IMG/VR virus record: IMGVR_UViG_3300044710_000137
Span: 1 to 64,000 of that record
Reading direction: 5' to 3' (one strand)
Source of the DNA: a virus
Length of the DNA: 64,000 nucleotides
Shown here: positions 1 through 64,000 of the stretch, in pieces
Layout of the letters: each line of letters starts with the position of its first letter
Position numbering within the stretch: position 1 is the stretch's first letter
The notes under the pieces: generated by a model
The model's database searches: none
What the model was told of the DNA's origin: nothing
What the model saw: only the letters and a program-made list of their open reading frames with translations
Translations under genes and position numbers: made by a program

Positions 1-2
1 TC

Positions 3-350
3 ACCGCCGCGCTCGGCTCCCTCGGCCCCTTAATCGCCAAAGCCGCTAGCGGACTCATCAACGTAGCCGAAGCCTACCTGCCCAAAGGAACCAAGCTCGA
101 CGCTGTTCTCGCCGGCGTGGAGGCGTTCCTCGCTCCGCTCGGGACCTCCGGCGCCATTCAACAGACGGTGCCCACCACGACACAGCTTTCCTCGACCATT
201 GAAGGCGTGCTCGCCAAGATGAAAGCCGACGGGACGTTGGTTCCAGCCCTCAGCGGGCTTTCGACCACTGCACCCTCCACGGCTTCGCCGGCAGCGATCG
301 GCACTGGGCAGACCGTCAATCTTCCAATCAAAATCAGCTTCGGCGTCTAA
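3..350 (+). CDS. Hypothetical protein, 5'-truncated (lysis region)
   Basis: Frame open from window start to TAA at 350; directly upstream of holin-like gene. Confidence 0.6.
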   Translation, partial: TAALGSLGPLIAKAASGLINVAEAYLPKGTKLDAVLAGVEAFLAPLGTSGAIQQTVPTTTQLSSTIEGVLAKMKADGTLVPALSGLSTTAPSTASPAAIGTGQTVNLPIKISFGV

Positions 351-359
351 GGAAACTCT

Positions 360-602
360 ATGCTACCGAACTTCAAAGTGCTTCTCGTCAAATCGTTTCT
401 CTCGCGGATCGTGAAAGATCCGAACGTGGCCAGCAACGTAGTGGGCACCGTTTTGGTTTTGGTCCTCGGGGCCAATCTGGACTTTTCCAAGATCTTCGCG
501 GGCGACCCCACCGAAATAGGGAAGGCCGTGGGAATAGCTTGTGGTGGTGTCCTATCGTACTACGTCGGTAAGGGAAAGCCCGAAGCTAAACCGGCGTCGT
601 GA
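360..602 (+). CDS. Putative holin
   Basis: 80 aa, two hydrophobic segments, basic C-terminus, AAGGA SD, adjacent to endolysin. Confidence 0.6.
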   Translation: MLPNFKVLLVKSFLSRIVKDPNVASNVVGTVLVLVLGANLDFSKIFAGDPTEIGKAVGIACGGVLSYYVGKGKPEAKPAS

Positions 603-664
603 CCCGCCGCTGGCTCCTGTTATTTCTTTCCTGGCTGGCAACGGCGGCCGCACATCGCCGCGTT

Positions 665-695
665 CCAGCCACCAGCCACGAACCACCAACCACCG
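665..695 (+). repeat. Heptamer tandem array (CCAGCCA-type)
   Basis: ccagcca ccagcca cgaacca ccaacca ccg, 5 nt before ATG 701. Confidence 0.85.
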
Positions 696-700
696 ATCTC

Positions 701-1180
701 ATGTCCTTCTATACCGAAGTCATCCAAAAAGACCCGCGATTTCATTGGACCCAGGAATGTCGCGACCTCGCGCTTCTGGAGCCCGTCACCAGGGCTGCCG
801 TAAAGTCCATTATCAGAGATGCCTTCGCCATGGGCATCGACCTCATTGCGACCGAAACCTACCGTTCATCGGAACGTCAGCAGCTTCTCTTTGCGCAGCG
901 TGCAACCACACTGCGCACAGTCGGATGCCACCACTACGGTTTGGCCTGCGATTTTTGCAAGATCATTGGCGGCGAAGCGAGCTGGGCGGGCGATTGGTCG
1001 TTCCTCGGACGTCTTGCGGAAAAGTACGGGATGATCGGTGGAATCGACTGGGGGTTGCCGGGCGTGAAACACGATTTCGTGGATCCGGATCACATCCAAA
1101 GATGCACAATTGCCCAGGAAGACGGTTTGTTCGCGGGCACGTTCTATCCGTCCGATCCGAGCGACAGTGTGAACGTTTAA
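701..1180 (+). CDS. Endolysin, M15 family L-Ala-D-Glu/D-Ala-D-Ala peptidase
   Basis: TYRSxERQ, HHYGLACDF and DWG...DPDHIQ Zn-peptidase motifs; start moved to ATG 701. Confidence 0.85.
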   Translation: MSFYTEVIQKDPRFHWTQECRDLALLEPVTRAAVKSIIRDAFAMGIDLIATETYRSSERQQLLFAQRATTLRTVGCHHYGLACDFCKIIGGEASWAGDWSFLGRLAEKYGMIGGIDWGLPGVKHDFVDPDHIQRCTIAQEDGLFAGTFYPSDPSDSVNV

Positions 1181-1200
1181 CTGTTCAGATGTTTAGTCTT

Positions 1201-1290
1201 TGGCGAGCTTCGAGCTATTAATGCCCGCGTTCACCGGGCCAATGGGTGAGCGCTTCTCTGCCGCGCACCTCCATCCGCATTCCCGGCTGG
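1201..1290 (-). repeat. Family B element
   Basis: TGGCGAGCTTCGAGC..GCCCGCG..CGGGCCAATGGGTGAGCG..GCCGCGCA..CCGCATTCCCGG on + strand. Confidence 0.9.
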
Positions 1291-1316
1291 GGTGAGTGCG
1301 GCGCTTCCGCCACGTC

Positions 1317-1347
1317 CCAGCCACCAGCCACCGACCACCAGCCACCG
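1317..1347 (+). repeat. Heptamer tandem array
   Basis: ccagcca ccagcca ccgacca ccagcca ccg, 5 nt before ATG 1353. Confidence 0.85.
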
Positions 1348-1352
1348 CTCTA

Positions 1353-1847
1353 ATGGCCACCGATTCTCCATTTGTCCAAGTCCCCGTCGGCACGCCCATG
1401 TTCAATGTGGGCGCGGCAGCCGAGCCAAATACCGCCAATCTCTGCCGTACGTGGATCTTATTTTTTCAGGCCTTAGCCGGCTTGCTTGCCGAGTTAGGGC
1501 CGCTCATCGGGTTCTCGATTGTTTCGGGCGTGGAAGCGGTTAACGCCAGCCTTTACTATCCGGCGAGGTTTACGGGGACGGCGGATGTCGTGGTAGTTGT
1601 GGTCACGGCTTCAGACCCAAGTATTCCCTTGACGTTCGACATCTTCCAAAACGGGGTTTCCATCTTTGCAGTTTTACCAACCATTCCAGCAGGAGCATTA
1701 CCAGGAACAGTTTTTGAATTCGACGACTTGGTAACCCAACCATTGGAAATTCAGTACAACGATGTTTTCAATATGGGAATAAGCAGTGGATCTTCCTCAT
1801 GGCAATTCGTTGCAGTAGTCGAAACGTCGGAAGACAACACTACTTAG
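1353..1847 (+). CDS. Putative virion structural protein
   Basis: Beta-rich ORF in structural operon; start at ATG 1353 because the upstream extension is repeat sequence. Confidence 0.6.
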   Translation: MATDSPFVQVPVGTPMFNVGAAAEPNTANLCRTWILFFQALAGLLAELGPLIGFSIVSGVEAVNASLYYPARFTGTADVVVVVVTASDPSIPLTFDIFQNGVSIFAVLPTIPAGALPGTVFEFDDLVTQPLEIQYNDVFNMGISSGSSSWQFVAVVETSEDNTT

Positions 1848-1851
1848 TCTC

Positions 1852-1937
1852 CGGCGAGCTTCGAGCGTTTGATGCCCGCGCACACCGGGCAAATGGGTAA
1901 GCGCTCCCCTGTTGCGCACCTCCTACCGCATGCCCGA
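1852..1937 (-). repeat. Family B element
   Basis: CGGCGAGCTTCGAGC..GCCCGCG..CGGGCAAATGGGTAAGCG..CCGCATGCCCG. Confidence 0.9.
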
Positions 1938-1967
1938 GCCGCCCTGATCGCAACGCTGTCGCCACGC

Positions 1968-2001
1968 CCACCGATCACCAGCCACCAACCACCAGCCACC
2001 G
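1968..2001 (+). repeat. Heptamer tandem array
   Basis: C-rich 7-nt period ending CCACCG, 5 nt before ATG 2007. Confidence 0.8.
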
Positions 2002-2006
2002 ATCTT

Positions 2007-2111
2007 ATGTGCAATTGCGCCAAATGCCACCGCTGCGGCGGACCCGCCAAGGCCACCATGAACGGACGGCCCGTGTGCCTGCCGTGCATGAAAAAGGCCC
2101 AGGGTAAGTGA
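2007..2111 (+). CDS. 34-aa Cys-rich (Zn-ribbon-like) peptide
   Basis: CxxC...CxxC; GTGA overlap with next gene. Confidence 0.5.
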   Translation: MCNCAKCHRCGGPAKATMNGRPVCLPCMKKAQGK

Positions 2112-3460
2112 GCGTCGATCTCTTCTCGCCGCTCCTCAACGGCTGGGATAACGGGACCATTTGCACGAACGGACCGTACAGCGCATACTCTCCGCAGCAG
2201 TCCACTTACTACGCCTCGGGGGCGTTCACTCAATCGCTCTCGACAGACGGCGCCGGGATAGGCAGCCTTCCGGGGCAACTGGAAGTGTGGGGCTGGACCG
2301 ACCCGCAACCGCTGTTTGGATATGCCTTTTCGTCTCCTCTTACCGGCGGGGGAACCAGCGGAATCGTCTCGTGGACGATAGAAGGGTCGAACGACCTTGG
2401 CGTCACTTGGACAGTGGTAGACAGCCAGAGCGGCGAGACGGCATTCACCGTGAACGCCGTTATCAATCAGATCTTCTATTACCCCCGCAATACGACGCCC
2501 TACGCGCGGTACCGGGCGAACATCAGCGCCAACGGCGGCAATGGCAGCCTCACCCAGGTCGGCCAATTGATCCTGTTCGCCAGCGGCGTTCAAATCCAGG
2601 TGTATTGCCAGAGTGGCGGAAATCCCGCTCCGGGTGGCGGCACGGCCTCGGTTTTCCCGCTCCAGGCTATCTCGCCCGGTTCGGGTTCCGTCCCGGTGGC
2701 CTTCGGCACATTCAGCCTCCCGGATAATTTCCCCAGCATCATCTCCGCGCAGTTCTCCTGCCAGATCGCCTGCCAGAACCTGACGGGCACTATAGGCGGC
2801 CATTCGGGCACTACCGAAGGCGAGTGCCAAGCGGCTGCGGCGGTGGGCTCGCCGCCCAACCAAATGTATTATTCCCTCGGGGCGTTTCGCGCCGCAATCG
2901 GCGTCGATGTCGTGGATCTCATCGCGGCCTCCACCCCAGCGTATAGCTCTACCAATCCCGCGCTGCAAATCCTGCAATGCTCGCTCTCTTACCCGGCCGG
3001 CAACTTCCCGTCGGACTGGTACCTCGATTGGCCCAGCCTCACTATTGGCGTTGCGTTCGATCCCACGTCTTCGGCGAGCCCGGTAACCACGGACGGCTCG
3101 ACGACCATCACCAACGCCTGCTGGACGCTGGTCCTGAACTTCGCGGCGGATTGCCCAAATCCCTGTTTCTCCGTGGGAGTCTTCTACTCCGGCGGATTCC
3201 AGATCGCGGGCGGTACAGCTCCGTACCAAGTAGAAATTCTCGACGGGGAACCTCCTCCAGGTCTATCGCTTGACGCCTCAACCGGAGACATCAGCGGCGT
3301 TCCTACCATGGCAGGCAGCTACGGGATGCTTCTCCAAATCACGGATTCGTCGGTCCCTCCAAACGAACTGACGCTGTGCTGCTGCATGGTCGGGGGAAAT
3401 CCCTGCGCGGGCGGTGGGGGCGGCAGCGGCGCTTCGGCGAACGCCGGCTTTACAGGTTAA
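2108..3460 (+). CDS. Virion/tail protein with discoidin-like and C-terminal Ig-like (He_PIG) domains
   Basis: SWTIEGSND..W and YRANIS discoidin-like motifs; GGTAPY..PPGLSLDASTGDISGVPT Ig repeat. Confidence 0.7.
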   Translation: MSVDLFSPLLNGWDNGTICTNGPYSAYSPQQSTYYASGAFTQSLSTDGAGIGSLPGQLEVWGWTDPQPLFGYAFSSPLTGGGTSGIVSWTIEGSNDLGVTWTVVDSQSGETAFTVNAVINQIFYYPRNTTPYARYRANISANGGNGSLTQVGQLILFASGVQIQVYCQSGGNPAPGGGTASVFPLQAISPGSGSVPVAFGTFSLPDNFPSIISAQFSCQIACQNLTGTIGGHSGTTEGECQAAAAVGSPPNQMYYSLGAFRAAIGVDVVDLIAASTPAYSSTNPALQILQCSLSYPAGNFPSDWYLDWPSLTIGVAFDPTSSASPVTTDGSTTITNACWTLVLNFAADCPNPCFSVGVFYSGGFQIAGGTAPYQVEILDGEPPPGLSLDASTGDISGVPTMAGSYGMLLQITDSSVPPNELTLCCCMVGGNPCAGGGGGSGASANAGFTG

Positions 3461-3463
3461 GGG

Positions 3464-4621
3464 ATGCCATCGATCAGGGGATTCGGACCGTCCAATCCGT
3501 TCGGCGGCTACACCCTTTCATGGCCTTCGGGCACGCTTGCGGCCGATCTGGCCATCATCTTCGTCTGCGCCAACTCCGGATCGGCGATTCCATTGCCGAG
3601 CGGCTGGACCAGCCGGTACGCCGTAAATAACGCAAACATCAGCGCCCTCTGTGCAACGAAGGTACTGAATTCCACGGATATCAGCGCGGGCAGCGTCTCC
3701 CTTTCGATCACCGCGGCTTGGGGCGGCGCTCAAATCGTCACCATCATTGGCGCTCCGGCGATCCGGGAGACGGACGGCGATTCGCAAAGTCCACCGGCCG
3801 GCGTTACCGCGGATTCCGTAACCACCTCGAGCGCGGTCCAAAACGGGGACGTGGCCATCAGCTTCGGCTTCGGCGGCGAAGGTGCGGGAAATTTCCCGTT
3901 TATCTATCCTCCGGGGTCTGTTCTCCAGTCCGCTGGCTACAATTACGCCTGCGCTTCCATGAGCGCCCAAACGATGTTTGGCGGCGTGGCCACTCTTAAC
4001 TGGACATTTCAGCCCAGCGTACCGGTTTACTCGGCTGTTGTAGCTGTGATTCTGGAAGCCTCGCTATCTCTCTCTCTGGCCGGTATGCCGACAGAGGGGT
4101 ATCTGGCTCCCTATACAGGCGTCATGGCGGGACTCGGCGGCACGGGTCCATACACGTACTCCGCCACCGGATTGCCGGCGGGTTTGACCCTGAATACCGC
4201 GACGGGGCAGGTCACGGGAACGCCCACTACAGTAGGCAGCGATCCCTACACCGCTACGGTGACCGACAGCCTGAGCAACACGGCTACGGCCACGGGCGCC
4301 ATCGTCATTTATGCGAGCCAGCTCACAGCCTCGCCCCCGACCCAATGCTTTACCGTGGACACTCCCTACACGAGCGGGTTCACGATATCGGGAGGCGCTT
4401 CGCCTTATTCGGTGACGATCCTGGATGGACAGTTGCCCCCCGGACTTTTGTTGGATGCGACGACAGGCGCCGTTACGGGAACGCCAACGTCGGGGGGGAT
4501 TTATTGCGCGTACATTCAAATTACAGACTCGTCCACGCCGCCGCAAACGCTTGACGATCTGCTCTGCATGATCGGCGGGAATCCATGCGGGGGATATATT
4601 AATACCGGGTGGACGGGATGA
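3464..4621 (+). CDS. Virion/tail protein with two Ig-like (He_PIG) repeats
   Basis: GLPAGLTLNTATGQVTGTPT and LPPGLLLDATTGAVTGTPT. Confidence 0.75.
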   Translation: MPSIRGFGPSNPFGGYTLSWPSGTLAADLAIIFVCANSGSAIPLPSGWTSRYAVNNANISALCATKVLNSTDISAGSVSLSITAAWGGAQIVTIIGAPAIRETDGDSQSPPAGVTADSVTTSSAVQNGDVAISFGFGGEGAGNFPFIYPPGSVLQSAGYNYACASMSAQTMFGGVATLNWTFQPSVPVYSAVVAVILEASLSLSLAGMPTEGYLAPYTGVMAGLGGTGPYTYSATGLPAGLTLNTATGQVTGTPTTVGSDPYTATVTDSLSNTATATGAIVIYASQLTASPPTQCFTVDTPYTSGFTISGGASPYSVTILDGQLPPGLLLDATTGAVTGTPTSGGIYCAYIQITDSSTPPQTLDDLLCMIGGNPCGGYINTGWTG

Positions 4622-5103
4622 CATTTGAGCGCACGCGGGATATGGATGTGGTCCGGGAGATCATTACCCACCCCCGAATCTGGCCAAATGTTATCGACGA
4701 CTTCTCCCCGCCGCGCGAAGAGTTTCAGCCCATCGCTTCGGAATCCATTCTGTACATTCTGCCGAAAGAAGACGAGCGGGTCCTTGGCGTAATCTGTTTC
4801 GCCATGCTGAGCCATATCGTTTTCGAGATCCATCCGGTGTTATTGCCGGAGACCTGGTGGGAGTTTGGAAAGGCTAAAGAAGCCACGCTGGGCGCGATGG
4901 ATTGGATCTGGAAGAACACGGATTGCCAGCGGATTGTGGGATATGTACCCCTGCTTAGGCATCGGACTAAATTAAGGTTTCCTCCTAAATTGGGGATGGT
5001 TCAGTACGGTGTTAATCCGAAGAGTTTCTTGAAGGGTGGGGTTCTTGTCGATCAGGTCATGTTTGGCTTAAGTAGACCGGAGAATATCAAAATCAGTGTT
5101 TGA
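4618..5103 (+). CDS. P22 gp14-like (DUF2824, GNAT-fold) head assembly protein
   Basis: MTFERTRDMDVVREIITHPRIW resembles gp14 N-terminus; syntenic upstream of ejection genes. Confidence 0.75.
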   Translation: MTFERTRDMDVVREIITHPRIWPNVIDDFSPPREEFQPIASESILYILPKEDERVLGVICFAMLSHIVFEIHPVLLPETWWEFGKAKEATLGAMDWIWKNTDCQRIVGYVPLLRHRTKLRFPPKLGMVQYGVNPKSFLKGGVLVDQVMFGLSRPENIKISV

Positions 5104-5137
5104 TGCCGCGCCGGTCAGTCCTGCCCGGCGCTGGTAG
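5097..5137 (-). repeat. Family A hairpin element
   Basis: CTACCA GC-GCCGG G CAG GA CTG A CCGGC-GC GGCATCAAAC. Confidence 0.9.
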
Positions 5138-5143
5138 AAGCCT

Positions 5144-5386
5144 TCACCACACATCTTCGCTAAAAAGGGAATGCTTTCGGGTCTTGGTCTGTCCCGCATC
5201 GAACGCAAGCGCACCAGCTTGGAACCTGTCGAGAAAGTCGCCGGCATCGGTAACAAAGCCCTGCTCCTCTTGCGGAATCTTTTCCGCGCGCCCAAGATGC
5301 TTCCACACATCGCGCATGATCGCGGCGTGGCTGCTGCCGGTATAAATCCTGCCCTTGTGGCGAATAGCCGCATGCGCTACGAACAC
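5144..5386 (-). CDS. Small conserved phage hypothetical (cargo between two A elements)
   Basis: QGFVT..F.DR..A..A...GQ...LFSEDVW pattern; antisense to the operon. Confidence 0.7.
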   Translation of the reverse strand: MFVAHAAIRHKGRIYTGSSHAAIMRDVWKHLGRAEKIPQEEQGFVTDAGDFLDRFQAGALAFDAGQTKTRKHSLFSEDVW

Positions 5387-5395
5387 ACCCAGATT

Positions 5396-5440
5396 CTACC
5401 AGCGCGGGACGCGGCTGCGGCACGCGCGGCAACAACAACT
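5396..5440 (+). repeat. Family A hairpin element
   Basis: CTACCA GC-GCGGG A CGC GGCT GCG G CACGC-GC GGCAACAAC. Confidence 0.9.
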
Positions 5441-5472
5441 GATTTTCTTCTTTCACTTCCAGGAATAATTCT

Positions 5473-6384
5473 ATGGCAGCAGGCGCACTCATCGGCGGAA
5501 TAGGCAGTTTAATCGGCGGAGCTATCGGTTCAAATGCCGCCTCAACCGCCGGTGGAATCCTCGGCAACGCAGGCAACACCGCTGCCACGAATATCACCGG
5601 CGCAGGACAGACAGCCATCGGTGGCTTAACAGCTCCTACTCAATCCGCCCAGCAAGGCGTTACGCCGTACACCCAAGCCGGAGCCCAGGGCATCAGCACG
5701 CTGGCCGCCGCGCTCGGTCCAAACGGATCGGCCACCAAAGCCCTAAGCACACCGTTCAGTTTCAATCCCAGCGATCTACAGAACACTCCCGGCTATCAAT
5801 TTCAATTGCAGCAAGGCCTTCAGGCTAACAAGAACGCCATGACCGCCGGGGGATTAGGTGGTTCGGGAGCAGCCGTCAAAGGCGCGAACAACTACGCCAC
5901 GGGTTTGGCGGGAACGTACTTCCAAAACGCCTACGCGAACGCAAACAACACCTACCAGGTGAACCGCCAGAACACGCTGTATCAACTTTCCGCCTTGCAA
6001 AACCTCGCGGGAACCGGCCTCCAGTCCTCGGAGTACTCCGGCAATGTCGGATTGCAATCGGCAACTCAAGCCGGAAACTGGGGCATCGGCTCGCAAGAAG
6101 CCGCCATGCAAGCTTACATGACAGGCCAGCAAGGCGTGGCCGCGGGCGTCATAGGCAGTGCGAATGCCTGGAACCAGGCTCTCGGCGGGGTAGCAAATAG
6201 CGCAAATAGCCTGTCCTCCTTGAACTCGATGTACGGAGGGGGCGGAGTATTCGGCGGTGGATCGGGAAGTATGGGCGGGGGATGGGGTAATGATATTGCT
6301 CCTGTGATGCCTGGAAGTGGAAGCTATTCTAGTTCAACTGGGATGGGGGGAAACCCTTGGAGCACGTATAGTGGGGCTTTCTAG
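5473..6384 (+). CDS. DNA ejection protein, P22 gp7-like
   Basis: Gly/Ala-rich N-terminus, TPGYQFQLQQG motif, position after gp14-like gene. Confidence 0.75.
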   Translation: MAAGALIGGIGSLIGGAIGSNAASTAGGILGNAGNTAATNITGAGQTAIGGLTAPTQSAQQGVTPYTQAGAQGISTLAAALGPNGSATKALSTPFSFNPSDLQNTPGYQFQLQQGLQANKNAMTAGGLGGSGAAVKGANNYATGLAGTYFQNAYANANNTYQVNRQNTLYQLSALQNLAGTGLQSSEYSGNVGLQSATQAGNWGIGSQEAAMQAYMTGQQGVAAGVIGSANAWNQALGGVANSANSLSSLNSMYGGGGVFGGGSGSMGGGWGNDIAPVMPGSGSYSSSTGMGGNPWSTYSGAF

Positions 6385-6716
6385 AAAAGCAAAATCATTA
6401 TAAGTTGGTGAGCCTCGGAAGCTAAGGCCGCCAGCCTCTCACTTGGCAAATGGGTGAGCGAGTCAGTGCCGCGCACCCTTGGCCGCAGGGTTCTGATGGA
6501 CACAGGTAGCCGCACCTTCTCCACGGCGACAGGCTCTCTGTGTTTGGCGATGAAGCGCGCGGACCGCAATTGTTCTTTGCATGCCCCTCTGGGCAGGTCC
6601 GTCAGCCACTCCATCAAATCGAGAAAGTTCTCGAAGTCGTGTCGCGAGAAGTCCCAACAATCGCGCAACTCCTGACGGGTGTAATCCCGCGTCAGATCGA
6701 CGGTCTTGATGGGCAC
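6381..6716 (-). CDS. Hypothetical cargo gene between two B elements (C-terminus runs through a B element)
   Basis: Antisense ORF between ejection genes. Confidence 0.5.
   Translation of the reverse strand: MPIKTVDLTRDYTRQELRDCWDFSRHDFENFLDLMEWLTDLPRGACKEQLRSARFIAKHREPVAVEKVRLPVSIRTLRPRVRGTDSLTHLPSERLAALASEAHQLIMILLF
6406..6490 (-). repeat. Family B element
   Basis: TGGTGAGCCTCGGAAGC..GGCAAATGGGTGAGCG..GCCGCGCACCCTTGGCCGCA. Confidence 0.85.
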
Positions 6717-6773
6717 AGCCCCACTTTACCATTCCTAGCCAAGTAGGAATCCAACTTTAGCGCTGATGTGACC

Positions 6774-6853
6774 ACCAGCGGAAGCGTCACGCCACCCAAG
6801 ACGCGCTCAGCTCCGAGAGTCACGCGCGATCACCAGCAATTCAAAGCTCACAA
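6774..6853 (+). repeat. Family B element (ACCAGCGGAA subtype)
   Basis: ACCAGCGGAA..GCTCAGCTCCG..AAAGCTCACAA; similar to 28761 copy. Confidence 0.7.
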
Positions 6854-6880
6854 GCTAAGCATCATTCAAAAGGACCCACA

Positions 6881-8902
6881 ATGGGCGGATACGCAACCAT
6901 CCCTCTATCAGGTATTGCTCCTCAAATTCAAACTCCAACTCAAGCTCTACAAGGAGCCGCAGGAGTAGGAAGCACAGTAGCGGATACCCGTCTGCGTCAG
7001 CAGCAGGCGGAACAAATCGCGTTACAGAACCAGCAATTGCAAATCCAGTTGCAAGGCCAGCAGGCCATGACGCAGGCCTGGAGAAACGTCAACGGCCTCG
7101 GTCCTGGAACATCCGATGGATCGCAGGCCCCCGTGACACCACAACAGACCCCGCCCGTTGCCGCGGCAGCACCCACAACTCCAGGGCAGCTATCCGGCGC
7201 GCCCGTGCCTTTATCCGCGGTACCGGGTCTCACCACGCCTGTACCGACCTCGATGGCGCCCTCCGGCGCAGCTCCGGCCGGCGCGATGCCGCTTTCCCAG
7301 GAAGCCTCGACCATGGGTCAAGGTGCTCCCGCTCCAGCCCTACAAGGCGCTCCCATGCAAGCCCCTCCTGGCCAGCCTCAGGGCGCTCAGGCCCCAGCAG
7401 CTCAACCCACAAAGCCCATCACCACGGGCGCTCCCATAATGGACCGCTGGTTCGCCGAAATGCAAAGGCTGGGCGTCCCTCCCCAGATGATTATGGCGGC
7501 CCAGACCAACACCGTCAACTACCTGAAGGACCGCGCCGCGCTCGACGCCGACACACTGAAAAATAGCGCCGCGCAACACGACATGGCCTCAGGTGCGTGG
7601 ACCTCGTTCGCACAGCAGCCCATCGACTATAAGGCGCAAAACGAACAGGATTTCGTGAACAACCAGGTGCGCCAGGGTAATATCACGGTGCAACAGGCGC
7701 GCAACTTGGGAAGCCTCTATTCTCCCAATATGACCCCGGAACAGGAAAAGGCGGCGGATCAAAAATTCAACGCGATCGCCAGCCTCTACCTAAGCGCAAG
7801 CCAATTGGACCAGCGTGCCGAGCGGATGGGCACCGCGGCCCGCGGCCAAGGTTATGCCGCCGAAGCCGCCCTCAAACAGAACCAGGCCGAAAACCAGCAG
7901 GCCGCGGCGACGTTCCCGAGCGATCCTACCCAATTACCGCAATACCTCAGCTCGCAACCCTCCCGGATTCAAACCATGCTGGCAGGCAAATCCTACGCGG
8001 ACGCCAACGCCATCATGCAGAGGATTGCCCTGCCGCCGGCGGATTACGCCAAGCAGGTTCAACAGCAGACCGCCGCCGATTGGGATCAAGCGCTGAAAGC
8101 CGCGAAGGCCGGTGAATCGCAATACAATACGGTTCTCCAAAAGCTCGCCATCACTAATCCCGACGTCCGCGCCAATCTCCCGGATACGTGGGATCCCAGT
8201 ACGCCCAAGAAGGTGCTCGATCTCGCATTGAATCCGGCGCAGAGTCAAGCGGCCGGCAATCAGGACGCCAACCGCGACCAGCGCGCCGATGCCGCTGCCG
8301 ATCGGGCGCAAGCCGCCGCAGAGCGTGCCGAACGCTCCGGCCAACCCACGCCGTACCAGATACAGCAGGAAACCCGCCAAGACCTCGCCGCTAAGAACAA
8401 AGCCGACGCCGCAGCACTGACGGCCCAGAACCTCAACCGGCAATACAGCATCGCGGCCGCCACGCCCTCCGGAGCCATCTACCGCGACCCTAAAAGCGGC
8501 GTTCAGCGGACCATGCCGCCAAACGACGACAAGGGAACCAATACAGTGAGAGAGGGATTACTGGATAGCGGCGAAACCGCACGTCAACAGGCCGAAGAAG
8601 CGCTGGCTACCTCTAATGAACTGCAAGCCAAGCATGGCTGGGGCAAGTACGGCGCGCCTCCGTCGCCCACTCCGCCTACTCCAACCACCCCTCCTACCCC
8701 TACTCCCACCCCAACAAAGCCGCCGCAGGGCAGCGCTGCTTCAGCAACAGGCACGCCAAGGCCTGGGGCGCAGCGCGGCGGTCCGCAAGGACAGAACGCC
8801 CCTCCAGCCAGCGTTATCGCCAAAGTAGCCGAGGGCCAAACTTTCTACGGCCCGGACGGTAAAGCCTGGAAGAAGGTCAACGGTAAAGCCGTCGCCCAAT
8901 AA
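6881..8902 (+). CDS. DNA ejection protein, P22 gp20-position
   Basis: 673 aa Gln/Ala/Pro-rich helical protein between gp7-like gene and giant gene; AAGGA SD. Confidence 0.65.
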   Translation: MGGYATIPLSGIAPQIQTPTQALQGAAGVGSTVADTRLRQQQAEQIALQNQQLQIQLQGQQAMTQAWRNVNGLGPGTSDGSQAPVTPQQTPPVAAAAPTTPGQLSGAPVPLSAVPGLTTPVPTSMAPSGAAPAGAMPLSQEASTMGQGAPAPALQGAPMQAPPGQPQGAQAPAAQPTKPITTGAPIMDRWFAEMQRLGVPPQMIMAAQTNTVNYLKDRAALDADTLKNSAAQHDMASGAWTSFAQQPIDYKAQNEQDFVNNQVRQGNITVQQARNLGSLYSPNMTPEQEKAADQKFNAIASLYLSASQLDQRAERMGTAARGQGYAAEAALKQNQAENQQAAATFPSDPTQLPQYLSSQPSRIQTMLAGKSYADANAIMQRIALPPADYAKQVQQQTAADWDQALKAAKAGESQYNTVLQKLAITNPDVRANLPDTWDPSTPKKVLDLALNPAQSQAAGNQDANRDQRADAAADRAQAAAERAERSGQPTPYQIQQETRQDLAAKNKADAAALTAQNLNRQYSIAAATPSGAIYRDPKSGVQRTMPPNDDKGTNTVREGLLDSGETARQQAEEALATSNELQAKHGWGKYGAPPSPTPPTPTTPPTPTPTPTKPPQGSAASATGTPRPGAQRGGPQGQNAPPASVIAKVAEGQTFYGPDGKAWKKVNGKAVAQ

Positions 8903-11900
8903 TGCCTGCCGAACTGGGCGAAGGCTGGACGCTCGACGATTCGGCGTCCACCCCTCCCGCCTCACCAACACCCCCAACGCGCGCCCCGTCTAAGCCCCCT
9001 GCCGATCTCGGCGGTGGCTGGACCTTGACGGCGCCAGCTGCCCGCGCATCGTCCGGAGATCTCGGCGGTGGGTGGAACCTCGCTCCTCCATGGCCCTCTA
9101 TTGACCAAGCCGTCAGGATGCCGAGCGCTGCGAGCATGCAAGCGTCGATGGAGCAGGCGGAGCGTGATGCGTCAGAGGAAGGGGGCGACCAGCCGGCCCC
9201 TCCAACACCTACAAATATCCCTGGTGGAATTGCTTCCATCCCTGGCGGAGCCTTGCCTGGAATGCCCTCGCCAGCGGTTCCAGGACTCACCACGCCATTT
9301 GTCGGACACGGCATCGGCGGCGACTATCCCATCCCCAGCGGGCAAATCGTACAGGAACCATTCGAAACTATTCCGGCGCTCGAAACTATTGGCCGTGGTG
9401 TCACCCGGATGGCGCAGGCCACCCCGACGCCGACACATGCCGCAAATCCGAAACAAACCGCATTGGGCTTGAGCGAAGTCCTGGGCGGCACGATGCAGGC
9501 AGTCGGCCCCCTGGCCATCCCTGCGGGACTCGTCGCAGCCCCCGCAGAAGCAGCCATCTCGCTGGGCGCCGGTATCGTCGCCCGAACTGCCACGCCTGCA
9601 TTGCTCAAGAAAGCCGGAGTAGCGCCCGAATATGCGGACCTGGCGGGCGACGTCGCCGGTCTCCTCGCGGGTTACGCCGCTGGGCATATCCGTCTATCGC
9701 CAGAGCAACAGAACCTCATTGAAGTCCTCCAGGGTAAGGATGCGCCAGGCGCGGGCATTGAAGATCCCCAGGTCAATCTTCTACGCAACATGGTGGACCG
9801 CGGCGGAACTGAAGGCGAACGAGCTGCAGCGCAAGGGGCTCTATTCCGCAAGTTCGGTATCAAGTACGGACCCGAGGATCTTTCCGGCACAGCTACGCCT
9901 GAACAATCCCCCACCCCACAAACTGCCCCTACCCAGGAACCAGCAACCGGCGCGGCCGCGACGGGTGCGGCACCAACATCTAATGTTTCTCCTGAAGTTT
10001 CAACATCTCCAGTAAAGTTTTCTAAAGGTGAAGTCTATACCAACACTCAAGGAGAAGCCGCCCATATTACCCAAGTTTCACCAGATGGAACAAAGATCAG
10101 TTTTGAATTAACAGTACCAGGAGTGATAAAACCCTTAAAGCTGGATTGGCCTGTTGGGAAATTTCAGATGAGGATGGGATTAACTCCTCGAGCTGAAGCC
10201 CAAGAAGAATCAGGTGTTAATGCCGCGCCGGCCGTCCCGTCCGTCGCTGGTACAACCGTTCCCCAGCCGGGCGCCGTTGCGGATTCCAACGCCGTACCGA
10301 CGCTGCAAACACCCCCGCCAACGCCCACACCTACCGCGAATTCCCAGCCGGTGCAGGCGCCCCCAGAAACCGCAGGCGCCATACCTCCAACTCAACAGAA
10401 TCGACAGGAAGCGCAGCCCCTACCGGCAATTACCGGGCAGGAAGGTGCCGCCCAGCTACCGCAAATTGCCACGGCGCCCGAGGGTCTACCAGCACCAGAC
10501 GCGGCTGCGGCTGGTGCGGCAGCAACACCTAAATTTGATTACGCCTCCACTCAAGTAAACCTTCCTTCTTCAATAGCTAACAGCGTCATCTACTTTGGCG
10601 AAACCATCCCTGCAAAGATCCTTGCACCTGAAGCTGGTCATTCTACTGCTGGAGAAACAGGTTCCACGGGTAGAGAAACAGAACCACACATCACCATCAA
10701 ATACGGCCTTCATGATGAAGATCCTTCCGCCGTTCAGGAAATTCTGAAGAACGAAGGCCCCATCACAGCCACCTTAGGCAAAGCCTCCATCTTCAACACC
10801 GACGACAGCGACGTTCTCAAAGTGGGCGTGGAATCCCCGGACCTCCAACGATTGAATGGCCTGGTTAGCCAACTGCCTCACACGGACACCCATCCGACTT
10901 ACGAACCCCACGTGACCATCGCTTACCTGAAAAAAGGCGAAGGGGCGAAGTACGACGGAAAGAGCATTCCAGGGGTCACCGGACAAACGGTATCATTTGA
11001 TGCTGTCCAGTTCTCGGACAAAAATGGGCAACATACTGCCATTCCGTTGGCAGGAAATGGACAAGAATCAGGTGTTGATGGCGCACCAGCCACAGCCGTG
11101 TCCGGTGCTGGTAGACCCTCCGGCGCAAGCCAGCAGTTGCCTCATAGCCTCACTGGAGCGAAGCCACGCTATAGCTACGGCGCACGCCAGTATGATTTGG
11201 AGTTCGCCGACGATCTCGACAAGGCAGCCTACATCACTGCGCAAGACAAGCGCTCGAAGCATGACGCCGACTACCTGAAATGGGCGATGGGCCAGACCGG
11301 CGGATCCGAAATGGACGTGCGCCAAGCTGGCGCGAACGTGCGCCATTTTATCAAGGACCTGGCCAAGGCGAATTCGGATGCCAGATCCGGCGAGACGCGC
11401 TTGGACATTCCGGCACTGGCGCGCAAGATCTTGTCGAAGCCCACCACGGCCGCTACGGTTGTACCAGCCGGGGGCGCGCAGCCGACACCGGCGGCAGCAA
11501 CATCAAATGCTTCGCCTGAGCTAACTCCATGGAGAGAGCTATTTGAAAGATACATTACCAATGGAGCCTCTGAAACTGAAGCAAAGATTCTCACCGAAAG
11601 AAGGCTAGGAAAAGAACCAGAAAGCCAGAAAGCACGAAAGCCAGAAATCGTTACCCCACCAGCCCCGTTGACTCCTCCCGTAAATGAGAGCATAGTAGAA
11701 CCGGGACTACCCAATGGAACCCCAAGTTCAGAAGCTCATCCAGAACTGGCAGCGCCAGAATCCGGAGGCGGTGAAGCGAATGCGCCAGAAGGGCAACCTG
11801 GAGAGCTTGGCCCTAGCAGCCTTGAACCGGCAGGCGGAAGTACTGTCGAGCCTACTCCAGAAGGGAACGCCCCATCTGGAAGCGCAGGAGCTGGCGAACG

Positions 11901-14900
11901 AGGAATTGCAGCTACCCCCCGGACCAGTGCAACCGGAGATAAACCCGCCGATTACCGCATAACCCCGGAAGACCACATCGGGGAAGGTTCGATCCGCCAA
12001 AAAGCCAACGACAACCTGGAAGCCATCCGCACCCTCAAGAAGATCGAGGCCGAAGGCCGCTACGCCACGCCCGAGGAGCAGAAAATCCTGGTCAAGTACG
12101 TAGGATGGGGCGGCATGCCGCAACCGTTCGCGGACTGGGGAATCCCTCGCGAGTGGCAGGGCGTACGCGCCGAAATGGATTCCTTAATGACAGCCGAGGA
12201 ATTCAAAAGTGCGCGCGCGTCTACCCCGAACGCCCACTACACATCGCCGCTGGTTATCTCGAAAATCTGGGATGCAGTTCGACGGCTGGGTCTCGGTGCG
12301 GAAGCGAGTTATCTCGAACCCGCCATGGGTGTCGGCCACTTCTACGGCCTGATGCCCGAGGACCTGTTGAACGGCGCGAGACGCACGGGCATCGAACTCG
12401 ATGCACTATCGGGCCGCATTTCGAAGCTACTTTACCCTGAAACCGATATCCACATCGCCGGGTTCGAAACCGTCCGGCTGCCGGGGAACTTCTTCGACGC
12501 CGCGGTGAGCAACGTCCCCTTCGGTAACTACGCGATCCACGATCCGGCATTCAAGCGCAATCCGGTGGCCACGCGCTCGATCCACGACTACTTCTTTGCC
12601 AAGGCCCTGGAGAAGGTGCGCCCGGGCGGCCTGGTGGCGTTCATCACTTCGAACTTCACGATGGACAAGCGCGATCCTTCGGTGCGGAAATACCTGGCGA
12701 GCCAGGCCGATCTGTTGGGAGCCATCCGCCTACCGAATTCCGCATTCAAGGGGAACGCCGGAACCGAAGTCACCACGGATGTGATTTTCCTCCGGAAGCG
12801 GGCGCCAGGGCAGAAGCCGGCGGCCGAACCGTGGACGGACCTGGCCGAGATCCAAGGCAACGTCGAGCGTCCGGACCGCTCCATGGGCAAGACTGCCATG
12901 GACGTGAACGAGTATTACGCCGCGCACCCGGAGATGATGCTGGGCGAAATGGGCCTACTGGGCACCATGTACGCCGATAAGAGCGCAGCCCTTACGGGCC
13001 AACTCACCCCCGAGAAGCTAGATGCGGCGATCGCCAGACTCCCGGAAGGCGCGATTCACCCTTGGGAAGCTCCGGTAGAACAGTCGGGGCCAGTGGCATT
13101 CGCCGACGCGAAGACTGTAAAGGACGGCGGCTACGCCATGAAGGACGGCCAATTGGTGGTCCGGCATGGCGACAGCCTTATTCCCGCGACCAACCCCGAC
13201 TGGCAGGTCAAACGCATCAAGGGCATGCTCGAAATCCGCAATGCCTTGCGCGAAGTGTTCCGGACCCAGATCGAAGACGCATCGGAGCCCGAGATCAAGA
13301 AAGCCATCCGCCACCTCAACACGGTCTACGACCATTTTGTGAAACAGAATGGCTATCTCTCGCAGACTCAGAATGTGCGCGCGTTTCACGGAGATCCGGA
13401 TGCGCCCGTCCTCCTGTCTCTCGAGAAGTGGGACCCGGAAGCCAAGAAGGCCGAGAAGACCCCTGTTTTCACCCAACGCACGGTAAGCGCAGCCAAGCGG
13501 ATCGACACGGCGGGATCGGCCAAGGAAGCCCTGGCGATTTCGCTCAACGAGAAAGGCCGTATCGATTGGGTCCGCATGCAGCAGTTGACCGGGCAGACGC
13601 CGGCGGAAATGCAGGCGGAGCTTGGACCGCTGATTTACCAGAACCCCAACGCGCGCCAGTGGCAGACCGCCGAAGAATACCTATCGGGCAACGTGCGCCA
13701 GAAGCTGGCCGAGGCCCGCGCCGCGGCGGGGCAAATCGGGATGCAGCCGCAATTCCAGCGCAACGTGGAAGCGCTCGAAGCGGTGCAGCCCAAGGATTTG
13801 CAGCCCGAAGATATCGAAGCCAAGATGGGCGCCAGTTGGATTCCGCGCCAGTACATCAGCCAGTTCGTCGGCGAGCTGCTGGGCGTCGATCCGCGCTACA
13901 TCCAGGTTTCGCATTCCGAAGCCCTGGCTACCTGGACCATGAAGGTGCAAGTTGGCAATTCGAATGTCGCCAACGTCAAGACCTACGGTACAGACCGGTT
14001 CCTCGCGTCCGATTTGATCGAGATGGCGCTGAACATGAGAAACCCCACCGCTTATGACGAAGTGGGCACCGGCGCCGACAAGAAGACCGTCATCAATGAA
14101 AAGGAAACCCTCGCCGCGCGCGAGATGCAGCAGCAGTTGAAAGACCGTTTCCGGGAGTGGGTTTGGCAGGATCCCGGCCGCGCCGAGACGCTGGGACGGC
14201 TCTATAACGACGAATTTAACTCTCTCAGGCTCCGAGAGTATGACGGTTCGCATTTGGAACTGCCAGGTATGTCCGCATCGATCAAGCTGCGGCCGCACCA
14301 GAAGAACGCCATCTGGCGCGTGGTGTCGAGCGGCGGCAACACATTACTCGCGCATGTGGTAGGAGCGGGAAAAACCTACGAAATGATTGGGGGCGCTATG
14401 GAATTGCGCCGGCTGGGCCTCGCCAAGAAGCCCGTGCTGGTCGTCCTCAAAAACCGTGTGGAACCCACGGGCGCGGAATTCCTGTCGATGTATCCCGGCG
14501 CGAACATCCTGGTGATGACGCCCGAGCAATTCACCGCGGCCAACCGCGCGAAGGTGATGGCGCGGATTGCCACGGGGAATTGGGACGCCGTGATCGTCTC
14601 CTACGAATCTTTTGAAAAGCTGCCCGTATCGGATGAGACTTTCAATTCCTACCTGAACGACCAGATCGACGACCTGGAGAATTACATCCGGGAGATGAAG
14701 GCGGACAACTCCGACGCCAAGCTCGTAAAACAGATGGAGAAGGCCAAGAAATCCCTTGAAGCGAAGCTACGCGGGAAGGCCGACCGCGAATCGAAGGATA
14801 CAGGCATCGGCTTCGAGGAGCTGGGCGTCGACTCGCTATTTGTGGACGAGGCCGATAACTTCAAAAACCTGTTCTTTCCCACGAAGATGACCCGAATCCG

Positions 14901-17900
14901 CGGGCTGCCCAACACCGAATCGAAGCGCGCCTTCGATATGTACATCAAGACCCAGACCATCGCCAAGCGCAATGGCGGCCGTGGAATCGTCTTCGCCACC
15001 GGAACTCCTATCGCCAACACCATGGCCGAAATGTGGACCATGCAGCGGTACCTGCAGCCGGATTATCTGCGGGAGCACGGGTTGCAGCACTTCGACGCTT
15101 GGGCGCAAACCTTCGGCGAAGTGGTGCCGACGCTCGAAGTCTCTCCGGACGCCTCAGGCTTCCGGCTAACCAACCGCTTTGCCAAGTTTGTGAACATCCC
15201 GGAACTGGTGTCCGGCTTCCGGTTGATGGCCGACGTGCAAACCGCGGACATGCTGAAGCTGCCCGTTCCCCGGCTCAAAGGTGGACAGCGCACCACGGTG
15301 CCCGCGCCGGCGAGCCCGGAGCAAACCGCATACCTGGCGAGCCTTGCGCAACGCGCCAAGGATATTCGCGAAGGAAGGGTAAAAGATCCGCGCATCGACA
15401 ACATGCTGAAGGTCTCGACGGATGGCCGAAAATCTGCCCTCGACATGCGCCTGGTGGACCGCGGGGCGGAAGACTTCCGCGATTCCAAGGTGAACAAGGT
15501 TGTGGACAAGGTGGTCGATATCTGGAAGGCTACCGCCAAGAACAACAGCGCGCAGCTCGTCTTCCTGGATTTCTCGAAGCCGGCCGAGCCGGGCGAAGGC
15601 CACAAGTTCAGCGTCTACGACGACATTAAGGCGAAACTGCTGGCCAGGGGTATTCCCGCCAAGCAAATCGCTTTCATCCACGATGCGGCGAGCACCGAGG
15701 AAGCCGCGCAATTATCCCACGACGTCAACGCCGGCCGTATCCGCGTGCTCATGGGCTCGACACAGAAGATGGGCGTCGGGCTTAACCTCCAGAAGCGCCT
15801 GATTGCATTGCATCACCTGGACGCGCCATGGCGCCCGCGCGATATCGAGCAGCGGGAAGGCCGCATTCTCAGACAGGGCAACGAGAACCCGGAAGTCCAG
15901 ATTTACCAATACGTCACCGAGCCCAGCTTCGACGCGAAGATGTGGGACACGCTGAAAACCAAGGCGCAGTTCATCGGCCAGGTCATGCGCGGCGAGGTCA
16001 CCGTGCGCACCGCCGACGACGTAGCGGACTCCGCCCTCACTTACGCGGAAGTCGCCGCCATCGCTTCCGGCAATCCGGCCATCCGGGAGAAGACCGTCAT
16101 CGACGCCGAGGTGCGCAAGCTGGACGCTATGCGATCCCGCCACGACAAGCAACAGGCCGATCTGAAGCGCGAAGCCGTCTCCCTTCCCCAGCGCATCCAG
16201 GCCCAAAGCCAGGCGGCCGCCAAATACCAGAAAGACATCGCGGTTCGCGACGCCTCTCCGAACCAGTTCACTGTGGGTAAACAGACGTTCACCGGAGACG
16301 ACGCGCGGAAGCGCGCCGCGGCAGCCATTGCCAAGGTCCTCGACACGGCCAAGGATTCCAGAGAGCCTATCAGCTTCGGTTCTTACCGCGGCTTCGCTCT
16401 CGAAACCCGCTATCGGCAACCGGGCATTACTACGAAAGGGATGGAGCCGCAACCCCTCCCGGACATCACCATCCGCGGCGCATCGAGCTATGGCGCGAAC
16501 ACTAACCCCGATGAACCACTGGGTACTCTCCAGAGCATCGAGATAGCCGTCCGCGGGATCGACGGCCACCTGAACGGCGCCGTCGCCAATATGACCGACG
16601 CGCAGCGCAAGCTGGCCGATACGAACGACCTTTTGGGGAAGCCGTTCGAACAGGAAGCCAAGCTCAAGACACTCCTCGATCGCCAGAGGGCTCTCGCTAA
16701 GGAATTGCAGACCGACGCCGCGGACCAGCAGGCAGCTTCGGCCAATTTGCCACAGCCCGAGGAAGAAGGAGAATCCGTAGCGGCAGCGGAAACCGACGCG
16801 GCATCAAAGAATACTTCCGAGGCCGGGTTTCTTAAATTTCACCGTCCAGGCCAAGCTCCTCCCATGCCGGAGAACCTCCGTAAATTCTCGGAAGATACCG
16901 GGGAAACACTTCACTGGGACGGCAGTAATTGGGTAGCCGACAGCCATGCCGAGACGGAGCAAGCCACAGCCGCTCAGAATCTCGCAGTTCAGGAAATGAG
17001 CCGGGCTTACCTGGATCCCTCCGATAAACGATTCGGCGAGCGCATCCGGACGTCCGTCACCGGCATGCGGGACGTATGGATCGCCCAAACCAATCAATTG
17101 CGCGGCCGTCTGCGCAAGCTGCTACCGAACTACGTGGACCGGGAAGCTTTGACCCTGATGCGGGAGTTCCGCAACCGGCCGGGCGAGATGCGCCAATTCC
17201 TGGAAGGCACGCACCCGTTCTACGGCGAGATGCGTGAGCTATCGCCCGAACTGGCGGCCGATGCCGCGGAGCGCATGGAAAAGCTGGAGCCCGTAGTGGA
17301 ACGTGCGGAAAATCCCACTCCGGAGATGATCGAAGCCGACCGGCAGTTGACGGAATACTTCACCGAGCACCTGGCCGAGGGCAAGGAATTGGGCTTCATC
17401 GACAGCGACATTCCAAACGAAGAGTACATCACCCATCTACTCCAACCGGACGAGAATGCTCCGAGCCGCATCAGCCGGACGGCCGCGCGCCTATTCCCCA
17501 CCCGGGCAGGTCTGGGCCCCAAGCGCTTCCAATTCGCCAAAGGGCGCATCTTCCCCACCGTGATGCACGGTATCGCGGCAGGTAAGGCGTACCACCTCGA
17601 TGCCACGGATGCCCTGACCATCTACGGTGAGAAGTGGGCCAATCAAGCCGCGCTGCGCACGTTTTTGAATGTGGCCAGGGATAACGCCATCGGCAAATGG
17701 GGCACGGACTCCGGTTTACGGAACGGAAAGATCCCGGCCAACTGGGTGGCCATGGCGCCGGAGAACCGTGCATTCCGTAATGAGGTCCCCTATATCAACG
17801 CCCAAGGCGAGGCTGACGTGGCGCATCAGAATTTCTATGTCGAGCCGAGCGTCAACGAGGCCATGCGGCCCATCTTCGATCCCGATTACACCAGCCGCAT

Positions 17901-19095
17901 TCCAGGCGCAAAAGAAGCCCGCTTGTACAACGCCTACATCAAAGCAGCCGAACTGGCCCTATCCCTCTTCCATCCAAAAGCTTTGACCCTGAGCGCGCTC
18001 GCGAGCGACGGCCCTTTCGATTTGATCGATTCCTGGGCATCCGATATGGACTCGCCCGAATTCGAACGCCTGGAGCGGGAGGCGATCCGCGCCGGCGCAC
18101 CCACTGCGATCCTGGGCAGGACTGTAGAGGCGTACAAAGCAGTACGGCCTAGCTCCCTGCCCACGAAAATGGATACTGTGCGGGGATTGCCGGGGATCAA
18201 GCAGGCGGAACAAGCCGCCGCGGCCATGTCGCATGCCACCTTCGACGTGCTGCAGCGCAAGTATAAAGTGCTGGGCTTCGCGCAGCATGATGCTGCCTGG
18301 ATGGCAAACCACCCGGACGCAACGCCCGAAGAGCACTTCGAGGCGCAGCGCCTGATTGCCAAATACATCAACGGCGTCTTCGGCGGCCTTCACTGGGAAA
18401 ATCTCGGCATACAGAGGATGGCCCTGACCATCGCCCGCCTGATCTTTCTGGCGCCGGACTGGACATTCTCGAACCTGGCCACTGGAAAATATACCTTTGA
18501 CGGAGGTCCGGGCGGCGATGCGGCGCGCAAGTTCTGGCTTGGGGCAATTTTCTGGTTCACGAGCCTTTCCCTCGCAACCAGTTTGCTGTTCAATTACAAC
18601 AAGAAATTCCGCGACGTGTTCAAGGAATGGGTCAAGGATCCGACACAGGTCTACGTTGGCGAGGACAATAAACGCCGGCCGCTGCACATGAATATGTTCT
18701 TTCCGGGAGCCACGGGCGATCTCGGGACCCTGTTGCACGCCGCATACAACTACGGCGTGCCGGTAGGAATGGCGCGCTACATCGCGAACAAGGAGAGCCC
18801 CCTGGCGAAAGCAGCCACGCACCAGATGGCCAACGAGGATGAATTGCGCCGCCCGATCGTGCGGAAGACCGGCACCATGGTTCACCACCAGCCGGTGACG
18901 TTCGCGCAAAATACCGCGGCAGGAGTCAAGCAGCTCGCCAGCGATGTAGTCCCGGTCCCATTCACCATCCCCACTATAGTCAGGATGCTGGAAGACAAAG
19001 ACCACAAATACACCGAAGCCCAGTATGCGGCCGTGGTGCTCAACGGACGGCCACCTCTACCATTGGAACCCGAAAAGAAACCACACCGGCGGTAA
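8902..19095 (+). CDS. Giant polyvalent ejection-position protein: 2H phosphoesterase + N6-adenine MTase + SNF2 helicase (DarB-like)
   Basis: PHIT/PHVT (10687, 10909); YLEPAMGVGHF and NVPF (12511); LRPHQ, AHVVGAGKT, VDEAD, WRPRDIEQREGRILRQGN. Confidence 0.9.
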   Translation: MPAELGEGWTLDDSASTPPASPTPPTRAPSKPPADLGGGWTLTAPAARASSGDLGGGWNLAPPWPSIDQAVRMPSAASMQASMEQAERDASEEGGDQPAPPTPTNIPGGIASIPGGALPGMPSPAVPGLTTPFVGHGIGGDYPIPSGQIVQEPFETIPALETIGRGVTRMAQATPTPTHAANPKQTALGLSEVLGGTMQAVGPLAIPAGLVAAPAEAAISLGAGIVARTATPALLKKAGVAPEYADLAGDVAGLLAGYAAGHIRLSPEQQNLIEVLQGKDAPGAGIEDPQVNLLRNMVDRGGTEGERAAAQGALFRKFGIKYGPEDLSGTATPEQSPTPQTAPTQEPATGAAATGAAPTSNVSPEVSTSPVKFSKGEVYTNTQGEAAHITQVSPDGTKISFELTVPGVIKPLKLDWPVGKFQMRMGLTPRAEAQEESGVNAAPAVPSVAGTTVPQPGAVADSNAVPTLQTPPPTPTPTANSQPVQAPPETAGAIPPTQQNRQEAQPLPAITGQEGAAQLPQIATAPEGLPAPDAAAAGAAATPKFDYASTQVNLPSSIANSVIYFGETIPAKILAPEAGHSTAGETGSTGRETEPHITIKYGLHDEDPSAVQEILKNEGPITATLGKASIFNTDDSDVLKVGVESPDLQRLNGLVSQLPHTDTHPTYEPHVTIAYLKKGEGAKYDGKSIPGVTGQTVSFDAVQFSDKNGQHTAIPLAGNGQESGVDGAPATAVSGAGRPSGASQQLPHSLTGAKPRYSYGARQYDLEFADDLDKAAYITAQDKRSKHDADYLKWAMGQTGGSEMDVRQAGANVRHFIKDLAKANSDARSGETRLDIPALARKILSKPTTAATVVPAGGAQPTPAAATSNASPELTPWRELFERYITNGASETEAKILTERRLGKEPESQKARKPEIVTPPAPLTPPVNESIVEPGLPNGTPSSEAHPELAAPESGGGEANAPEGQPGELGPSSLEPAGGSTVEPTPEGNAPSGSAGAGERGIAATPRTSATGDKPADYRITPEDHIGEGSIRQKANDNLEAIRTLKKIEAEGRYATPEEQKILVKYVGWGGMPQPFADWGIPREWQGVRAEMDSLMTAEEFKSARASTPNAHYTSPLVISKIWDAVRRLGLGAEASYLEPAMGVGHFYGLMPEDLLNGARRTGIELDALSGRISKLLYPETDIHIAGFETVRLPGNFFDAAVSNVPFGNYAIHDPAFKRNPVATRSIHDYFFAKALEKVRPGGLVAFITSNFTMDKRDPSVRKYLASQADLLGAIRLPNSAFKGNAGTEVTTDVIFLRKRAPGQKPAAEPWTDLAEIQGNVERPDRSMGKTAMDVNEYYAAHPEMMLGEMGLLGTMYADKSAALTGQLTPEKLDAAIARLPEGAIHPWEAPVEQSGPVAFADAKTVKDGGYAMKDGQLVVRHGDSLIPATNPDWQVKRIKGMLEIRNALREVFRTQIEDASEPEIKKAIRHLNTVYDHFVKQNGYLSQTQNVRAFHGDPDAPVLLSLEKWDPEAKKAEKTPVFTQRTVSAAKRIDTAGSAKEALAISLNEKGRIDWVRMQQLTGQTPAEMQAELGPLIYQNPNARQWQTAEEYLSGNVRQKLAEARAAAGQIGMQPQFQRNVEALEAVQPKDLQPEDIEAKMGASWIPRQYISQFVGELLGVDPRYIQVSHSEALATWTMKVQVGNSNVANVKTYGTDRFLASDLIEMALNMRNPTAYDEVGTGADKKTVINEKETLAAREMQQQLKDRFREWVWQDPGRAETLGRLYNDEFNSLRLREYDGSHLELPGMSASIKLRPHQKNAIWRVVSSGGNTLLAHVVGAGKTYEMIGGAMELRRLGLAKKPVLVVLKNRVEPTGAEFLSMYPGANILVMTPEQFTAANRAKVMARIATGNWDAVIVSYESFEKLPVSDETFNSYLNDQIDDLENYIREMKADNSDAKLVKQMEKAKKSLEAKLRGKADRESKDTGIGFEELGVDSLFVDEADNFKNLFFPTKMTRIRGLPNTESKRAFDMYIKTQTIAKRNGGRGIVFATGTPIANTMAEMWTMQRYLQPDYLREHGLQHFDAWAQTFGEVVPTLEVSPDASGFRLTNRFAKFVNIPELVSGFRLMADVQTADMLKLPVPRLKGGQRTTVPAPASPEQTAYLASLAQRAKDIREGRVKDPRIDNMLKVSTDGRKSALDMRLVDRGAEDFRDSKVNKVVDKVVDIWKATAKNNSAQLVFLDFSKPAEPGEGHKFSVYDDIKAKLLARGIPAKQIAFIHDAASTEEAAQLSHDVNAGRIRVLMGSTQKMGVGLNLQKRLIALHHLDAPWRPRDIEQREGRILRQGNENPEVQIYQYVTEPSFDAKMWDTLKTKAQFIGQVMRGEVTVRTADDVADSALTYAEVAAIASGNPAIREKTVIDAEVRKLDAMRSRHDKQQADLKREAVSLPQRIQAQSQAAAKYQKDIAVRDASPNQFTVGKQTFTGDDARKRAAAAIAKVLDTAKDSREPISFGSYRGFALETRYRQPGITTKGMEPQPLPDITIRGASSYGANTNPDEPLGTLQSIEIAVRGIDGHLNGAVANMTDAQRKLADTNDLLGKPFEQEAKLKTLLDRQRALAKELQTDAADQQAASANLPQPEEEGESVAAAETDAASKNTSEAGFLKFHRPGQAPPMPENLRKFSEDTGETLHWDGSNWVADSHAETEQATAAQNLAVQEMSRAYLDPSDKRFGERIRTSVTGMRDVWIAQTNQLRGRLRKLLPNYVDREALTLMREFRNRPGEMRQFLEGTHPFYGEMRELSPELAADAAERMEKLEPVVERAENPTPEMIEADRQLTEYFTEHLAEGKELGFIDSDIPNEEYITHLLQPDENAPSRISRTAARLFPTRAGLGPKRFQFAKGRIFPTVMHGIAAGKAYHLDATDALTIYGEKWANQAALRTFLNVARDNAIGKWGTDSGLRNGKIPANWVAMAPENRAFRNEVPYINAQGEADVAHQNFYVEPSVNEAMRPIFDPDYTSRIPGAKEARLYNAYIKAAELALSLFHPKALTLSALASDGPFDLIDSWASDMDSPEFERLEREAIRAGAPTAILGRTVEAYKAVRPSSLPTKMDTVRGLPGIKQAEQAAAAMSHATFDVLQRKYKVLGFAQHDAAWMANHPDATPEEHFEAQRLIAKYINGVFGGLHWENLGIQRMALTIARLIFLAPDWTFSNLATGKYTFDGGPGGDAARKFWLGAIFWFTSLSLATSLLFNYNKKFRDVFKEWVKDPTQVYVGEDNKRRPLHMNMFFPGATGDLGTLLHAAYNYGVPVGMARYIANKESPLAKAATHQMANEDELRRPIVRKTGTMVHHQPVTFAQNTAAGVKQLASDVVPVPFTIPTIVRMLEDKDHKYTEAQYAAVVLNGRPPLPLEPEKKPHRR
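9938..9978 (+). repeat. Family A hairpin element (in frame in giant gene)
   Basis: ACCA GC-AACCG G CGC GGCC GCG A CGGGT-GC GGCACCAAC. Confidence 0.9.
10214..10252 (-). repeat. Family A hairpin element (in giant gene)
   Basis: TACCA GC-GACGG A CG GGA CG G CCGGC-GC GGCATTAAC. Confidence 0.85.
10486..10528 (+). repeat. Family A hairpin element (in giant gene)
   Basis: CTACCA GC-ACCAG A CGC GGCT GCG G CTGGT-GC GGCAGCAAC. Confidence 0.9.
11071..11113 (-). repeat. Family A hairpin element (in giant gene)
   Basis: CTACCA GC-ACCGG A CAC GGCT GTG G CTGGT-GC GCCATCAAC. Confidence 0.9.
11461..11502 (+). repeat. Family A hairpin element (in giant gene)
   Basis: GTACCA GC-CGGGG GCGCGCAGCCGA CACCG-GC GGCAGCAAC. 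Confidence 0.85.
11714..11962 (+). CDS. Probable nested (+1 frame) gene, TnpV/DUF1896-like helical protein
   Basis: Amphipathic W..QNP....M...G.L...G...EA.E.A pattern overlapping a disordered linker just before the MTase. Confidence 0.55.
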   Translation: MEPQVQKLIQNWQRQNPEAVKRMRQKGNLESLALAALNRQAEVLSSLLQKGTPHLEAQELANEELQLPPGPVQPEINPPITA

Positions 19096-19208
19096 TTCAG
19101 CGCCGGCGCGTCTTTCGCAGATAGCCCAGCGAGTCTCCGCAAGCCATCCCCAGCAGGAACGCCAGAACGACAAGTGTGGCTATAGCGACTGGGGACATAG
19201 CATCCAGC

Positions 19209-19466
19209 TTACCATGCCCCGCGCGCCTTCAGCCCCAGCACCGTACGTATGTGGATGACACTTTCCGGCAGCACGTAGGCGCCGGCGCGGGCGCTCTCGA
19301 CCCAATGCGGCGGGAACTCTTCCAGCGCTTCCACGGGGACGCCCTCAAAGCCGTCGAGCACTTGGCGGGTCGGATTTGACTCGATTTTCCAAGCGCGCAG
19401 GTGCAGCAGCTTGCGCCAGAATACATGGTCGATGGCGCGGTCCACGTCTTGCGCTGTTATTTTCAC
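19209..19466 (-). CDS. Hypothetical protein
   Basis: GTG start with GGAGG SD. Confidence 0.55.
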   Translation of the reverse strand: MKITAQDVDRAIDHVFWRKLLHLRAWKIESNPTRQVLDGFEGVPVEALEEFPPHWVESARAGAYVLPESVIHIRTVLGLKARGAW

Positions 19467-19507
19467 GCCACCCTCCACCGGGCCGGAAATCCCGCAAAGA
19501 ACCCCAA

Positions 19508-19593
19508 CCGGGCATGCGGCCAAAGGTGCGCAGCACCGAACCGCTCACCCATTTGCCCATCGCGCGCGGGCGCTAAAAGCCCGAAGCTCACCA
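19508..19593 (+). repeat. Family B element
   Basis: CGGGCATGCGG..GGTGC GCA GCACC..CGCTCACCCATTTGCCC..GGGC..GCCCGAAGCTCACCA. Confidence 0.9.
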
Positions 19594-19601
19594 GCAACTC
19601 A

Positions 19602-20429
19602 TCAGTTTGGCGTCCCACCACCAGCTATTAAAGCTGCCTTTGCCGCTTCGTAATTAGCCTCAAGTACAGCCAATACTGCTTGTGCATCAACAACCATCCA
19701 TGTTGGTTTTCCAAATAAAGGATTAGCCGGCCATCCATTTGGAAATAACTGAAGAGATTCCCCCGCCTCCAAAGCTCTGATCGGCGCCGGCATGGTAACC
19801 GCTGAAGCTGGAGCCTGGGTTACCTGAGGAGAGACCGTCCACAGCAACGAGCCGTTCTGCAGCGACCAAGAGCCTCCAGATCCAACCCCGCCCGAATTCA
19901 TTATCGCTATCAGGTTTTGGCAGTTGCCGACTCCTGGAATAACCCACTCTCTCCGCTGTTCTCCTGCTGCGTATTGCCAGGGCCAGTATCCCATATCTGC
20001 TTCAATGGGCGTTAGGGTTTGCTTGTAAAGGGACTGAAGCAGTGACGCTAACGCTTGAGCCTGGGCTTGCGTGCAGACTTCAGAGGAAACGTCCCCGCCT
20101 GTGAATCCCAACAATCCTTCCACCGTGACCTCGCACGGTTCGACGCTGTATTTCGGGTAGACGTAGGCTCCCGGCAGATTGTAAAAGGGCGCCAGGTCAT
20201 CCGAGATGGGCATCGAGCTTTCAAATCCGTTCGCCTGATTGGCGGGATCCAGATAATTGAAGGTTCCAGTTCCAACTGGAAGAATCCATCCTTTGATCGG
20301 CAGGGAGGGATCATAAGGGCCTATCTGAGTATTGGTTATACCAGCAGCTAGAGCAGCTGCGCGGCTGACAAAATTAGGAACAGTTGCCAGTTTAGAAGCT
20401 GGGAAGGGGTATGCGGGAGAGGGTGTCAT
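19602..20429 (-). CDS. Hypothetical protein (275 aa)
   Basis: Clean ORF with AAGGT SD; both ends AT-shifted. Confidence 0.75.
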   Translation of the reverse strand: MTPSPAYPFPASKLATVPNFVSRAAALAAGITNTQIGPYDPSLPIKGWILPVGTGTFNYLDPANQANGFESSMPISDDLAPFYNLPGAYVYPKYSVEPCEVTVEGLLGFTGGDVSSEVCTQAQAQALASLLQSLYKQTLTPIEADMGYWPWQYAAGEQRREWVIPGVGNCQNLIAIMNSGGVGSGGSWSLQNGSLLWTVSPQVTQAPASAVTMPAPIRALEAGESLQLFPNGWPANPLFGKPTWMVVDAQAVLAVLEANYEAAKAALIAGGGTPN

Positions 20430-20459
20430 TTACCTTGGAGTATACCAAAGCCTATAAAT

Positions 20460-20545
20460 TGGTGAGCCTCGTAAGCTGAGGCCGCCAGCCGTTCACCGGT
20501 AAAACGGGTGGATATTTCTCTGCCGCGCATCCCCTCCCGCATCCT
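20460..20545 (-). repeat. Family B element
   Basis: TGGTGAGCCTCGTAAGCTGAGGCCGCCAGCCGTTCACC..TGCCGCGCA..CCGCAT. Confidence 0.85.
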
Positions 20546-20725
20546 CTACTTGCCGAACAGTTGCACTGACCTTACGCCGTAGCTGGAGTTTCCAATGGAC
20601 ATCAATAATCGCGAACTATCCGACTGGGACGATTGGGGAAGCGAAGACGACGCGCCCTGGTGGTTCGGCCCGTGTTTCAGTCCAGCCCACCGTGCGCCGT
20701 GGCAAAAGCGTTGCCCCTCGACGAC

Positions 20726-20812
20726 TCGGGCATGCGGTAGGAGTTGCCCGACACCCCAGCGTTCACCCATTGGCCTGACTTAACCCCGCAACAAACCGCC
20801 CGAAGCCCACCT
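20726..20812 (+). repeat. Family B element
   Basis: TCGGGCATGCGGTAGGAG..CGTTCACCCATTGGCC..GCCCGAAGCCCACC. Confidence 0.85.
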
Positions 20813-20860
20813 ATTTATAATTCCCTTCCCCTGTATTTCACTGTGTAAGTAGAACTGTGT

Positions 20861-21193
20861 CTATTGAGATTTCCGTCCGGACAAGAAGTGCGCGGTGGTC
20901 TCCTCTATTTGCTCGGGGGATGCCTGCGTCGGTCCAACTATAGTTCGCGGCGCACCCAGACCGAGCTTCGATTCAATATCCTCTTGAATGGCGCGCATTT
21001 CTTCCGGCGTCGGTCTTCTCTTCCACATTTGCATGAAGGCCATGCGGACCTCCGCTCCCACCGCCTTCATCGCTGGCGTGACGACGCACTTATTCCCCGT
21101 GTCCAGATGGAAGCAGGCTGGTTGTAATGTCTGATCTGCGCCTGAGACATCCGGGTGGTGTGGAATCGCATGGATACCGATTATCTTCGCCAT
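20861..21193 (-). CDS. Hypothetical protein
   Basis: 110 aa ORF between facing B elements. Confidence 0.65.
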   Translation of the reverse strand: MAKIIGIHAIPHHPDVSGADQTLQPACFHLDTGNKCVVTPAMKAVGAEVRMAFMQMWKRRPTPEEMRAIQEDIESKLGLGAPRTIVGPTQASPEQIEETTAHFLSGRKSQ

Positions 21194-21205
21194 CTATCAG
21201 CCTTT

Positions 21206-21292
21206 TGTGAGCCTCGATTTACTTGTCCTCTCACGTTGCCATCGGGGAACTGTAGCGCGCTTATCAGTCATGCGAAATCTCCCGCATGCCCG
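21206..21292 (-). repeat. Family B element (degenerate)
   Basis: TGTGAGCCTCGA..ATCGGGGAACTG..GCGCTT..CCGCATGCCCG. Confidence 0.7.
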
Positions 21293-21525
21293 CCTGGGGG
21301 ATTGAGCGGCAGTTCAGCGACGTCCGGCAGCTCATACCGCGTGAAGTGGGAATTGCCGCTATTCAGCCGGTTCATAAAATCCAGGTGGCGCCTGAAGTCC
21401 ACCGACCGCGATCCGACTTCGCGGAGGATGGCGCCCCCGGCTAGACCCAACTGCCAGATCAGTCGCTGGTAATCCGCGCGGGTCATCTGGAGGATGACTT
21501 CATCGCCGTTTTCGGTGTAGGTCAT
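21268..21525 (-). CDS. Hypothetical protein
   Basis: ATGA-coupled to upstream gene. Confidence 0.55.
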   Translation of the reverse strand: MTYTENGDEVILQMTRADYQRLIWQLGLAGGAILREVGSRSVDFRRHLDFMNRLNSGNSHFTRYELPDVAELPLNPPGGHAGDFA

Positions 21526-22160
21526 CCCGCCGCCTTCGCTTTGTCGCCAGCTTCCAGGATCGCCATCGCTTCTTGTAGCAGGTGAAATTGCTCCACGTTG
21601 GCCGTAGGTGCGTCCGGATGCCATTTCGCGGCCACCGCCCGGTAGGTCCGCTTACGCACCTCGATATCGTACAGCAGGGCGTCCTTACTGGCTAATCCGT
21701 GAACCGACAGAAACTGGGCAGCCGCATCCGCGCTCTCGAAATGCGTGCCCGCGCCCGGCGCCGCGATCTGCCGCCAGCCCTGGTACTGCTCGGCCCGTTT
21801 CGTGACTCCGTACCGATCTACCGCGCGCAGCGCTTGGAGAGATAGCCCGATGGCCCTAACGTTCGCCTGCCAGTCGGCATAGCGGTCGCACGGAAAGGAA
21901 AGTGGGCCATTGGCGCTCTCGAAGGTGAGGATCACGCCGGCGTCGGTGAACCTGGCGTTCGATTTCGGCCAGCCGTCGTTGCGGATATCCTGCCAGCCGA
22001 TAGATGCTTGCAATACTACGTCTTTGGCGCGTAGCTTGGCCAGTTCGTATTCGAGGAGGTCGAGGGTTTTGATGTATGTAGAATTGAATGGGCTGGGCTT
22101 GCGCCCTCTGGTGCGCTCGCCCGGCCATTTCTCGATAGGCACAAACCGGAGTTGAATCAT
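21522..22160 (-). CDS. Phage protein with C-terminal J-domain
   Basis: RKRTYRAVAAKWHPD...F..LQEA J-domain HPD motif. Confidence 0.75.
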   Translation of the reverse strand: MIQLRFVPIEKWPGERTRGRKPSPFNSTYIKTLDLLEYELAKLRAKDVVLQASIGWQDIRNDGWPKSNARFTDAGVILTFESANGPLSFPCDRYADWQANVRAIGLSLQALRAVDRYGVTKRAEQYQGWRQIAAPGAGTHFESADAAAQFLSVHGLASKDALLYDIEVRKRTYRAVAAKWHPDAPTANVEQFHLLQEAMAILEAGDKAKAAG

Positions 22161-22438
22161 CCCACCACCTGAATCAACGGCTCCTCGGCCAACGATTCAG
22201 CCTTCAACCTGGCGGACGCTTCCCGCAGCATGACGTTTATAGCCTTGGTGAAGCGCGTGTTATTTTCCGTCGCCGACGTCGCCATGGTGAATTCCGCCAT
22301 CACGAATGCGAAGGCGTCGATAGATCCGTCGCAGACCGAACATAGGTCAGGCTCTACCCAGTAGCATCCCAAGGCGCAGCCGTTTTCCACCGTACACCCG
22401 CAGCTGCGGCAGACGCCGACAATAGTCTGCTCGCTCAT
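22157..22438 (-). CDS. Cys-rich protein (CRxCGCT..C..WV..DLCxxC)
   Basis: Same motif as 36654-36983. Confidence 0.65.
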   Translation of the reverse strand: MSEQTIVGVCRSCGCTVENGCALGCYWVEPDLCSVCDGSIDAFAFVMAEFTMATSATENNTRFTKAINVMLREASARLKAESLAEEPLIQVVG

Positions 22439-22986
22439 ACCTGGCTAGCCCCGCTTTTAGCTCCCGTCCCTTTCCCCCGCTGTTGAAACCTTGCATTCCA
22501 CGCGCCCATCATAGCTGCGTAAAATTGTTCTGTCCCGTGGCCCTCCGCTCCAATCAACTCGCCGTCTTTCCCTGGGTTGTCGTGTTTGAATCTCCCTAGC
22601 GCTATCGAGCGACCCTTGTTCCGTGAGAATTGGTCATCCACGGAGGATGTGGCCTTGTGTATCATGCGCTCGTTCCATTTGCCGGTTACCAGGTCCAACT
22701 GCATTAACCGGCAGACCGTTTCCCATGTGGTTTTCGTGCGGGTGATCGAGATCTGTTCGTTGGGACCCCGGCGAAGCTGCGCTAATCTTTCACCTCCCCG
22801 AGGCTGGTCGATTTCAATTCCCAGGATAACGGGACCTTCGGCATTCAGCGCGGTCACCTTCGTTGCACCGGTTGCAAGCCAGACTTCACCCTTGCGTCCG
22901 ATCTCTATTTCTCGGGTGACTTCTTTCTTTTGGTACCTAAAACCGAATCTATACTTCTGGCCGTTGAAGTCAAATTGCATATTCAC
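22435..22986 (-). CDS. Hypothetical protein
   Basis: Coupled in leftward operon. Confidence 0.65.
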   Translation of the reverse strand: MNMQFDFNGQKYRFGFRYQKKEVTREIEIGRKGEVWLATGATKVTALNAEGPVILGIEIDQPRGGERLAQLRRGPNEQISITRTKTTWETVCRLMQLDLVTGKWNERMIHKATSSVDDQFSRNKGRSIALGRFKHDNPGKDGELIGAEGHGTEQFYAAMMGAWNARFQQRGKGTGAKSGASQV

Positions 22987-23288
22987 ACCCTCTTGTCTTT
23001 AGTGAGCCTCGTTGCTTTGGTTGCCCGGGTGGCATCCAGGCCAATGGTGGATGATTGTTTGTTGCGCGCCTTTGGCCGCATGCCCGGCTGGGGGTTGGGT
23101 GGCATAGTAATCACGGCGTAAACCGTGGTCCGCTCTATTCTGCCGACTACGTATGGGCGCCCTTGCTTGGTGACCGTTGTCAGGACCGCCGGCACATCGC
23201 CTTGCATTATTACCGTGATTGTGCGCCCTCCGTGGAGCGGCGAGAGCGTGACGCGGTATCCCTCTCCGGGTTCTATCCTCATCCTCAC
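22983..23288 (-). CDS. Hypothetical protein (C-terminus encoded by a B element)
   Basis: Coupled overlaps on both sides. Confidence 0.5.
   Translation of the reverse strand: MRMRIEPGEGYRVTLSPLHGGRTITVIMQGDVPAVLTTVTKQGRPYVVGRIERTTVYAVITMPPNPQPGMRPKARNKQSSTIGLDATRATKATRLTKDKRV
23001..23090 (-). repeat. Family B element
   Basis: AGTGAGCCTCG..AGGCCAATGG..GCGCGCCTTTGGCCGCATGCCCGG. Confidence 0.85.
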
Positions 23289-23461
23289 GCGATGACTCTC
23301 TTTTTAGGCGTTCGCTTTGTCTTCTTGTCCGCCGCGGCCTTCTTGGGCCAGCGGGCAGCAGCACCCTTGCGCCCGATGGCGCTCAACTCTTCAGTGCTGA
23401 GGTTGTGGGCGCGCGCCTTCCCGCCCAGCTTGCCGATCTTCGCGGTGTCGATCAAGGCCAT
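23285..23461 (-). CDS. Small basic protein (GGKARA..L..EE.S.I.RK.A.ARW type), candidate DNA-binding regulator
   Basis: 58 aa MALIDTAKIGKLGGKARAHNLSTEELSAIGRKGAAARW; below the ORF-track cutoff. Confidence 0.7.
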   Translation of the reverse strand: MALIDTAKIGKLGGKARAHNLSTEELSAIGRKGAAARWPKKAAADKKTKRTPKKRVIA

Positions 23462-23478
23462 AGTCTTTCAATTTGACA

Positions 23479-23593
23479 GACGGCGGGCGGGAGTCGAACC
23501 CGCGCTGGCCGCGAAGGAGCTTCCGGCTGCCCCCGCACGGCCTTGACCTTGGTTCGTAGCCAAGCGCTCTGAAATCCACTGAGCTACCGCCGC
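23479..23593 (-). tRNA. tRNA-Arg(ACG) with an abnormally long variable arm
   Basis: GCGGCGG/CCGCCGT acceptor, GCTC/GAGC D-stem, CTTGG CT ACG AA CCAAG, GCGGG TTCGACT CCCGC; ~44-nt variable region; no encoded CCA. Confidence 0.85.
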
Positions 23594-23601
23594 TATTCCG
23601 A

Positions 23602-23631
23602 ATTGTATGCCTAGTCGGCATGCAACGTCAA
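23602..23631 (-). promoter_or_regulatory. Sigma70-type leftward promoter
   Basis: TTGACG-18-TACAAT, 8 nt upstream of the tRNA 5' end. Confidence 0.75.
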
Positions 23632-23672
23632 GCCTAGCCGCTACGCTATTGAAAACGCACAGTAAACAACTA

Positions 23673-23702
23673 TTGACACTACCTAGCCGCTAGGCATATA
23701 CT
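23673..23702 (+). promoter_or_regulatory. Sigma70-type rightward promoter with palindromic operator
   Basis: TTGACA-18-TATACT; spacer contains CCTAG CCG CTAGG. Confidence 0.8.
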
Positions 23703-23725
23703 TGTGTCTGGAGGTACACATAACG

Positions 23726-23998
23726 ATGACCGATAACGCGAAACGGCGAGGGGGCGACGGGGTGAACCGGCGAAGCCTTACCGAAAAGCGGTACACCAAC
23801 ATCCTCGATGCCATGGCGATCACGCACAGGATGGTCGAGATTCTGGACAGCCGCGTGAAGATTCTTGAGTCTCTAGTCCCGCGCATGGAATGGCTCGACG
23901 ATCAAATAACCACCTACCTCTCTAAGCAGGATCCAGCGATCCGGCGCGGAGCGACGGGCGCGGCATCAAACCCAAAAGACTTGAAAGGTGGAAATTAA
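23726..23998 (+). CDS. Hypothetical protein
   Basis: GGAGGT SD, first gene after the promoter. Confidence 0.65.
   Translation: MTDNAKRRGGDGVNRRSLTEKRYTNILDAMAITHRMVEILDSRVKILESLVPRMEWLDDQITTYLSKQDPAIRRGATGAASNPKDLKGGN
23931..23972 (+). repeat. Family A hairpin element
   Basis: ATCCA GC-GATCCG G CGC GGA GCG A CGGGC-GC GGCATCAAAC. Confidence 0.85.
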
Positions 23999-24472
23999 AT
24001 GACTCATCAACAACCCCTCGCCTTACCATCCGCCCCCCTTCAGTGCATGCACTGTGGCGGCACTCGCTCCTCAGTAGAACTGGAACGCCAAACCATCGAC
24101 ACCCGTTTCACGCGCTACTCCAAAGGACTGCCCTGGAGTAAAGCACCCTGCTGTGAACCACCGGATATCGAAGCCCCTTTGCTCGACGACGAAGCCACCG
24201 TTCTGCGCTGCCCGGAATGCGCCGGCGAGGACTTCGATATCCGCTCCTACGATTTCGGCACCGACAACCAAACCGGCTACCACGACGCCGGCGAACGCTA
24301 TGAATGCTCATGCGGCGCAACCGGCGACGCGGCGGACCTGGAGCGGGTAACCATCGTCCTCAATCACGAGCTGGCTCCGGAGTGGCCCGAGATCCCCGTG
24401 TTGAAGCCCATCGGCGTGAAGGTGCATAAGTTCACGGCGCCGGAATTCACCAAGCTGCCGGAGGTGGCGTGA
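23999..24472 (+). CDS. Zn-finger hypothetical protein
   Basis: CxxC motifs, coupled operon. Confidence 0.65.
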   Translation: MTHQQPLALPSAPLQCMHCGGTRSSVELERQTIDTRFTRYSKGLPWSKAPCCEPPDIEAPLLDDEATVLRCPECAGEDFDIRSYDFGTDNQTGYHDAGERYECSCGATGDAADLERVTIVLNHELAPEWPEIPVLKPIGVKVHKFTAPEFTKLPEVA

Positions 24473-24686
24473 TGCGCCCAAAACGCCCCAACCGTTTCGG
24501 AGTAGGCCAAGCGGGCCCAGGCTTCAAGATGGACGCGCCAGGGCCGGGTAGGGTGATAGTTGATCGCCCGCAAGTCATCGCGCCCTATCTATCCCGATGC
24601 TGCGGTGTTGCTACCAAGTTCGTCGCCCGGCGCGGAGAGCGGGACCTTCGCAGGTGCGGCCAGTGCGGCCAGGAGGATATTTACTG

Positions 24687-25040
24687 ATGACCATCGTTAT
24701 CCGAGGCTTCATAGGCCAGAAGTGCGTATTCGAAGACACCCTGGACCTGGACACCCAAAAGGAATTAGAAGCCATCATCCCGCAAATCGCCACCAAACAC
24801 GCGGAGCTGCTCATGGACTCACCGCACATGATCGAAATGGAATTCCTGGACGATCCCGACCCCGCCTCCCGATTCTTCCGCTTCGGCACCGATCCACGCG
24901 GGATGGTGTTGCCTGTCGAACTAAACCTGCCGCCCTCGCCCGAGGGTCTACCAGCAACCGGCGCGGATGCGACGGGTGCGGCAGCAACGACTGAAGATTT
25001 TAATGGTGGTGAAGACGACACCGAACGAGGGAGGCGCTGA
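24687..25040 (+). CDS. Hypothetical protein
   Basis: AGGAGG SD; HMIEMEFLD...RFFRFGTDP. Confidence 0.65.
   Translation: MTIVIRGFIGQKCVFEDTLDLDTQKELEAIIPQIATKHAELLMDSPHMIEMEFLDDPDPASRFFRFGTDPRGMVLPVELNLPPSPEGLPATGADATGAAATTEDFNGGEDDTERGRR
24948..24989 (+). repeat. Family A hairpin element
   Basis: CTACCA GC-AACCG G CGC GGAT GCG A CGGGT-GC GGCAGCAAC. Confidence 0.9.
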
Positions 25041-25394
25041 ATGCCCCTCGTTCCCAGCTTCGACGATCTACTCCGGAAAATAGACGGGCGCATCGACAAA
25101 TTTCTGGAGCCGCCTTACGACAAATACCTCCAACCCGCCGAAGGGCACCTGGAAGTGGGTCTGCTGCGGCAGGATCTATTGGCCTCAATAGGCGACGATA
25201 TCGACGAGTACAACGCCGGTGCGTTCGTGGATATCGAACTAGAAGCCGAACCCCGCGCCGACGGATGGGATTTGAGATGCAGATTTCATAAAAACTGGGC
25301 ACCGCGCCACCTGGAAAAGAAGGACGGCTGGACACAGGCTCTCATAAACCAACTGGAACGGATCATCAACGAACTGCCTGGGGAGGGTCAATAA
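25041..25394 (+). CDS. Hypothetical protein
   Basis: GGAGG SD, acidic ORF. Confidence 0.6.
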   Translation: MPLVPSFDDLLRKIDGRIDKFLEPPYDKYLQPAEGHLEVGLLRQDLLASIGDDIDEYNAGAFVDIELEAEPRADGWDLRCRFHKNWAPRHLEKKDGWTQALINQLERIINELPGEGQ

Positions 25395-25425
25395 ATGTCG
25401 GTAGATCTACCCCGCGACAAATGGG

Positions 25426-25466
25426 ACCCAGCGCGGGACGCGGCGGCGGCACGCGCGGCATCAACC
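25426..25466 (+). repeat. Family A hairpin element
   Basis: ACCCA GC-GCGGG A CGC GGCG GCG G CACGC-GC GGCATCAAC. Confidence 0.9.
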
Positions 25467-25493
25467 CCTAAAGATTTTCAGGATGGTGAATAA

Positions 25494-25709
25494 ATGTACT
25501 TCACCCTTGAACTGAATGGAAAAAGAGAAATGGTAAAAGCCAGGAAAGGAATCTCTATCGGTCAAGTAACTCAACAAGCCTTCGGACCAACGGATAAAGA
25601 CGCGCGAGTAGTCATCGCCACAAATCATCGGGATACGGCCCTCGGTGCTCTGTGTAAATGCTGGCCGCTATTCGATGAGCATAAGGAGGCTCATTATGGA
25701 AGTGCTTAA
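25494..25709 (+). CDS. Hypothetical protein
   Basis: 71 aa ORF in rightward operon. Confidence 0.55.
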   Translation: MYFTLELNGKREMVKARKGISIGQVTQQAFGPTDKDARVVIATNHRDTALGALCKCWPLFDEHKEAHYGSA

Positions 25710-26262
25710 ATTGCAAACGAACGTGCCGGTTCAGGTGGCATTCAAATACCCCACCGGCAAGCCCTGCGACGGCCTGAGCGGCCCGCAAAAGATGTTCACC
25801 CTCATAGACGGCCGCATTCTCTTTTTATCGGTGCCGGCGGCTGAGCGGATCGAGCAGCAGCTCGGGGCGTTGGGGGTAGGAATCGGCGATGTGGATATAT
25901 GCAAAGCGGAAGTCAGGAACGGCAACCGCAAAGGGATCGAGTATCAGGTCAAGCGGGTAAATCCACCCGCTCCACAAGACAACGGCGCGAACGGAGTCAA
26001 GCCGCCCGCGCCGCCTACGCCAGTTTCGCAACCGGCGCCTCGCTCAGATGGACAATCCAATGGTAACGCAACCAACGGGCATGCGGCCAATGGGAATGGC
26101 GCGAAAAGCAAATTAGGTACGGTTCTCTGCGAGGTCATCGACGCCTGCCACCAGGGAAGGCAGCACGCCAAGGATATCGGCTACGAAATGCCGGTATTCA
26201 ACGGCGACGAGATCGTACGGATGGTCAATACGGTCATGATCCAGAATGGAGGCTCCCGATGA
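25696..26262 (+). CDS. Hypothetical protein, possible ssDNA-binding/annealing partner of the exonuclease
   Basis: AAGGAGG SD; beta-rich N-domain plus linker; adjacent to PD-(D/E)XK gene. Confidence 0.6.
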   Translation: MEVLKLQTNVPVQVAFKYPTGKPCDGLSGPQKMFTLIDGRILFLSVPAAERIEQQLGALGVGIGDVDICKAEVRNGNRKGIEYQVKRVNPPAPQDNGANGVKPPAPPTPVSQPAPRSDGQSNGNATNGHAANGNGAKSKLGTVLCEVIDACHQGRQHAKDIGYEMPVFNGDEIVRMVNTVMIQNGGSR

Positions 26263-27062
26263 GCGCCGCGGCCGTTATCCCCATTACTACCGGCGTGGCC
26301 GATATTCTCTCGCCATCCCAGGTGAGCACCTTCCGCGACTGTGAGGCCCGCTGGGCGTACAAGTACCTCATAGGCCTCCCGGACCAGTCGAGCCCCGCCT
26401 TGGCCCTGGGAACCGCCGTAGACACGGCTATAAAAGCGACGTGGCATCACAAACTGGACACCGGCATCGACCTACCCGTCGACGAGCTCGTGGAAATCTT
26501 TGCGGCCAAGTGGCTGGAAGAATCCGCGGAAGTGGAATTCACCCCCAAACAGGACAAAACCGAAATGGCCGCTCAGGGTGCCACCATGATCGATATCTAC
26601 ATGCGGGAAGCCGAACCAGCCATCCACCCCCGCGATGTAGACCTGGAGGTCCGGGGCAAGATCGCCGGCGTCCAGGTGCGCGGCTTCGTGGACCTGATCG
26701 ACATTTCCGGCCGGGTAATTGAATTGAAGACTGCCGGCCGGACGCCATCGAATATCAGCCCCAACCACGCCTTCCAGTTGGCCACCTATGCACAACTGGC
26801 TCCGGATGTTAGCCCGCAAATGCGGGTGGATACTCTGGTCAAGCTGAAGAAACCCAAACTGGTGCAGATCGAGCACGAAATCACGCTGCCCGATTACCAC
26901 TACCTAAGGTCCAGCTACCCCCTCGTGCAAGAAAAAATGCGCGAGGGTTTATTTGATTGCAACCGGAATAGTTGGCTTTGCCGTAGGGGTTCCTGCAGTT
27001 ACTGGCAACGTTGCGAAGCCGAGTACGGCGGAATTGTGCCCGGCGGGGATGGTGACGAATGA
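26259..27062 (+). CDS. PD-(D/E)XK RecB/Cas4-like exonuclease
   Basis: LSPSQ..C, RGFVDLID..VIELKT, QLATY, C-terminal C..C..C. Confidence 0.85.
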   Translation: MSAAAVIPITTGVADILSPSQVSTFRDCEARWAYKYLIGLPDQSSPALALGTAVDTAIKATWHHKLDTGIDLPVDELVEIFAAKWLEESAEVEFTPKQDKTEMAAQGATMIDIYMREAEPAIHPRDVDLEVRGKIAGVQVRGFVDLIDISGRVIELKTAGRTPSNISPNHAFQLATYAQLAPDVSPQMRVDTLVKLKKPKLVQIEHEITLPDYHYLRSSYPLVQEKMREGLFDCNRNSWLCRRGSCSYWQRCEAEYGGIVPGGDGDE

Positions 27063-27198
27063 GCGCCAAACCATCCGTTCTTCTCGATGAGCCCAGGGTT
27101 GAGTCGCGCACGTCCACTCCCCTATTGCTCTGGTGGACTCTTTTGATTGGCGTAGTCCTTGGGTGTGGATGTACATTGTTAGCTGTTTGGAGCCTTCA

Positions 27199-27561
27199 AT
27201 GAAAGCAAAAAGCAAATCAGGCAAATCAGTTGTTGATGCCGCCGGGGTCACGCCAGTGCCCCCGGCTGGTAGAACCGCACCGTCGCTTAAAGAGGCACCA
27301 CCCTTTACTAGGGCGCAGAAAGACGAGGTGCTGCTCCTTGTATTCAGTATTTTATCCGCGGCTCACGGAATTGTGGAGGCGGCTATCGAAGACCGGGCTA
27401 TTTCGGCACATGACGTCGAGTCTTACTACGGCACTTGGACCGAACTACTCTGCACGGTGGACGGCGGCTATTATCAGGGTAGTTTGCTACGCGGCGATCT
27501 CTTCGACGACATCGAAGCCCGCTGCTTTCCTGGTGTGAAAATCAAAGGCGGCCCAGAATGA
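27199..27561 (+). CDS. Hypothetical protein starting with A-element-encoded peptide
   Basis: MKAKSKSGKSVVDAAGVTPVPPAG shared with 27908 gene. Confidence 0.6.
   Translation: MKAKSKSGKSVVDAAGVTPVPPAGRTAPSLKEAPPFTRAQKDEVLLLVFSILSAAHGIVEAAIEDRAISAHDVESYYGTWTELLCTVDGGYYQGSLLRGDLFDDIEARCFPGVKIKGGPE
27231..27272 (-). repeat. Family A hairpin element
   Basis: CTACCA GC-CGGGG G CAC TGGC GTG A CCCCG-GC GGCATCAAC. Confidence 0.9.
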
Positions 27562-27911
27562 CGCGTCTCACCAAGCCCGTCAAGCGCGAGGCTGCCACCG
27601 GGAGCCACGGCGGCAAGAAGTACAACCCGGAGGCCTACTTCCTTGAGCAATGTGGCTGGCGCATCGCTGCGAACGGCCAGTGGCTGAAACAAGGCTGGTA
27701 CTTCACCGCAGATGAAGCTATGACCGTGCAGGTCGCGCTGGATGGCGGTGTGCTGAAATACCTGCCTCTGAAGCGTGATGCCACGCCGATCATGCAGCAC
27801 AAGATTCGGGCCATCACCGAAGCCTGCCGAAAGCCGGAACCAGCGGCGGACACGGCCGTGGCCGACGCAGCTCCAAACAATAATCTTCCTGAGAAGCGAG
27901 GCCCAGAATGA
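27558..27911 (+). CDS. Hypothetical protein
   Basis: MTRLTKPVKRE N-terminus shared with 28221 gene. Confidence 0.6.
   Translation: MTRLTKPVKREAATGSHGGKKYNPEAYFLEQCGWRIAANGQWLKQGWYFTADEAMTVQVALDGGVLKYLPLKRDATPIMQHKIRAITEACRKPEPAADTAVADAAPNNNLPEKRGPE
27838..27878 (+). repeat. Family A hairpin element
   Basis: ACCA GC-GGCGG A CAC GGCC GTG G CCGAC-GC AGCTCCAAAC. Confidence 0.75.
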
Positions 27912-27940
27912 AAGAAAAAAGTAAATCAGGCAAATCATTT

Positions 27941-27980
27941 GTTGATGCCGCCGGGGTCACGCCAGTGCCCCCGGCTGGTA
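27941..27980 (-). repeat. Family A hairpin element
   Basis: Identical core to 27231 copy. Confidence 0.9.
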
Positions 27981-28220
27981 AACCTGACAAGACTAACCTT
28001 CCGCCTATGAGTAGCCGAATACACCTCGCCCGCAGGTCGCCCTCCGGAAGACCGCAAGGACCTCTCCGGCTGGTTGCTCAGCACTTAGGTGGTTCCGGCA
28101 CTGTAATTCTGGAATGCGGGCATCGGATTTATCGCGACACCACCCACGATAAGCGGCGCCGATGCCCGGTCTGCCCGACGCAGCACCAAACAAAAAGCCT
28201 CTTACAAAACGGAGCAAGAA

Positions 28221-28437
28221 ATGACGCGCCTCACCCGCCTCACCAAGCCGGTTAAGCGCGAAACTGCCACGGTCGTGCGCCACCGCGCCCTCATGGCCGA
28301 ATTGCACGCCGGTTACCTGACGCTCCGCGAGAAAAGGGCGCCGCGCCGGCGTATCGGTCGATTACCGCGCCATCTACGACCTGGGATGGAAGATGCTGGC
28401 GCGCCAGAAGGCGGCGGAAAGGAAGGCTGCGCGATGA
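28221..28437 (+). pseudogene. Small basic protein with apparent +1 frameshift at A-run 28332-28335
   Basis: Removing one A gives LREKGRRAGVSVDYRAIYDLGWK..., ending in ATGA overlap with 28434. Confidence 0.5.
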
Positions 28438-28859
28438 ATGCTATCAAACTTATCTTGGACCTTCACAAGCACGACGGCGCCGATCCAGTATCAAAGCTCC
28501 CCGGCCTCTGGGAACGCAAACTCGACGACCGGTGGACGTTCTGGGTAAACGGCCACATGGAACCGCTACCCGTTCCGCACGATGCGGGCGCCCCGGAAAT
28601 GCGCGTGCTGCCCGGTGAATGCTACGTCGAATACAACGGCTGGCCGGCTGCCACATTTTCGATAATCTGCCCCGGAGATGGTATTTTCGCCGCTGGCTCA
28701 GCCGCCAACTACCACACGTTCTGTGCGGCACTCGAAGCAGCCCTATTGTCACCCATCTGTACCAGCGGAACTCCCCCGACAGCCAAGCCGGGCTCAGCTC
28801 CGGGTCTAACTGGCGATTTCCAACGCCGCAAAGCTCACAAGCAAAAAGGAGTGGATTGA
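28434..28859 (+). CDS. Hypothetical protein
   Basis: WTFWVNGH...VEYNGWPA; ATG 28434. Confidence 0.65.
   Translation: MNAIKLILDLHKHDGADPVSKLPGLWERKLDDRWTFWVNGHMEPLPVPHDAGAPEMRVLPGECYVEYNGWPAATFSIICPGDGIFAAGSAANYHTFCAALEAALLSPICTSGTPPTAKPGSAPGLTGDFQRRKAHKQKGVD
28761..28840 (+). repeat. Family B element (ACCAGCGGAA subtype)
   Basis: ACCAGCGGAA..GCTCAGCTCCG..CAAAGCTCACAA. Confidence 0.7.
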
Positions 28860-28860
28860 A

Positions 28861-29220
28861 ATGCTAAACCTCAGCACCCTTGTATATCTAATAACAGGTA
28901 GTATCCAACCCAGAAGGAAGAAGCGTAAGAAATTCCGTTCCCACCCAAACCGCTCAAAACCATACTTGGCCTGGATACGGACGCTCGATTGCCTCGTCCC
29001 CTTCTGCGAGTTCAAACCGATTCAAGCAGCCCACACTGGATCGGACGGAGGAACCGGTATTAAGGCATCCGACTGGAGCGCGGTCCCATTGTGCCTGATT
29101 CATCACGCCCTCTATCACCAGATTGGCAAGCGGGCATTCGCAAAACGGTATCGCCTCAATTTCCAGGCTATCGTAGAACGGCTGAACGCGATCTTTAAGA
29201 GTGGGGAGCGTGCGGCATGA
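28861..29220 (+). CDS. DUF968-like putative Zn/HNH-type nuclease
   Basis: YLAWIRTLDC..C...AAH..G.G.K.SD...VPLC..HH..YH. Confidence 0.75.
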   Translation: MLNLSTLVYLITGSIQPRRKKRKKFRSHPNRSKPYLAWIRTLDCLVPFCEFKPIQAAHTGSDGGTGIKASDWSAVPLCLIHHALYHQIGKRAFAKRYRLNFQAIVERLNAIFKSGERAA

Positions 29221-29945
29221 AAACGCGTAAACCGTGCCCCGGATGCGGACAAGTCATCCATGGCAGGGAGGCTGAGAAGGTTTGCGTCGATTGCCGCCGC
29301 GCGATCGATAGTTGGAACAAACATATCGCGACCATTAAGGCTGCGCCGGATCAGTGCATGGTCTTACTGAAAGGCGTCTATCACTGGTATCCGATGTTTT
29401 ACTTCGGCGGACCGCGATGCAGCATTTTTGAACTGGACGAGATGCGCGGGGAACTTGCCGAGTTTTTCGAGGAGTTAGCGACGCGGCTATGCTCCCATAT
29501 TGTGGAGTGGCAGGACGCGAGAGGCGAGAAACCTGAAGAACTATTTCCGGTGCCCGACGTGCGGAAGCCGCTAAAAACCGGCCAAAACTACGCGGAGCCA
29601 GTCGGATATCCAGCCACGCATGGGGAAAGTAGCTACCACGATAAAACGGGCCTGATCGACCGCCGCAACCTGGAGCTACTGCGCGGACTCTGGGACAGGA
29701 CCGCCCGCTTTACGGATCTCGCCTACATCGCAGGATTGACCGACGGGCGCAATCTATTGCTGCAACTTTCAAGCGGTGCGCTGTCCGTGGACGATCTCCA
29801 GGAACACGACGTCAAGGTGGCGAGAGACCGCCAGAACGCCGCGTACCTGCACCGGAAGCTCAAGGGGACGCCCAAGCGCACTCGGCAGAAACCAGCGGCC
29901 AACACGGATGTGGTGGACGCGGCATCGACATCAAAAGATTTGTAA
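29217..29945 (+). CDS. Hypothetical protein with N-terminal Zn ribbon
   Basis: CPGC...CVDC; coupled start. Confidence 0.7.
   Translation: MKTRKPCPGCGQVIHGREAEKVCVDCRRAIDSWNKHIATIKAAPDQCMVLLKGVYHWYPMFYFGGPRCSIFELDEMRGELAEFFEELATRLCSHIVEWQDARGEKPEELFPVPDVRKPLKTGQNYAEPVGYPATHGESSYHDKTGLIDRRNLELLRGLWDRTARFTDLAYIAGLTDGRNLLLQLSSGALSVDDLQEHDVKVARDRQNAAYLHRKLKGTPKRTRQKPAANTDVVDAASTSKDL
29891..29930 (+). repeat. Family A hairpin element
   Basis: ACCA GC-GGCCA A CAC GGAT GTG G TGGAC-GC GGCATCGAC. Confidence 0.85.
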
Positions 29946-30049
29946 ATGACCACCACCCACCCCACCCTCTTAGACTGGATCTGCTGGAAGCTCTTTATCT
30001 TCTTCCATCGCTCCCGTTGGAGCTGGCTCTGGCATAGACGGAGAATTCG

Positions 30050-30346
30050 ATGAAGAAGGTCCGCATCGTTCAATGTCTCTGCCCTAAACGTCACTGCATG
30101 GCCGCCATGGCGTATCAGACGGAGGATGGCCAGGAGAACCCCGAGATCCGAAAATTACTCCAGAAAAAATTTGAGCAGTTGATCGAGGCGCACCTTTGCA
30201 ACCCTTGGTGCGGGTTGTGTAAAGCCCCCTATTCCACCTTCTTCTACGAGGACATGCCCACCATCTTCGCCACCATGGAGGAGGCTCGCGTTTTTCATGG
30301 GAATGGTATTTGGGTCTCTCGGTACACTGGTAGTTATATGGAGTAG
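30050..30346 (+). CDS. Cys-rich hypothetical protein
   Basis: QCLCP.RHC...NPWCGLC. Confidence 0.65.
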   Translation: MKKVRIVQCLCPKRHCMAAMAYQTEDGQENPEIRKLLQKKFEQLIEAHLCNPWCGLCKAPYSTFFYEDMPTIFATMEEARVFHGNGIWVSRYTGSYME

Positions 30347-30349
30347 AAC

Positions 30350-30703
30350 GTGAAAGAAGAAAAATCAGTTGTCGATGCCGCCGCGGTCGCCTCCACGCCC
30401 GCGGCTGGTAAAGGCGAACGCTGGTCGGGATCTGTGCAGGTTTGTCTTTTTCGCACGCATGACGATTCCGGCATCCGTATTGAGGTGTGGCTGAAAACCG
30501 AGGGCAACTGGAAGTTATCCTCGGACACCGACCACACCTGGCAGTCCCTGCATTGCCTGATCCACGAAGAACAACGCGAGGCGGGGCAATCCTCTGCCGC
30601 ATCGCCGACGGCCTATTGGAAGCTGAACGCCATGGAACCAGCGGCCAACACGGATGTGGTGGACGCGGCACCAACACCTAAACATTTGAAAGATGAACCA
30701 TGA
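30350..30703 (+). CDS. Hypothetical protein beginning and ending in A elements
   Basis: SVVDAAAVASTPAAG ... PAANTDVVDAAPT. Confidence 0.55.
   Translation: MKEEKSVVDAAAVASTPAAGKGERWSGSVQVCLFRTHDDSGIRIEVWLKTEGNWKLSSDTDHTWQSLHCLIHEEQREAGQSSAASPTAYWKLNAMEPAANTDVVDAAPTPKHLKDEP
30371..30410 (-). repeat. Family A hairpin element
   Basis: TACCA GC-CGCGG G CG TGGAGG CG A CCGCG-GC GGCATCGAC. Confidence 0.85.
30637..30676 (+). repeat. Family A hairpin element
   Basis: Near-identical to 29891 copy. Confidence 0.85.
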
Positions 30704-30927
30704 ACATCCGTACAGGCGCTGGTATTGCCGCGCTATTCGAGGAGCCAGAGATTGAGCACAAATGCAAGCGCTGCGGTGCCGCATTTTTCTCCCGATGTCG
30801 TAGTGTTAAACGATGCCCACCATGCCGAGCTGCGGTGAAGGACGAGCGCCAGAAGCGGCGGGATGCGGCGCGGCCAAAGCCCTAAGCCCAGATCGGCAAT
30901 CCAAGCGATCCCTGGCACCCAAAGGTT

Positions 30928-30970
30928 CTACCAGCGCGGGACACGGATTGTGGCCCGCGCGGCAGCAACA
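30928..30970 (+). repeat. Family A hairpin element
   Basis: CTACCA GC-GCGGG A CAC GGATT GTG G CCCGC-GC GGCAGCAAC. Confidence 0.9.
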
Positions 30971-31010
30971 TCAAATTTGACGTTTACGGCATCCTCCAAT
31001 CCCGTAAGAA

Positions 31011-31337
31011 TCACCCACCCGCGGTCATGGTCTTCACTTGGCGCTTGGCAGCCTTGGCCCGTTTCTGCGCGGCCGCGCGGAGCTTCTCTTTGTGCGCTTC
31101 GGTTAGCGGGGCCCTCACACGGGTTACGTGGACCGTCGGCACGGAAGCTGTCCCGCCCAGCACCTGGTGATCGACTGCATTCCATGTGTTTGCGATCCCC
31201 ACGATAATCGCACCGGCGAGCATAGCCCGCTGGCTGTCGGATAACTGGCGCTGGCAGGTCAAGTAGATTGCCTCGGTGGTTGGATCCAAGCGAGGGGTAT
31301 TGATTGATAGAGCTGGCTTCTTTGGTTTGTTTGGCAC
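31011..31337 (-). CDS. Hypothetical protein
   Basis: GGGAG SD; basic C-terminus. Confidence 0.6.
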   Translation of the reverse strand: MPNKPKKPALSINTPRLDPTTEAIYLTCQRQLSDSQRAMLAGAIIVGIANTWNAVDHQVLGGTASVPTVHVTRVRAPLTEAHKEKLRAAAQKRAKAAKRQVKTMTAGG

Positions 31338-31380
31338 TTGATTCTCCCTGAGGGACAGGGTAACGCAAAATCATTATAGG

Positions 31381-31468
31381 CTGGCGAGCTTCGGGCTTTT
31401 GGCGCCCACGCGCGATGGGCAAATGGGTGAGCGAATGGCTGTCGCGCATCACCTACCGCAGGCCCGGT
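31381..31468 (-). repeat. Family B element
   Basis: TGGCGAGCTTCGGGCTTTTGGCGCCC..GGGCAAATGGGTGAGCG..CCGCAGGCCCGG. Confidence 0.9.
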
Positions 31469-31509
31469 TCGTACTGATTTCGGCACTTACCTCACGGCCC
31501 AAATCTACC

Positions 31510-32007
31510 TCAAATAAATCTTCCGATTGGCAGAATAGGAAATGGAACGCGCTCGCCATTTCGAAAGCGCTGGGAGAACCTGAAAAGGCTGAAGCGCGCA
31601 TTCTCCCACTGCTGCATGGCGGGAACCGGGTGCCGTCGCGACCTATCGAGTTCAGTCCGGCTCTCCCATAGTTCCGCATTGCCGCAGGGCGGAGCATCGT
31701 CGGGCACACAGAACAGCACTCGCAGTTCCGGCATATCACGATAGAGGAGCGGCCGGTCGCGTCCGGACTCAAAGAACAGCAGCGATGCAAGCCACGCCTG
31801 CGATGTTTGGCTGAAACCCGCGGTGCAACGTTTGACGTGCGTGGCCGCGCAGTGAATCAGGGTGCTGCCGCCTTCGACCGCTACGATTTCGACAGATTTC
31901 GGAGGGGGTAGCATTATAAGCAGCATCGTGGATTTACCCTTGGGCCTAGCCATTTTGTTCAATATATCCCAGCGCCCCTGTGACCACCAGCGGAATCCGC
32001 CCGACAC
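31510..32007 (-). CDS. Hypothetical cargo gene between back-to-back B elements
   Basis: ORF; true start probably MARPKGK (~31953). Confidence 0.55.
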   Translation of the reverse strand: MSGGFRWWSQGRWDILNKMARPKGKSTMLLIMLPPPKSVEIVAVEGGSTLIHCAATHVKRCTAGFSQTSQAWLASLLFFESGRDRPLLYRDMPELRVLFCVPDDAPPCGNAELWESRTELDRSRRHPVPAMQQWENARFSLFRFSQRFRNGERVPFPILPIGRFI

Positions 32008-32063
32008 AAAACCGGTCTCCAGTTCCCCGATGGCATCGCGCGATTTCCATAGATCGAAGCCAG
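31986..32063 (+). repeat. Family B element (ACCAGCGGAA subtype)
   Basis: CCAGCGGAATCCGC..CGGTCTCCAGTTCCCCGAT..CATCGCGCGATT..ATCGAAGCCA; matches 43662. Confidence 0.85.
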
Positions 32064-32347
32064 AAAAGGCTCAATGCTGTTTTGGGTTACTTTTTACAGG
32101 TATGTTTGGTGGAACAGAATTGACCCCTGGTGCGTTCGCAAGCTTCATCCAGGCTTCGTAGTCCCAGTGAAGGATAGCGAGCTGTTCTAGGCTAATATGG
32201 CCGTGCTGGTAAAGATATTCCAGGAAGGTCATCGAGATCCATACTTCCTCTCCCACCGCTCACAGGATTTACGGTTCTCAGCTCGCATGCGTTCCTGTTC
32301 TCTCAACCGGCGCCAGTGGATTAGGTTATAGAGGCGTCTTAACCAGG

Positions 32348-32605
32348 TCAATTGAACCCCTCGATCCATTTTCTAACCTCATTCGGGTCATTGTGACCAC
32401 CATAGAACATTGGGGCGATCATCTTGCCAGGGTGATCTTTCAACTCTGGATGTTTGCTCAGGTCTGAGAGCATCGAGGTCATCGCATTTACCGGATCGCC
32501 GGGAAGATACTCAAGGGCTCGGCGCTTGGCCCACTCCAGGTGTTCAGCGCGATTGCGAATGGTTGATTGTGGAAGACCGGCATAGTCTTCAGCATCATCG
32601 TTCAT
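32348..32605 (-). CDS. Conserved phage hypothetical
   Basis: RAEHLEWAKRRALEYL..SDLSKHPE..RKWIEGFN. Confidence 0.7.
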   Translation of the reverse strand: MNDDAEDYAGLPQSTIRNRAEHLEWAKRRALEYLPGDPVNAMTSMLSDLSKHPELKDHPGKMIAPMFYGGHNDPNEVRKWIEGFN

Positions 32606-32907
32606 TTCAGTCCACCTTCAGAAGTATTCGGTGTTGATGCCGCTTCCGTCGCCGCGGCGCCGGAAGCTGGTAGAACCAGTTCGGGTTCGCCTCCGACGCC
32701 CCTGAGTGCTTCGAGTACCGCTGCAGCTATGCCTATAGCGGGGGAACGGTCGGTATTGTTGATGGCCGGCTTGAATTCCGCCTGGACATCCACACCGCCC
32801 CCTTCTACGTCGCTGATGGTGAGGGTGAAGGTGATGCGTCGACCAGCCGCAGGCACGGCGGTGACTGCGGCGGCATCAACAACTGATTTGCCTTTTAATT
32901 TTCGCAT
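32602..32907 (-). CDS. Hypothetical protein beginning and ending in A elements
   Basis: KSVVDAAAVTAVPAAG ... LPASGAAATEAAST. Confidence 0.6.
   Translation of the reverse strand: MRKLKGKSVVDAAAVTAVPAAGRRITFTLTISDVEGGGVDVQAEFKPAINNTDRSPAIGIAAAVLEALRGVGGEPELVLPASGAAATEAASTPNTSEGGLK
32633..32672 (-). repeat. Family A hairpin element
   Basis: CTACCA GC-TTCCG G CGC CGCG GCG A CGGAA-GC GGCATCAAC. Confidence 0.9.
32842..32880 (+). repeat. Family A hairpin element
   Basis: ACCA GC-CGCAG G CAC GGCG GTG A CTGCG-GC GGCATCAAC. Confidence 0.9.
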
Positions 32908-33230
32908 TATACTATTGCCTCTAATAATGGCCGTGCTTTATCCTTCCGGATAATCCTGGTTTTCCGCGCCTTCCGCTTCCACACCCGGTAGTCGTGCTTC
33001 TTATGACACGGCTCGCACCAGGCCGCCAGGTTGTCGTCGGTATCATGCCCCGGTGTTCGATCGATATGCGCGATCGATAAACGTAAACCCTCCCGCTTGC
33101 ACTTCTCGCACCTGCCGCCGGCGCGCGCCAGTATCCGCGGGCGGATGACATACCGCCAGTGATAGCCGTAGAATTTTCGGAGTTCCGGGCGCACGGGCAC
33201 GGCTATCTCAATCTCCTCGACGCGGCCCAA
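32907..33230 (-). CDS. HNH endonuclease
   Basis: RAGGRCEKC...IAHID....DDNLAAWCEPCH..HD. Confidence 0.8.
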   Translation of the reverse strand: MGRVEEIEIAVPVRPELRKFYGYHWRYVIRPRILARAGGRCEKCKREGLRLSIAHIDRTPGHDTDDNLAAWCEPCHKKHDYRVWKRKARKTRIIRKDKARPLLEAIV

Positions 33231-33922
33231 TCGCTGAACTCCTTATCCGCGACGGCGGCCGCCAAGCGTGCACCTTCGGGATCCGCCTCCAGACAGCGCA
33301 GCCATGCTTGGTGGTTAATGTTGGCCTGAACGCGGTTTGGCGGCTTGCGCGGACGCGGCGCGTGGTCCGGTTGATTTACGACTATACGGCGGATCCTCAG
33401 TATTTCGCGGACATCTTCCAGGCGGGCGACCCCGTACCGGATGACCTCCTCGGCTAGGCCGAGCTGGCGGGGTGTCCAGCCATGCCGCAACAGTATCGCG
33501 GCACTCACCGATAGTGGGTGGGCGCCCATTTCACCTACCCCTCGCCTTAGCGTTGAGGATGTGCCGCGAAAGCTCGGTACATTTGCGGCAGTTCACGCGC
33601 TTCTGGGTGGGCGATAGGGCGGCGAGCTTCCGGATGAGGTGGTGGCCGCATTCCAGGCTAAGGTCCACGCGCGGGCCGCCGATGGAGTTTTGGGGCGGGC
33701 TGAGGAAGAGTATTCGCCTTAGGGTCACGGCTTTACTCTCCTGGTGTAGGTTTTGGCGAGGCGTGGGGGAATTACTTTACGGCGAGGTGGATGGCCATCG
33801 AGGATATCCTGGGCTTCTATTTCCTTGGTGAGCTCGTCCAGGATCTTGGCGCCCTCGCGGACTTCTTTATCGTGGGCCCGCATCATTCTTTTGGTGGTTA
33901 GGCTTTCTAACTGATTAGCCAT
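33203..33922 (-). CDS. Three small hypothetical genes (33203-33529, 33531-33728, 33725-33922)
   Basis: Tightly coupled leftward ORFs. Confidence 0.55.
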
Positions 33923-33954
33923 AATTACCCTCCAAGTTCAAAATCAAAATCAGT

Positions 33955-33991
33955 GTTTGATGCCGCGCCGGTCAGCCTGCCCGGCGCTGGT
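33955..33991 (-). repeat. Family A hairpin element
   Basis: ACCA GC-GCCGG G CA GGC TG A CCGGC-GC GGCATCAAAC. Confidence 0.9.
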
Positions 33992-34121
33992 GCCTGCATC
34001 TTCTTTTTCTGCCGCTTCTGTCTGCGTGCCGCCAGGCGCAAAGGCAAACCCGCCAGGCGCTCATTGACGAATTCCTTCTTGGTCTTCGGCTCGATCTCCA
34101 GCAGCCGCATTTGACGGACGG

Positions 34122-35771
34122 TCACGCCCCGGCTCCTTTCTCGGCCTTCTTCTGTCTCCACTCATCGAAGGTGGGGAGCTGTTTGGCGAGGTCGGCCCGG
34201 ATCATTTGCTCGATCCTGCCGGCCCGGTTCTCCGCGGTTGCGCAGTCCCACCATATGACGGATGAACCGTGCATTGTGGTGATCTTCTCAGCTTTAAGAA
34301 CGTGGCGCTTCTCGGCCTGGAGCCGTTTGAGTTCGTCTATTGACAGCGCTTGGTAGCACATATCGATCGCCGCATTATTCTCGGCGGTGTATTCGTGCAA
34401 GAGAAGCTGCTGGGCGTTGTAGGCTTCGTCAGCCTTACGCTGGCGCTCTTCGTCGGCCTTGAATTCAGCGCGAGCCTTCGCGCCACGTTTCCACTCGATC
34501 GCGAACTCTGCCACCTGGTCGACCAGCGCGCCAACTCCCTTGGTGCGGTCCATCCTGGCTTGGCCTTTTGGCCTCAACAGAAAGTTTTCGAAGTCTTCGA
34601 GTCCGGCATCTGCCGGCCATAACTTCCAAGCTGCGGCGAGTAGGGTGACGCTGGCGACTCCCTTTTTGTGCGTGCGGTAGAGTTCCGTGACGTGCTTGTA
34701 GAACTCGCCGTCAGCCACGAGCGTCTTGTCCGGGGCTGTGTAGGTACTTGTGCCCGCGCCTGTCCGTCCGTCTTTGGATCCGGATGGTGGCAAGACGGCC
34801 GGATTAGCGGGACGGACAGAGTAGGACGAAGGGGTTTCTGGCCTCTGCAGGTGGTCAATAAGGTGGCGGGCTCGGGTACCGATGTTTCCGTAGGTTTTTC
34901 GCTCGGAGTACCTGAGGTTTTTGAGGCTCGATAAAAACGCAGTACGGGCGTCGAACAGATTCTCCCAGACAAGAGTACGGTAGTCTTTGACCAGCATCTC
35001 CTGGGGGGCTTCGGCCTCCTCGCCGTCCTGGCGCGCCTCCGGGGGCACCAGGATAGTATCGGTATCGTCGCCTAACTTATTGAGAAGATTGGAAAAAGTA
35101 CGTAACACGGCAGGCTCTAACCGGGGTCCTTCGAGCCCCGTTCTGACAACAGTACTGTTGACAGAAGCTCGCTCCTCGGCGGTCAGGAAGGGTCTCGGCT
35201 CGGGGTACACCGCGTAGCCATTCCGGCGCCCCCGCGGAATCTCCACGCGGATGCGCTTCTCGGCCAGCAGACTGGCGGTGATGGCTGACACCCGCTGCTT
35301 ACTCATGGCCAACAGGTCGGCCACGGCCTGCATGGAGAACAGCAGGTAGTGGCGGTTGCTATCCTCACGCAAGATCTCATGGCGCCCCGCATCTAACACT
35401 ACGGCGTAGGGCATACAAGCCGGCCAACACCAGGATTGCCAGATGTACGCGGCCAGCACGCGGTCCTGCGCGTGGCCGGGGAGCGGCTTCCAATTGGCGC
35501 GCTCGATCTCGTTCTTGGGGGGGAGGTCCATCTGTGCTTCGATGAGGTTGTTGGGGAATTTGGCCCAGAGCCAGGAGGATGCCTGTCGACCGCCAAGACC
35601 CATCTGCTCCCCCAGTTCTTTGGTCAGGGCAATCTGCCGGCGTTTCGCAGCCGTGTCGTCTACCCGGTCCGGCGGTGCTTCGTCGGCTAATGGCGCGTCG
35701 GCGTCGATCTGCTCGTACTCGCGTTGGCGCTCGTCCGGCGGCCTCTTTCGATCTGGCGGGCGGTTGCTCAA
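34122..35771 (-). CDS. Putative replication initiator (wHTH-containing)
   Basis: SMQAVADLLAMSKQRVSAITASL HTH; ~550 aa; TTG start overlapping upstream stop; function inferred. Confidence 0.55.
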   Translation of the reverse strand: MSNRPPDRKRPPDERQREYEQIDADAPLADEAPPDRVDDTAAKRRQIALTKELGEQMGLGGRQASSWLWAKFPNNLIEAQMDLPPKNEIERANWKPLPGHAQDRVLAAYIWQSWCWPACMPYAVVLDAGRHEILREDSNRHYLLFSMQAVADLLAMSKQRVSAITASLLAEKRIRVEIPRGRRNGYAVYPEPRPFLTAEERASVNSTVVRTGLEGPRLEPAVLRTFSNLLNKLGDDTDTILVPPEARQDGEEAEAPQEMLVKDYRTLVWENLFDARTAFLSSLKNLRYSERKTYGNIGTRARHLIDHLQRPETPSSYSVRPANPAVLPPSGSKDGRTGAGTSTYTAPDKTLVADGEFYKHVTELYRTHKKGVASVTLLAAAWKLWPADAGLEDFENFLLRPKGQARMDRTKGVGALVDQVAEFAIEWKRGAKARAEFKADEERQRKADEAYNAQQLLLHEYTAENNAAIDMCYQALSIDELKRLQAEKRHVLKAEKITTMHGSSVIWWDCATAENRAGRIEQMIRADLAKQLPTFDEWRQKKAEKGAGA

Positions 35772-35980
35772 CGGGCGCCTTTCGCCGGCATCTTTGCCAC
35801 GTCCTCGTGTTTGCGTTCTTTTATTAGTTTTTCGTATTCGGTGCCAGGAAGCCCGAGTGCCCATCGGAGCACGTCTCTTAGCGCGATGTGCTCGCCCTGT
35901 TCCCTGCCCTGCTGCTTAGCGAGGATCTCTCCGTCTTCAAACTGAATAGCTCTACGGATCTCAGAAGATGATCTCCTCAT
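35768..35980 (-). CDS. Hypothetical protein
   Basis: Coupled leftward ORF. Confidence 0.55.
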   Translation of the reverse strand: MRRSSSEIRRAIQFEDGEILAKQQGREQGEHIALRDVLRWALGLPGTEYEKLIKERKHEDVAKMPAKGAR

Positions 35981-35983
35981 TTC

Positions 35984-36268
35984 TTAAATTTCTCCTGGAG
36001 TGCCTGAGGGATTTGGTGTTGCTGCCGCGCGTGCCGCAGCCGCGTCCCGCGCTGGTTCCTGCCATCGGACAGTGGGCGGATTAGTTCTGATGTCCAGCAC
36101 CCACCAGTAACCGCAGGTTTGGCACGTAGCCCGCAGCGACATACCGTACCTAAGTACTGGACCGCAACCATTTGGACAGTTGCGGGCATCCCAGACGATA
36201 TCGCTTTTACCAGCCGGGGGCGCGGCGGCGACACCGGCGGCATCAACAACTGATTTTTCTTGGCTCAT
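35984..36268 (-). CDS. Zn-ribbon protein beginning and ending in A elements
   Basis: KSVVDAAG..CPNGC..CQTC..PARDAAAARAA. Confidence 0.55.
   Translation of the reverse strand: MSQEKSVVDAAGVAAAPPAGKSDIVWDARNCPNGCGPVLRYGMSLRATCQTCGYWWVLDIRTNPPTVRWQEPARDAAAARAAATPNPSGTPGEI
36018..36056 (-). repeat. Family A hairpin element
   Basis: ACCA GC-GCGGG A CGC GGCT GCG G CACGC-GC GGCAGCAAC. Confidence 0.9.
36208..36247 (+). repeat. Family A hairpin element
   Basis: TACCA GC-CGGGG G CGC GGCG GCG A CACCG-GC GGCATCAAC. Confidence 0.9.
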
Positions 36269-36657
36269 GATCCTCCTCCTGCAGCCATACTTCGTTCCCC
36301 TTTCCACTTCAGCCTTAGAGCTTGGGCTGCTTTCTCTACTTCCACTGCACTTGGTCTCAATCCACGCTCTGACGTCTTCACTACCGCTGCATTGAGAACC
36401 GCCGGCAATCTCATGATTTGAGCTGCTGCCACCAGGTTGTCCAACTCCGATACGAACGTCGCTCCGAACTTCCCCGCTATTGATCTCTGTTGGTCACTGG
36501 CGTGTCTCCAAGCGGTTAGCCATACTCCAGGCCCATATTTTCGCTGGCTATAAACCCGGGCGTCCCGCAGCTCGCAATCCTCGATCCGGGCGATGGGGCG
36601 CTGGCTCTCGGTTTCGATGGCGATCCAGCAGAGTTTCTTGTGTTTGTGGTGCATCAA
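36265..36657 (-). CDS. Hypothetical protein
   Basis: Coupled leftward ORF. Confidence 0.6.
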   Translation of the reverse strand: MMHHKHKKLCWIAIETESQRPIARIEDCELRDARVYSQRKYGPGVWLTAWRHASDQQRSIAGKFGATFVSELDNLVAAAQIMRLPAVLNAAVVKTSERGLRPSAVEVEKAAQALRLKWKGERSMAAGGGS

Positions 36658-36983
36658 GACGCCGCCTTTCGAGCCCTCACCGTGCCTGCACGCTCCAGCC
36701 GCTTCATCTCACGCGTGAGAACCTTCACCACGCTCACCTTCCCCCTCGCCGTGCCTGCACGATCGAGCCGCTCCATCTCACCCACTTCCGCCAGCAGGCG
36801 CGTCATCATCGGGCGGCGGGCAGTCTCACGCCATTCCCTAATGGCAGCAGCAGCGTCCCTGCAGGTAGTACAGAGATCCTGGCCGTCCACCCAGGCGCAC
36901 GAATTGGCGCAGGCGTCCAGATCGGTGCAGCCGCACACACGGCACCTTACAAGTCCGTTTCGATCAAACTTTGGTTTATGCAC
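36654..36983 (-). CDS. Cys-rich protein (CRVCGCT..C..WV..DLCxxC) with internal repeat
   Basis: Shares motif with 22157 gene; EMxRLxRAGT occurs twice. Confidence 0.65.
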   Translation of the reverse strand: MHKPKFDRNGLVRCRVCGCTDLDACANSCAWVDGQDLCTTCRDAAAAIREWRETARRPMMTRLLAEVGEMERLDRAGTARGKVSVVKVLTREMKRLERAGTVRARKAAS

Positions 36984-37574
36984 GAACGCGCTCCCTTCAA
37001 AAATGCGCGGTGAAATTCACGCCGCGCGGTTGCGCGATGGGGGAAGGACTCGATAAAATAGGCAGTGAGTCGCAGCCCTCCAACGCTTGTGTTGAGGCTT
37101 GTTTGCCGCGCTCTGACCGGCCAAAAGTTAAAGAGCGGCGAATAAGAAAACTACAGTGTCAAATGGGGGTGACCTTCCGCGACTCACGGAACGGTGGTCC
37201 GGTGGTGCAATTCTGAATGTTTCGGATTGTGGACCAGAGTTTTTCATACCACTCCCATCAAAGAGTGATCGAGGTCCGGGCGGGGTGATGTCCACTGGGT
37301 GGCACCCGCCCGGCTCGAAGAAAAATCGTACAACGACTGCACACCCGGTTGCAACTTTCCGCGAAAGTTTGTATGCTCGTTGGTGAACGCGCTAGACAAA
37401 AGTAAATACTAGGAGGCTGGGTTGTTCCAGCCTCCGTCCTTTCCCGAAACTGCTAGAGTAGCACCCCCTCAGATCGCTGCCGTACACTTCAGTGGTCAAT
37501 ATTGAACAGGTTCACCGAAACTTCGCCTGATTCCTCACGCCCAGACAACTTGTCGGACTGTCCATGAACTCAAC

Positions 37575-38045
37575 TTACGTCAGGCGTTCGAGCGATACCC
37601 GGTTGATCCGGAGCCAGCGCGTGCGCCGGATGACCATCAACCGACCCTCCTGGATAGCGTCCCGCAGATAGGACGCGGGCAGGCCCCAGTACTCCTCAGC
37701 CTCTTCAATCGTGAGCCATCCCTTGATCTGCGGGGGCGTGGCCGTCGACGGGGGCGCCGGCTTGATAGCATCCAGGAACGCACCCAGGGCTGCGGGATTT
37801 GGAGACTTCCCCGGCTCCGGAAGGAGCACGGCCCGCACTTCGGTTTCGGCACGCTGCCGTTCGACGTGCTCCGGATTGTACACGCCCAGCGAACGGCGGC
37901 CGTCCTCGGACTCCCGAAAGCGCTGTTCTAATTTGCCGCGGGATACCAAACGCTCCACGGTCTTTTCCGCGCAATTGAGGATGCGCGCCACCTCTGGCTT
38001 GGTAGGCCAATTAGAAATATCGGTTTTGGTTTGAGGGGACATCAT
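37575..38045 (-). CDS. Excisionase-like protein with two MerR-type wHTH domains
   Basis: TKPEVARILNCAEKTVERLV..GKL and WLTIEEA..YWGL...L..AIQEGRL. Confidence 0.75.
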   Translation of the reverse strand: MMSPQTKTDISNWPTKPEVARILNCAEKTVERLVSRGKLEQRFRESEDGRRSLGVYNPEHVERQRAETEVRAVLLPEPGKSPNPAALGAFLDAIKPAPPSTATPPQIKGWLTIEEAEEYWGLPASYLRDAIQEGRLMVIRRTRWLRINRVSLERLT

Positions 38046-38133
38046 GTCCGACAGTCTAGCAGAGGGCTAAGGACATAGGGTGTCCGACTGTCGAAAAATA
38101 GCTTGATGGGATATATGCAGAATTGCATTTTAT

Positions 38134-38170
38134 GTTGCTGCCGCGCCGGTCAGCCTGCCCGGCGCTGGTA
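38134..38170 (-). repeat. Family A hairpin element
   Basis: TACCA GC-GCCGG G CA GGC TG A CCGGC-GC GGCAGCAAC. Confidence 0.9.
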
Positions 38171-38511
38171 GAACCTTTAGTCGACTCACGCGGCGCTGGC
38201 GGGCACTTGCGTCCCTCATGTCGCGCGCCGCACTTCTGGCACGCCCCGCAGCACCAACAGAACCGGCGCTCTCCTATTCCCGCTCCGCACCATTGGCACT
38301 TCGTTCCAGGCATATTTCGCATCCGCGCACAATCGTGTGGGTTTCGGGCAGAGCTAAATATTAACACTTGTGGTTGCGTTGCGTGGCCCTAGCCACGGTC
38401 ATCAACCCACAGGGGCACCGCGGCCCTTTGCGCCAGCCCACAGGTCGCCCGGAGCCCGCGCCGTGGGTTTTACGCAGCGCAGCCATCGCTCGCGCTTGAC
38501 GGCTGGTGAGT

Positions 38512-38877
38512 TTACGCATCGGCGCCAAGCAGTGTAGCCGTATCTCTCAGCGGATCGGCAACCGGGGGTTGCACGGCTATCCAGGCGTCAATGCGCGCCA
38601 CGAGTGCAATCTCTCGCGCGGTGTAGTTGCCTATCCGCGCCTCATCCGCCCGCCGTATCGACAGGCCACGCAACTCAGCCCGAGCGTTGGCAATGCAAGC
38701 GTCGAGGGATAGCATACCTCTGCATTCCGGACAGCCTTCGTGGTCCCGCTCAAGTTCCGTCTTGGCTAGGATCTGCTGCGCTTCTTCGATATTCTCGATT
38801 CCGTACACAGTGCCGTAGGCTGTTCTGACGTTCATTGTTTCGCTCCTGCCGTGGTAGCGGCTTTTGATCGATCTCAT
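38512..38877 (-). CDS. Hypothetical protein
   Basis: Downstream of promoter 38896-38924; likely start MNVRTAY after AGGAG. Confidence 0.6.
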   Translation of the reverse strand: MRSIKSRYHGRSETMNVRTAYGTVYGIENIEEAQQILAKTELERDHEGCPECRGMLSLDACIANARAELRGLSIRRADEARIGNYTAREIALVARIDAWIAVQPPVADPLRDTATLLGADA

Positions 38878-38895
38878 ATCCTCGATCTGATAATC

Positions 38896-38924
38896 AGTGT
38901 ACTCCAGAGCTGTTTATGTGTCAA
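38896..38924 (-). promoter_or_regulatory. Sigma70-type promoter
   Basis: TTGACA-17-TACACT. Confidence 0.7.
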
Positions 38925-38952
38925 GCACTATTTCGAACTATTTTTGGCGGGC

Positions 38953-39633
38953 TCACCAATTCACCAATTTTTCGGCGGCCGCATCCAATCGGATATTCGC
39001 CACTCTCAAGTAGATCATGGTGTTTTGGATGTTTCGATGTCCGAGCCAATCCTTCACCTGGTCGACGCCCAGGCCCTGCAGGAGCAAGTGGACGCCGCAG
39101 GAGTGCTTCAGCGCATGGAAGTGCCGCAGCTCCGGAGGAAGGGCAGCCAGCTCTCCGTACCATTTCATCAGCGCATCCAGCCGCTTCCTGGATATTGGCC
39201 GCCTTCTCGAGCTAGGGAATATCGGGCCATCGTAATCCCCGCGGACCCTGAGCCAGGCGCGGAGTTCCTTGTTCTCGGGCTTGGTGAGCTGGTAGATCTT
39301 CGAATCGCTGTCCTTGAGCCGGCGCACGTAGAGTTTGCCGGTGCGCTCGTTGATCGTGGGAGGGGTGTAATCCCTCATCTGCAGCAACCCCACCTCGGAG
39401 GCACGCAAGCCACGATGGTAGGCGACCGACCAGATAGCCCGGTCCCGCGGCGCCACAATAACCGCCATGAGCGATTTGATTTCACTCATACTCAGCCAGG
39501 CCAGCGGCTTCGAGCCACGCTTTGCTTGCTTGGCGTCGATCGCGGCGGCTTTATCGACATGGGACAAAATAGGTATTCTGTCCCGTATGGGGTCAATTTG
39601 AGCTTCTATCTCGTTGATTCCAGGCTCGGCCAT
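38953..39633 (-). CDS. Tyrosine recombinase, FimB/FimE-like (catalytic domain only)
   Basis: GLRASE, RRLK, HALKHSCG, WLGHRNIQNTMIY; 226 aa, no arm/core-binding N-domain. Confidence 0.9.
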   Translation of the reverse strand: MAEPGINEIEAQIDPIRDRIPILSHVDKAAAIDAKQAKRGSKPLAWLSMSEIKSLMAVIVAPRDRAIWSVAYHRGLRASEVGLLQMRDYTPPTINERTGKLYVRRLKDSDSKIYQLTKPENKELRAWLRVRGDYDGPIFPSSRRRPISRKRLDALMKWYGELAALPPELRHFHALKHSCGVHLLLQGLGVDQVKDWLGHRNIQNTMIYLRVANIRLDAAAEKLVNW

Positions 39634-40009
39634 GGCTTCGCTTCCCGTCTGTACTGTCCCATCCGACGCGTTTTAGGCGCATTTTCAGTGGTTTACGGCT
39701 CACCTACCATAGTCGTGCCTGGGGGAGGTCCTCGCCAAGACATCGCGCGATGACTACTGGCCTGTTTTTCCCCTGGTTTTCCCCTGATTTCCCCGGATTT
39801 TCCCGCCGGGACTGTCGGATTAGCCGTAATTCCGACGACGCACCGGTGTGGACATCCCTTTGTTTTGTTCGCAGCGCCCGCGCCGGCCGCCCCCAATCCG
39901 ACACTTCCGACAGCTAAACGCTGTTTTTGCGAAAAAACGCACGTCGAGGGCCAAACGAGCGGGGCTGGGTGATAGGCGTTGGGGCGTTGGCGAGCGGTCA
40001 ACCGCGCGT

Positions 40010-40050
40010 CTACCAGCGCGGGACGCGGCGGCGGCACGCGCGGCATCAAC
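40010..40050 (+). repeat. Family A hairpin element
   Basis: CTACCA GC-GCGGG A CGC GGCG GCG G CACGC-GC GGCATCAAC. Confidence 0.9.
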
Positions 40051-40121
40051 AACAAATCCTTCTGGTATGTATCGCACGATGTCTATACAGGGAACGTCCG
40101 AACGAACAACAATAGGTAAGC

Positions 40122-40553
40122 ATGCCGAAATCGGTTACCCCAATCGAAGGAATCCTGGCCGAGCTGGTCGACGACTTCGCCCCGCTGCGCATCGCCGTAG
40201 ACCACTTCCGCACTACATCCAACCTCCACGACCGCCTGTGGGAGAAAATCAAAGTCCACCTGGCCAAGCACCCGGGCGACAAAACAGTAACCCTCTGCGG
40301 TAACAAGTACGTGATCGAGGTGGACGCCTGCCAGCCGAAGCGCGTGGTAAAACCGTTGGCCGCGGTATATGAGCGGTTGAAGAAGCTGTTCGGCGCCAAG
40401 CGATTCTGGGAGCTGGTGACATTTCCGGTGACGCCCATCGACGCGATGTTCTCGGACGACGAGCAAAAGAAAAACTTCATCGATACGAGCCAGACCGGCG
40501 CGCGCAAGATCATCAGCGTGGAGTTGATTGACGGCGTGGCTAAGGCAGCTTGA
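40122..40553 (+). CDS. Hypothetical protein
   Basis: AGGT SD, clean ORF. Confidence 0.7.
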   Translation: MPKSVTPIEGILAELVDDFAPLRIAVDHFRTTSNLHDRLWEKIKVHLAKHPGDKTVTLCGNKYVIEVDACQPKRVVKPLAAVYERLKKLFGAKRFWELVTFPVTPIDAMFSDDEQKKNFIDTSQTGARKIISVELIDGVAKAA

Positions 40554-40556
40554 AAT

Positions 40557-40588
40557 CGGTGGTTGGTGGCTGGTGGTTGGTGGCTGGC
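40557..40588 (-). repeat. Heptamer tandem array
   Basis: cggtggt tggtggc tggtggt tggtggc tgg directly after a stop codon. Confidence 0.8.
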
Positions 40589-40708
40589 AAAGATGCCGGT
40601 TTAGCGGAGTGGCCGCCCTGCCAGAGGCTTGTCCGTTGAGACGAGAAGGGGCTGCGGATATCAGCGGGAAGAGGCCAGAAGGCCCCCGTGGCGCGGCCTC
40701 AGATTTAT

Positions 40709-40783
40709 GCCCTTGGGTAGAGAAATGGTAACTCGCCGGGAATAGACTCCTGGAGGTGTGGGTTCGAATCCCACCCCGTTGGC
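40709..40783 (+). tRNA. tRNA-like element / pseudo-tRNA with non-canonical anticodon loop
   Basis: GAG/CTC D-stem with TGG, CCGGG AATAGACT CCTGG, GTGGG TTCGAAT CCCAC; mismatched acceptor stem. Confidence 0.6.
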
Positions 40784-41295
40784 TTTCCTTTATGAGCAGA
40801 TTCCGCCAAGGCGAATCGTCCCGGCAGCCGGCTGCACGCCGTCCCGATATTTCTGGCTCGCGCTTGTGCCCCGGTAGCGTGCATGGCCCGGACCCGAAGT
40901 TGATCTCGGCGAATAAGCGCTGGTGTGCGGCGTGTTGCGAAACGGAATGGAAGAAGCTGCTGGAGCAGGTTCGGGCATCGAAGATGCTGCAAGGGACTAC
41001 GCCGGAAGTCCAGAAGGTTCTTGCCGCGTGTGCGGAAGGCTCCTTGGATCTCACTGGCGGGGTCGAGGATGCCTCGGCATGAAGAGCTTGGGCCGTATCG
41101 CATACGAAGCGCGCCACCCTCCGGTCTACCGAGCCTCCGAACCCTGGCCGACCATGACGCCGAGCGCTCAGAATAAGTGGGACGCGGTTGGCCGTGCGGT
41201 GCAGGATGAAGTATTGCGCCGGCTGAAACAGGAAGACATGCGCCGCGGCATCAACTTCACCGAAGCAGTCTACAGCGTATTGGCAGGGGCATAGC

Positions 41296-41865
41296 GTGAT
41301 CCTGGAGTTTCCGACCCCCGACCCCCGATCCCCGACCCCGGCAGCGGGCCGGCCGCTGCCCTGGTATGCCCTGCGCGTCAAAGCCCTCCACGAATTCCAC
41401 GTCGAGCGCGAGTTGTGCCGGTACGGTATCGAACCCTACCTGCCGACACGTAAAAGGAAACACTGGCGCAACACCGAAGTGGACGTACCCCTGATCCCTG
41501 GCTACGTCTTCGCGCGCGCGGAAGCTTGTGATATATATGCCACACTGCGTTGGACCAACTGGCTCACCAATATCTTGGGAGACCGGCATGGCCCTACCGA
41601 AATCCCCGCCGATCAAATCGAAACGCTCCGCCTGATGGTCGCCAATTCGAAAATCGAAGTAATCCCGCTGGCCGATATCTGGAAGGGCGGGGAAGAGGTC
41701 GAGGTCGTGAGCGGCCCGCTGCAGGGCGCCAAGGGGCGCGTGGCCAGAGTCAAGAACAAGACGCAGCTCGTCATCTTCATCGAGATGCTGGGATCCGCGA
41801 TCTGCACGGAACTGGACGCCGCCAGCGTGCGCGTCATTCCCGTGGATCTACCGCTCGCGGCGTAG
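41296..41865 (+). CDS. NusG/UpxY-type transcription antiterminator
   Basis: WYALRV..E, YLP, PLIPGYVF, KOW motif GEEVEVVSGPLQGAKG. Confidence 0.9.
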   Translation: MILEFPTPDPRSPTPAAGRPLPWYALRVKALHEFHVERELCRYGIEPYLPTRKRKHWRNTEVDVPLIPGYVFARAEACDIYATLRWTNWLTNILGDRHGPTEIPADQIETLRLMVANSKIEVIPLADIWKGGEEVEVVSGPLQGAKGRVARVKNKTQLVIFIEMLGSAICTELDAASVRVIPVDLPLAA

Positions 41866-41905
41866 CCCCAACACCCAGCACCCAGCACCCAGAACCCAGA
41901 ACCCG
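41866..41905 (+). repeat. Heptamer tandem array (CCCAGCA/CCCAGAA)
   Basis: Five units upstream of ATG 41911. Confidence 0.8.
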
Positions 41906-41910
41906 CCACC

Positions 41911-42123
41911 ATGAACCCCGCCTGGATTCCCGCCTTCGTCACCGTCACCGGACTCATCGCTAACGCAGCGTGGGGGCTATACAACATGGGCGAACGCGCA
42001 GCCATTCAGGTGGCCATCCAGAAGCAGGAAGCGGCCATCCTGTCGATCAAGGAGTGGGCGCTTGAGGAATTCGTGACCAAGGAAACGCTGAAACTCCGCA
42101 TGGCCGCCCAGCAACACGCATAA
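41911..42123 (+). CDS. Small membrane protein
   Basis: N-terminal TM plus coiled coil. Confidence 0.6.
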   Translation: MNPAWIPAFVTVTGLIANAAWGLYNMGERAAIQVAIQKQEAAILSIKEWALEEFVTKETLKLRMAAQQHA

Positions 42124-42130
42124 AGGAATA

Positions 42131-42544
42131 ATGGAACCTGCAACGGCCCGCCGTCCGATCAAGCTGCTGTCCGACATCATCCTGGTCCACGTGGACCAAG
42201 AGGAACTCCTGGAGTGCGGGCTTTACGCGCCGGCCGAAGCGCAGCCCGGCAACGTGGACATCGCGGAAAAGCACGCGCTGATGCGTAGTGGCACGGTCGT
42301 GCATTCCGATCCCGATCACGTGTTCGAAGTCTATTCCGGCACAGGTCCGGGCCTGAAATCGAGAAAATGCGCGCGGCTGACCATGAGCATCGCGGTCGGC
42401 GATCGCGTGGTCTTCTCGGCGTGGGTGGGGACGAACCAGGCGATTCAGTACGGATGGGGCCCGGAGTATTTACTGATGCGGGAATCCGAGGTCCTGGGGA
42501 AGTTGGAATCAAAGACGGAACGCAAGCGTAAAGTGAAAGCATGA
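42131..42544 (+). CDS. groES: GroES/Cpn10-like co-chaperonin
   Basis: IKLLSDIILV, SGTVV, VGDRVVFS.W.GT, YLLMRESEVLG. Confidence 0.8.
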   Translation: MEPATARRPIKLLSDIILVHVDQEELLECGLYAPAEAQPGNVDIAEKHALMRSGTVVHSDPDHVFEVYSGTGPGLKSRKCARLTMSIAVGDRVVFSAWVGTNQAIQYGWGPEYLLMRESEVLGKLESKTERKRKVKA

Positions 42545-43029
42545 AGATCCTGCGAGCACTCCTGGCGGCCCTGGGCCTGTGCGCCCTCGCGGCCGCGCAA
42601 ACGCCGTCCACGACAACGACCCTGGCGATGGTGCGCGAGATTCAGCCGTTGCTGGCGAGTCCCGTGCCGTGCTTGGTCTACATCGCGGCCGGTAAAACGA
42701 TGTGCGCGTCCCTCGGCGCGAATATCGTCGTAACGGCAAATCCGAACGGCGTAACGCTCAGCGTCTCCAACCCCAGCCTCACCATGGTGTTTCCGTCACC
42801 GGTCTATTTTCCGGTGACCACCGCGGGCACACAGACGTTCACCACCACGCAGCCGTCCACCGCGAGCGGTAACGCCGCGAACAGCAACCCTCACTACTGG
42901 GTATTCCGCGATGGCGTGCTCCTGAACTACGGCACAGATTACACGCAGTCGGGGAACATCGCGGGGTCAACGGTCACTCTTGGGGGGGCCCAAACCACCG
43001 TCCCTGGCGACGTCATTCAAATCTGGTAA
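42541..43029 (+). CDS. Signal-peptide protein with beta-rich domain
   Basis: MKILRALLAALGLCALAAAQ; VFRDGVLL..GTDYT. Confidence 0.65.
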   Translation: MKILRALLAALGLCALAAAQTPSTTTTLAMVREIQPLLASPVPCLVYIAAGKTMCASLGANIVVTANPNGVTLSVSNPSLTMVFPSPVYFPVTTAGTQTFTTTQPSTASGNAANSNPHYWVFRDGVLLNYGTDYTQSGNIAGSTVTLGGAQTTVPGDVIQIW

Positions 43030-43032
43030 CTG

Positions 43033-43647
43033 ATGGATTTTACCCCGTTCCACATGCAGCCTGGCGACGTAATCGCCTTCGCCGGTAAAGAGCCGCTTTC
43101 GTTCCTCATCGACGCCTATACCGGTTCGAAGCTGTCGCACCTGGCGATGGTCAAGTCCAACACCTCGGGTGAGGTCTGGGTCACCGAAAGCACGATCTTC
43201 ACCGATCCCCTGACCAAGAAAAAGATCAGCGGGCCGCAGACGCATCCCCTCGAACAGGTCCTGACCGTGGATTACGCGGCGCCCGGCTCTTGCGCATGGC
43301 ACCTGGCGCTCTCGGACGACGTGCGGGCGCAGATCGATTGGACACAATTCTCCGCATTTATCGCGCATTGCGAGAACGGCTCCGTGGCCTACGATATCCC
43401 CGGCTATATAGCGTTCCTGCTGCGATCAATCCCATTCCTGGGCGCGCGGGTGTGCCAGTCGGAAAACTATCGCAGGATGTTCTGTTCGGCTTACGATACG
43501 GCCATCTTCGAGAACTGCGGCGTGCCCTTACACCGCGACTTTTCGGCGACGTCGCCGGCGGACCTGGTGCGCATGCGGATTTACAAGTCGTGCACGCAGA
43601 TTCTGGGACTGACGACGGTGATCGATCCAGCCTTCAACACGCTGTAA
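43033..43647 (+). CDS. Permuted papain-like NlpC/P60 amidase (YiiX/YebB-like)
   Basis: QPGDVIAF, SHLAM, AYD, MFCS (His before Cys). Confidence 0.8.
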   Translation: MDFTPFHMQPGDVIAFAGKEPLSFLIDAYTGSKLSHLAMVKSNTSGEVWVTESTIFTDPLTKKKISGPQTHPLEQVLTVDYAAPGSCAWHLALSDDVRAQIDWTQFSAFIAHCENGSVAYDIPGYIAFLLRSIPFLGARVCQSENYRRMFCSAYDTAIFENCGVPLHRDFSATSPADLVRMRIYKSCTQILGLTTVIDPAFNTL

Positions 43648-43661
43648 TCTTTCCCTTTTCT

Positions 43662-43744
43662 GCCAGCGGAATCCGCACGGCAAACAAGCGGTCTCCAGTT
43701 CCCCGATAACATCGCGCGATTGACAGCGCATCGAAGCCACAAGC
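43662..43744 (+). repeat. Family B element (ACCAGCGGAA subtype)
   Basis: Matches 31986 copy; GGCAAACAAGCG segment shared with 53253 copy. Confidence 0.85.
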
Positions 43745-43878
43745 TTATAACAAGATTACCGGCACATCCGGTAAAGGCGCTCCTTACAGTAAGGAATCCA
43801 GCGCCGGGCACAGGGCTCCAACAACAACGGTCCACTCCTACCGTTGGGAGTCCTGTCGCCTTCCAATAATTCTCACTT

Positions 43879-44505
43879 GTGAAAGACAAAACTCCACCGA
43901 CGGACACAACAAAAGAGCAGCTCGACGAGTCCTTGATAAACCCCGCTCTCATGGCCCGCATCCAGGCTATGGGATCTCCCATCGTTCCAGGACCGGCCCA
44001 AATAGAATTGGACAAGCGCGCATCGAAGAAACAGCGCATGCTGATAGCCTTCGTGGTGACCGCGGGAAACGTCACGAGGGCAGCTAAAGCCGCCGGCATC
44101 GACCGCGACACCCACTACGCCTGGCTCAAGGACGATTCCGAATACGCCGCGTCGTATCGTGATCGTGTACCCAACGCCGCCGGCGTCCTCGAGGACGAAG
44201 CCCGCAGACGGGCAGTCGAAGGTACACTCAAGGGCGTATACCACAAAGGCACGCTCGTAGACATGGAAGTGGAGTACTCGGATCGGCTCCTGATCCAGCT
44301 TCTGAAAGCCCACCACCCAGCGCATAAGCCCACCCTGACCATCGACGGCCGGGGTAAGAACGGCGCCATCGCGATAGAACAAACCACCGCCGAAGACCTC
44401 GCCAAGCTGCCGGAAGAAACACTCCTGGAGCAAATCAAAGTGGCCCGCGAAACCCTCGAATGGCTAAAAGCGAGCACCCATGCAACAATCGAGCGGGCTC
44501 CCTAA
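43879..44505 (+). CDS. terS: Terminase small subunit
   Basis: GNVTRAAKAAGIDR.THY.W HTH, LEDEARRRAVEG, YSDRLLIQLLKA. Confidence 0.85.
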   Translation: MKDKTPPTDTTKEQLDESLINPALMARIQAMGSPIVPGPAQIELDKRASKKQRMLIAFVVTAGNVTRAAKAAGIDRDTHYAWLKDDSEYAASYRDRVPNAAGVLEDEARRRAVEGTLKGVYHKGTLVDMEVEYSDRLLIQLLKAHHPAHKPTLTIDGRGKNGAIAIEQTTAEDLAKLPEETLLEQIKVARETLEWLKASTHATIERAP

Positions 44506-45242
44506 AGGAGCTCTTGGAACTCAGGGCGGAATTGGAAGCTCAACTCGAGAAGCGCAATACCACCATCCGCGAGATCCGGACCAATAGGATTCAAGACCAG
44601 TTTCCTTTCACCGGTCCGTTCCGCCGCGAGCTCTACCCCAAGCACATGGAGTTCTTCGCCGCGGGCGCGGAACACACGGAGCGCTGCTTTATGGCGGGAA
44701 ACCGCGTGGGCAAGACCCGGGCGGGCGCCTGCGAAGCGACGTACCACCTCACGGGAAGCTACCCCGATTGGTGGGTGGGGAAGCGCTTCGATCATCCTGT
44801 CGAGGGCTGGGCGGCCGGCTCTACAAACCAAACGGTACGGGATATCATTCAGGCTGAATTGCTGGGCAAACTGGCGCCGGACAAGGAATCGCGGCCCGAG
44901 GATCCCATCGGGCTCGGTACCGGCATGATCCCGGCTGATGCGATCCGCGCCATCAACCGGCGATCCGGCGGCGTCAAGGACTCGATCGAATCGGCGTATA
45001 TCCGGCATGTCTCCGGAGGGACGTCGCTTCTCGGATTCAAAACTTACGACCAGGGGCGGCGTAGCTTCGAGGGCACCGGCAAGCATTTCGTATGGGTGGA
45101 CGAGGAATGCCCGTTCGACGTCTATATCGAAGCGCTGACGCGTACGATGACCACGAAGGGGATCATCTACCTGACGTTCACGCCGTTGAGGGGAATGTCA
45201 GAAGTGGTCCTGCACTTTCTTCCCAGCACGACGCTGGATTGA
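44460..45242 (+). CDS. terL: Terminase large subunit, N-terminal ATPase half (P22 gp2-like)
   Basis: FMAGNRVGKT Walker A, WVDEE Walker B, LTFTP coupling motif, then stop. Confidence 0.9.
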   Translation: MAKSEHPCNNRAGSLKELLELRAELEAQLEKRNTTIREIRTNRIQDQFPFTGPFRRELYPKHMEFFAAGAEHTERCFMAGNRVGKTRAGACEATYHLTGSYPDWWVGKRFDHPVEGWAAGSTNQTVRDIIQAELLGKLAPDKESRPEDPIGLGTGMIPADAIRAINRRSGGVKDSIESAYIRHVSGGTSLLGFKTYDQGRRSFEGTGKHFVWVDEECPFDVYIEALTRTMTTKGIIYLTFTPLRGMSEVVLHFLPSTTLD

Positions 45243-45574
45243 AAAACTATGAGCGTGCCGCACATTTTCACCCAGCGATTCACGGGATCGGTCGTTGTTT
45301 GCTACTCGGTCTCGCATACTGAGCTCGACTTCGCGCGGGACATACCAGCGCTGCTTTTGAATGTTTTCGATCTGCTGGATGCTCTTACCAGACATTTTAT
45401 CTATCCACCGCCGACGCGCGAGCAAAGGAATGCGTATTACGACGCGGTAATGAATCAACGGCCGTGTCATCCACCGCTAAAGGCTCCCTGGCCGGATCGC
45501 TCCGAACAAATCCTTCCGGAGCCCATTTGGACGAACATCCACGCCGAGGACTACGAAACCATATTCGAGCGCTG

Positions 45575-45979
45575 CTACGGTGGAACGCTGGTACGACCGC
45601 CTGTTGAACCCGGCTTAGGCACGACCAGCACCACCGGCGGATCCACGGGCAGCACCGCGATCGGCTTACCCACACGCTGCCCATAGCGGACGCCCCAACA
45701 AAAGGGCGCACCGCATTTGCAGTCATCCGGATGCAGGCCCGGGGAGACTGCGAAGCCGGCAAGGCACTCCGGGTGCGTCAAGATAAAGCGCACCAGCTCC
45801 ACGATGGAAGTGAGCCGCAACGGTCCCGCCACGTGCGCTATGTGAGTCTTTAGGGTCTCCGGCGCGATCTGCAGCCGCTCTGCAATTTCCTTACGCGGTA
45901 CTCCTAAAACCAGCAGGTACGCTATTTCCTGTTCTCTTTGCGACAGCGAAACCTGGTGGATTAACGTATCGATCTTCAC
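45575..45979 (-). CDS. LuxR-type HTH protein
   Basis: LSQREQEIAYLLVLG...KEIAERLQIAPETLKTHI. Confidence 0.8.
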   Translation of the reverse strand: MKIDTLIHQVSLSQREQEIAYLLVLGVPRKEIAERLQIAPETLKTHIAHVAGPLRLTSIVELVRFILTHPECLAGFAVSPGLHPDDCKCGAPFCWGVRYGQRVGKPIAVLPVDPPVVLVVPKPGSTGGRTSVPP

Positions 45980-46100
45980 AAGTGAGTGGCTATCGTCCCC
46001 CCGTCAGGGGATGGTCCGCGATGGCCTTTACCGGCGGTATCCTACCCCGATTATAGGACTTCCGCGCACGAATCAAATTCTGGGATCATCGGTACGCCAC

Positions 46101-46400
46101 ATGGAAAAACCCACGTTGACGAGCCTTCCCCCACGGCAGTTGGCGATCGCGCGCCTGGTGCATCAGGGTCTGAGCAACGAGCAGATTGGGATTGATCTGC
46201 AGATCCAGCGTTGCACGGTCACCACCCAGCTGCACAGGATCTACGAGACGCTGGGTTTGGTCTGCCGGCAATATCCGAGGATGCGGTTGGCTCTCATCAT
46301 CCAGGAACACGAAAATGCGACGGCTAAAAACTCTGATCTTCAACTGCCTGCTGCTGCTTTGACTGGTGGCGGCATGAGCATCCCGATGGAGCGAGTGTGA
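46101..46400 (+). CDS. LuxR-type HTH protein
   Basis: LPPRQLAIARLVHQGLSNEQIG..L.I...TV.TQL..IY..LG. Confidence 0.8.
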   Translation: MEKPTLTSLPPRQLAIARLVHQGLSNEQIGIDLQIQRCTVTTQLHRIYETLGLVCRQYPRMRLALIIQEHENATAKNSDLQLPAAALTGGGMSIPMERV

Positions 46401-46404
46401 CCGC

Positions 46405-46893
46405 TTGAGGGAGACAATTTCGTTTTTGGCTAATCTGGCGCTCTGCAAGCTGCAGAACGACATTGGCGGCCACCTCGTATTAGCGGAGTTTCCCGATCCG
46501 CCGGCGCCCCCGCGGTACGACCTCAGTCCACTCGGCCGGTATCTGGGCCAGTGCATGATAACCACGGAGCTCAAGGCTTTGTGGCAACTGCCGGCGAGAC
46601 GCGAGAACCTGGAGTCCTCCTGCAGGACCGCGCTGTCGGATATAGTGCGGGACCTCCGCTCGATCACCGAGGCGGACCCCGGCTGTCCCGAAGAAGGGTG
46701 GGACGACAAACCGAACTTGCCTCAGATGCAAATCGTCTTCGCCCGACCGGCGATGACGGGCGAAGTGGAGCAGGCTATCTGTTCGGACCGCCAGGCAGGC
46801 ATCGCGCTGCGCGCCACTCGCATGAATGAAGACACCATCGCCATAGCCGTGAATTTCGGCGTGCGACGGCTTCTCCAATGCCGATTCGAGTAG
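46405..46893 (+). CDS. Hypothetical protein
   Basis: Fills gap between LuxR genes. Confidence 0.5.
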   Translation: MRETISFLANLALCKLQNDIGGHLVLAEFPDPPAPPRYDLSPLGRYLGQCMITTELKALWQLPARRENLESSCRTALSDIVRDLRSITEADPGCPEEGWDDKPNLPQMQIVFARPAMTGEVEQAICSDRQAGIALRATRMNEDTIAIAVNFGVRRLLQCRFE

Positions 46894-46897
46894 AACC

Positions 46898-47320
46898 ATG
46901 CAATACCTGACCACGCGCCAGCTTGCGGTTGCCGAATGCCTCGGGCGCGGTTTACGCAATAAGGAAGTGGCTAGTGAGCTAGGCTTGACCGAAGGCACGG
47001 TGAAGGTCTACATCTCGTACATCTTCACTAAACTGCAGATCGATTCGCGGCTGAAACTCGGCCTATTATTTAACGCCGGCGAATTAGGAGTCTGGCCGGC
47101 ATCCGAACCGAAGCCGAAGCGGGCATACGCGACCCGCGCGCAAGTGGCCATCACAGCGAATGAAACAGGCGCACTTCGGCCGTTGCGGCTTACTGTTCGC
47201 GGTCCGTTGACGGAAGTCGATAAAAAGTGGGATCGCATCTTCGACGAGAAGTTTGCGGACCCAGCTTACTACGTCCAACCACCTACGGTATCCGTCGGCT
47301 CGACCCTAGGCCGCGCATAA
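46898..47320 (+). CDS. LuxR-type HTH protein
   Basis: LTTRQLAVAECLGRGLRNKEVASELGLTEGTVKVYIS.IF.KL. Confidence 0.85.
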   Translation: MQYLTTRQLAVAECLGRGLRNKEVASELGLTEGTVKVYISYIFTKLQIDSRLKLGLLFNAGELGVWPASEPKPKRAYATRAQVAITANETGALRPLRLTVRGPLTEVDKKWDRIFDEKFADPAYYVQPPTVSVGSTLGRA

Positions 47321-47425
47321 TACGTCGGAGCCCGAGGAGACGGAACCCTGCGGTTCCTTCCCCTCGAACCCCTTCTTCCCCTATAACCCAACACCGAGCA
47401 CCCAGCACCCTCAAAGGATTTCCTC

Positions 47426-49343
47426 ATGTCCAACGCAGTCCGCGGCCGCAAGAAAACCGGCCTCAAACCCGTGCCGAAAGGCAAGATGACCCACATGCAC
47501 GTGCGCCGCATGGATAACGGAGGCTTCACCGTCGATAGCGACCACGAGCTGCCGGAGAAGAAAAGCATGACCAGCAAGAAGGCCATGGGCAGCGCCATGG
47601 GTTTCGGGCCGTCCACGGAGTCGCATTCCGCGAGCTTCACGGGCCCCGACGATGCCCTGGCGCACGTGGGCCAGTTGATGGCGTCCGGACCGCCCAGCCC
47701 CGAGGCTCCCCCAGCTCCGGCCGGCGGCGCGCCCGCGCCTGGCGCGACCGACAGCACCATGCCGGAAGGCGAGTAAAACGGTGAGCCCCGAAGCCAACGA
47801 GATCGTCGCGGCGCTTCGTGCGGCCGGGCAGCGGGCACGCCAGGATGTCACCACTATCCCGGCGTATCGGATCACTCCGGACCGCTTGCGCTCGATGCGG
47901 CAGCAGTATGAAGTCGCGGAAGTATTGCTGGAAGACGATACCGAAGCCTTTCTTATTACAGCGTGGGACGTGCAGCGCGCCAGACCGCTCGCGCGGATCT
48001 TCGTGCTGAAGCCTGAAAATGCCTGAAACTATACCAGCCACCAGCCACCAGCCACCAGCCACCGCCTCACTGGCGAAGGCCGTGGCCGACCACATCGACG
48101 AACGCCTGGAGGGTCAGCCCGCGCGCTTCAGCGACAAGCCGCTGCCCGGGCGGAAGATCCGGCAGATCTATCGGCTGGAGAAGATGGGCTGGCCCGCGGC
48201 CCCGCTCGACGCCGAGTCCGCCGCCTTCGCGCTGAAGGTAGCCGACGACCTCGCCGGGCAACTACTCACCGCGATTAATCGCAACCCCGGCTGTGAATTG
48301 GTTTCGTGGGCGGGAGAGATCCCGCGCAGTATCGCGGAAGCGGACTTTCACAACGGCAAGACCACCTCCGTGCGCGTCTTGGGCAATCACGATATTCACG
48401 AGAACTGCTTTCTGGTGCGCTTCGACGTGATCTACCGGATGGTGAAACTGCCTCCGAAGAAGGTATAGAAATGGCCATTAAAATCAAGCCCAGCCATAAG
48501 GGCATGCTTCACGCCGAACTTGGAATCGCCTCGGATAAACCGATCCCCCTTTCCCGCATCGCCGGCGCTATGAAGAACGCCGGTCCCAAGGAAAAGAAGC
48601 GCCTCGTCTTCGCGGAGAACGCACGCAAATGGAAGCACTAACGGCGAATGGATTTACAGTGCCACTGACTGGCGCTGCGGGCGGCGTCGCGGGCGCTAAC
48701 GGCAGTGGCGGCTGCACCTGCGGCTTGACGACGAACATCTCATGCCCAGTCCACGGCATCCGCTACGACTCTTGGACATACACCCAACAAGTTCCATACT
48801 CGACCGAGAAGTGGGGTTTTTGTCCCTCCGACGGGCACAAGCTCGATACGAACTGGAAGTATTGTCCGTCCTGCGGGAGGGCTATAGGCACGATGCAAAC
48901 CACTTGGCCGCAGATCGTCCTCTACAACGGGACGCACAACCAAGGCGCGGATTAGGCTCCGCACCCAACATCACAAAAAAGGAAGAATGACGAAACAACA
49001 GGCAACGAAAGAACTGGGCGCGCAGACGCATCGCGTGGCCTATCTGGAGCAATTACTCGAGGAGGCTTTCGCGGACCGCGAGAAGTTGAGCGACGGCGTG
49101 GAGTCTTACAGCCGCCGCGCGGCCTACGCCGAGTCGTGCTTTAAGAAAGCTGAATGGCAGAATGGGGCACTCAGGGAGCAGGTAAACCAATTGAACGCCC
49201 AGAATCAGCAGCTCGCCAAGGACAACCTCCAGATGAAGAACAACCTGGACGTGTTCCGCAACCGCTTCGTCTCGCGCCAGATGGACATGAAGAGCGAAGC
49301 GCTCTTCTGGAACATCGACATCCAGTCCCTAATCAAGAGCTAG
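47426..49343 (+). CDS. Run of small hypothetical genes (47426-47776, 47781-48026, 48019-48468, 48471-48641, 48629-48955, 48987-49343)
   Basis: Contiguous co-oriented ORFs; includes a basic IKPSHKG..FAENARKWKH protein and a Zn-ribbon protein. Confidence 0.65.
48033..48064 (+). repeat. Heptamer tandem array
   Basis: (ccagcca)x4 ccg. Confidence 0.85.
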
Positions 49344-49906
49344 GGCGCGGTCTTCTCCGCGGTCTTCTCCGCTGGCTTCTCCTCCGCGATTTCCTTGATT
49401 TCCACACACAAAGGCGTGACTGCGGCCATAAATTCTCTTGGTTTCGCCTTGGCGACCCGAATCCAATGCTCCGCGCCAATCAACCCGTTCGCCTGGTCAA
49501 AGTTGCGGAATCCATGCTCGGCTCCCTTCTGTTGCTCTTCCGTCATTGAATTACCTCGCTTTGAACGGGCGCGGCGGGTGTGGTCTCACCGCGCCCATTG
49601 GTTAGGGCTCAGTTAAACGCCGGTACCGGCGCCGCCGGCGCGCTGCGTTTGCGGCCAGACTTCGTTGACCAGATCCACCAGGATGCTGGGATTCTCGCTC
49701 TGGTTCACGTAGATCGACGCGGCCATGACTGGCGTAAGGTCCAGCGTGCCGACGCAGAAGTCGATCAAGTTGCCCGTGGGTGGGGTGGTGCGGAGCACTT
49801 TACGGAAGGCGTCGATGTTCGAGCCGATCCGTCCATACACGGATTGCGCTGCATCCGTTGTCAAATGCAGGGTTCCAGTGCAGTACTGGATGAATTTTTC
49901 TTTCAA
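49340..49906 (-). CDS. Two small antisense genes (49340-49546, 49613-49906)
   Basis: GAGGT / AGGAGGT SD sequences. Confidence 0.6.
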
Positions 49907-49957
49907 GTTGATTTGGTACCTCCTGACTTGAACTATAGCGCTTCCAAAGATTTATAT

Positions 49958-49995
49958 GTTGATGCCGCGCCGGTCAGGCCTGCCCGGCGCTGGTA
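49958..49995 (-). repeat. Family A hairpin element
   Basis: TACCA GC-GCCGG G CAG GC CTG A CCGGC-GC GGCATCAAC. Confidence 0.9.
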
Positions 49996-50339
49996 GAACC
50001 GTCCCAATGAAAATTCTGTCAGGGTCCGCTACAGTATGTGGAAATAGGGTATACCGCGATAGCGGCGATCTCTTCGCCCTGGACTTGCCCATCCGCCTCT
50101 CGATCAATAACGACGCCTGCACACTACCGCCAAAGACCACCACGGCTTCGGAGCATCGCATCGTCTGGGAGGACCACGGGGTTGTCACGGTGTCCAGGAT
50201 CCCCCCGGCCGGCGCGCCGATTTACTGGTGCCAGATGCGTCCCTCCAGATGGCGCGATATCGCCTCGGGCCTGGTCCGCGCGGTCTTCTCCGGACTAGGC
50301 GCTTTTCAGGGAAATTGACGCCCGCCACCCGAATGCTGG

Positions 50340-50381
50340 AACCAGCGCGGGACACGGCTTGTGGCCCGCGCGGCATCAACA
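50340..50381 (+). repeat. Family A hairpin element
   Basis: ACCA GC-GCGGG A CAC GGCTT GTG G CCCGC-GC GGCATCAAC. Confidence 0.9.
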
Positions 50382-50396
50382 TATAAGCCTTTGCAA

Positions 50397-50537
50397 ATGC
50401 CATTCGTCAGCCAAGCACAAGAGAAGAAATTCCGAGAACTCGTAGCAACCAAGCAGATGAAGCAATCAGTCTACGACGAATGGTTGAAAGCCACCCCCGA
50501 CCTGAAGAAGCTTCCCATCCGTTTAAAGAAGAAGTAA
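50397..50537 (+). CDS. 46-aa basic phage protein (MPFxSxAQ type)
   Basis: MPFVSQAQEKKF...EW...TPDLKKLP; below ORF-track cutoff. Confidence 0.65.
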   Translation: MPFVSQAQEKKFRELVATKQMKQSVYDEWLKATPDLKKLPIRLKKK

Positions 50538-51358
50538 TCAATGCCATTCCAGCAAATCCTATGGAACTCGGAGACGTTCACGTGGACAAGATATCCAGCT
50601 TTGCTCGCCGAACTCGGGTTTCGAACCAACGCGGCCGGATTTCTGTTAGCCCAGGAAGCAAAAACACATCGGGACAGGATTTACAAAATCCTGGAGTAGC
50701 CGGCATGACCGTTTCACTGCCGCGCATCCCAGATCCGGCAGCCGAAGCGGACGTGCTGTGGGAAGGCTTGGAATTCCTTCTGACGCATAAATGCTGCGGA
50801 TTCACTTGCTCCGAGTGCGACCGCTTGAATGCCGTGCGGAGTATTTTACTCGCCCGGTGGACGTGAGCCGCTCGCTCGCTGTTTTGACCACTGCATCAGG
50901 TATCGAATCGGCGAATCAATAGAGCGCCGGCTGACGTCCGGATGCGGATCGCTGGCGACCCAATTAACGAATAGCCTCTGAAGGGCGGCATGCTGGATCT
51001 CAGGCTCGCGGCGCAGTAAATGACGCCGGGCAAGAAACGCGGAAAGAAACGCGGAAGCAAAGATGGCGGCGATACAGGGCCACGCGTGGACCACCTTTAC
51101 GGTGCTCCAGACGCCTTCGGCATCGCATCGCCCCACACCCACCCGCTGATTTTCGATAGGGCGAAGAACCCGACGATCTCACCGGCGAGACCACGCAGTT
51201 CAAAGTGAACGTCCGTACCGTCGCCGCTGGCTTTCTCCTCGACCGATACAGCCTGTAGCTTCACAATCCCCGCGGCGCTGAAGACGTAGAAGTCGCGCAT
51301 CTTCGGCTTCGGACTCGCCACACTTGCCGCTTTAGGCATACCCCCAGGATACCGCTTT

Positions 51359-51745
51359 ATGTCCGCACTCCCCATTTCCGCCCAAGCCGTGCTCGCTTAT
51401 AACAACGGCGCCGGCATCAACATCCAGCTCCCCGAGACATCCAGCGCCACAGCCGTAGCGATCGCGGGCGTGAACTTTAACGGCAGCTCCATGGTTGTGC
51501 CCACGACTTCCGGCGGTACCGCAATCCCTCTCGGCGCATTACAGAACCTCGGGCTTGCCTGCTTCCAGAATCTCGACCCCACCAATTATTGCGAAATCCT
51601 GACCGCTGTCAGCGGCACCGCCATCATAAAGCTGAACGCCGGCGATCCGCCGTTCCTATTCCGCTTCGGGCCTGGAATTACCGCGCCTGCGCTTATTGCA
51701 CATACGGCCACGACGCTCGTCCAGTGGCTCATTTTGGAAAATTGA
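51359..51745 (+). CDS. Putative virion structural protein
   Basis: Beta-rich, NLDPTNY motif. Confidence 0.65.
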   Translation: MSALPISAQAVLAYNNGAGINIQLPETSSATAVAIAGVNFNGSSMVVPTTSGGTAIPLGALQNLGLACFQNLDPTNYCEILTAVSGTAIIKLNAGDPPFLFRFGPGITAPALIAHTATTLVQWLILEN

Positions 51746-51914
51746 TGACGGACTTCCGCGCCTGGCGCGAAGACCTCGACCATCGCGAGTACGAATATCT
51801 GCTGGCGCGCGAAGAACCCCCGCGGGTCGATCCGCAGCGGCGTTTCGGGCTGACCGCGGACGATGGCGCGTTTCTCGGCGCGATTGAGAAGGCTTTCCGG
51901 GACGAGGTGCGGTA

Positions 51915-52703
51915 GTGCCGTTTTTGTGCACCTGCACTTGGGAAGAGGTGCCCCATCTCGGTGGAAAAGAGAAAACCGAACTCCTCCTCACCTATCCTCC
52001 CCACCAGCGCGATGCCCGAACCAAAGGGGTACCGCAGTTAGGCGCGGGCGCGGTCTATCCGATGCTCGAAGAGGAAATCCTCTACGATTATTTCGACATT
52101 CCACCATACTGGCCGCGAATGTTTGCGTTAGACGTAGGTTGGAATCGTTCGGCAGCACTGTGGGGCGCGCTGGACCGGGACAGCGACCGGCTGTTCATCT
52201 ATAGTGAACACTACCAGGGCAGGCTGACGCCACACGAGCACGCGCGCATCATCAAGGCGCGTGGGTCCTGGATACCCGGCGTAATCGATCCAGCCTCGCG
52301 CGGATCGAGCCAAGCGGACGGCGAAAAGATTGTCGAACTCTACCGCGCGGAAGGGTTGGATCTCACCTACGCGGACAATAACGTCGAAGCCGGCATCTAT
52401 GACGTTTGGCAGCGGCTACAGAACAACCGGCTGAAGATTTGCAAGACGCTCATCAATCTGCGCCAGGAATACCGGCTCTACCGGCGCAACCCGAAAGACG
52501 GGCATGTCGTCAAGCCGAGATTGCCCCAGGAATTGCCTGAAGGGCGAACGGCCGCGGAGTACGGCGATCATTTGCTCGACTGCCTCCGCTATATGTGCCG
52601 TGGATTGCAAGTTATGAAACAGGCGCCCGTGGTGCCGAAGCGCGGTCCCGGATCGCAAGCCGAATGGAAGCAGCCAACCGGGCCCCTCGGTTGGATGGCG
52701 TAA
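51915..52703 (+). CDS. terL: Terminase large subunit, C-terminal lid + nuclease half
   Basis: TWEEVPHL..YPPHQRDARTKGVPQLGAGAVY, ALDVGW, IDPASRG, DHLLDCLRY. Confidence 0.9.
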   Translation: MPFLCTCTWEEVPHLGGKEKTELLLTYPPHQRDARTKGVPQLGAGAVYPMLEEEILYDYFDIPPYWPRMFALDVGWNRSAALWGALDRDSDRLFIYSEHYQGRLTPHEHARIIKARGSWIPGVIDPASRGSSQADGEKIVELYRAEGLDLTYADNNVEAGIYDVWQRLQNNRLKICKTLINLRQEYRLYRRNPKDGHVVKPRLPQELPEGRTAAEYGDHLLDCLRYMCRGLQVMKQAPVVPKRGPGSQAEWKQPTGPLGWMA

Positions 52704-53043
52704 ACGCCTACCGCTTTACTGCCGTATTCAGGGTGAACACCATGCGCGCAGTACCCCCGCTCGGCCGCCATCCCAAGCTTTGAAGCCTTTCGAGGCTGAT
52801 GCGGCGGCGCTCCATGGCCTCTGCTATCTCGGCTTCCAATGCACGGCGGTTATGGATCAAGCGCACTTTGAGCCATACATTGACGCCCACCAGCACGGAT
52901 TCCAAGACAAACCACCAAACCTTCCGGTAATATCCTGTCGGAATGCCGACCCCCAGAACAATCGCGACCAGCAAAAGCACGATCCACCACTCGCGCAAGA
53001 AACGCCGCATTGGCTCAGTTTAACCCCAAAAAAGGAAAAAGCA

Positions 53044-53244
53044 ATGACCACCGATAAAACAGTGAACACGGGCATCAACTATAAGGAAGTGCCCATGGGA
53101 ACCGGATCGTATGGAACTCCCAAAGGAACGCCGGATGTAAAGAAAGCAGGGACAGTAGCGGACCTGAAATCGAAGACGTCGGATGATTCCAGTGGTAAGG
53201 CGGAAAATCTGGGAGCCATGGGCGACTATTGTTGCAAAAAGTAA
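53044..53244 (+). CDS. Small hypothetical protein
   Basis: AAGGA SD. Confidence 0.55.
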   Translation: MTTDKTVNTGINYKEVPMGTGSYGTPKGTPDVKKAGTVADLKSKTSDDSSGKAENLGAMGDYCCKK

Positions 53245-53252
53245 TTATGGGT

Positions 53253-53338
53253 TGGTGAGCCTCGGAAGCTGAGGCCGCCAGCCGTTCACCCAGGCCAATG
53301 GTGAGCGCTTGTTTGCCGCGTGTCACTTACCGCATGCT
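53253..53338 (-). repeat. Family B element
   Basis: TGGTGAGCCTCGGAAGCTGAGGCCGCCAGCCGTTCACC..GGCCAATGGTGAGCGCTTGTTTGCCGCG..CCGCATGC. Confidence 0.9.
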
Positions 53339-53373
53339 TGCCTGGTGATGGTGCCGCATCCCCGCCACGCCGA

Positions 53374-53853
53374 TCATCGCGGCTGGCCAATCAAAATAAT
53401 CCGCTTCCCAACCATGGGCAGCTCCGTTCGCTCGACAGTGTGCGTCCGGCTCGCCAGCTTGCATAGATGCTCCAGCCAGGGGCGCTCACTGTAAGTCTCC
53501 CAGAACGGGACCGCATCCGGTTTAATGCAGCACGGGCAAATCACGAACGGGACGCCATGACGCGCTGCGTACAACACGATATGGTCCGTAGCTTCATCCG
53601 GGTGCATGCCCAGCACCAGGCGATAGTCTTCAGGCCCGTCGTATCGGAAGTACGCGTACTTTTGCCCGGGGCGCCCTTTGGCTAACCGGTGCCGTTTGTC
53701 GATGGTTATGACGCGCCGGAACCCGCGCTCGCGCAACGCCGCCTGGAGATAACCCTTACCGCCAGCCACGTCTGCGACCAGGGAATTGTGGAAGCGCGAA
53801 AATCTGGACTCCACAAGAGTGGCGAACAGATCGAACCTCCGCGCATCGCCCAT
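53374..53853 (-). CDS. Small SAM-dependent methyltransferase-fold protein
   Basis: VADVAGGKGYL motif I, ITID, GMHPDEAT, ICPCC. Confidence 0.75.
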   Translation of the reverse strand: MGDARRFDLFATLVESRFSRFHNSLVADVAGGKGYLQAALRERGFRRVITIDKRHRLAKGRPGQKYAYFRYDGPEDYRLVLGMHPDEATDHIVLYAARHGVPFVICPCCIKPDAVPFWETYSERPWLEHLCKLASRTHTVERTELPMVGKRIILIGQPR

Positions 53854-53914
53854 TGGCTACAGTCTACAGTGCCCGGCTACCAAATGCCAGGACAGTGCCG
53901 CTACCCAAGACCGG

Positions 53915-54003
53915 TCGGGCCATAGCCTAAAGCCGCGTGGCACACCAGCACTGACGAGGTACAACTCAAGCGCGCGGGATGACCACAGCCGCGTAGCTCC
54001 CAA
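53915..54003 (+). repeat. Family B element (degenerate)
   Basis: TCGGGCCATAGCC..GCGTGGCA..GCGCGGG..GCCGCGTAGCTCCCAA. Confidence 0.6.
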
Positions 54004-54011
54004 AAGACTGC

Positions 54012-54923
54012 ATGCGCATATCCCCTCCCGATTGGGTAGCTAAACTCTCGAGTGAACTTCATCGCCTTCGTGACGCTGAAGACACTTCCATTGAAGCTGT
54101 AAACCTTCGCGCCAGGGAAGTAAGAGACCATGGCCCCGCGGTATTCAAGCTCCTCGTGGAACAAGCCCGTAGCGCTTCCGCCATGCTTGGGCTCCTCTGT
54201 GATTCAAGAGCCAACTGGTTGATGATCAAGAATACCGGCGCACCCTTCAGGATGCTCCAGGCCACCTTGGATATCGAAGGCATGGGGATCGCCGTGAACT
54301 ACACCTTGGGCTCGTTGATCGGCGGAAGGAACCCGGCCATCACCAAGGATTTCGTGGACATCCGCTTGTCGCCGCCCGAGAACTATCTGGTATTGGTTCA
54401 CGCCGGCACGCAGTTGAAAGCGGCGGATGTGCTGGAAGTGCTATTCAGGAACGCGTTTCTCCCGAACTAGGGCGCAATGATTCAAATCACGCAAGACGAG
54501 AACGGGGCCTTACTTTCGGACGACCGCGCCATCCTGCCGGCCGGAATGCTCGATCCGATCTTCGAATGGCTCCAGGATCTCAACAGCGACCGTCCGGACC
54601 AGCACCGGCGCTTCCGGCTGCCGATGGAACTCCCCGTCTGGCCGATGGATGGTGAGTCTCCGGACTTCTCCGCGACGATAACCGAGAGGGTCCTCCTCTT
54701 CGAAAAGACGCAATGGGCGGCAACCAGCGATAACGTGACACGGTTGTTTATGGCCGCGAGATCGCTGAATTCCGACGAGCCAAAATATGAGATTCTGGGC
54801 CCGGAAGTTGCGCGGCGTCCCACCGTGGGCGGCTATCGGCTAATCTGTCGCGATCCGATCAGTGCGCAGTTAAAGTACCAAGCCTATCGCTTGGGATTAC
54901 CACGCCCAGCCACCAGCCACTAG
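54012..54923 (+). CDS. Two hypothetical genes (54012-54470, 54477-54923)
   Basis: Co-oriented ORFs. Confidence 0.6.
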
Positions 54924-54929
54924 CCACCG
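54905..54929 (+). repeat. Heptamer tandem array
   Basis: ccagcca ccagcca ctagcca ccg between convergent genes. Confidence 0.75.
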
Positions 54930-54934
54930 CTTTT

Positions 54935-55876
54935 TCAGCCACGGTACTTAGGCTCGTCCCACCGCTCGATGACGTGCATCTTGAACACGCCCGCGGGCGT
55001 CTTCGCGCCTACCCCCGCGAACGGATCGCGGATACGCTCCACTTCGGTGACGCAGATCCGCACATCGTCGCCAAAGCGCTCCGCGATGGTCTTCACCGTT
55101 TCGAGGACGGGGAAGGGAACTGGGGTCTTACCCTCCGCGTTGTAGAGCCGTTTTCCAAGGCCGAAGTTGGACATGCCCACACCTTCGAGATCCTGCTTGC
55201 GCAGCGGGTACCAGTTCCACTTCGCATAACCGCCGATGCCATCCCAGTTCTGCGATGGCTTACATAGGCCGTCCAAGTAGGCTTTCACGGATTCGATGGG
55301 ATACACCTCGATGAAGTTCTCCGCGAGGAACGCTTCCAATTCCGCATTGATTGCCGCCGGATCGTAAATCCCCAGCGAACGCGCCAGAGTGCGGTATTCT
55401 TCGTCGCAGCCGGGATCGAGCGTGGAAACGGCCACGGCGGATTTCGTGGGCGCGATTGGTGGTGTTGGCTTTGATGGCTCGGTGTGTTGCCTAATCCGCG
55501 GGAAGTCTATCGTCCACCAGTCGAGAGAGCCAGTCAGCCTCGACGGCGGATCGAACCTTATCGGCGGACGCATCGACGCACTCCAATCATCCGGCTGGCG
55601 CATGTACCGATCCTCATGGCCGGGATTAGCCATATCCATAGCCAAACGCTCCGCGTAGCCGGGCGGCAGAATCCGGGTGTCCACGATATCGCGGATAGCG
55701 TGCTGGATGGCCTCCATTCGAAGTATTGGATCGGCCGAGGCGACCCGCTCGCGCAAAATGTGCCGCGCAATAACTTCGGCACCCTGGCCGCTGCGAATCA
55801 TCCTTTCCTCGAAGCTGCGTACTTCGATCTCGTGGGCCAGCGCCTCCGTTTCCATCACCGCTGTTTGAGTAGGCAT
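54935..55876 (-). CDS. Hypothetical protein (DP...IERWDEP C-terminus)
   Basis: Start MPTQTA at 55876; upstream extension overlaps portal. Confidence 0.7.
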   Translation of the reverse strand: MPTQTAVMETEALAHEIEVRSFEERMIRSGQGAEVIARHILRERVASADPILRMEAIQHAIRDIVDTRILPPGYAERLAMDMANPGHEDRYMRQPDDWSASMRPPIRFDPPSRLTGSLDWWTIDFPRIRQHTEPSKPTPPIAPTKSAVAVSTLDPGCDEEYRTLARSLGIYDPAAINAELEAFLAENFIEVYPIESVKAYLDGLCKPSQNWDGIGGYAKWNWYPLRKQDLEGVGMSNFGLGKRLYNAEGKTPVPFPVLETVKTIAERFGDDVRICVTEVERIRDPFAGVGAKTPAGVFKMHVIERWDEPKYRG

Positions 55877-55900
55877 ACCTGAAGCATAGCGCTTTCGCGC

Positions 55901-55938
55901 ACCCAACACCCAGCACCTAGAACCCAGCACCCACCCCC
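55901..55938 (+). repeat. Heptamer tandem array (CCCAGCA type)
   Basis: Upstream of portal start. Confidence 0.75.
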
Positions 55939-55940
55939 AA

Positions 55941-58322
55941 TTGACCAAAAAGCAGCAGCCGTCCTTCTCGATGCCCGCGCCGACGCCAAAAGGCCGAAGG
56001 CCGCGCAACCTCCGGACGACCGTTTCAAGCGGCCCCGAGCCGAACAAGGATTTGACGGCGGTATCGGCCATCGATCCCGTTCCCGGTATTGACGGCGATC
56101 CCGAGAAGATCCGGCACGGCGAAATACTGATGCGCGCCAAAGCGCGATTTCGCAAGGCCAACGATGCCGACCAAAACGATAGGGCCGAAGCCTTATTGGA
56201 TCTCAGGTTCTACGTGGGCCAGCAGTGGGACGACGGCGTATACAACGAAAGATTTACGTCTGGCCGGCCGGCCGAGACGTTCAACCGCATCCAGCCCATC
56301 TGCCGCATGGTGGCGAACGAGTTTCGCCAACAGCGTCCCTCCGTCCAGGTGCGGCCCGTGGGATCGGGCGCCGACATTAGTGTTGCCGAACTATACGAGG
56401 GAATCGTCCGGCACATCGAAACGCAATCCGACGCGGAAACGGCGTACGACTTCGCGGACGAAATGATGGTGGTCTGCGGGCGGGGCTCGTTCCGCTTCGT
56501 GTGCGAGTGGGTGGACGAACTGGACGAGACGGGCCACCCGCTGTGGATCCAGGAAATCAAAGTTCAGAAAATCCTGAATCCCTTCGCCGTCTATTGGGAT
56601 CCCTCCGCGGTCCAGCCCGACAAATCGGACGCGCTCTACTGCTTCATCACCGAGGACGTGGATCGCGACGAGTTCAAGGCGCAGTACCCGAATGCCTCGT
56701 TAACCTCGCTCTCCAATTTCCGTGGAACGGGCGACGAGCAGCTCTGGTTCCCGGAAGGCAATCGCATCCGGGTAGCCGAGTACTTCGAGATAACGAGTAC
56801 GGAACGCAACGCCTGCATCATGCAGGATGGCACCGTGCGCTGGGAAGACGAACTCGCCGGTGAGAAACCGTTAGCCACGCGCGCCGTCAGCACGCAAAAG
56901 TGCGACTGGTACAAAATCTCGGGCGTTGAAGTCGTCGAGGAAGCCGTTATCCCCGGCGAATTCATCCCCGTGGTGACCATGCAGGGGCACGAGTACATCG
57001 TGCAGGACAAGCGCATGTCTATGGGCCTCGCCAGAACTATGCGGGGCGCGCAGCGCATGTACAACGTAGCCAGGAATGGGGCTATCGAGTGCGTCCTATT
57101 GGCTCCCAGGGCTCCCTGGATCGTGTGGGAAGGCCAGACCGAGAACCACGAGCAGGAATGGAAACAGGCCAACATCCGCAACATGCCGTACCTGACCGTG
57201 CGGCCCGTCGCCGGTCCCGATGGCACGCTGTTACCCGCGCCAACCCGGAACACGTGGGAAGCGCCCATCCAGTCCATGACGCAGCTCATGGGCCAGGCGG
57301 ATAACGATGTCAAGGCCACCAGTGGGATTTATGACGCAAGTCTGGGTAATAAAGATTCGCAGGACCGCAGCGGAAAAGCGATCCAGGCTCTCCAGACGCA
57401 AGGCGCCACCGCGACCTTCAGCTACTCGGACAACGCCGCACGGGGAATAAGGCAAGCGGGCGCCATTATGACGTCCATGATTCCGCACATCTACGACACG
57501 GCGCGGGTTCAGCGCATAGTCAAGCCGGACGGCTCGGCCGAGATGATCCCGATCAACCAGCACTTCCAGTTGGTACCGGGCGAAGACGGACGCATTGAAA
57601 ACAAACTGCTGGACGCCGCTATCCCCGGCATGTCCAAATTCCACGACTTGACCATCGGCAAATACGATGTCGTGGTGGCGATGGGTCCTTCCTTCCAGAC
57701 CAAGCGGCAGGAAGCATTTTCGTTATTGGTCGATCTCGCCAAGGCGTTCCCGCAAATTATGCAGGTTGCGGGCGACATCATCACCGCCAACTGGGACGCG
57801 CCGTTCGCGCAGGAATTGTCGAAGCGCCTCAAATTCCTGTTGCCTCCGGCCATTCAACAGGCCGAAGCGCAAACCGCCGGCCAGCAGGCTATCAGCCCCG
57901 CCGCCTTCGCCCAACAACAGCAGATTATCCAGGGGTTACAGGCACAATTGCAACAACTGGTTCAGGTATTGCGCGAGAAGAAGATAGAGGCGGACGGCAA
58001 GACCAGGATCGCGCTGATGAACAATATCGCGGGCATCATCGAGGCGGAGGTCAAGGCCGGAAGCGTTTCGGCTGGCGGACTGGCCCAGATGAACATGGAC
58101 GCCGTAGGGCGCATGGTGGATATGATGATGGCCTCCGCGCAAGCAGACCAGGCGGACGCCGCGGCTACGCAGGAGCAAACGCATCAGGCAGGATTGGCGC
58201 AAGCTCAACAGGGCCACGAAGCGGACCTCGCGGCTCAACAGCAACAGCACGAGAAAGATTTAGCCGCTATGCCGCCGGCAGCCGCGCCCCAGGGTAGCGG
58301 TTCAATGCCTCTTGCCGCGTGA
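55941..58322 (+). CDS. Portal protein, P22 gp1-like
   Basis: DLRFYVGQQW, RP.TFNRI, VYWDP...D.SDA, SGKAI, GKYDV...GPSF.TKRQEA, C-terminal Gln-rich barrel. Confidence 0.92.
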   Translation: MTKKQQPSFSMPAPTPKGRRPRNLRTTVSSGPEPNKDLTAVSAIDPVPGIDGDPEKIRHGEILMRAKARFRKANDADQNDRAEALLDLRFYVGQQWDDGVYNERFTSGRPAETFNRIQPICRMVANEFRQQRPSVQVRPVGSGADISVAELYEGIVRHIETQSDAETAYDFADEMMVVCGRGSFRFVCEWVDELDETGHPLWIQEIKVQKILNPFAVYWDPSAVQPDKSDALYCFITEDVDRDEFKAQYPNASLTSLSNFRGTGDEQLWFPEGNRIRVAEYFEITSTERNACIMQDGTVRWEDELAGEKPLATRAVSTQKCDWYKISGVEVVEEAVIPGEFIPVVTMQGHEYIVQDKRMSMGLARTMRGAQRMYNVARNGAIECVLLAPRAPWIVWEGQTENHEQEWKQANIRNMPYLTVRPVAGPDGTLLPAPTRNTWEAPIQSMTQLMGQADNDVKATSGIYDASLGNKDSQDRSGKAIQALQTQGATATFSYSDNAARGIRQAGAIMTSMIPHIYDTARVQRIVKPDGSAEMIPINQHFQLVPGEDGRIENKLLDAAIPGMSKFHDLTIGKYDVVVAMGPSFQTKRQEAFSLLVDLAKAFPQIMQVAGDIITANWDAPFAQELSKRLKFLLPPAIQQAEAQTAGQQAISPAAFAQQQQIIQGLQAQLQQLVQVLREKKIEADGKTRIALMNNIAGIIEAEVKAGSVSAGGLAQMNMDAVGRMVDMMMASAQADQADAAATQEQTHQAGLAQAQQGHEADLAAQQQQHEKDLAAMPPAAAPQGSGSMPLAA

Positions 58323-58838
58323 GGGTTTCGTTAATGATGACGCCGCTGTAGAATTGCAGGTCGCGGCAACGCTCCTCCTCCAATTTCTCCCAGTGTGCCT
58401 GTATTCGCGCCCACGCGGGTCGCATGTAGCACCTGTCGAATTCTTCTAAGCTGAGGTAATACGGCCAGGGAAAAGCCGCCTTCGGTATTGAGATGAGCCT
58501 CGCCCCCGGACGCCATAGCAGCTTCTCCGGGTCCAGCGCGGCTCCAGCCAGGATAGCGAACAGGGCGCGGCGGGTTAAGGCAGCGTTCGGCATCACAGCC
58601 CCTCCGACTCGTCTGCATCGGTAATCCGTACCGGGTCCATACCCCGTTCCTTCATGGCCTGCTCTTTCAAGAGCACGTTCAGGTGCGGGCGTATTTCAGC
58701 CTCTTTCTCGGATGGACAAGGCAACGCAAGAATCTCGAAATGCGAATTAGCGTCGTAGTCAATCTCGAAACAGTATGTACCCACATGCCGTTGGCCTTCG
58801 GGTTTATGCTTGTCCACGATTGAGACGCCGATAATCAT
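58267..58838 (-). CDS. Two small antisense genes (58267-58596, 58593-58838)
   Basis: Coupled ORFs; the 58267-58596 product has a twin-Arg-like N-terminus. Confidence 0.55.
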
Positions 58839-58884
58839 AGGCTCACGACTCCGATCTTACCAGCCCCTACCCCTTTTTAGGTAT

Positions 58885-58970
58885 TGGCGAGCTTCGAGCT
58901 TTTGGCGCCCGCGAACATCGGGCCAATGGGTGAGCGCTTCACTGCCGCGCACCTTTCGCCGCATGCCCGA
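58885..58970 (-). repeat. Family B element
   Basis: TGGCGAGCTTCGAGCTTTTGGCGCCCGCG..CGGGCCAATGGGTGAGCG..GCCGCGCACCTTTCGCCGCATGCCCG. Confidence 0.9.
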
Positions 58971-58999
58971 CTGATGACGGCGCTGCATTTCCCCCACGT

Positions 59000-59030
59000 C
59001 CAGCCACCAGCCACCGACCACCAGCCACCG
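59000..59030 (+). repeat. Heptamer tandem array
   Basis: ccagcca ccagcca ccgacca ccagcca ccg, 5 nt before ATG 59036. Confidence 0.85.
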
Positions 59031-59233
59031 CCTTTATGACGCGCGCCCAATCCAAAAAACACGGCAAGATCCCCTCGGACCTGGTGCCGTCGATCCTGCG
59101 CGGCCGCGGAAACAACCCGCCAGTGCCCGCCAGCCAATTGCGTAAATGGTCCCGCATGCGCCTCGAAACCTTCCTGCGTAACGGCCAGCCTCCAACCCCG
59201 GTAAACAAGCGTTTCTAAAAAGGATTTCTCTCC

Positions 59234-59686
59234 ATGTACACTCCCGCGTTCATCTCGAAGCAAGGCTCGTTCGATAGCGATATCAACGGCCAATTGAATC
59301 TGAATTTCCTCCTGGCCACCCTCTCCATGGGTCTTGGCGCGCCCTCCGCGATCGCCGCGTCCGGCGCCGTGAATCCGAACGTCTCGGGTTGCTACGTCAT
59401 CACCAAATCGACTGCCTTAGCGGCTCTGACTTTGGCCGCTCCGATTGCCGGCGCGCCGCAGTTCAATGCGCAAGGCGTCAACGTGGGCGGCAACGACGGA
59501 ACGATTATCTTCTTCACCTCGAATTCGGCGTATGCGCACACCGTCACGGCGACGGGACTCTACCAGGACGGCGCGGGCGATGTGAACCTGGCGACGTTTG
59601 CGGCGCATGCCGGGGCGTCGTTCGCCATCTGGGCGTACAACGGCAAGTGGAATACGCTGTTTTTGCAAAACGTCACGATGAGCTAG
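59234..59686 (+). CDS. Putative head decoration protein
   Basis: Beta-rich ALTLAAP...AHTVTATG protein in head module; AAGGA SD. Confidence 0.6.
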   Translation: MYTPAFISKQGSFDSDINGQLNLNFLLATLSMGLGAPSAIAASGAVNPNVSGCYVITKSTALAALTLAAPIAGAPQFNAQGVNVGGNDGTIIFFTSNSAYAHTVTATGLYQDGAGDVNLATFAAHAGASFAIWAYNGKWNTLFLQNVTMS

Positions 59687-59919
59687 TCTCTGGCCGTATT
59701 CGCTCGACGTGGAATGAACCGATAACTTTATCGCATGCGGCGCAAGTCACCACGAGTGTCCGGGTAGCTTTGTCGTAGGCGACTTTAGCCAGCGGGCTCC
59801 GGTGACACTTCGAATACAGGATCAACTGGCAGTCGTCATGGTTGCACCCAGGCGTAGCGCAATGCGCGTTCTGCAGGTCCTCGCTGTACAGCGCCATGGG
59901 CCAATCGTAACCCATCTCT

Positions 59920-60000
59920 ACCAGCGGAAGGTGCGCGGCAGACAGCCATAGCAAAGGTCACCACAAGCCCGCGCGCCACTGAACACATCGAAGCTCCCAA
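59920..60000 (+). repeat. Family B element (ACCAGCGGAA subtype)
   Basis: ACCAGCGGAAGGTGCGCGGCA..GCGCGCC..ATCGAAGCTCCCAA. Confidence 0.75.
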
Positions 60001-60111
60001 CCTATAAAGATTTTCCAACCTCGACCCTAGCGGCTGGGTCAGGGAATACCAACCTTCCCAGAATTAAAACCGTGACAAAAATATCATCCCCCAAAGGACG
60101 AAAGAACAATA

Positions 60112-61170
60112 ATGGAAATAGTCAGCACTACTGACAGCTACGAGCAATCAGCCGCAGCGCTCGCAGCTCACGGTTACGAGGCAGAGCCCAAACCGACCGC
60201 GGCGCCACCCTCCGCCGATTCCCCGGTTGAACAAGTAACACCCCCTACCGAGGAAATCAAAACCGATCCGGACCCGGACGCCGGACTTTTGGAACAGGTA
60301 CAGCCGGGAGTAAAACCAGCTCCCAAGAAGAAGCAGAGCGCCCAGGAGCGCATCGACGAGATAACCGCCCAGCGTTATGAAGAACGCGGACGCTTACAGG
60401 CTGAAATCGACCGCCTGAAAGCCTCCATCGAGGGAAAGCCCGCGGATAAGCCCATCCCGCCTCCCGTGGTGGAACCAATGAAGCCGGAACGGCCCAAGCG
60501 TCCCAAGCAGTCGGAATTCGACACCACTGAAGAATTCGAGACAGCCGATGGCGTTTACGACACCGCCATGGAGAAGTACGAAACGGACCTGGCCACCTAC
60601 ACCGAGGACCGCGCCGTAGCCAAATTCCAACAGCAGCAGGCCCAAGAAGCCTCCGTTGCCAGAGTTACGGCTATCCACGCCGCCGGGCTCGATAAATATT
60701 CGGACTACGAGGACGTCGTGCAGAAAAACGACGCCATCACCATCTCGACAGCCATGTTGGATGCTATCGGCGAGTACGAAAACGCCGAGGACTTCCTCCA
60801 CTTCATCGGGACTCATCCCGCCGAAGCCGCCGAGTATGTCGCGGATACCTTCACTCCAGGGACAACGATGTATAGCCCCCGTGAGGCGCGCGCCGCCGGC
60901 CGCATCGTGGCCAACCTCGCGGCGCAGTTCGCCGCCGCACCCGTCGCTCCCTTAGCTCCTCTTGCAGCTCCTGCAACCGATTCACCCGCCGCGCCCCCCG
61001 CGGTTCCTCCCGTCGCTGCACCTGTTCCAACCCGCAGAATAACCGCGGCACCCGCTCCCATAGCCCCGCTCCGCCCCTCCGCCGCAGCCGGTCAACCCGA
61101 TCCCAAAAGGGAAATCGGCAAGAACGGCTGGACGGTCGCCAAAGAGCGCGAGCTGATGAAGCGCCGCTAA
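60112..61170 (+). CDS. Capsid scaffolding protein
   Basis: Acidic helical, QERIDEITAQR, P..SEF.T.EE, ITAAPAPIAPL; between portal and capsid. Confidence 0.8.
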   Translation: MEIVSTTDSYEQSAAALAAHGYEAEPKPTAAPPSADSPVEQVTPPTEEIKTDPDPDAGLLEQVQPGVKPAPKKKQSAQERIDEITAQRYEERGRLQAEIDRLKASIEGKPADKPIPPPVVEPMKPERPKRPKQSEFDTTEEFETADGVYDTAMEKYETDLATYTEDRAVAKFQQQQAQEASVARVTAIHAAGLDKYSDYEDVVQKNDAITISTAMLDAIGEYENAEDFLHFIGTHPAEAAEYVADTFTPGTTMYSPREARAAGRIVANLAAQFAAAPVAPLAPLAAPATDSPAAPPAVPPVAAPVPTRRITAAPAPIAPLRPSAAAGQPDPKREIGKNGWTVAKERELMKRR

Positions 61171-61177
61171 CCCGAGA

Positions 61178-61256
61178 ACGGTGATTGGTGGCTGGTGGCT
61201 GGTGGCTGGTGGATTAGTTTTCCACCGGCCACTGACCACTGCCCACTGACCACTGC
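61178..61256. repeat. Heptamer arrays forming a long imperfect hairpin; 5' part repeated at 62528-62578
   Basis: (GGTGGCT)n GGTGGA TTAGTTT TCCACC ..(CCACTGA)n. Confidence 0.8.
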
Positions 61257-61274
61257 TTTCTTCTAAGGATTTCC

Positions 61275-62522
61275 ATGTTTCCTCCCAACCAAGAGCTGAC
61301 GATCAGCATGATTACCAATCGTGCCTTGATCGTCCTCGAAAACGACCTCAGTTTCTCAAACACCGTCGATAAGTCGTATAACGACTCGTTCGGCGTCGAT
61401 GGCGCCAAAATCGGCGCAGTCATCAACATCCGCAAGCCGGCGCAGTACGTTGTGAACGTCGGACCGGCCATGCAGCCCCAGAGCTTCGTCGAGACCTATG
61501 TCCCGCTGACGCTCACCACGCAGGCGCAAGTCAGCGTGAACTTCACCACCACGGAACTTCTGTTGAACGTCGACGAGTTCCAGGACCGCGTTCTGAAACC
61601 GGCTATCGCGGCGATCGCTAACAAGATCGACTCCGATGGAACGGCTCTCGCACAGCTCGTTCCCAACTTCGTCGGCATCCCCGGCGTGACGCCCAACCAG
61701 ATCCTGACCTACCTTCTGGCAGGCGTGCAATTGGATAACAACAGCACCCCGGACGATGGGGAGCGCTCCGTCACGGTTTATCCGCTGGCGCAAGCCACCA
61801 TCGTAGACGCCTTGAAGGGCCTCTATAACCCCCAGAAAATGATTGGCGACCAAAACATCAAGGGCGCCATGGGCTCGGGGTTCATCGGCGAATGGTACAA
61901 GGACCAGAACGTTTGGACTCAAACCATCGGCGCGCTCGGCGGGACTCCCGTCGTGAATCTCGGCGCCCAGACCGGCAGCTCCATCAACATCACCGGTTGC
62001 ACCGCGAACATCGTCAATTGGCTGAACCAGGGCGACAAGGTGCAATTCACGGGCGTTTATGCCGTGAACACGCAGTCCAAGGCCCAGATCAACACCCTCC
62101 AGGGCTTCACCCTAACGGCGCCGGCTTCGACCACCGCAGGCGGCACGGCAGTCCTGCAAATCTCCCCGGCCATCGTGACCACGGGAGCTCAGCAGAACGT
62201 CTCCAATTCGCCCATCAACGGCGCGTCTGTTCTGCCTTACGGCCTCTCCACCACTTCGACGCCCACCGAAAGCACCATCGCCGGCGTCAACACCCCGCAG
62301 TCGATGCTCTATCACAAGGACGCCTTCACGGTGGCCTCGGTCGATATGTTCGTTCCCAAGAATGTCGAAATGGGAGCGCGGGCTTCGGACAAACAGGTCG
62401 GTTTCTCACTCCGCATTCTGAGAAATTACGACATCTATCAGGATGGTCTACCGTGCCGCGTGGACGTGCTCTACGGCTGGCAGGCGATCCGTCCGCAGAC
62501 GGCCTGCATCATCACCGGCTAA
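61275..62522 (+). CDS. Major capsid protein, P22 gp5 coat family
   Basis: LTI.MIT..AL..LEN.L.F, GAKIG..INIRKP, LKPAIA.IANKID, YHKDAFT, CRVDVLYGW..IRP. Confidence 0.92.
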   Translation: MFPPNQELTISMITNRALIVLENDLSFSNTVDKSYNDSFGVDGAKIGAVINIRKPAQYVVNVGPAMQPQSFVETYVPLTLTTQAQVSVNFTTTELLLNVDEFQDRVLKPAIAAIANKIDSDGTALAQLVPNFVGIPGVTPNQILTYLLAGVQLDNNSTPDDGERSVTVYPLAQATIVDALKGLYNPQKMIGDQNIKGAMGSGFIGEWYKDQNVWTQTIGALGGTPVVNLGAQTGSSINITGCTANIVNWLNQGDKVQFTGVYAVNTQSKAQINTLQGFTLTAPASTTAGGTAVLQISPAIVTTGAQQNVSNSPINGASVLPYGLSTTSTPTESTIAGVNTPQSMLYHKDAFTVASVDMFVPKNVEMGARASDKQVGFSLRILRNYDIYQDGLPCRVDVLYGWQAIRPQTACIITG

Positions 62523-62527
62523 TTGAA

Positions 62528-62578
62528 AACGGTGGCTGGTGGTTGGTGGCTGGTGGCTGGTGGATTAGTTTTCCACCA
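62528..62578. repeat. Direct repeat of 61178-61226 after the capsid gene
   Basis: AACGGTG..TGGTGG.TGGTGGCTGGTGGCTGGTGGATTAGTTTTCCACC. Confidence 0.85.
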
Positions 62579-62633
62579 GTTGCCAGTCCATAGGCCCTAG
62601 CCACTCTCTCTTCAACAAGGAAAAACCACTACC

Positions 62634-63677
62634 ATGAAAAACCTCACTCGCAACTTCTTCGCCGGCCTCGCACTCGTCGCCGCGCTTCCCTTTTTGGGCC
62701 TGGCGCAGCTCGCCACCCAATCGACTACCACCACCGCGGCTATTTCCGCGCCCAACGCGGCCACCCCGTCCACCCTGTACGACACGTTCTACGTGACGTC
62801 CACCACGGGCATGCTGGCGCAAACCTCCCTCGGCACCATTCAGACCTGGCTGTATCTCGACAAAGAGGCGGCTCCCGTCATCGCGGTCCCCAGCACCACC
62901 TCTGTGACCGTGGCTCGCGGCAGCGGCAGCTATAACCTGGCGACTTCGCCCGGCGCGCACGTCTCGGGCGTCACCGTATTATTCGGCCCGTTCAACAACT
63001 TTGTCGGCTCCGATCCGTCCGGATCTTGCGTCTCGACGAACTACCAATACCTCCCGCTCGTCGCTACGGCCACCGGCCACCTGATTAACTGCGACTCGAT
63101 CTCCTCGACTGCGCAGATCTTCGCCCGGACCGGCCCCTCGTATTTCGTCAGCCCTGCCGGCTGCGGTATCTTGGCCACCACGACCGCGACTACCGACGAT
63201 GGCATGGTGACCCTGGCCGCGGGTAATGCCGTTCGCAAGCTGGTGACCAACACCACGGCGGGAACGACCAACTTCACCTGTCCCATCAATCCGCCCAGCG
63301 ACGCGCTGGCTAATGGGAAGGGCATTATCATCACCTCGGTCTCGGAAATGTACGGCGTGCAAGGTACGGGTGGTCTTTACACCTCTACCACGTCGCCCAT
63401 TATCGACTCCGTGACCTATGCCGCGGCTGGCGGAACCGCCAAGGGCACCGTGACTACCACGGCATGCGGAACCCTTACGCAAACGCCGGCGTCTCTGGTA
63501 ACGGCCGTAACCACGTCGGGGGTGTACAACACCGTCAATATGGCTTGCGGAACTCCGTTCTATGCCAATAGCGCAAGTCCGGTTTCACTGGTGTTCGACT
63601 TCCTGTTGGGAAACACCACTACAGCATTGACCTATCAATTGCCTGGGTTGGTTGTTTACTACGATCAACCTCTCTAA
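62634..63677 (+). CDS. Thr-rich protein with N-terminal signal peptide
   Basis: MKNLTRNFFAGLALVAALPFLGLAQ; VTVARG...A.AH motif. Confidence 0.7.
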   Translation: MKNLTRNFFAGLALVAALPFLGLAQLATQSTTTTAAISAPNAATPSTLYDTFYVTSTTGMLAQTSLGTIQTWLYLDKEAAPVIAVPSTTSVTVARGSGSYNLATSPGAHVSGVTVLFGPFNNFVGSDPSGSCVSTNYQYLPLVATATGHLINCDSISSTAQIFARTGPSYFVSPAGCGILATTTATTDDGMVTLAAGNAVRKLVTNTTAGTTNFTCPINPPSDALANGKGIIITSVSEMYGVQGTGGLYTSTTSPIIDSVTYAAAGGTAKGTVTTTACGTLTQTPASLVTAVTTSGVYNTVNMACGTPFYANSASPVSLVFDFLLGNTTTALTYQLPGLVVYYDQPL

Positions 63678-63710
63678 GACTGAAGTTCTTGGATGAAACT
63701 GCTCAGGGTT

Positions 63711-63800
63711 TGGTGAGCTTCGCGGCTTCCAAATCCTGAGCGGCATCCAGGCCAATCGTCGATGGTTGTGTGGCGCGCACCTTTGGCCGCATGCCCGGCT
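63711..63800 (-). repeat. Family B element
   Basis: TGGTGAGCTTCGCGGC..CATCCAGGCCAATCG..GCGCGCACCTTTGGCCGCATGCCCGG. Confidence 0.85.
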
Positions 63801-64000
63801 GGACAAAAGCGCTGTATCATCGCCACGGATTCAATCGCTCTCGAACTCGAAGTAGCGTGCTCCGGGCCTAGCGAGGTAAGCCTCAGGCGGAAGACAGTGC
63901 GCCAGAAACTCTTCGCGCGTGGCCTCGCGAATGGCGCGCACAGGTTGCATAACGGCACCGCCGGCGAAACCGAAAGCTACAGCGCTCCGCCCGACGGCTC

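Follow-up and report, generated by a model that had tools for sequence, protein, structure and literature searches.

Each of the three families of repeated elements (A, B, and C) dispersed over the phage genome studied here is bordered by an A+T-rich and G-poor flank of some 50-400 nt, referred to below as the shadow, which lies on one fixed side of the element: the G+C content is lower on that side in 28 of 28 A copies, 14 of 14 B copies, and eight of nine C copies. The shadow is a DNA-level feature formed in place, and it is neither imported DNA of low G+C content nor the composition of gene boundaries. One-sided flanks of this kind point to a DNA-level requirement or process that is tied to the elements and has been undescribed so far.

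Element families of the phage genome

The phage genome analysed comprises 84,545 bp, and the window, i.e., the whole stretch of DNA presented here, is its 64,000-nt part, with a G+C content of 59.1% and a CpG O/E of 1.14. Two soil metagenome runs carry this stretch, one of them being its probable source and the other having identical fragments at low depth; no RNA run was listed as carrying it. A search with nhmmer indicated 28 copies of the A element in the genome, 26 of which are inside the window; families B and C have 14 and nine copies in the genome, respectively, which gives about 51 sites per 84.5 kb for the three families together. The ends of the elements are related between the families, the start of the C element resembling A and its end resembling B, and the A+T-rich flank is on the same end in all three. 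In the probable source run, loose contig ends at A copies match the flanks of other A copies, which we read as assembly-graph branching at repeats. Rfam gave no match to any of the three elements, whether gathering or permissive thresholds were applied. The 43 IMG/VR loci found with a generic A pattern were all chance matches (nhmmer E > 0.02), and a stricter variant of the pattern gave no matches in metagenome contigs or in GTDB genomes.

Five A copies of the window lie in a giant DarB-like ORF and are described below. The others, all identified with nhmmer, are located on the forward strand at 5396..5449 (the next gene starts 42 nt into its 3' flank), 23930..23983, 24948..25001 (with the shortest shadow, 15 nt), 25425..25478, 27837..27890 (facing the copy at 27928..27981 across a gene junction), 29889..29942, 30635..30688 (at the end of ORF 30350-30703), 30928..30982, 32840..32893, 36207..36260, 40010..40063, and 50339..50393, and on the reverse strand at 5086..5137 (the + strand gene 4618-5103 stops at its 3' edge), 27219..27272 (just past the start codon of ORF 27199), 27928..27981 (96% identical, including ~40 nt of flank, to the copy at 27198-27271), 30358..30411 (just past the start of ORF 30350), 32620..32673, 33943..33993, 36005..36058, 38121..38171, and 49945..49996. 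Eleven B elements, for which the strand was chosen in such a way that the A+T side is the 3' side, are on the reverse strand at 1196..1287, 1849..1937, 6400..6489, 20454..20548, 22997..23088, 31377..31468, 53248..53340, 58880..58972, and 63706..63799, and on the forward strand at 19508..19597 and 20725..20818. Five C elements are on the forward strand, at 6769..6861, 28755..28848, 31981..32060, 43657..43747, and, upstream of the scaffold gene, 59914..60006. The copy at 43657..43747, with a G+C content of 0.56 on both sides, is the sole element of the three families without a G+C drop. In three relatives, the locus upstream of the scaffold gene carries an A, C, or C-like element, and in a relative it is an A element that occupies the position matching that of the C copy at 59914..60006.

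Comparison of the copies shows the predicted A hairpin to be under structural constraint. It is 92.7% paired, with 54 double-sided changes (none of 500 shuffles was as high) and only three G-U pairs, and its unpaired position (alignment columns 14 and 26, read by eye) is always G.A or A.G. The invariant 5' flank of the element is CCAGC, preceded by CTAC in roughly every second one of the 26 copies in the alignment (by eye), and its 3' end is a conserved tail of 18 nt. Past the first 18 nt, neither an enriched k-mer nor a repeated motif was found in the shadows, and only one of 378 pairs of flanks of different A copies has a similarity of 20 nt. Covariation in the B element is slight, double-sided changes being present in two of the 15 predicted pairs. 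One reading frame of B has a terminal stop in 10 of 14 copies and internal stops in five of 14 (hand counts), and we do not regard B as a coding sequence.

One-sidedness and extent of the shadow

In the 28 oriented A copies, successive 25-nt bins on the 3' side have a G+C content of 0.38, 0.44, 0.47, and 0.53 and a CpG O/E of 0.48, 0.56, 0.71, and 1.01, while on the 5' side the G+C content is steady at 0.57-0.63. Over the first 100 nt, both the G+C content (mean 0.454 vs. 0.589) and the number of CG dinucleotides (mean 3.7 vs. 9.4) are lower on the 3' side in all 28 copies (Wilcoxon p ~4e-6). The preliminary description of the effect as one-sided, bound to the oriented element, and independent of gene strand is supported. 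The CG count is also lower on the shadow side of 13 of the 14 B copies and of all nine C copies. Among 100,000 draws of 28 random 100-nt windows, the lowest mean G+C content was 0.537. Of the 42 low-G+C islands of the genome (100-nt windows with <45% G+C), 34 overlap a 3' flank of <=250 nt, and the flanks used in this test cover <=15% of the genome.

The shadow starts at the conserved 3' motif and follows the orientation of the element, not that of transcription. Its median length by G+C content is 77 nt in A (range 15-225) and 92 nt in B, and by all measures it extends from 15 to ~400 nt. The extent of ~100-250 bp proposed initially fits the long copies, given that the copies inside the DarB-like ORF have shadows of up to 205-225 nt by G+C content, but it exceeds the average. 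The CG counts made earlier by hand proved exact: two in the 235 nt at 9979-10213 (G+C 0.41), 29 in the 240 nt at 12481-12720, and, in the case of B shadows, one in 125 nt at 6281..6405 (3' end of gene 5473-6384), four in 209 nt at 20251..20459, and one in 110 nt at 63601..63710 (3' end of gene 62634-63677).

The A+T richness of gene boundaries, regarded from the beginning as a possible trivial cause, does not explain the shadow. Predicted starts and ends of genes without an element within 250 nt dip only to a G+C content of 0.54 (57 starts) and 0.56-0.57 (65 ends), with a CpG O/E of 0.95-1.16, and the intragenic copies keep their dip.

Shadows within the giant DarB-like ORF

The DarB-like ORF (8902-19095; 3,397 codons) contains five A copies in frame, namely, 9937..9990 (+; hairpin with conserved flanks, nhmmer, covariance model 70.9 bits), 10203..10253 (-; 62.1 bits), 10486..10539 (+; 68.7 bits), 11061..11114 (-; 65.5 bits), and 11461..11514 (+; 59.4 bits). 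The third and the fourth of them are directly upstream and directly downstream, respectively, of a 2H phosphoesterase domain, and no facing A partner of the fifth was found with filters off. Beside all five copies, GC3 falls from 0.76 to 0.2-0.4, and the GC3 profiles are plateau-like or block-like with fairly sharp ends. The shadow between the facing copies at 9937 and 10253 (9976..10220) encodes a small conserved domain with a homologue in P0124, and its GC1/2/3 values are 0.53/0.45/0.26 vs. 0.63/0.43/0.76 in the rest of the gene. The longest shadow, a plateau of ~400 nt with GC3 of 0.30-0.40, follows the copy at 11461..11514 and occupies 11500..11900.

In the 2H domain (Pfam 2_5_RNA_ligase2, E 1.5e-8; the match to the Pfam family Acb1 is weak and below threshold), GC3 is 0.30-0.40 over the first ~60 codons (10525..10700) and 0.38-0.42 over the last ~45 codons (10941..11078), and it recovers to 0.62-0.70 in the centre. 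Orthologues of this domain without adjacent A copies have a flat silent-site profile. When only amino acids identical to those of the orthologue L152 are considered, codons with A/T in our phage and G/C in the other relate to the reverse as 17:7 in the shadows and as 7:13 in the centre. The direction is the same for five of five orthologues (Fisher p 0.03, 0.05, 0.27, 0.11, and 0.02), and the protein at the shadow ends is at least as conserved in identity as in other pairs of orthologues. The silent A/T shift of only the two element-facing ends of the domain, the flat profiles of the orthologues, and the lack of increased protein divergence support an origin of the shadow where it now lies.

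Within genes, the shadow is made mainly by silent codon choice, and every amino acid of the DarB shadows moves to A/T-ending codons. Shifts in four-fold codons mostly fit transitions (CCG to CCA, CCC to CCT, GTG to GTA, and ACC to ACT); the shift of Gly is mainly to GGA (0.50), which requires a C-to-A change from the preferred GGC. The use of AGA or AGG for Arg, noticed before, concerns six of eight Arg codons in the DarB shadows vs. 8% of the 155 Arg codons elsewhere in this gene; the region 11530-11605 contains one CG. Against a codon-position-aware expectation, the CpG O/E of the DarB shadows is 0.62 vs. 1.13 in the remainder of the gene. The O/E of GpC falls too (0.84 vs. 1.22), and the values for TpG (0.99 vs. 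0.97) and CpA (0.98 vs. 0.92) are not raised. Much of the CpG loss is due to fewer Arg residues and to AGR use, and mostly it is a by-product of the general A/T shift.

On the outward strand, i.e., the one leaving the element 5' to 3', G amounts to 0.13-0.23 vs. 0.24-0.30 for C in the 28 pooled A shadows; the gain of T equals that of A, and C is strongly depleted too. The third-position G:C counts in the DarB-like ORF are 25:48 in the forward shadows and 20:12 in the reverse ones (p 0.01). Because this skew flips with the orientation of the element inside one mRNA, the cause of the shadow lies in the DNA. A rut site (C-rich and G-poor over ~80 nt of the transcript) was rejected as a candidate: the outward strand, with C > G, fits it only where that strand is the transcript, and in the case of reverse copies the C-rich strand is not the transcript. 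The predicted folding energy per 100 nt is -19.1 kcal/mol on the 3' side vs. -29.8 kcal/mol on the 5' side, and folding z-scores against dinucleotide shuffles are ~0 on both strands, so that the low structure results from composition alone.

Relatives and phage proteins

The second complete phage (G001; 87.7 kb) has 10 A copies with a weaker version of the shadow; the G+C content is lower on the 3' side in nine of them, with the same G-poverty. Beside one of its intragenic copies, in a different protein context, GC3 is 0.27-0.37 for ~180 nt, and beside one orthologous intragenic copy it is only at 0.47-0.53. Orthologous A-coded linkers of our phage and of this one are adjoined by different modules. 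In a DNA search of GenBank phages, only methylase-helicase pieces of Ralstonia and Burkholderia podophages, 65-70% identical, were found. The coat protein had a best match of 45% among GenBank phages, no match in a single-protein scan of IMG/VR, and matches of at most 50% in an alignment scan of IMG/VR; coat homologues 87% and 81% identical are on contigs of 53 and 59 kb.

Thirty of the ~117 predicted proteins were searched, and among these 30 neither a hairpin-binding enzyme nor a RAYT (Y1 transposase) was identified; the relevant matches were to a PD-(D/E)XK nuclease, a tyrosine recombinase of 226 aa (Phage_integrase family), and a winged-helix protein family. The 580-aa early protein is homologous to proteins with winged-helix domains of the Crp or MarR type, and neither a nuclease nor a primase signature was seen. 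PHROGs gave nothing for nine of the 10 early proteins searched. The NVPF motif of an amino-methyltransferase reported for the DarB-like methylase was confirmed, at residue 1204, and the PCQ and ENV motifs of cytosine-5 methylases were not seen in the giant DarB-like protein.

Possible causes of the shadow

Composition alone fits either selection or a local mutation bias and cannot separate them. We tentatively prefer, as plausible and still somewhat short of probable, the explanation that the shadow is a selected part of element function, namely, a low-stability, structure-poor, and G-poor zone on the side of the CAAC/CCAA end. In such a case, the A+T-rich flank would open first, under supercoiling or during replication or resection, and its opening would let the forward strand of the adjoining G+C-rich inverted repeat of A form the covarying hairpin with its invariant mismatch. 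No pairing would occur in the conserved 3' tail of 18 nt or in the G-poor strand that follows it, and a phage or host protein might bind the hairpin together with the single-stranded tail, or load there. This mode of action is known from hairpin-guided nickases and primases and from single-strand transposases or recombinases. The location of the elements at gene junctions and at the boundaries of shuffled protein modules suggests that they may serve recombination or module exchange.

Several observations argue against a selected flank. A length varying from 15 to ~400 nt is not predicted for a fixed functional platform, the low structure is a matter of composition only, no motif exists past the first 18 nt, and the shadow is weaker in the second phage. 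None of the 30 proteins searched out of ~117 is a hairpin-binding enzyme. Moreover, the formation of cruciforms through extensive opening of an A+T-rich flank is described as a low-salt in vitro mechanism (PMC1851657).

A mutational footprint is a possible, although rather unlikely, alternative. The element would be nicked or would otherwise start one-directional single-strand exposure, for example by a nick at the 3' tail and 5'-to-3' resection of the outward strand, with the complementary strand left exposed; cytosine deamination and error-prone refilling would then move silent sites to A/T, and selection on the protein would keep the amino acids. The polarity of the shadow, its in-place origin, its variable tract length, the lack of a motif and of a folding signal at the level of base arrangement, the shift of silent sites in conserved protein, and the mostly transition-like changes in four-fold codons are all consistent with such a process, and the phage encodes a PD-(D/E)XK nuclease. 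The greater loss of G than of C from the outward strand, which flips with orientation, fits exposure of the complementary strand. However, T is up as much as A and C is depleted too, which makes one exposed strand insufficient, and the change of Gly from GGC to GGA needs C-to-A. The GC3 plateaus with fairly sharp ends differ from a smooth decay, and a raised mutation rate alone would leave the equilibrium composition as it is, so that a changed mutation spectrum would be required.

The import or conversion of the 3' side by recombination at the element, with the shadow reflecting the composition of a low-G+C donor, seems improbable to us. It would agree with the presence of A copies at junctions of shuffled modules that differ from those of the second phage, with the A, C, or C-like elements of relatives at the scaffold-gene locus, and with the block-like GC3 profiles, as well as with a 12-residue loop of the 2H domain that is common to P0123 and P0128 and absent in the closest relatives, P0124 and P0125. 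Nevertheless, the shift in the 2H domain is confined to the two ends, whose protein similarity equals that of other orthologue pairs; the A flanks are mutually dissimilar past 18 nt, and a donor does not explain the orientation-dependent G:C skew.

Gene expression, with the flank as an unstructured translation-initiation region or leader and the hairpin serving in the RNA as an insulator or as a site of processing, is contradicted as the sole cause of the shadow, and we consider it very improbable. A predicted start is indeed located within 100 nt on the 3' side of 16 of the 23 A copies outside of the DarB-like ORF (19 of 23 when three ORFs dropped by the crude gene caller are counted by hand) and of five of nine C copies. 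However, the shadows are longest at the five intragenic copies, which have no in-frame start in their vicinity, 10 of the 14 B shadows lie within the 3' end of an upstream gene, the skew flips within one mRNA, and the dip at element-free starts is shallow. Between 22.5 and 41 kb, none of the 12 promoter-like sites (sigma-70-type) and none of the 18 terminator-like sites coincide with A copies. The preliminary suggestion of localised CpG methylation followed by 5-methylcytosine deamination is hardly credible: the low CpG O/E (0.48-0.71 in the first 75 nt of A shadows, 0.62 in DarB shadows) agrees with it, but it is unsupported since TpG and CpA are not in excess, and GpC is lowered as well, the A/T-ending shift concerns every amino acid, much of the CpG loss traces to Arg, and the sole methylase seen among the proteins covered is of the amino type.

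Significance

Dispersed hairpin repeats are known from bacteria and phages and are usually treated as intergenic. The repeat family described here has a polar footprint that can be measured over 100-400 nt of adjacent coding DNA and overrides the codon preference of the genome with the protein left intact, and this footprint allows the place and the direction of action of the elements to be read from the sequence alone. If selected, as we tentatively prefer, it defines the required flank; if mutational, it would be one of the rare examples of directional mutation at specific sites of a phage genome. Moreover, the elements mark the boundaries of shuffled domains, including the 2H phosphoesterase, in giant injected anti-defence proteins, and they may bear on the assembly of such proteins.

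In a wider and unlikely reading, the A, B, and C elements would be ~51 polar entry sites for a hairpin-guided DNA transaction that proceeds in one direction from the CAAC end, with the shadow as its evolutionary imprint in silent codon positions. Such a transaction might consist of nicking, of strand invasion, or of priming that is connected with recombination and the exchange of modules. Were this true, the phage would be a system whose scattered structured elements alter the base composition of the coding DNA beside them, even in a conserved enzyme domain.

Comparison with known systems

The A elements resemble the PeSLs of T4-type phages, which are composite cassettes of a stem-loop and a promoter, in that these are short conserved stem-loop cassettes found among variable small genes, beside gene starts, and at the joints of unrelated sequences between related phages (PMC4122927, PMC2839356). 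The PeSL is an intergenic unit of a terminator and an early promoter, whereas A shows no sigma-70-type promoter or terminator; unlike PeSLs, the A elements are found in either orientation, allow in-frame read-through, and have a long one-sided silent-site shift, of which the abstract on PeSLs makes no mention (PMC4122927).

The REP, BIME, and REPIN palindromes, which are mobilised by RAYT transposases, are similar to A in being imperfect G+C-rich palindromes of 30-40 nt with a conserved tag at one end, present in many copies in both orientations, with frequent inverted pairs and a stem mismatch (described in part in PMC3733652). However, REPs are extragenic, whereas five A copies lie in frame within ORF 8902-19095 and many others overlap gene termini. 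The REP tag, GTAG or CGTC, is directly 5' of the stem, whereas the tag of A is the invariant CCAGC; the CTAC that may precede it gives GTAG on the other strand, and thus on the wrong side of the stem.

Palindromic elements of Rickettsia, of 100-150 bp and in a bacterial genome, are inserted in frame in genes and translated as an extra peptide; like A, they are repeated palindromes tolerated inside ORFs. To our knowledge, no polar composition shadow has been reported for them. In the attC sites of integrons, structure is conserved over sequence, and unpaired bases give strand-specific recognition of the folded single strand. The conservation of structure and not of sequence and the association with gene cassettes are shared by A, but the attC core sites RYYYAAC and GTTRRRY are complementary, whereas the conserved flanks of A are not (alignment, by eye), and attC cassettes are arrayed in one direction, whereas the cassettes here are bracketed by inverted A copies. 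Integron integrases of the IntI type are distinguished by an extra domain; the tyrosine recombinase of the phage has only 226 residues.

An A+T-rich unwinding region beside a recognition element is characteristic of oriT, of single-strand initiation signals, and of the lambda origin, the last of which is inside gene O and encodes a linker. A low-stability A+T-rich zone on one side is common to these regions and to A, whose first 75 nt on the 3' side have a G+C content of 0.38-0.47 and whose predicted structure on that side is weaker by ~10 kcal/mol per 100 nt. The A+T-rich regions of oriT and origins, however, are tens of bp long and occur at one or a few sites per replicon, whereas the phage genome carries 51 element copies, with shadows of up to 400 nt.

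One-sided composition shift beside the repeated elements

The A+T-rich, G-poor stretches (shadows) that adjoin the three families of repeated DNA elements, A, B and C, lie on one end of these elements, referred to here as the 3' side. This side is lower both in G+C content and in CG count in 28/28 A copies, and the same holds for 14/14 and 13/14 B copies and for 8/9 and 9/9 C copies, respectively. A metaplot over oriented A copies is strongly asymmetric, with the 3' side low, as claimed in the preliminary description of the shadow, the CG hand counts of which were exact on recount. In the first three 25-nt bins of the A 3' side, the G+C is 0.38, 0.44 and 0.47, and the CpG O/E is 0.48, 0.56 and 0.71; on the 5' side, the G+C is 0.57-0.63 throughout. 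The extent proposed previously, ~100-250 bp, agrees with the intragenic copies, whose shadows reach 205-225 nt, but is too long for the mean, which is ~75-100 nt. Element 3' flanks hold 34 of the 42 low-G+C islands of the genome, yet they constitute at most 15% of its sequence. Of the remaining eight islands, two contain sigma-70-like promoters and one adjoins a weak B match.

The A+T richness of gene boundaries, considered earlier as a possible sole cause, is ruled out by element-free boundaries and by intragenic A copies. At the former (57 starts and 65 ends, predicted with our own crude codon-usage caller), the G+C minimum is 0.54-0.57 and the CpG O/E is near 1. A stronger test than this control is provided by the giant ORF (8902-19095; 3,397 codons), in which third-position G+C (GC3; gene mean 0.69) was profiled in 40-codon windows. 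Values below 0.5 are confined to the 3' sides of its five A copies, barring four windows of 0.48 near 9.2, 9.8 and 16.7 kb. GC3 is 0.22-0.30 between the facing A copies at 9937 and 10253, 0.30-0.40 downstream of the copy at 10486, back up to 0.62-0.70 midway through the 2H domain, 0.38-0.42 ahead of the copy ending at 11114, and 0.30-0.40 over ~400 nt past the copy at 11461, while the 5' sides show 0.57-0.78. Codon choice in these shadows shifts to A/T-ending codons for all amino acids and, for Arg, to AGR.

Structure and placement of the elements

A search with nhmmer identified 28 copies of family A in the genome, 26 of them inside the window. In each, an invariant CCAGC precedes an outer stem of 7 bp, a purine-purine mismatch and an inner stem of 3 bp whose loop is 4-5 nt long; GGCA and a conserved ~18-nt tail follow. 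The stems covary, with 92.7% of cells paired and 54 double-sided changes, a result reached by 0/500 shuffles; slid controls are 22-52% paired. Only three G-U pairs occur in the stems, and the unpaired position, in an alignment judged by eye, is always G.A or A.G, which suggests that the hairpin works on one strand, predicted to be the forward one. Family B comprises 14 solid copies, each ~90 nt long; covariation among them is slight, and no reading frame is consistently open. The nine copies of family C, with an A-like beginning and a B-like end, are all on the + strand. No Rfam family matches A, B or C.

According to gene calls made with the same crude caller, a gene starts within 100 nt on the 3' side of 16/23 A copies outside the giant ORF (19/23 with three hand-added ORFs), and a gene ends on the 3' side of 10/14 B copies. 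In several small ORFs, A copies stand at both ends, the first of them just past the start codon. One unit of element plus flank occurs twice, the two versions being 96% identical. Five small ORFs (27199, 27908 and 30350 on the + strand; ~32907 and ~36270 on the - strand) have in common a Lys-rich N-terminal leader and, behind it, an A-encoded peptide (K-S-V-V-D-A-A-G...P-A-G), which could serve as a protein-level tag, e.g., for packaging. A fourth repeat consists of CCAGCCACC-like heptamer runs (647-708, 1299-1360, 1953-2014, 48016-48077, 54906-54942 and 58982-59043), which end a few bases upstream of start codons, often right after a B element. Its reverse form, complementary GGTGGCTGG runs (40552-40604, 61174-61226 and 62525-62577), lies directly downstream of scaffold and coat gene stops.

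The phage genome

The window covers positions 1-64,000 of a virus record that is a single contig of 84,545 bp with a G+C content of 59%. The record originates from a soil metagenome; identical fragments are present in a second soil run. The phage encodes a P22-type coat protein, portal and scaffold. No close relative was found among GenBank phages, the best coat match being 45%, and the DNA matches there are only 65-70% identical methylase-helicase pieces of Ralstonia and Burkholderia podophages. Coat homologues with 87% and 81% identity (P0002 and P0003) lie on contigs of 53 and 59 kb. The giant ORF product matches Pfam models of a 2H phosphoesterase domain and of helicase families and carries an NVPF amino-methylase motif; JGI records label its homologues as N12 class adenine-specific DNA methylase. 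The 2H domain of this injected-type protein (10525-11078) also matches the Pfam model of anti-CBASS Acb1, though weakly and below threshold (E 2e-4).

A PD-(D/E)XK nuclease (26259-27062; Pfam E 5e-25) is encoded directly upstream of the densest A-copy cluster; the 205-aa protein encoded beside it matches no family. Genes for a tyrosine recombinase (226 aa) and for an HTH_17 protein lie between A copies (37575-39633 and 38050-38135), with a repeated GACAGTCGGACA-like motif preceding the HTH_17 gene and a sigma-70-like promoter at 38896-38924. Divergent sigma-70-like promoters (23602-23702; TTGACA-18-TATACT and TTGACG-18-TACAAT) separate leftward from rightward early gene blocks. At 23479-23593 (- strand), an Rfam tRNA match of 115 nt (50.5 bits) has no ARAGORN counterpart and may represent a tRNA that is aberrant or carries an intron. 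The second tRNA (40711-40783, + strand) is an ARAGORN call of undetermined anticodon.

Possible causes of the shadows

Results of our analysis establish that the cause of the shadows is oriented, acts in place and acts at the DNA level. The data are compatible with either selection or mutation. We tentatively favour, at somewhat less than an even chance, a selected low-stability, G-poor entry zone, which would let the A hairpin and tail become single-stranded and then be recognised. This preference is based on the shadow lying on the same end in three families and re-forming in different protein contexts, and on functional A+T-rich flanks beside recognition elements being common. Points against it are the variable shadow length, the lack of signal in the shadows beyond composition, and the fact that the phage proteins searched include no candidate enzyme. 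A mutational origin, which we consider rather unlikely, explains the polarity, the direction of the skew and the variable length, but does not easily account for the equal gain of T, the shift of Gly codons to GGA or the plateau-like profiles.

That the shadows came as mosaic cargo is improbable and is contradicted by at least one of the tests. The 2H domain is present in ten other giant phage proteins (40-64% identity), and the comparison drew on five orthologous DNA segments of IMG/VR. In three of them (L152, L153 and L154), which have no A copy beside the 2H domain or in which the 12.5-kb locus yielded none at all, GC3 across this domain is flat, whereas in our phage it is U-shaped. At amino acids identical to those of L152, the ratio of A/T here and G/C there to the reverse is 17:7 in the shadows and 7:13 in the centre. 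This silent A/T excess, which the shadows show and the centre lacks, has the same direction in all five orthologue comparisons (p 0.02-0.27). The protein identity of the shadow parts to L152 (0.60) is similar to that of other orthologue pairs, and thus the ends of the domain were not replaced by a diverged allele. Flanks of different A copies share no sequence past the conserved tail. It is therefore established that the shadow arose in place. A 12-residue loop of the 2H domain (~10620-10665), where GC3 reaches the domain minimum of 0.13, also occurs in the homologous proteins P0123 and P0128 but not in P0124 and P0125, the closest relatives of our domain.

A pure expression effect, also contradicted by at least one of the tests, is very improbable. 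On the outward strand, running 5' to 3' away from the element, the first 100 nt contain 0.13-0.23 G and 0.24-0.30 C. Third-position G:C in the giant mRNA is 25:48 beside forward copies vs. 20:12 beside reverse ones (p 0.01), and this orientation dependence is seen in four of the five individual shadows. Since the skew follows element orientation within one mRNA, an RNA-level cause, such as a translation start region or a Rho site, was rejected.

Methyl-CpG decay is scarcely credible, being likewise contradicted by at least one of the tests. CpG in the shadows is depleted beyond base composition (position-aware O/E 0.62 vs. 1.13 in the rest of the giant ORF), but GpC is also lower (0.84 vs. 1.22), TpG and CpA do not rise, and Arg accounts for much of the deficit. 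The loss of CpG is therefore read as one facet of an overall loss of G and C and not as 5-methylcytosine decay, contrary to the methylation/deamination footprint proposed earlier as one possibility.

Elements in other phages and comparison with known systems

In a relative whose coat protein is 65% identical, a 3.1-kb JGI contig contains a true A copy (49.8 bits), and between this copy and the scaffold gene lie ~190 nt of A+T-rich sequence. The element at this position upstream of the scaffold gene is a C element in our phage (59914-60006), an A element in the 65% relative (L124, 237-291), and a C-like sequence, judged by eye, in an 81% relative (L146, ~1150-1245); an A+T-rich leader follows it in all three phages. 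A second complete IMG/VR phage, G001 (87,751 bp), has 10 A copies, of which nine are lower in G+C on the 3' side (~0.52 vs. 0.62 mean, ten rows averaged by hand), and its shadows are also G-poor. In its giant gene, GC3 is 0.27-0.37 over ~180 nt beside one A copy and falls only to 0.47-0.53 beside another. Weak A-model matches devoid of the hairpin part in G001 (L152, 6724-6762 and 7806-7848) may be relics of A copies, although at E values of 0.2 and 7.6 they are leads only; the second adjoins a GC3 dip at 7771-8070. A-encoded linker peptides are present in the giant-protein homologues P0124 and P0125 and absent from eight others, and orthologous A-coded linkers adjoin different modules in our phage and in G001.

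The neighbouring literature covered here, which does not amount to a thorough survey, makes no mention of a one-sided composition shift beside repeats. The nearest systems described there are the PeSL cassettes of T4-type phages (PMC4122927) and the REP/REPIN palindromes (PMC3733652), and family A departs from defining features of each.

What the first reader, a model, noticed from the sequence alone, without database searches (positions are those of the whole stretch)
9938..11502. Five A elements read in frame partition the giant protein's N-terminus into domain modules
Seen: alternating A copies (9938+, 10214-, 10486+, 11071-, 11461+) translate as stop-free Ala/Pro linkers (EPATGAAATGAAPT, SGVNAAPAVPSVAG, LPAPDAAAAGAAAT, SGVDGAPATAVSGAG, VPAGGAQPTPAAAT). 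They fall between a small beta domain, a linker, the 2H domain, and a globular-looking LP..L.GAKPRY..F..DLDKAAYI domain. The same peptides start or end several small ORFs (KSVVDAA..PAAG). Inference: the element may provide a DNA-level mechanism for domain accretion in polyvalent proteins.
Basis: partly seen in the sequence, partly recalled or inferred. Interest (0 to 1): 0.8.

Follow-up and report, generated by a model that had tools for sequence, protein, structure and literature searches.

The report
Hairpin repeats translated as domain linkers
Five copies of a small hairpin-forming DNA repeat are read straight through as floppy linkers between the folded parts of a soil phage's giant injected-type protein; they mark its module joints and may help reshuffle them, but they do not clearly create them.

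Summary
Observation confirmed. A covariance model finds exactly five full-length copies of the ~39-nt hairpin repeat inside ORF 8902..19095 (3397 aa), in + - + - + order. The genome holds 28 copies. All five are read in frame as the quoted Ala/Pro/Gly peptides. The stem covaries strongly.

All five peptides fall in low-confidence coil between a confident beta domain, a 2H phosphoesterase and a helical domain. Homology blocks end 2-12 residues from four element edges.

The repeat occurs in only two sequenced phages, plus peptide traces in a third giant protein. None of 84 other loci with the same 2H domain carries it. Three of those already fuse 2H to the methylase. Relatives with identical domain order differ by hairpin-only indels.

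In its favour, copies sit near both edges of a recently exchanged 5-kb core. The N-terminus also repeats the "antisense copy - body - sense copy" layout of this phage's small genes.

Best reading: a linker-tolerated structured repeat that decorates, and may recombine, module joints. The scan noted similar translated hairpin linkers in another soil phage.

The parts
8902..19095 (+). Giant ORF, 3397 aa: a DarB-like polyvalent protein (N-terminal modules, then N6-methylase and SF2 helicase core, then a unique C-terminus)
   Evidence: ORF list and translation. Pfam: 2_5_RNA_ligase2 and Helicase_C above their cut-offs; ResIII and SNF2-rel_dom weak, below theirs. blastn and tblastn hit genes annotated as DarB-like antirestriction. 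34% identity over 1748 columns to the Ralstonia phage Cimandef protein.
9939..9977 (+). A1, sense copy, read as EPATGAAATGAAPT (aa 346-359)
   Evidence: CM 68.5 bits; ssDNA hairpin -12.7 kcal/mol; pLDDT 35-40, coil
9978..10215 (+). Small beta module (aa 360-438), AT-rich. It has no homologue detectable by sequence.
   Evidence: AF2: four strands and a helix, pLDDT 81-90. GC 41%, GC3 25%, 0.8 CpG per 100 nt. phmmer against 1.84 billion representatives gave only 10 repeat-like partial hits. A profile of look-alike segments of G001, P0004 and P0003 aligns at aa 376-432 but is not significant.
10216..10252 (-). A2, antisense copy, read as (S)GVNAAPAVPSVAG (aa 437-450)
   Evidence: CM 61.1 bits; hairpin -10.9 kcal/mol; coil, pLDDT below 50. 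P0004 has the same beta-then-antisense-copy arrangement.
10253..10487 (+). Pro-rich linker (aa 451-529), normal GC
   Evidence: pLDDT 34-48, no secondary structure; GC 66%
10488..10526 (+). A3, sense copy, read as LPAPDAAAAGAAAT (aa 529-542). Forms a 57-nt, 89% complementary inverted pair with A4.
   Evidence: CM 70.5 bits; inverted repeat I7. G001 lacks the 33-nt hairpin here, in otherwise collinear sequence.
10527..11073 (+). 2H phosphoesterase module (aa 543-724) with both H-x-T motifs
   Evidence: Pfam PF13563 at 35.3 bits against a cut-off of 27. Invariant H54/T56 and H128/T130 in alignment A2. pLDDT 83-98. Foldseek hits Usb1, LigT, CPDase and Acb1. Homologue matches start at aa 544-547 and end at 716-728.
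11074..11113 (-). A4, antisense copy, read as (SG)VDGAPATAVSGAG (aa 723-737)
   Evidence: CM 67.1 bits; hairpin -10.0 kcal/mol; coil, pLDDT below 50
11114..11462 (+). 'Glob' module (aa 738-853; LP..L.GAKPRY..F..DLDKAAYI), shared with other DarB-like giants
   Evidence: aa 728-852 match Cimandef aa 886-1009 at 39%, E 5e-16. aa 744-842 match P0003 aa 1356-1451 at 44%. AF2 gives helices at aa 772-844 with only pLDDT 53-67. No Pfam hit. Atlas scores below 0.9.
11463..11501 (+). A5, sense copy, read as VPAGGAQPTPAAAT (aa 854-867)
   Evidence: CM 63.5 bits. 89% identical over 45 nt to a copy in the G001 giant gene, although the flanks on both sides are unrelated.
11502..11713 (+). AT-rich 'tail' between A5 and the conserved core, with a predicted helical hairpin at aa 872-901
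   Evidence: GC 47%, GC3 34%; helices with pLDDT ~60; no match in G001
11714..16742 (+). Methylase-helicase core shared with G001 at 78.7% nucleotide and 82% amino-acid identity
   Evidence: Other shared proteins are 25-55% identical, apart from one further 79% outlier.
16783..16807 (+). Possible decayed sixth copy (right half only), 41 nt after the core homology ends
   Evidence: CM 11.8 bits, E 0.32, not significant alone. Sequence read. G001 has a truncated copy at the equivalent place.
30350..30703 (+). Example of the small-gene layout: start, antisense copy (KSVVDAAAVASTPAAG), ~70-aa body, sense copy (PAANTDVVDAAPT), stop. ORFs 32602..32907 (-) and 35984..36307 (-) have the same layout.

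Best explanation
The five sequences are copies of a dispersed, lineage-specific, hairpin-forming repeat. It is about 39 nt long (57 nt with its conserved flanks) and is selected for its nucleic-acid structure.

Two of its reading frames, one per orientation, are free of stops and spell Ala/Pro/Gly-rich coil. A copy can therefore survive inside coding DNA only where a floppy segment is harmless: at protein ends and in inter-domain linkers. In the giant DarB-like polyvalent protein the copies sit in the disordered linkers that already separate independently folding modules (beta unit, 2H phosphoesterase, helical DarB-type domain, methylase-helicase core).

Copies are gained and lost within linkers without any change of domains. 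Because they are short patches of shared sequence in both orientations, they probably also act from time to time as crossover points when relatives exchange or delete modules, much as PeSL repeats do between T4-type genes.

Shown: the identity, structure, frame and placement of the copies; the indels; and the mosaic nature of the gene. Inferred: that selection filters copies into linkers, and that recombination takes place at them. How the repeat spreads, and what the hairpin does for the phage, are not known.
For: - Structure is conserved, not peptide: 49 double-sided stem changes against 14.5 +/- 3.7 expected.
- Five full-length copies in the ORF, all in coil with pLDDT below 50, between folded units.
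- Consistent frame use. 13 of 13 copies inside the three giant proteins use the CCA-GCN frame when sense and the GCT-GGT frame when antisense: 5 here, 4 in G001, and 4 in P0004 at peptide level. A second stop-free frame exists in each orientation.
- The boundaries pre-exist. The 2H limits (aa 544-547 to 716-728) are the same in L107, L110, L113, L155, P0003, P0004 and P0007. None of the four DNA loci has the repeat. P0003 and P0007 show no clear A-type peptide; a loose pattern matched once in P0007, and I read that as chance. P0004 has a sense copy before its 2H.
- Indels without domain change. This phage has LPA[PDAAAAGAAAT]PKFDY where G001 has EPA-PKFDF. P0004 has an extra antisense-and-sense pair around a linker that G001 keeps bare, and G001 lacks 10 residues of the copy before 2H.
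- Recombination is plausible. A5 and a G001 copy are 89% identical between unrelated flanks. Copies lie 48 and 111 aa upstream and about 23-33 aa downstream of the 82%-identical core block. This phage's order beta-(-)A-linker-(+)A-2H equals P0004's order minus the block between two same-sense copies.
Against: - No empty or filled site shows a target duplication, and no transposase was found (Y1_Tnp absent), so how copies spread is unexplained.
- Homology ends are not exactly at the elements. They lie 2-12 aa away for 2H and glob, but 23-111 aa away for the core.
- The N-terminal breakpoint at aa 243-263 has no element near it.
- Only two genomes with DNA carry the repeat, so there are few independent events.
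- The P0004 evidence is peptide-level only.
- The AT-rich, G-poor stretch on the 3' side of every copy is not explained by a simple tolerance model.
- Contigs of two soil metagenome runs show no rearranged form, but contigs cannot show rare variants.
Confidence: 0.55

Rival explanations
1. One reading: the element is the DNA-level device of domain accretion. Modules bracketed by inverted copies are cassettes. These cassettes are inserted into the giant gene, or neighbouring cassette genes are fused into it, so that the N-terminus is an accessory-gene array that has lost its stops.
For: - The layout is the same as in the small genes: antisense copy, body, sense copy. Three clean one-gene examples exist. 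The linker and glob segments (235 and 349 nt) are of the same order of size as those gene bodies.
- The 2H module sits between a 57-nt, 89% complementary inverted pair.
- The beta and 2H segments are compositionally odd, at GC 41% and 50.5% against 61%.
- Orientation alternates in 19 of 27 adjacent pairs genome-wide, permutation P = 0.016.
- The order of 2H and glob is reversed relative to P0003.
Against: - 2H is fused to the methylase in L110, L113 and L155 without any element.
- 0 of 80 metagenome 2H loci have it.
- G001 and P0004 have the same domain order with 1 versus 4 copies.
- No module of the N-terminus occurs as a free-standing gene in either phage.
- The low GC follows the 3' side of every copy genome-wide, including conserved codons of 2H, so it need not mean foreign cargo.
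Confidence: 0.2
2. The hairpin is a functional signal for the phage, for example a transcription or Rho-related pause site, a replication or packaging signal, or a protein-binding site. Such a signal is needed at many places, so inside a 10-kb ORF it can only be put into linkers. The module joints are just the available parking places.
For: - The structure is conserved with covariation.
- Every copy is followed on its 3' side by 60-90 nt that are G-poor: 16-19% G against 28% in the genome and 29-31% on the 5' side.
- Conserved single-stranded flanks.
- Retention in two phages that are otherwise only 25-55% identical in protein.
Against: - There are no copies in the remaining 7.6 kb of the ORF apart from one doubtful remnant, so spacing is not regular.
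- No coincidence with sigma-70-like promoters (0 of 10) or intrinsic-terminator-like sites (0 of 17) in 23-41 kb.
- No Rfam family.
- Copies are lost in relatives without visible compensation.
- The halo follows the element's orientation and not the gene's, which fits a DNA-level role but not a signal in the mRNA.
Confidence: 0.15
3. An integron-like system. The hairpins are folded single-strand recombination sites for the small tyrosine recombinase that both phages encode, and they have evolved to be translatable, so that cassettes can be integrated in frame.
For: - Both element-bearing genomes encode a small tyrosine recombinase of about 226-248 aa (PF00589, 81 bits; 36% identical to each other).
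- The site's sequence varies but its structure is fixed, with a bulged A and a purine-purine mismatch.
- Cassette-like brackets around the modules.
Against: - The recombinase is not of the IntI type. NCBIfam integron integrase scores 37.6 bits against a cut-off of 265, and its best matches (XerA, FimB-type invertase) are all far below their cut-offs.
- It is not near any copy in G001.
- There are no inverted R-box cores around the hairpin (read; the attC consensus is recalled).
- Copies occur in both orientations.
- Tyrosine recombinases are common in phages for other reasons.
Confidence: 0.07
4. The peptides themselves are the point. They would be standard flexible linkers, or cleavage or packaging signals, that release or target the modules of an injected protein.
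For: - The same two peptide types recur at joints and at the ends of small proteins.
- Polyvalent proteins are thought to be delivered with the DNA (PMC5512222, passages).
- Other notes of this scan report linker motifs that look like protease sites in other phages (unchecked).
Against: - The middle of each peptide varies freely while base pairing is kept.
- The two orientations give unrelated peptides at equivalent joints.
- Relatives do without them at the same joints.
- Six of the 28 copies have, no open frame of 60 aa or more through the element in either named frame.
Confidence: 0.05

Closest known systems
Rickettsia palindromic elements (RPEs) and other MITE-like repeats inserted in frame in genes (PMC10969869, passage read)
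   Same: Dispersed palindromic repeats that sit inside open reading frames, are read through in frame, and are tolerated at places compatible with the protein fold.
   Different: RPEs are about 150 bp and encode a conserved peptide in bacterial housekeeping genes. This repeat is a 39-nt hairpin whose stem covaries. It is read in a fixed frame in either orientation. It sits in a phage, flanks small genes as well, and lies only at termini and linkers.
PeSL (promoter-early stem-loop) cassettes of T4-type phages (PMC2839356, abstract read; PMC4122927, search listing only)
   Same: Short stem-loop-containing repeats scattered through the variable parts of a phage genome, where recombination between copies shuffles modules.
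   Different: PeSLs are intergenic promoter-plus-terminator units. These copies coincide with no promoter-like or terminator-like site and are translated. Shuffling here would be between domains inside one ORF and is only inferred.
Polyvalent proteins of phages and conjugative elements, including DarB-like methylase-helicases (PMC5512222, passages read)
   Same: The host protein is one: a giant, multi-domain phage protein with methylase, SF2 helicase and a 2H phosphoesterase, a domain that the paper lists and predicts to counter host nucleotide signalling. The paper argues for repeated domain accretion from solo modules.
   Different: The words 'linker' and 'shuffling' do not occur in that paper, and the passages shown describe no repeat-based joint. 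Structured repeats at the joints are the added feature here.
REP / REPIN elements with RAYT transposases
   Same: Hairpins of 20-40 nt with conserved flanking bases, often in inverted pairs.
   Different: REPs are extragenic, chromosomal and tied to a Y1 transposase. No Y1_Tnp is found in either phage. No true copy appeared in one genome each of 185,579 prokaryote species when scanned with an exact pattern.
Integron attC sites with IntI
   Same: Recombination sites defined by folded structure and not by sequence, bracketing cassettes, and acted on by a tyrosine recombinase.
   Different: No R/L box architecture. The recombinase is not IntI-like. Copies occur in both orientations, and the sites are translated.

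Membership tests
Family-A hairpin repeat of this phage | Full-length match to the covariance model, with a foldable 2+7+3-bp hairpin | tested here: met
   Five matches of 61-70.5 bits, next best 12.3. ssDNA folds of -10 to -14.6 kcal/mol.
Polyvalent / DarB-like phage protein | A single giant phage ORF that combines a DNA methylase, an SF2 helicase and further effector-type domains | tested here: met
   3397-aa ORF. Pfam: 2_5_RNA_ligase2 and Helicase_C above their cut-offs; ResIII and SNF2-rel_dom weak, below theirs. Hits to genes annotated as DarB-like antirestriction. Sources name homologues 'N12 class adenine-specific DNA methylase'.
2H phosphoesterase superfamily | Two H-x-T/S motifs in a duplicated fold | tested here: met
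   H54-x-T56 and H128-x-T130 are invariant in 6 of 6 aligned sequences. PF13563 at 35.3 bits against a cut-off of 27. Foldseek top hits are Usb1, LigT and CPDase.
Acb1 anti-CBASS nuclease | Match to the Acb1 family above the curated threshold | tested here: not met
   PF23474 at 21.4 bits against a cut-off of 27. The Acb1 structures 7t27 and 7t26 appear only among many 2H folds.
RPE-type in-frame palindromic element | Repeat inserted within ORFs and read in frame | tested here: met
RPE-type in-frame palindromic element | Element of about 150 bp that carries its own conserved peptide ORF | tested here: not met
   39-nt core. The peptide centre varies with the stem. The size criterion is from the PMC10969869 passage.
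PeSL cassette | Sigma-70-type promoter joined to a terminator stem-loop, lying between genes | tested here: not met
   0 of 10 promoter-like and 0 of 17 terminator-like sites in 23000-41000 coincide with the 17 copies there, and the counts are at shuffle level. The five copies lie inside an ORF.
PeSL cassette | Recombination between copies produces the differences between related phages | tested here: inconclusive
   Copies lie near block edges and between unrelated flanks. But only 2-3 lineage members exist, the edges are offset by 2-111 aa, and no rearranged form appears in contigs.
REP/REPIN-RAYT | Associated Y1 (HUH) transposase; extragenic location | tested here: not met
   PF01797 is absent from both phage genomes in six-frame search, and the control rang in 6 of 14 genomes. 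Copies are translated. A host-encoded enzyme cannot be excluded.
Integron (attC + IntI) | IntI-type integrase | tested here: not met
   TIGR02249 at 37.6 bits against a cut-off of 265, matching only residues 172-213.
MITE | Terminal inverted repeats with a target-site duplication | tested here: inconclusive
   A3 and A4 form a 57-nt inverted pair. The one filled-versus-empty DNA comparison shows no duplication. The other pairs are of unlike stem types.

The most novel reading that the evidence does not exclude
The repeat is a translatable recombination site. On this reading, a phage lineage has evolved a structured DNA joint that reads as harmless linker in either orientation. Gene cassettes of its accessory region can then be spliced in frame into, or out of, its injected polyvalent protein, possibly by the small tyrosine recombinase both phages carry. 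That would amount to an in-frame, integron-like arsenal builder.
Probability: 0.12. Interest if true: 0.85.

Novelty: new variant of a known kind. Interest (0 to 1): 0.55.

Why it matters
Polyvalent proteins are thought to be pieced together again and again from solo anti-defence modules. The passages I read of the paper that defined them (PMC5512222) describe no DNA-level route for this.

This phage shows a structured repeat that is kept as a hairpin, is read in a fixed harmless frame in either orientation, and sits both at gene ends and at domain joints of such a protein. If the copies do act as crossover points, they are a natural standard connector for swapping protein domains. That would bear on how phages renew their counter-defence sets, and would be a model for engineered linkers.

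If they are only tolerated passengers, they are still a clean case of selfish DNA mapping the disordered linkers of a protein, and a phage counterpart of the Rickettsia elements.

This scan has noted similar translated hairpin linkers in the giant protein of another soil phage (unchecked), so the phenomenon may be recurrent.

Tried and rejected
Searches for the repeat elsewhere:
- Exact-pattern scan of viral contigs: 104 single hits and no contig with several, which I judge to be chance level. The 80 listed loci were not re-scored with the model.
- Exact-pattern scan of genome contigs: 55 single hits. The best model score among them was 27 bits, against 50-75 bits for true copies. So no host REP-like source was found. 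The limit is that only exact matches to one subtype were sought.
- Metagenome scan with the 2H alignment: the best 80 of 375 relatives, all 51% identity or less. The model found 0 copies.
- Earlier-findings look-up by sequence: nothing.
- Rfam on the whole window: only two tRNAs.
- Papers: searches turned up no report of translated hairpin repeats at domain joints of phage proteins. The library covers open-access papers only, and supplements were not seen.

Module and genome comparisons:
- Whole-genome DNA synteny with G001: only four blocks of 100 nt or more, so no genome-wide breakpoint statistic was possible. I used a protein-level comparison instead.
- Beta module against 1.84 billion representatives: 10 hits, all multi-stretch partial matches. 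I treat them as repeat-like noise.
- Profile of look-alike beta segments: i-E 0.06 in a two-sequence search, not significant.
- Atlas look-up of the glob module: best score 0.88, a lead only.
- Paralogue search of all modules in both phages: none found.

Sequencing runs: no RNA holder is listed. X1 may be the source. X2, from another study, holds identical short contigs, including one across A3. No joint at any element. Only contigs were laid, so rare rearrangements cannot be seen.

Considered and rejected:
- Intrinsic terminator or sigma-70 promoter.
- Host REP.
- attC.
- "Low-GC modules are foreign cargo" as the sole explanation.

Script slips: searches failed or misprinted because an earlier script had overwritten a scratch file. 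This was repaired.


Full report
WHAT THE WINDOW IS. The window is the first 64 kb of a single 84,545-bp virus record with GC near 59%. It encodes a P22-type portal and many small ORFs. ORF 8902..19095 encodes a 3397-aa protein. Pfam finds a 2H phosphoesterase at aa 592-680 and a helicase C-terminal domain above their cut-offs; ResIII and SNF2-related matches are weak and below theirs. Its DNA and protein match genes annotated as DarB-like antirestriction, methylase or helicase in Ralstonia, Burkholderia, Pseudomonas and other phages. It is therefore a polyvalent protein in the sense of PMC5512222 (passages read).

- Repeat finding and anchored pattern scans show a family with the form (tct)ACCAGC - hairpin - GCGGCATCAAC(aactgattt).
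- I aligned 26 window copies. On that alignment the stem is 7 bp, then a purine-purine mismatch, then 3 bp. It pairs in 92.9% of cells, against 73.0 +/- 1.7 in shuffles. It has 49 double-sided changes against 14.5 +/- 3.7 expected (0 of 500 shuffles). It collapses to 22-52% pairing when the partner columns are slid. The nucleic-acid structure, not a peptide, is what is conserved.
- A covariance model of the alignment finds 28 copies in the genome.
- With filters off, the model finds exactly five full-length copies in the giant ORF (61-70.5 bits). The next best match is 12.3 bits.
- All five fold as the hairpin in ssDNA, with two further C-G pairs beyond a bulged A in four of the five folds (all but A4), at -10 to -14.6 kcal/mol.
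- The three sense copies are all read CCA-GCN. The two antisense copies are all read GCT-GGT. In each orientation a second stop-free frame exists but is not used.

THE COPIES DO SIT BETWEEN MODULES.
- AlphaFold2 was run on aa 340-940 with a shallow alignment of 19 rows, most of them covering only the 2H part.
- It gives a confident small beta unit at aa ~370-427 (pLDDT 81-90), a very confident 2H domain at aa 540-719 (83-98), a weakly predicted helical unit at aa ~772-844 (53-67) and a helical hairpin at aa 872-901 (~60).
- All five encoded peptides are coil with pLDDT below 50, except the last four residues of A3, which abut the 2H domain. This test is partly circular, because Ala/Pro/Gly peptides would be called disordered anyway.
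- Homology gives an independent check. 2H matches begin at aa 544-547 and end at 716-728 in L107, L110, L113, L155, G001, P0003, P0004 and P0007 and in jumbo-phage and Maribacter-phage records. A3 ends at aa 542 and A4 starts at aa 723-725.
- The 'globular-looking' segment is a real shared module. aa 728-852 match aa 886-1009 of the Cimandef DarB-like protein at 39% (E 5e-16). aa 744-842 match P0003 at 44%. A4 ends at aa 737-738 and A5 starts at aa 854.
- Foldseek places the 2H model with Usb1, LigT, CPDase and Acb1. Both H-x-T motifs are invariant.
- The beta unit has no detectable relatives.

THE SAME REPEAT FRAMES SMALL GENES.
- Five small genes have a Shine-Dalgarno-like site and a start codon 5-12 codons upstream of an antisense copy, so they begin M..KSVVDAAG..PAG.
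- About nine ORFs have a sense copy (PA......AA(S/T)) within 4-21 codons of the stop.
- Three genes (30350..30703, 32907..32602, 36307..35984) are complete 'antisense copy - 50-70-aa body - sense copy' units.
- Inside the giant ORF, the Pro-rich linker and the glob module occupy the 'body' position. The beta and 2H modules occupy the position that gene junctions hold elsewhere.
- Orientation alternates in 19 of 27 adjacent pairs (permutation P = 0.016).
- The small-gene calls are mine, from ORFs and ribosome-binding sites read by eye.

WHO ELSE HAS THE REPEAT.
- Of 81 viral loci with a DarB-type methylase or the 2H domain, only L111 has copies (7 matches). L111 is G001, an 87,751-bp phage with terminal repeats. 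G001 has 11 copies in all.
- None of 80 metagenome loci with related 2H domains has one.
- Exact-pattern scans of the viral and prokaryote genome collections gave only scattered single hits. The 55 genome hits were re-scored with the model and none was a true copy.
- A third giant protein, P0004 (5418 aa), shows the peptides. Two of them are SGVDAAPVAAAPVAG, whose 11-residue stretch AAPVAAAPVAG equals the antisense reading of my copy A1. It also has PAPDAAVAGAASN and APAAGAAATDAAS. Its DNA could not be fetched.
- The repeat is therefore lineage-specific and not a general feature of polyvalent proteins.

- In L110, L113 and L155 the 2H domain lies in the methylase's reading frame, with the same limits and no element.
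- G001 and P0004 have the same order: beta unit, His-phosphatase (PF00300), then 2H. They align as one block of 726 bits. P0004 carries four copies where G001 carries one.
- P0004 has an antisense and a sense copy on either side of a short linker that G001 keeps bare.
- Before 2H, G001 lacks ten residues of the copy and keeps its tail.
- At that same site this phage has the full hairpin: LPA[PDAAAAGAAAT]PKFDY here against EPA-PKFDF in G001. This is a clean 33-nt difference in otherwise collinear codons, with no duplication.
- So copies come and go inside linkers without any change of domains.

- The two phages are distant. Shared proteins are 25-55% identical. But aa 915-2605 of the giant protein are 82% identical (78.7% over 5047 nt), so this core was exchanged far more recently.
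- A5 lies 48 aa upstream of that block here. A copy that is 89% identical to A5 over 45 nt lies 111 aa upstream of it in G001, with unrelated sequence on both sides of each.
- Downstream, G001 has a truncated copy 32 aa past the end of the block. This phage has a doubtful right-half remnant 41 nt past it (11.8 bits, E 0.32).
- This phage's order beta-(-)A-linker-(+)A-2H is what P0004's order would become if the phosphatase block between two same-sense copies were deleted. The sequences are too diverged to prove this.
- A3 and A4 form a 57-nt, 89% complementary inverted pair around 2H.
- The order of 2H and glob is reversed relative to P0003.

COMPOSITION.
- The segments on the 3' (CAAC) side of each copy are AT-rich: beta GC 41% (GC3 25%), 2H 50.5%, post-A5 tail 47%. 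The linker is 66%, glob 61% and the core 61%.
- This holds for all 28 copies. G falls to 16-19% in the first 60 nt on the 3' side, against 29-31% on the 5' side and 28% genome-wide.
- In 2H it affects codons that are conserved in protein, and that are GC-richer in G001 where the hairpin is missing.
- So low GC is tied to the element and need not mark foreign cargo. I have no tested explanation for it.

ENZYMES AND SIGNALS.
- No Y1 transposase is found in either phage.
- Both phages encode a small tyrosine recombaminase-family protein of the PF00589 family: 226 aa here at 38953..39633 (-), 81 bits. It scores far below every NCBIfam cut-off. Integron integrase scores 37.6 bits against 265. In G001 it is not near any copy.
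- One HNH ORF lies at 32907..33230.
- Copies coincide with none of 10 promoter-like and none of 17 terminator-like sites in 23-41 kb, and with no Rfam family.
- Contigs of two soil metagenome runs carry the sequence unchanged and show no joint at an element, but contigs cannot show rare forms.

VERDICT.
- The best-supported account is that these are copies of a structured, dispersed repeat whose stop-free frames spell harmless coil. In coding DNA they therefore persist only at protein ends and in linkers, and so outline module joints that exist with or without them.
- They turn over by small indels. They probably serve now and then as crossover patches when related phages exchange or delete modules.
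- The stronger claim, that the repeat is the mechanism by which domains are accreted, remains possible for this lineage. It is not needed by the data, and as a general rule it is contradicted by the many element-free homologues.
- Closest known: RPE-type in-frame palindromic elements (PMC10969869, passage read) for the translated state, and PeSLs (PMC2839356, abstract read) for the shuffling role. Defining features of both were tested and not met, so this works like them but is a member of neither.
- Other notes of this scan report eight translated hairpin linkers in the giant protein of a peat phage (unchecked). The phenomenon may therefore be wider than this lineage.

Noticed in passing
window 11714-16742 versus G001: The methylase-helicase core of the giant gene is 82% identical in protein (78.7% in DNA) between two phages whose other shared proteins are 25-55% identical. 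It is an intragenic mosaic block, exchanged far more recently than the rest.
   Followed up: partly
window 43033-43647: A 204-aa ORF is the only other outlier, at 79% protein identity to G001. A member of another repeat family (D20) begins right after its stop in this phage, but not visibly in G001.
   Followed up: partly
window 38953-39633 (-): A small tyrosine recombinase of 226 aa (PF00589, 81 bits), with a 36%-identical counterpart in G001. It consists mostly of the catalytic domain, and its nearest NCBIfam models are XerA and FimB-type invertases, all far below cut-off.
   Followed up: partly
3' side of all 28 copies, e.g. window 9978-10100, 10527-10650, 11502-11620: A one-sided G-poor, AT-rich stretch of about 60-90 nt follows every copy on its own strand (G 16-19% against 28%). 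This holds even through conserved 2H codons.
   Followed up: partly
window 16783-16807: A right half of an element (..GACGCGGCATCAAAG..) is read as ..AAAETDAASKNT.., 41 nt after the core homology with G001 ends. G001 has a truncated copy at the matching place.
   Followed up: partly
window 16717-19092 (aa 2606-3397): The C-terminal 792 aa have no Pfam hit and no match in G001, P0003, P0004 or P0007. Those four share a C-terminal module of about 850 aa that this protein lacks.
   Followed up: partly
window 23479-23593 (-) and 40711-40782 (+): Two tRNA matches. The first spans 115 nt for a 71-position model, so it may hold an insert or intron.
   Followed up: no
window 647-708, 1299-1360, 1953-2014, 48016-48077, 54906-54942, 58982-59043; inverse at 40552-40604, 61174-61226, 62525-62577: A further dispersed repeat made of CCAGCCA/CCACCAG-type heptamer runs, apparently at or near gene starts and ends (families D8, D9 and D14).
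   Followed up: no
window 10630-10670 (aa ~577-588): This 2H domain has a 12-residue Gly/Ser/Thr-rich insertion that the five DNA-derived homologues of alignment A2 lack. P0003 and P0007 appear by eye to have a similar one. It is the only dip in pLDDT within the domain.
   Followed up: no
window 8000-19500: A second soil-metagenome run from a different study holds short contigs identical to this gene. One of them spans A3 and the start of 2H, so the phage, or a near-identical one, occurs in more than one sample.
   Followed up: partly
window 32907-33230 (-): A 107-aa HNH-type ORF (23.7 bits in six-frame search; 20.8 bits against a cut-off of 21.4 as a protein) lies next to an inverted pair of copies (32633-, 32842+).
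   Followed up: no
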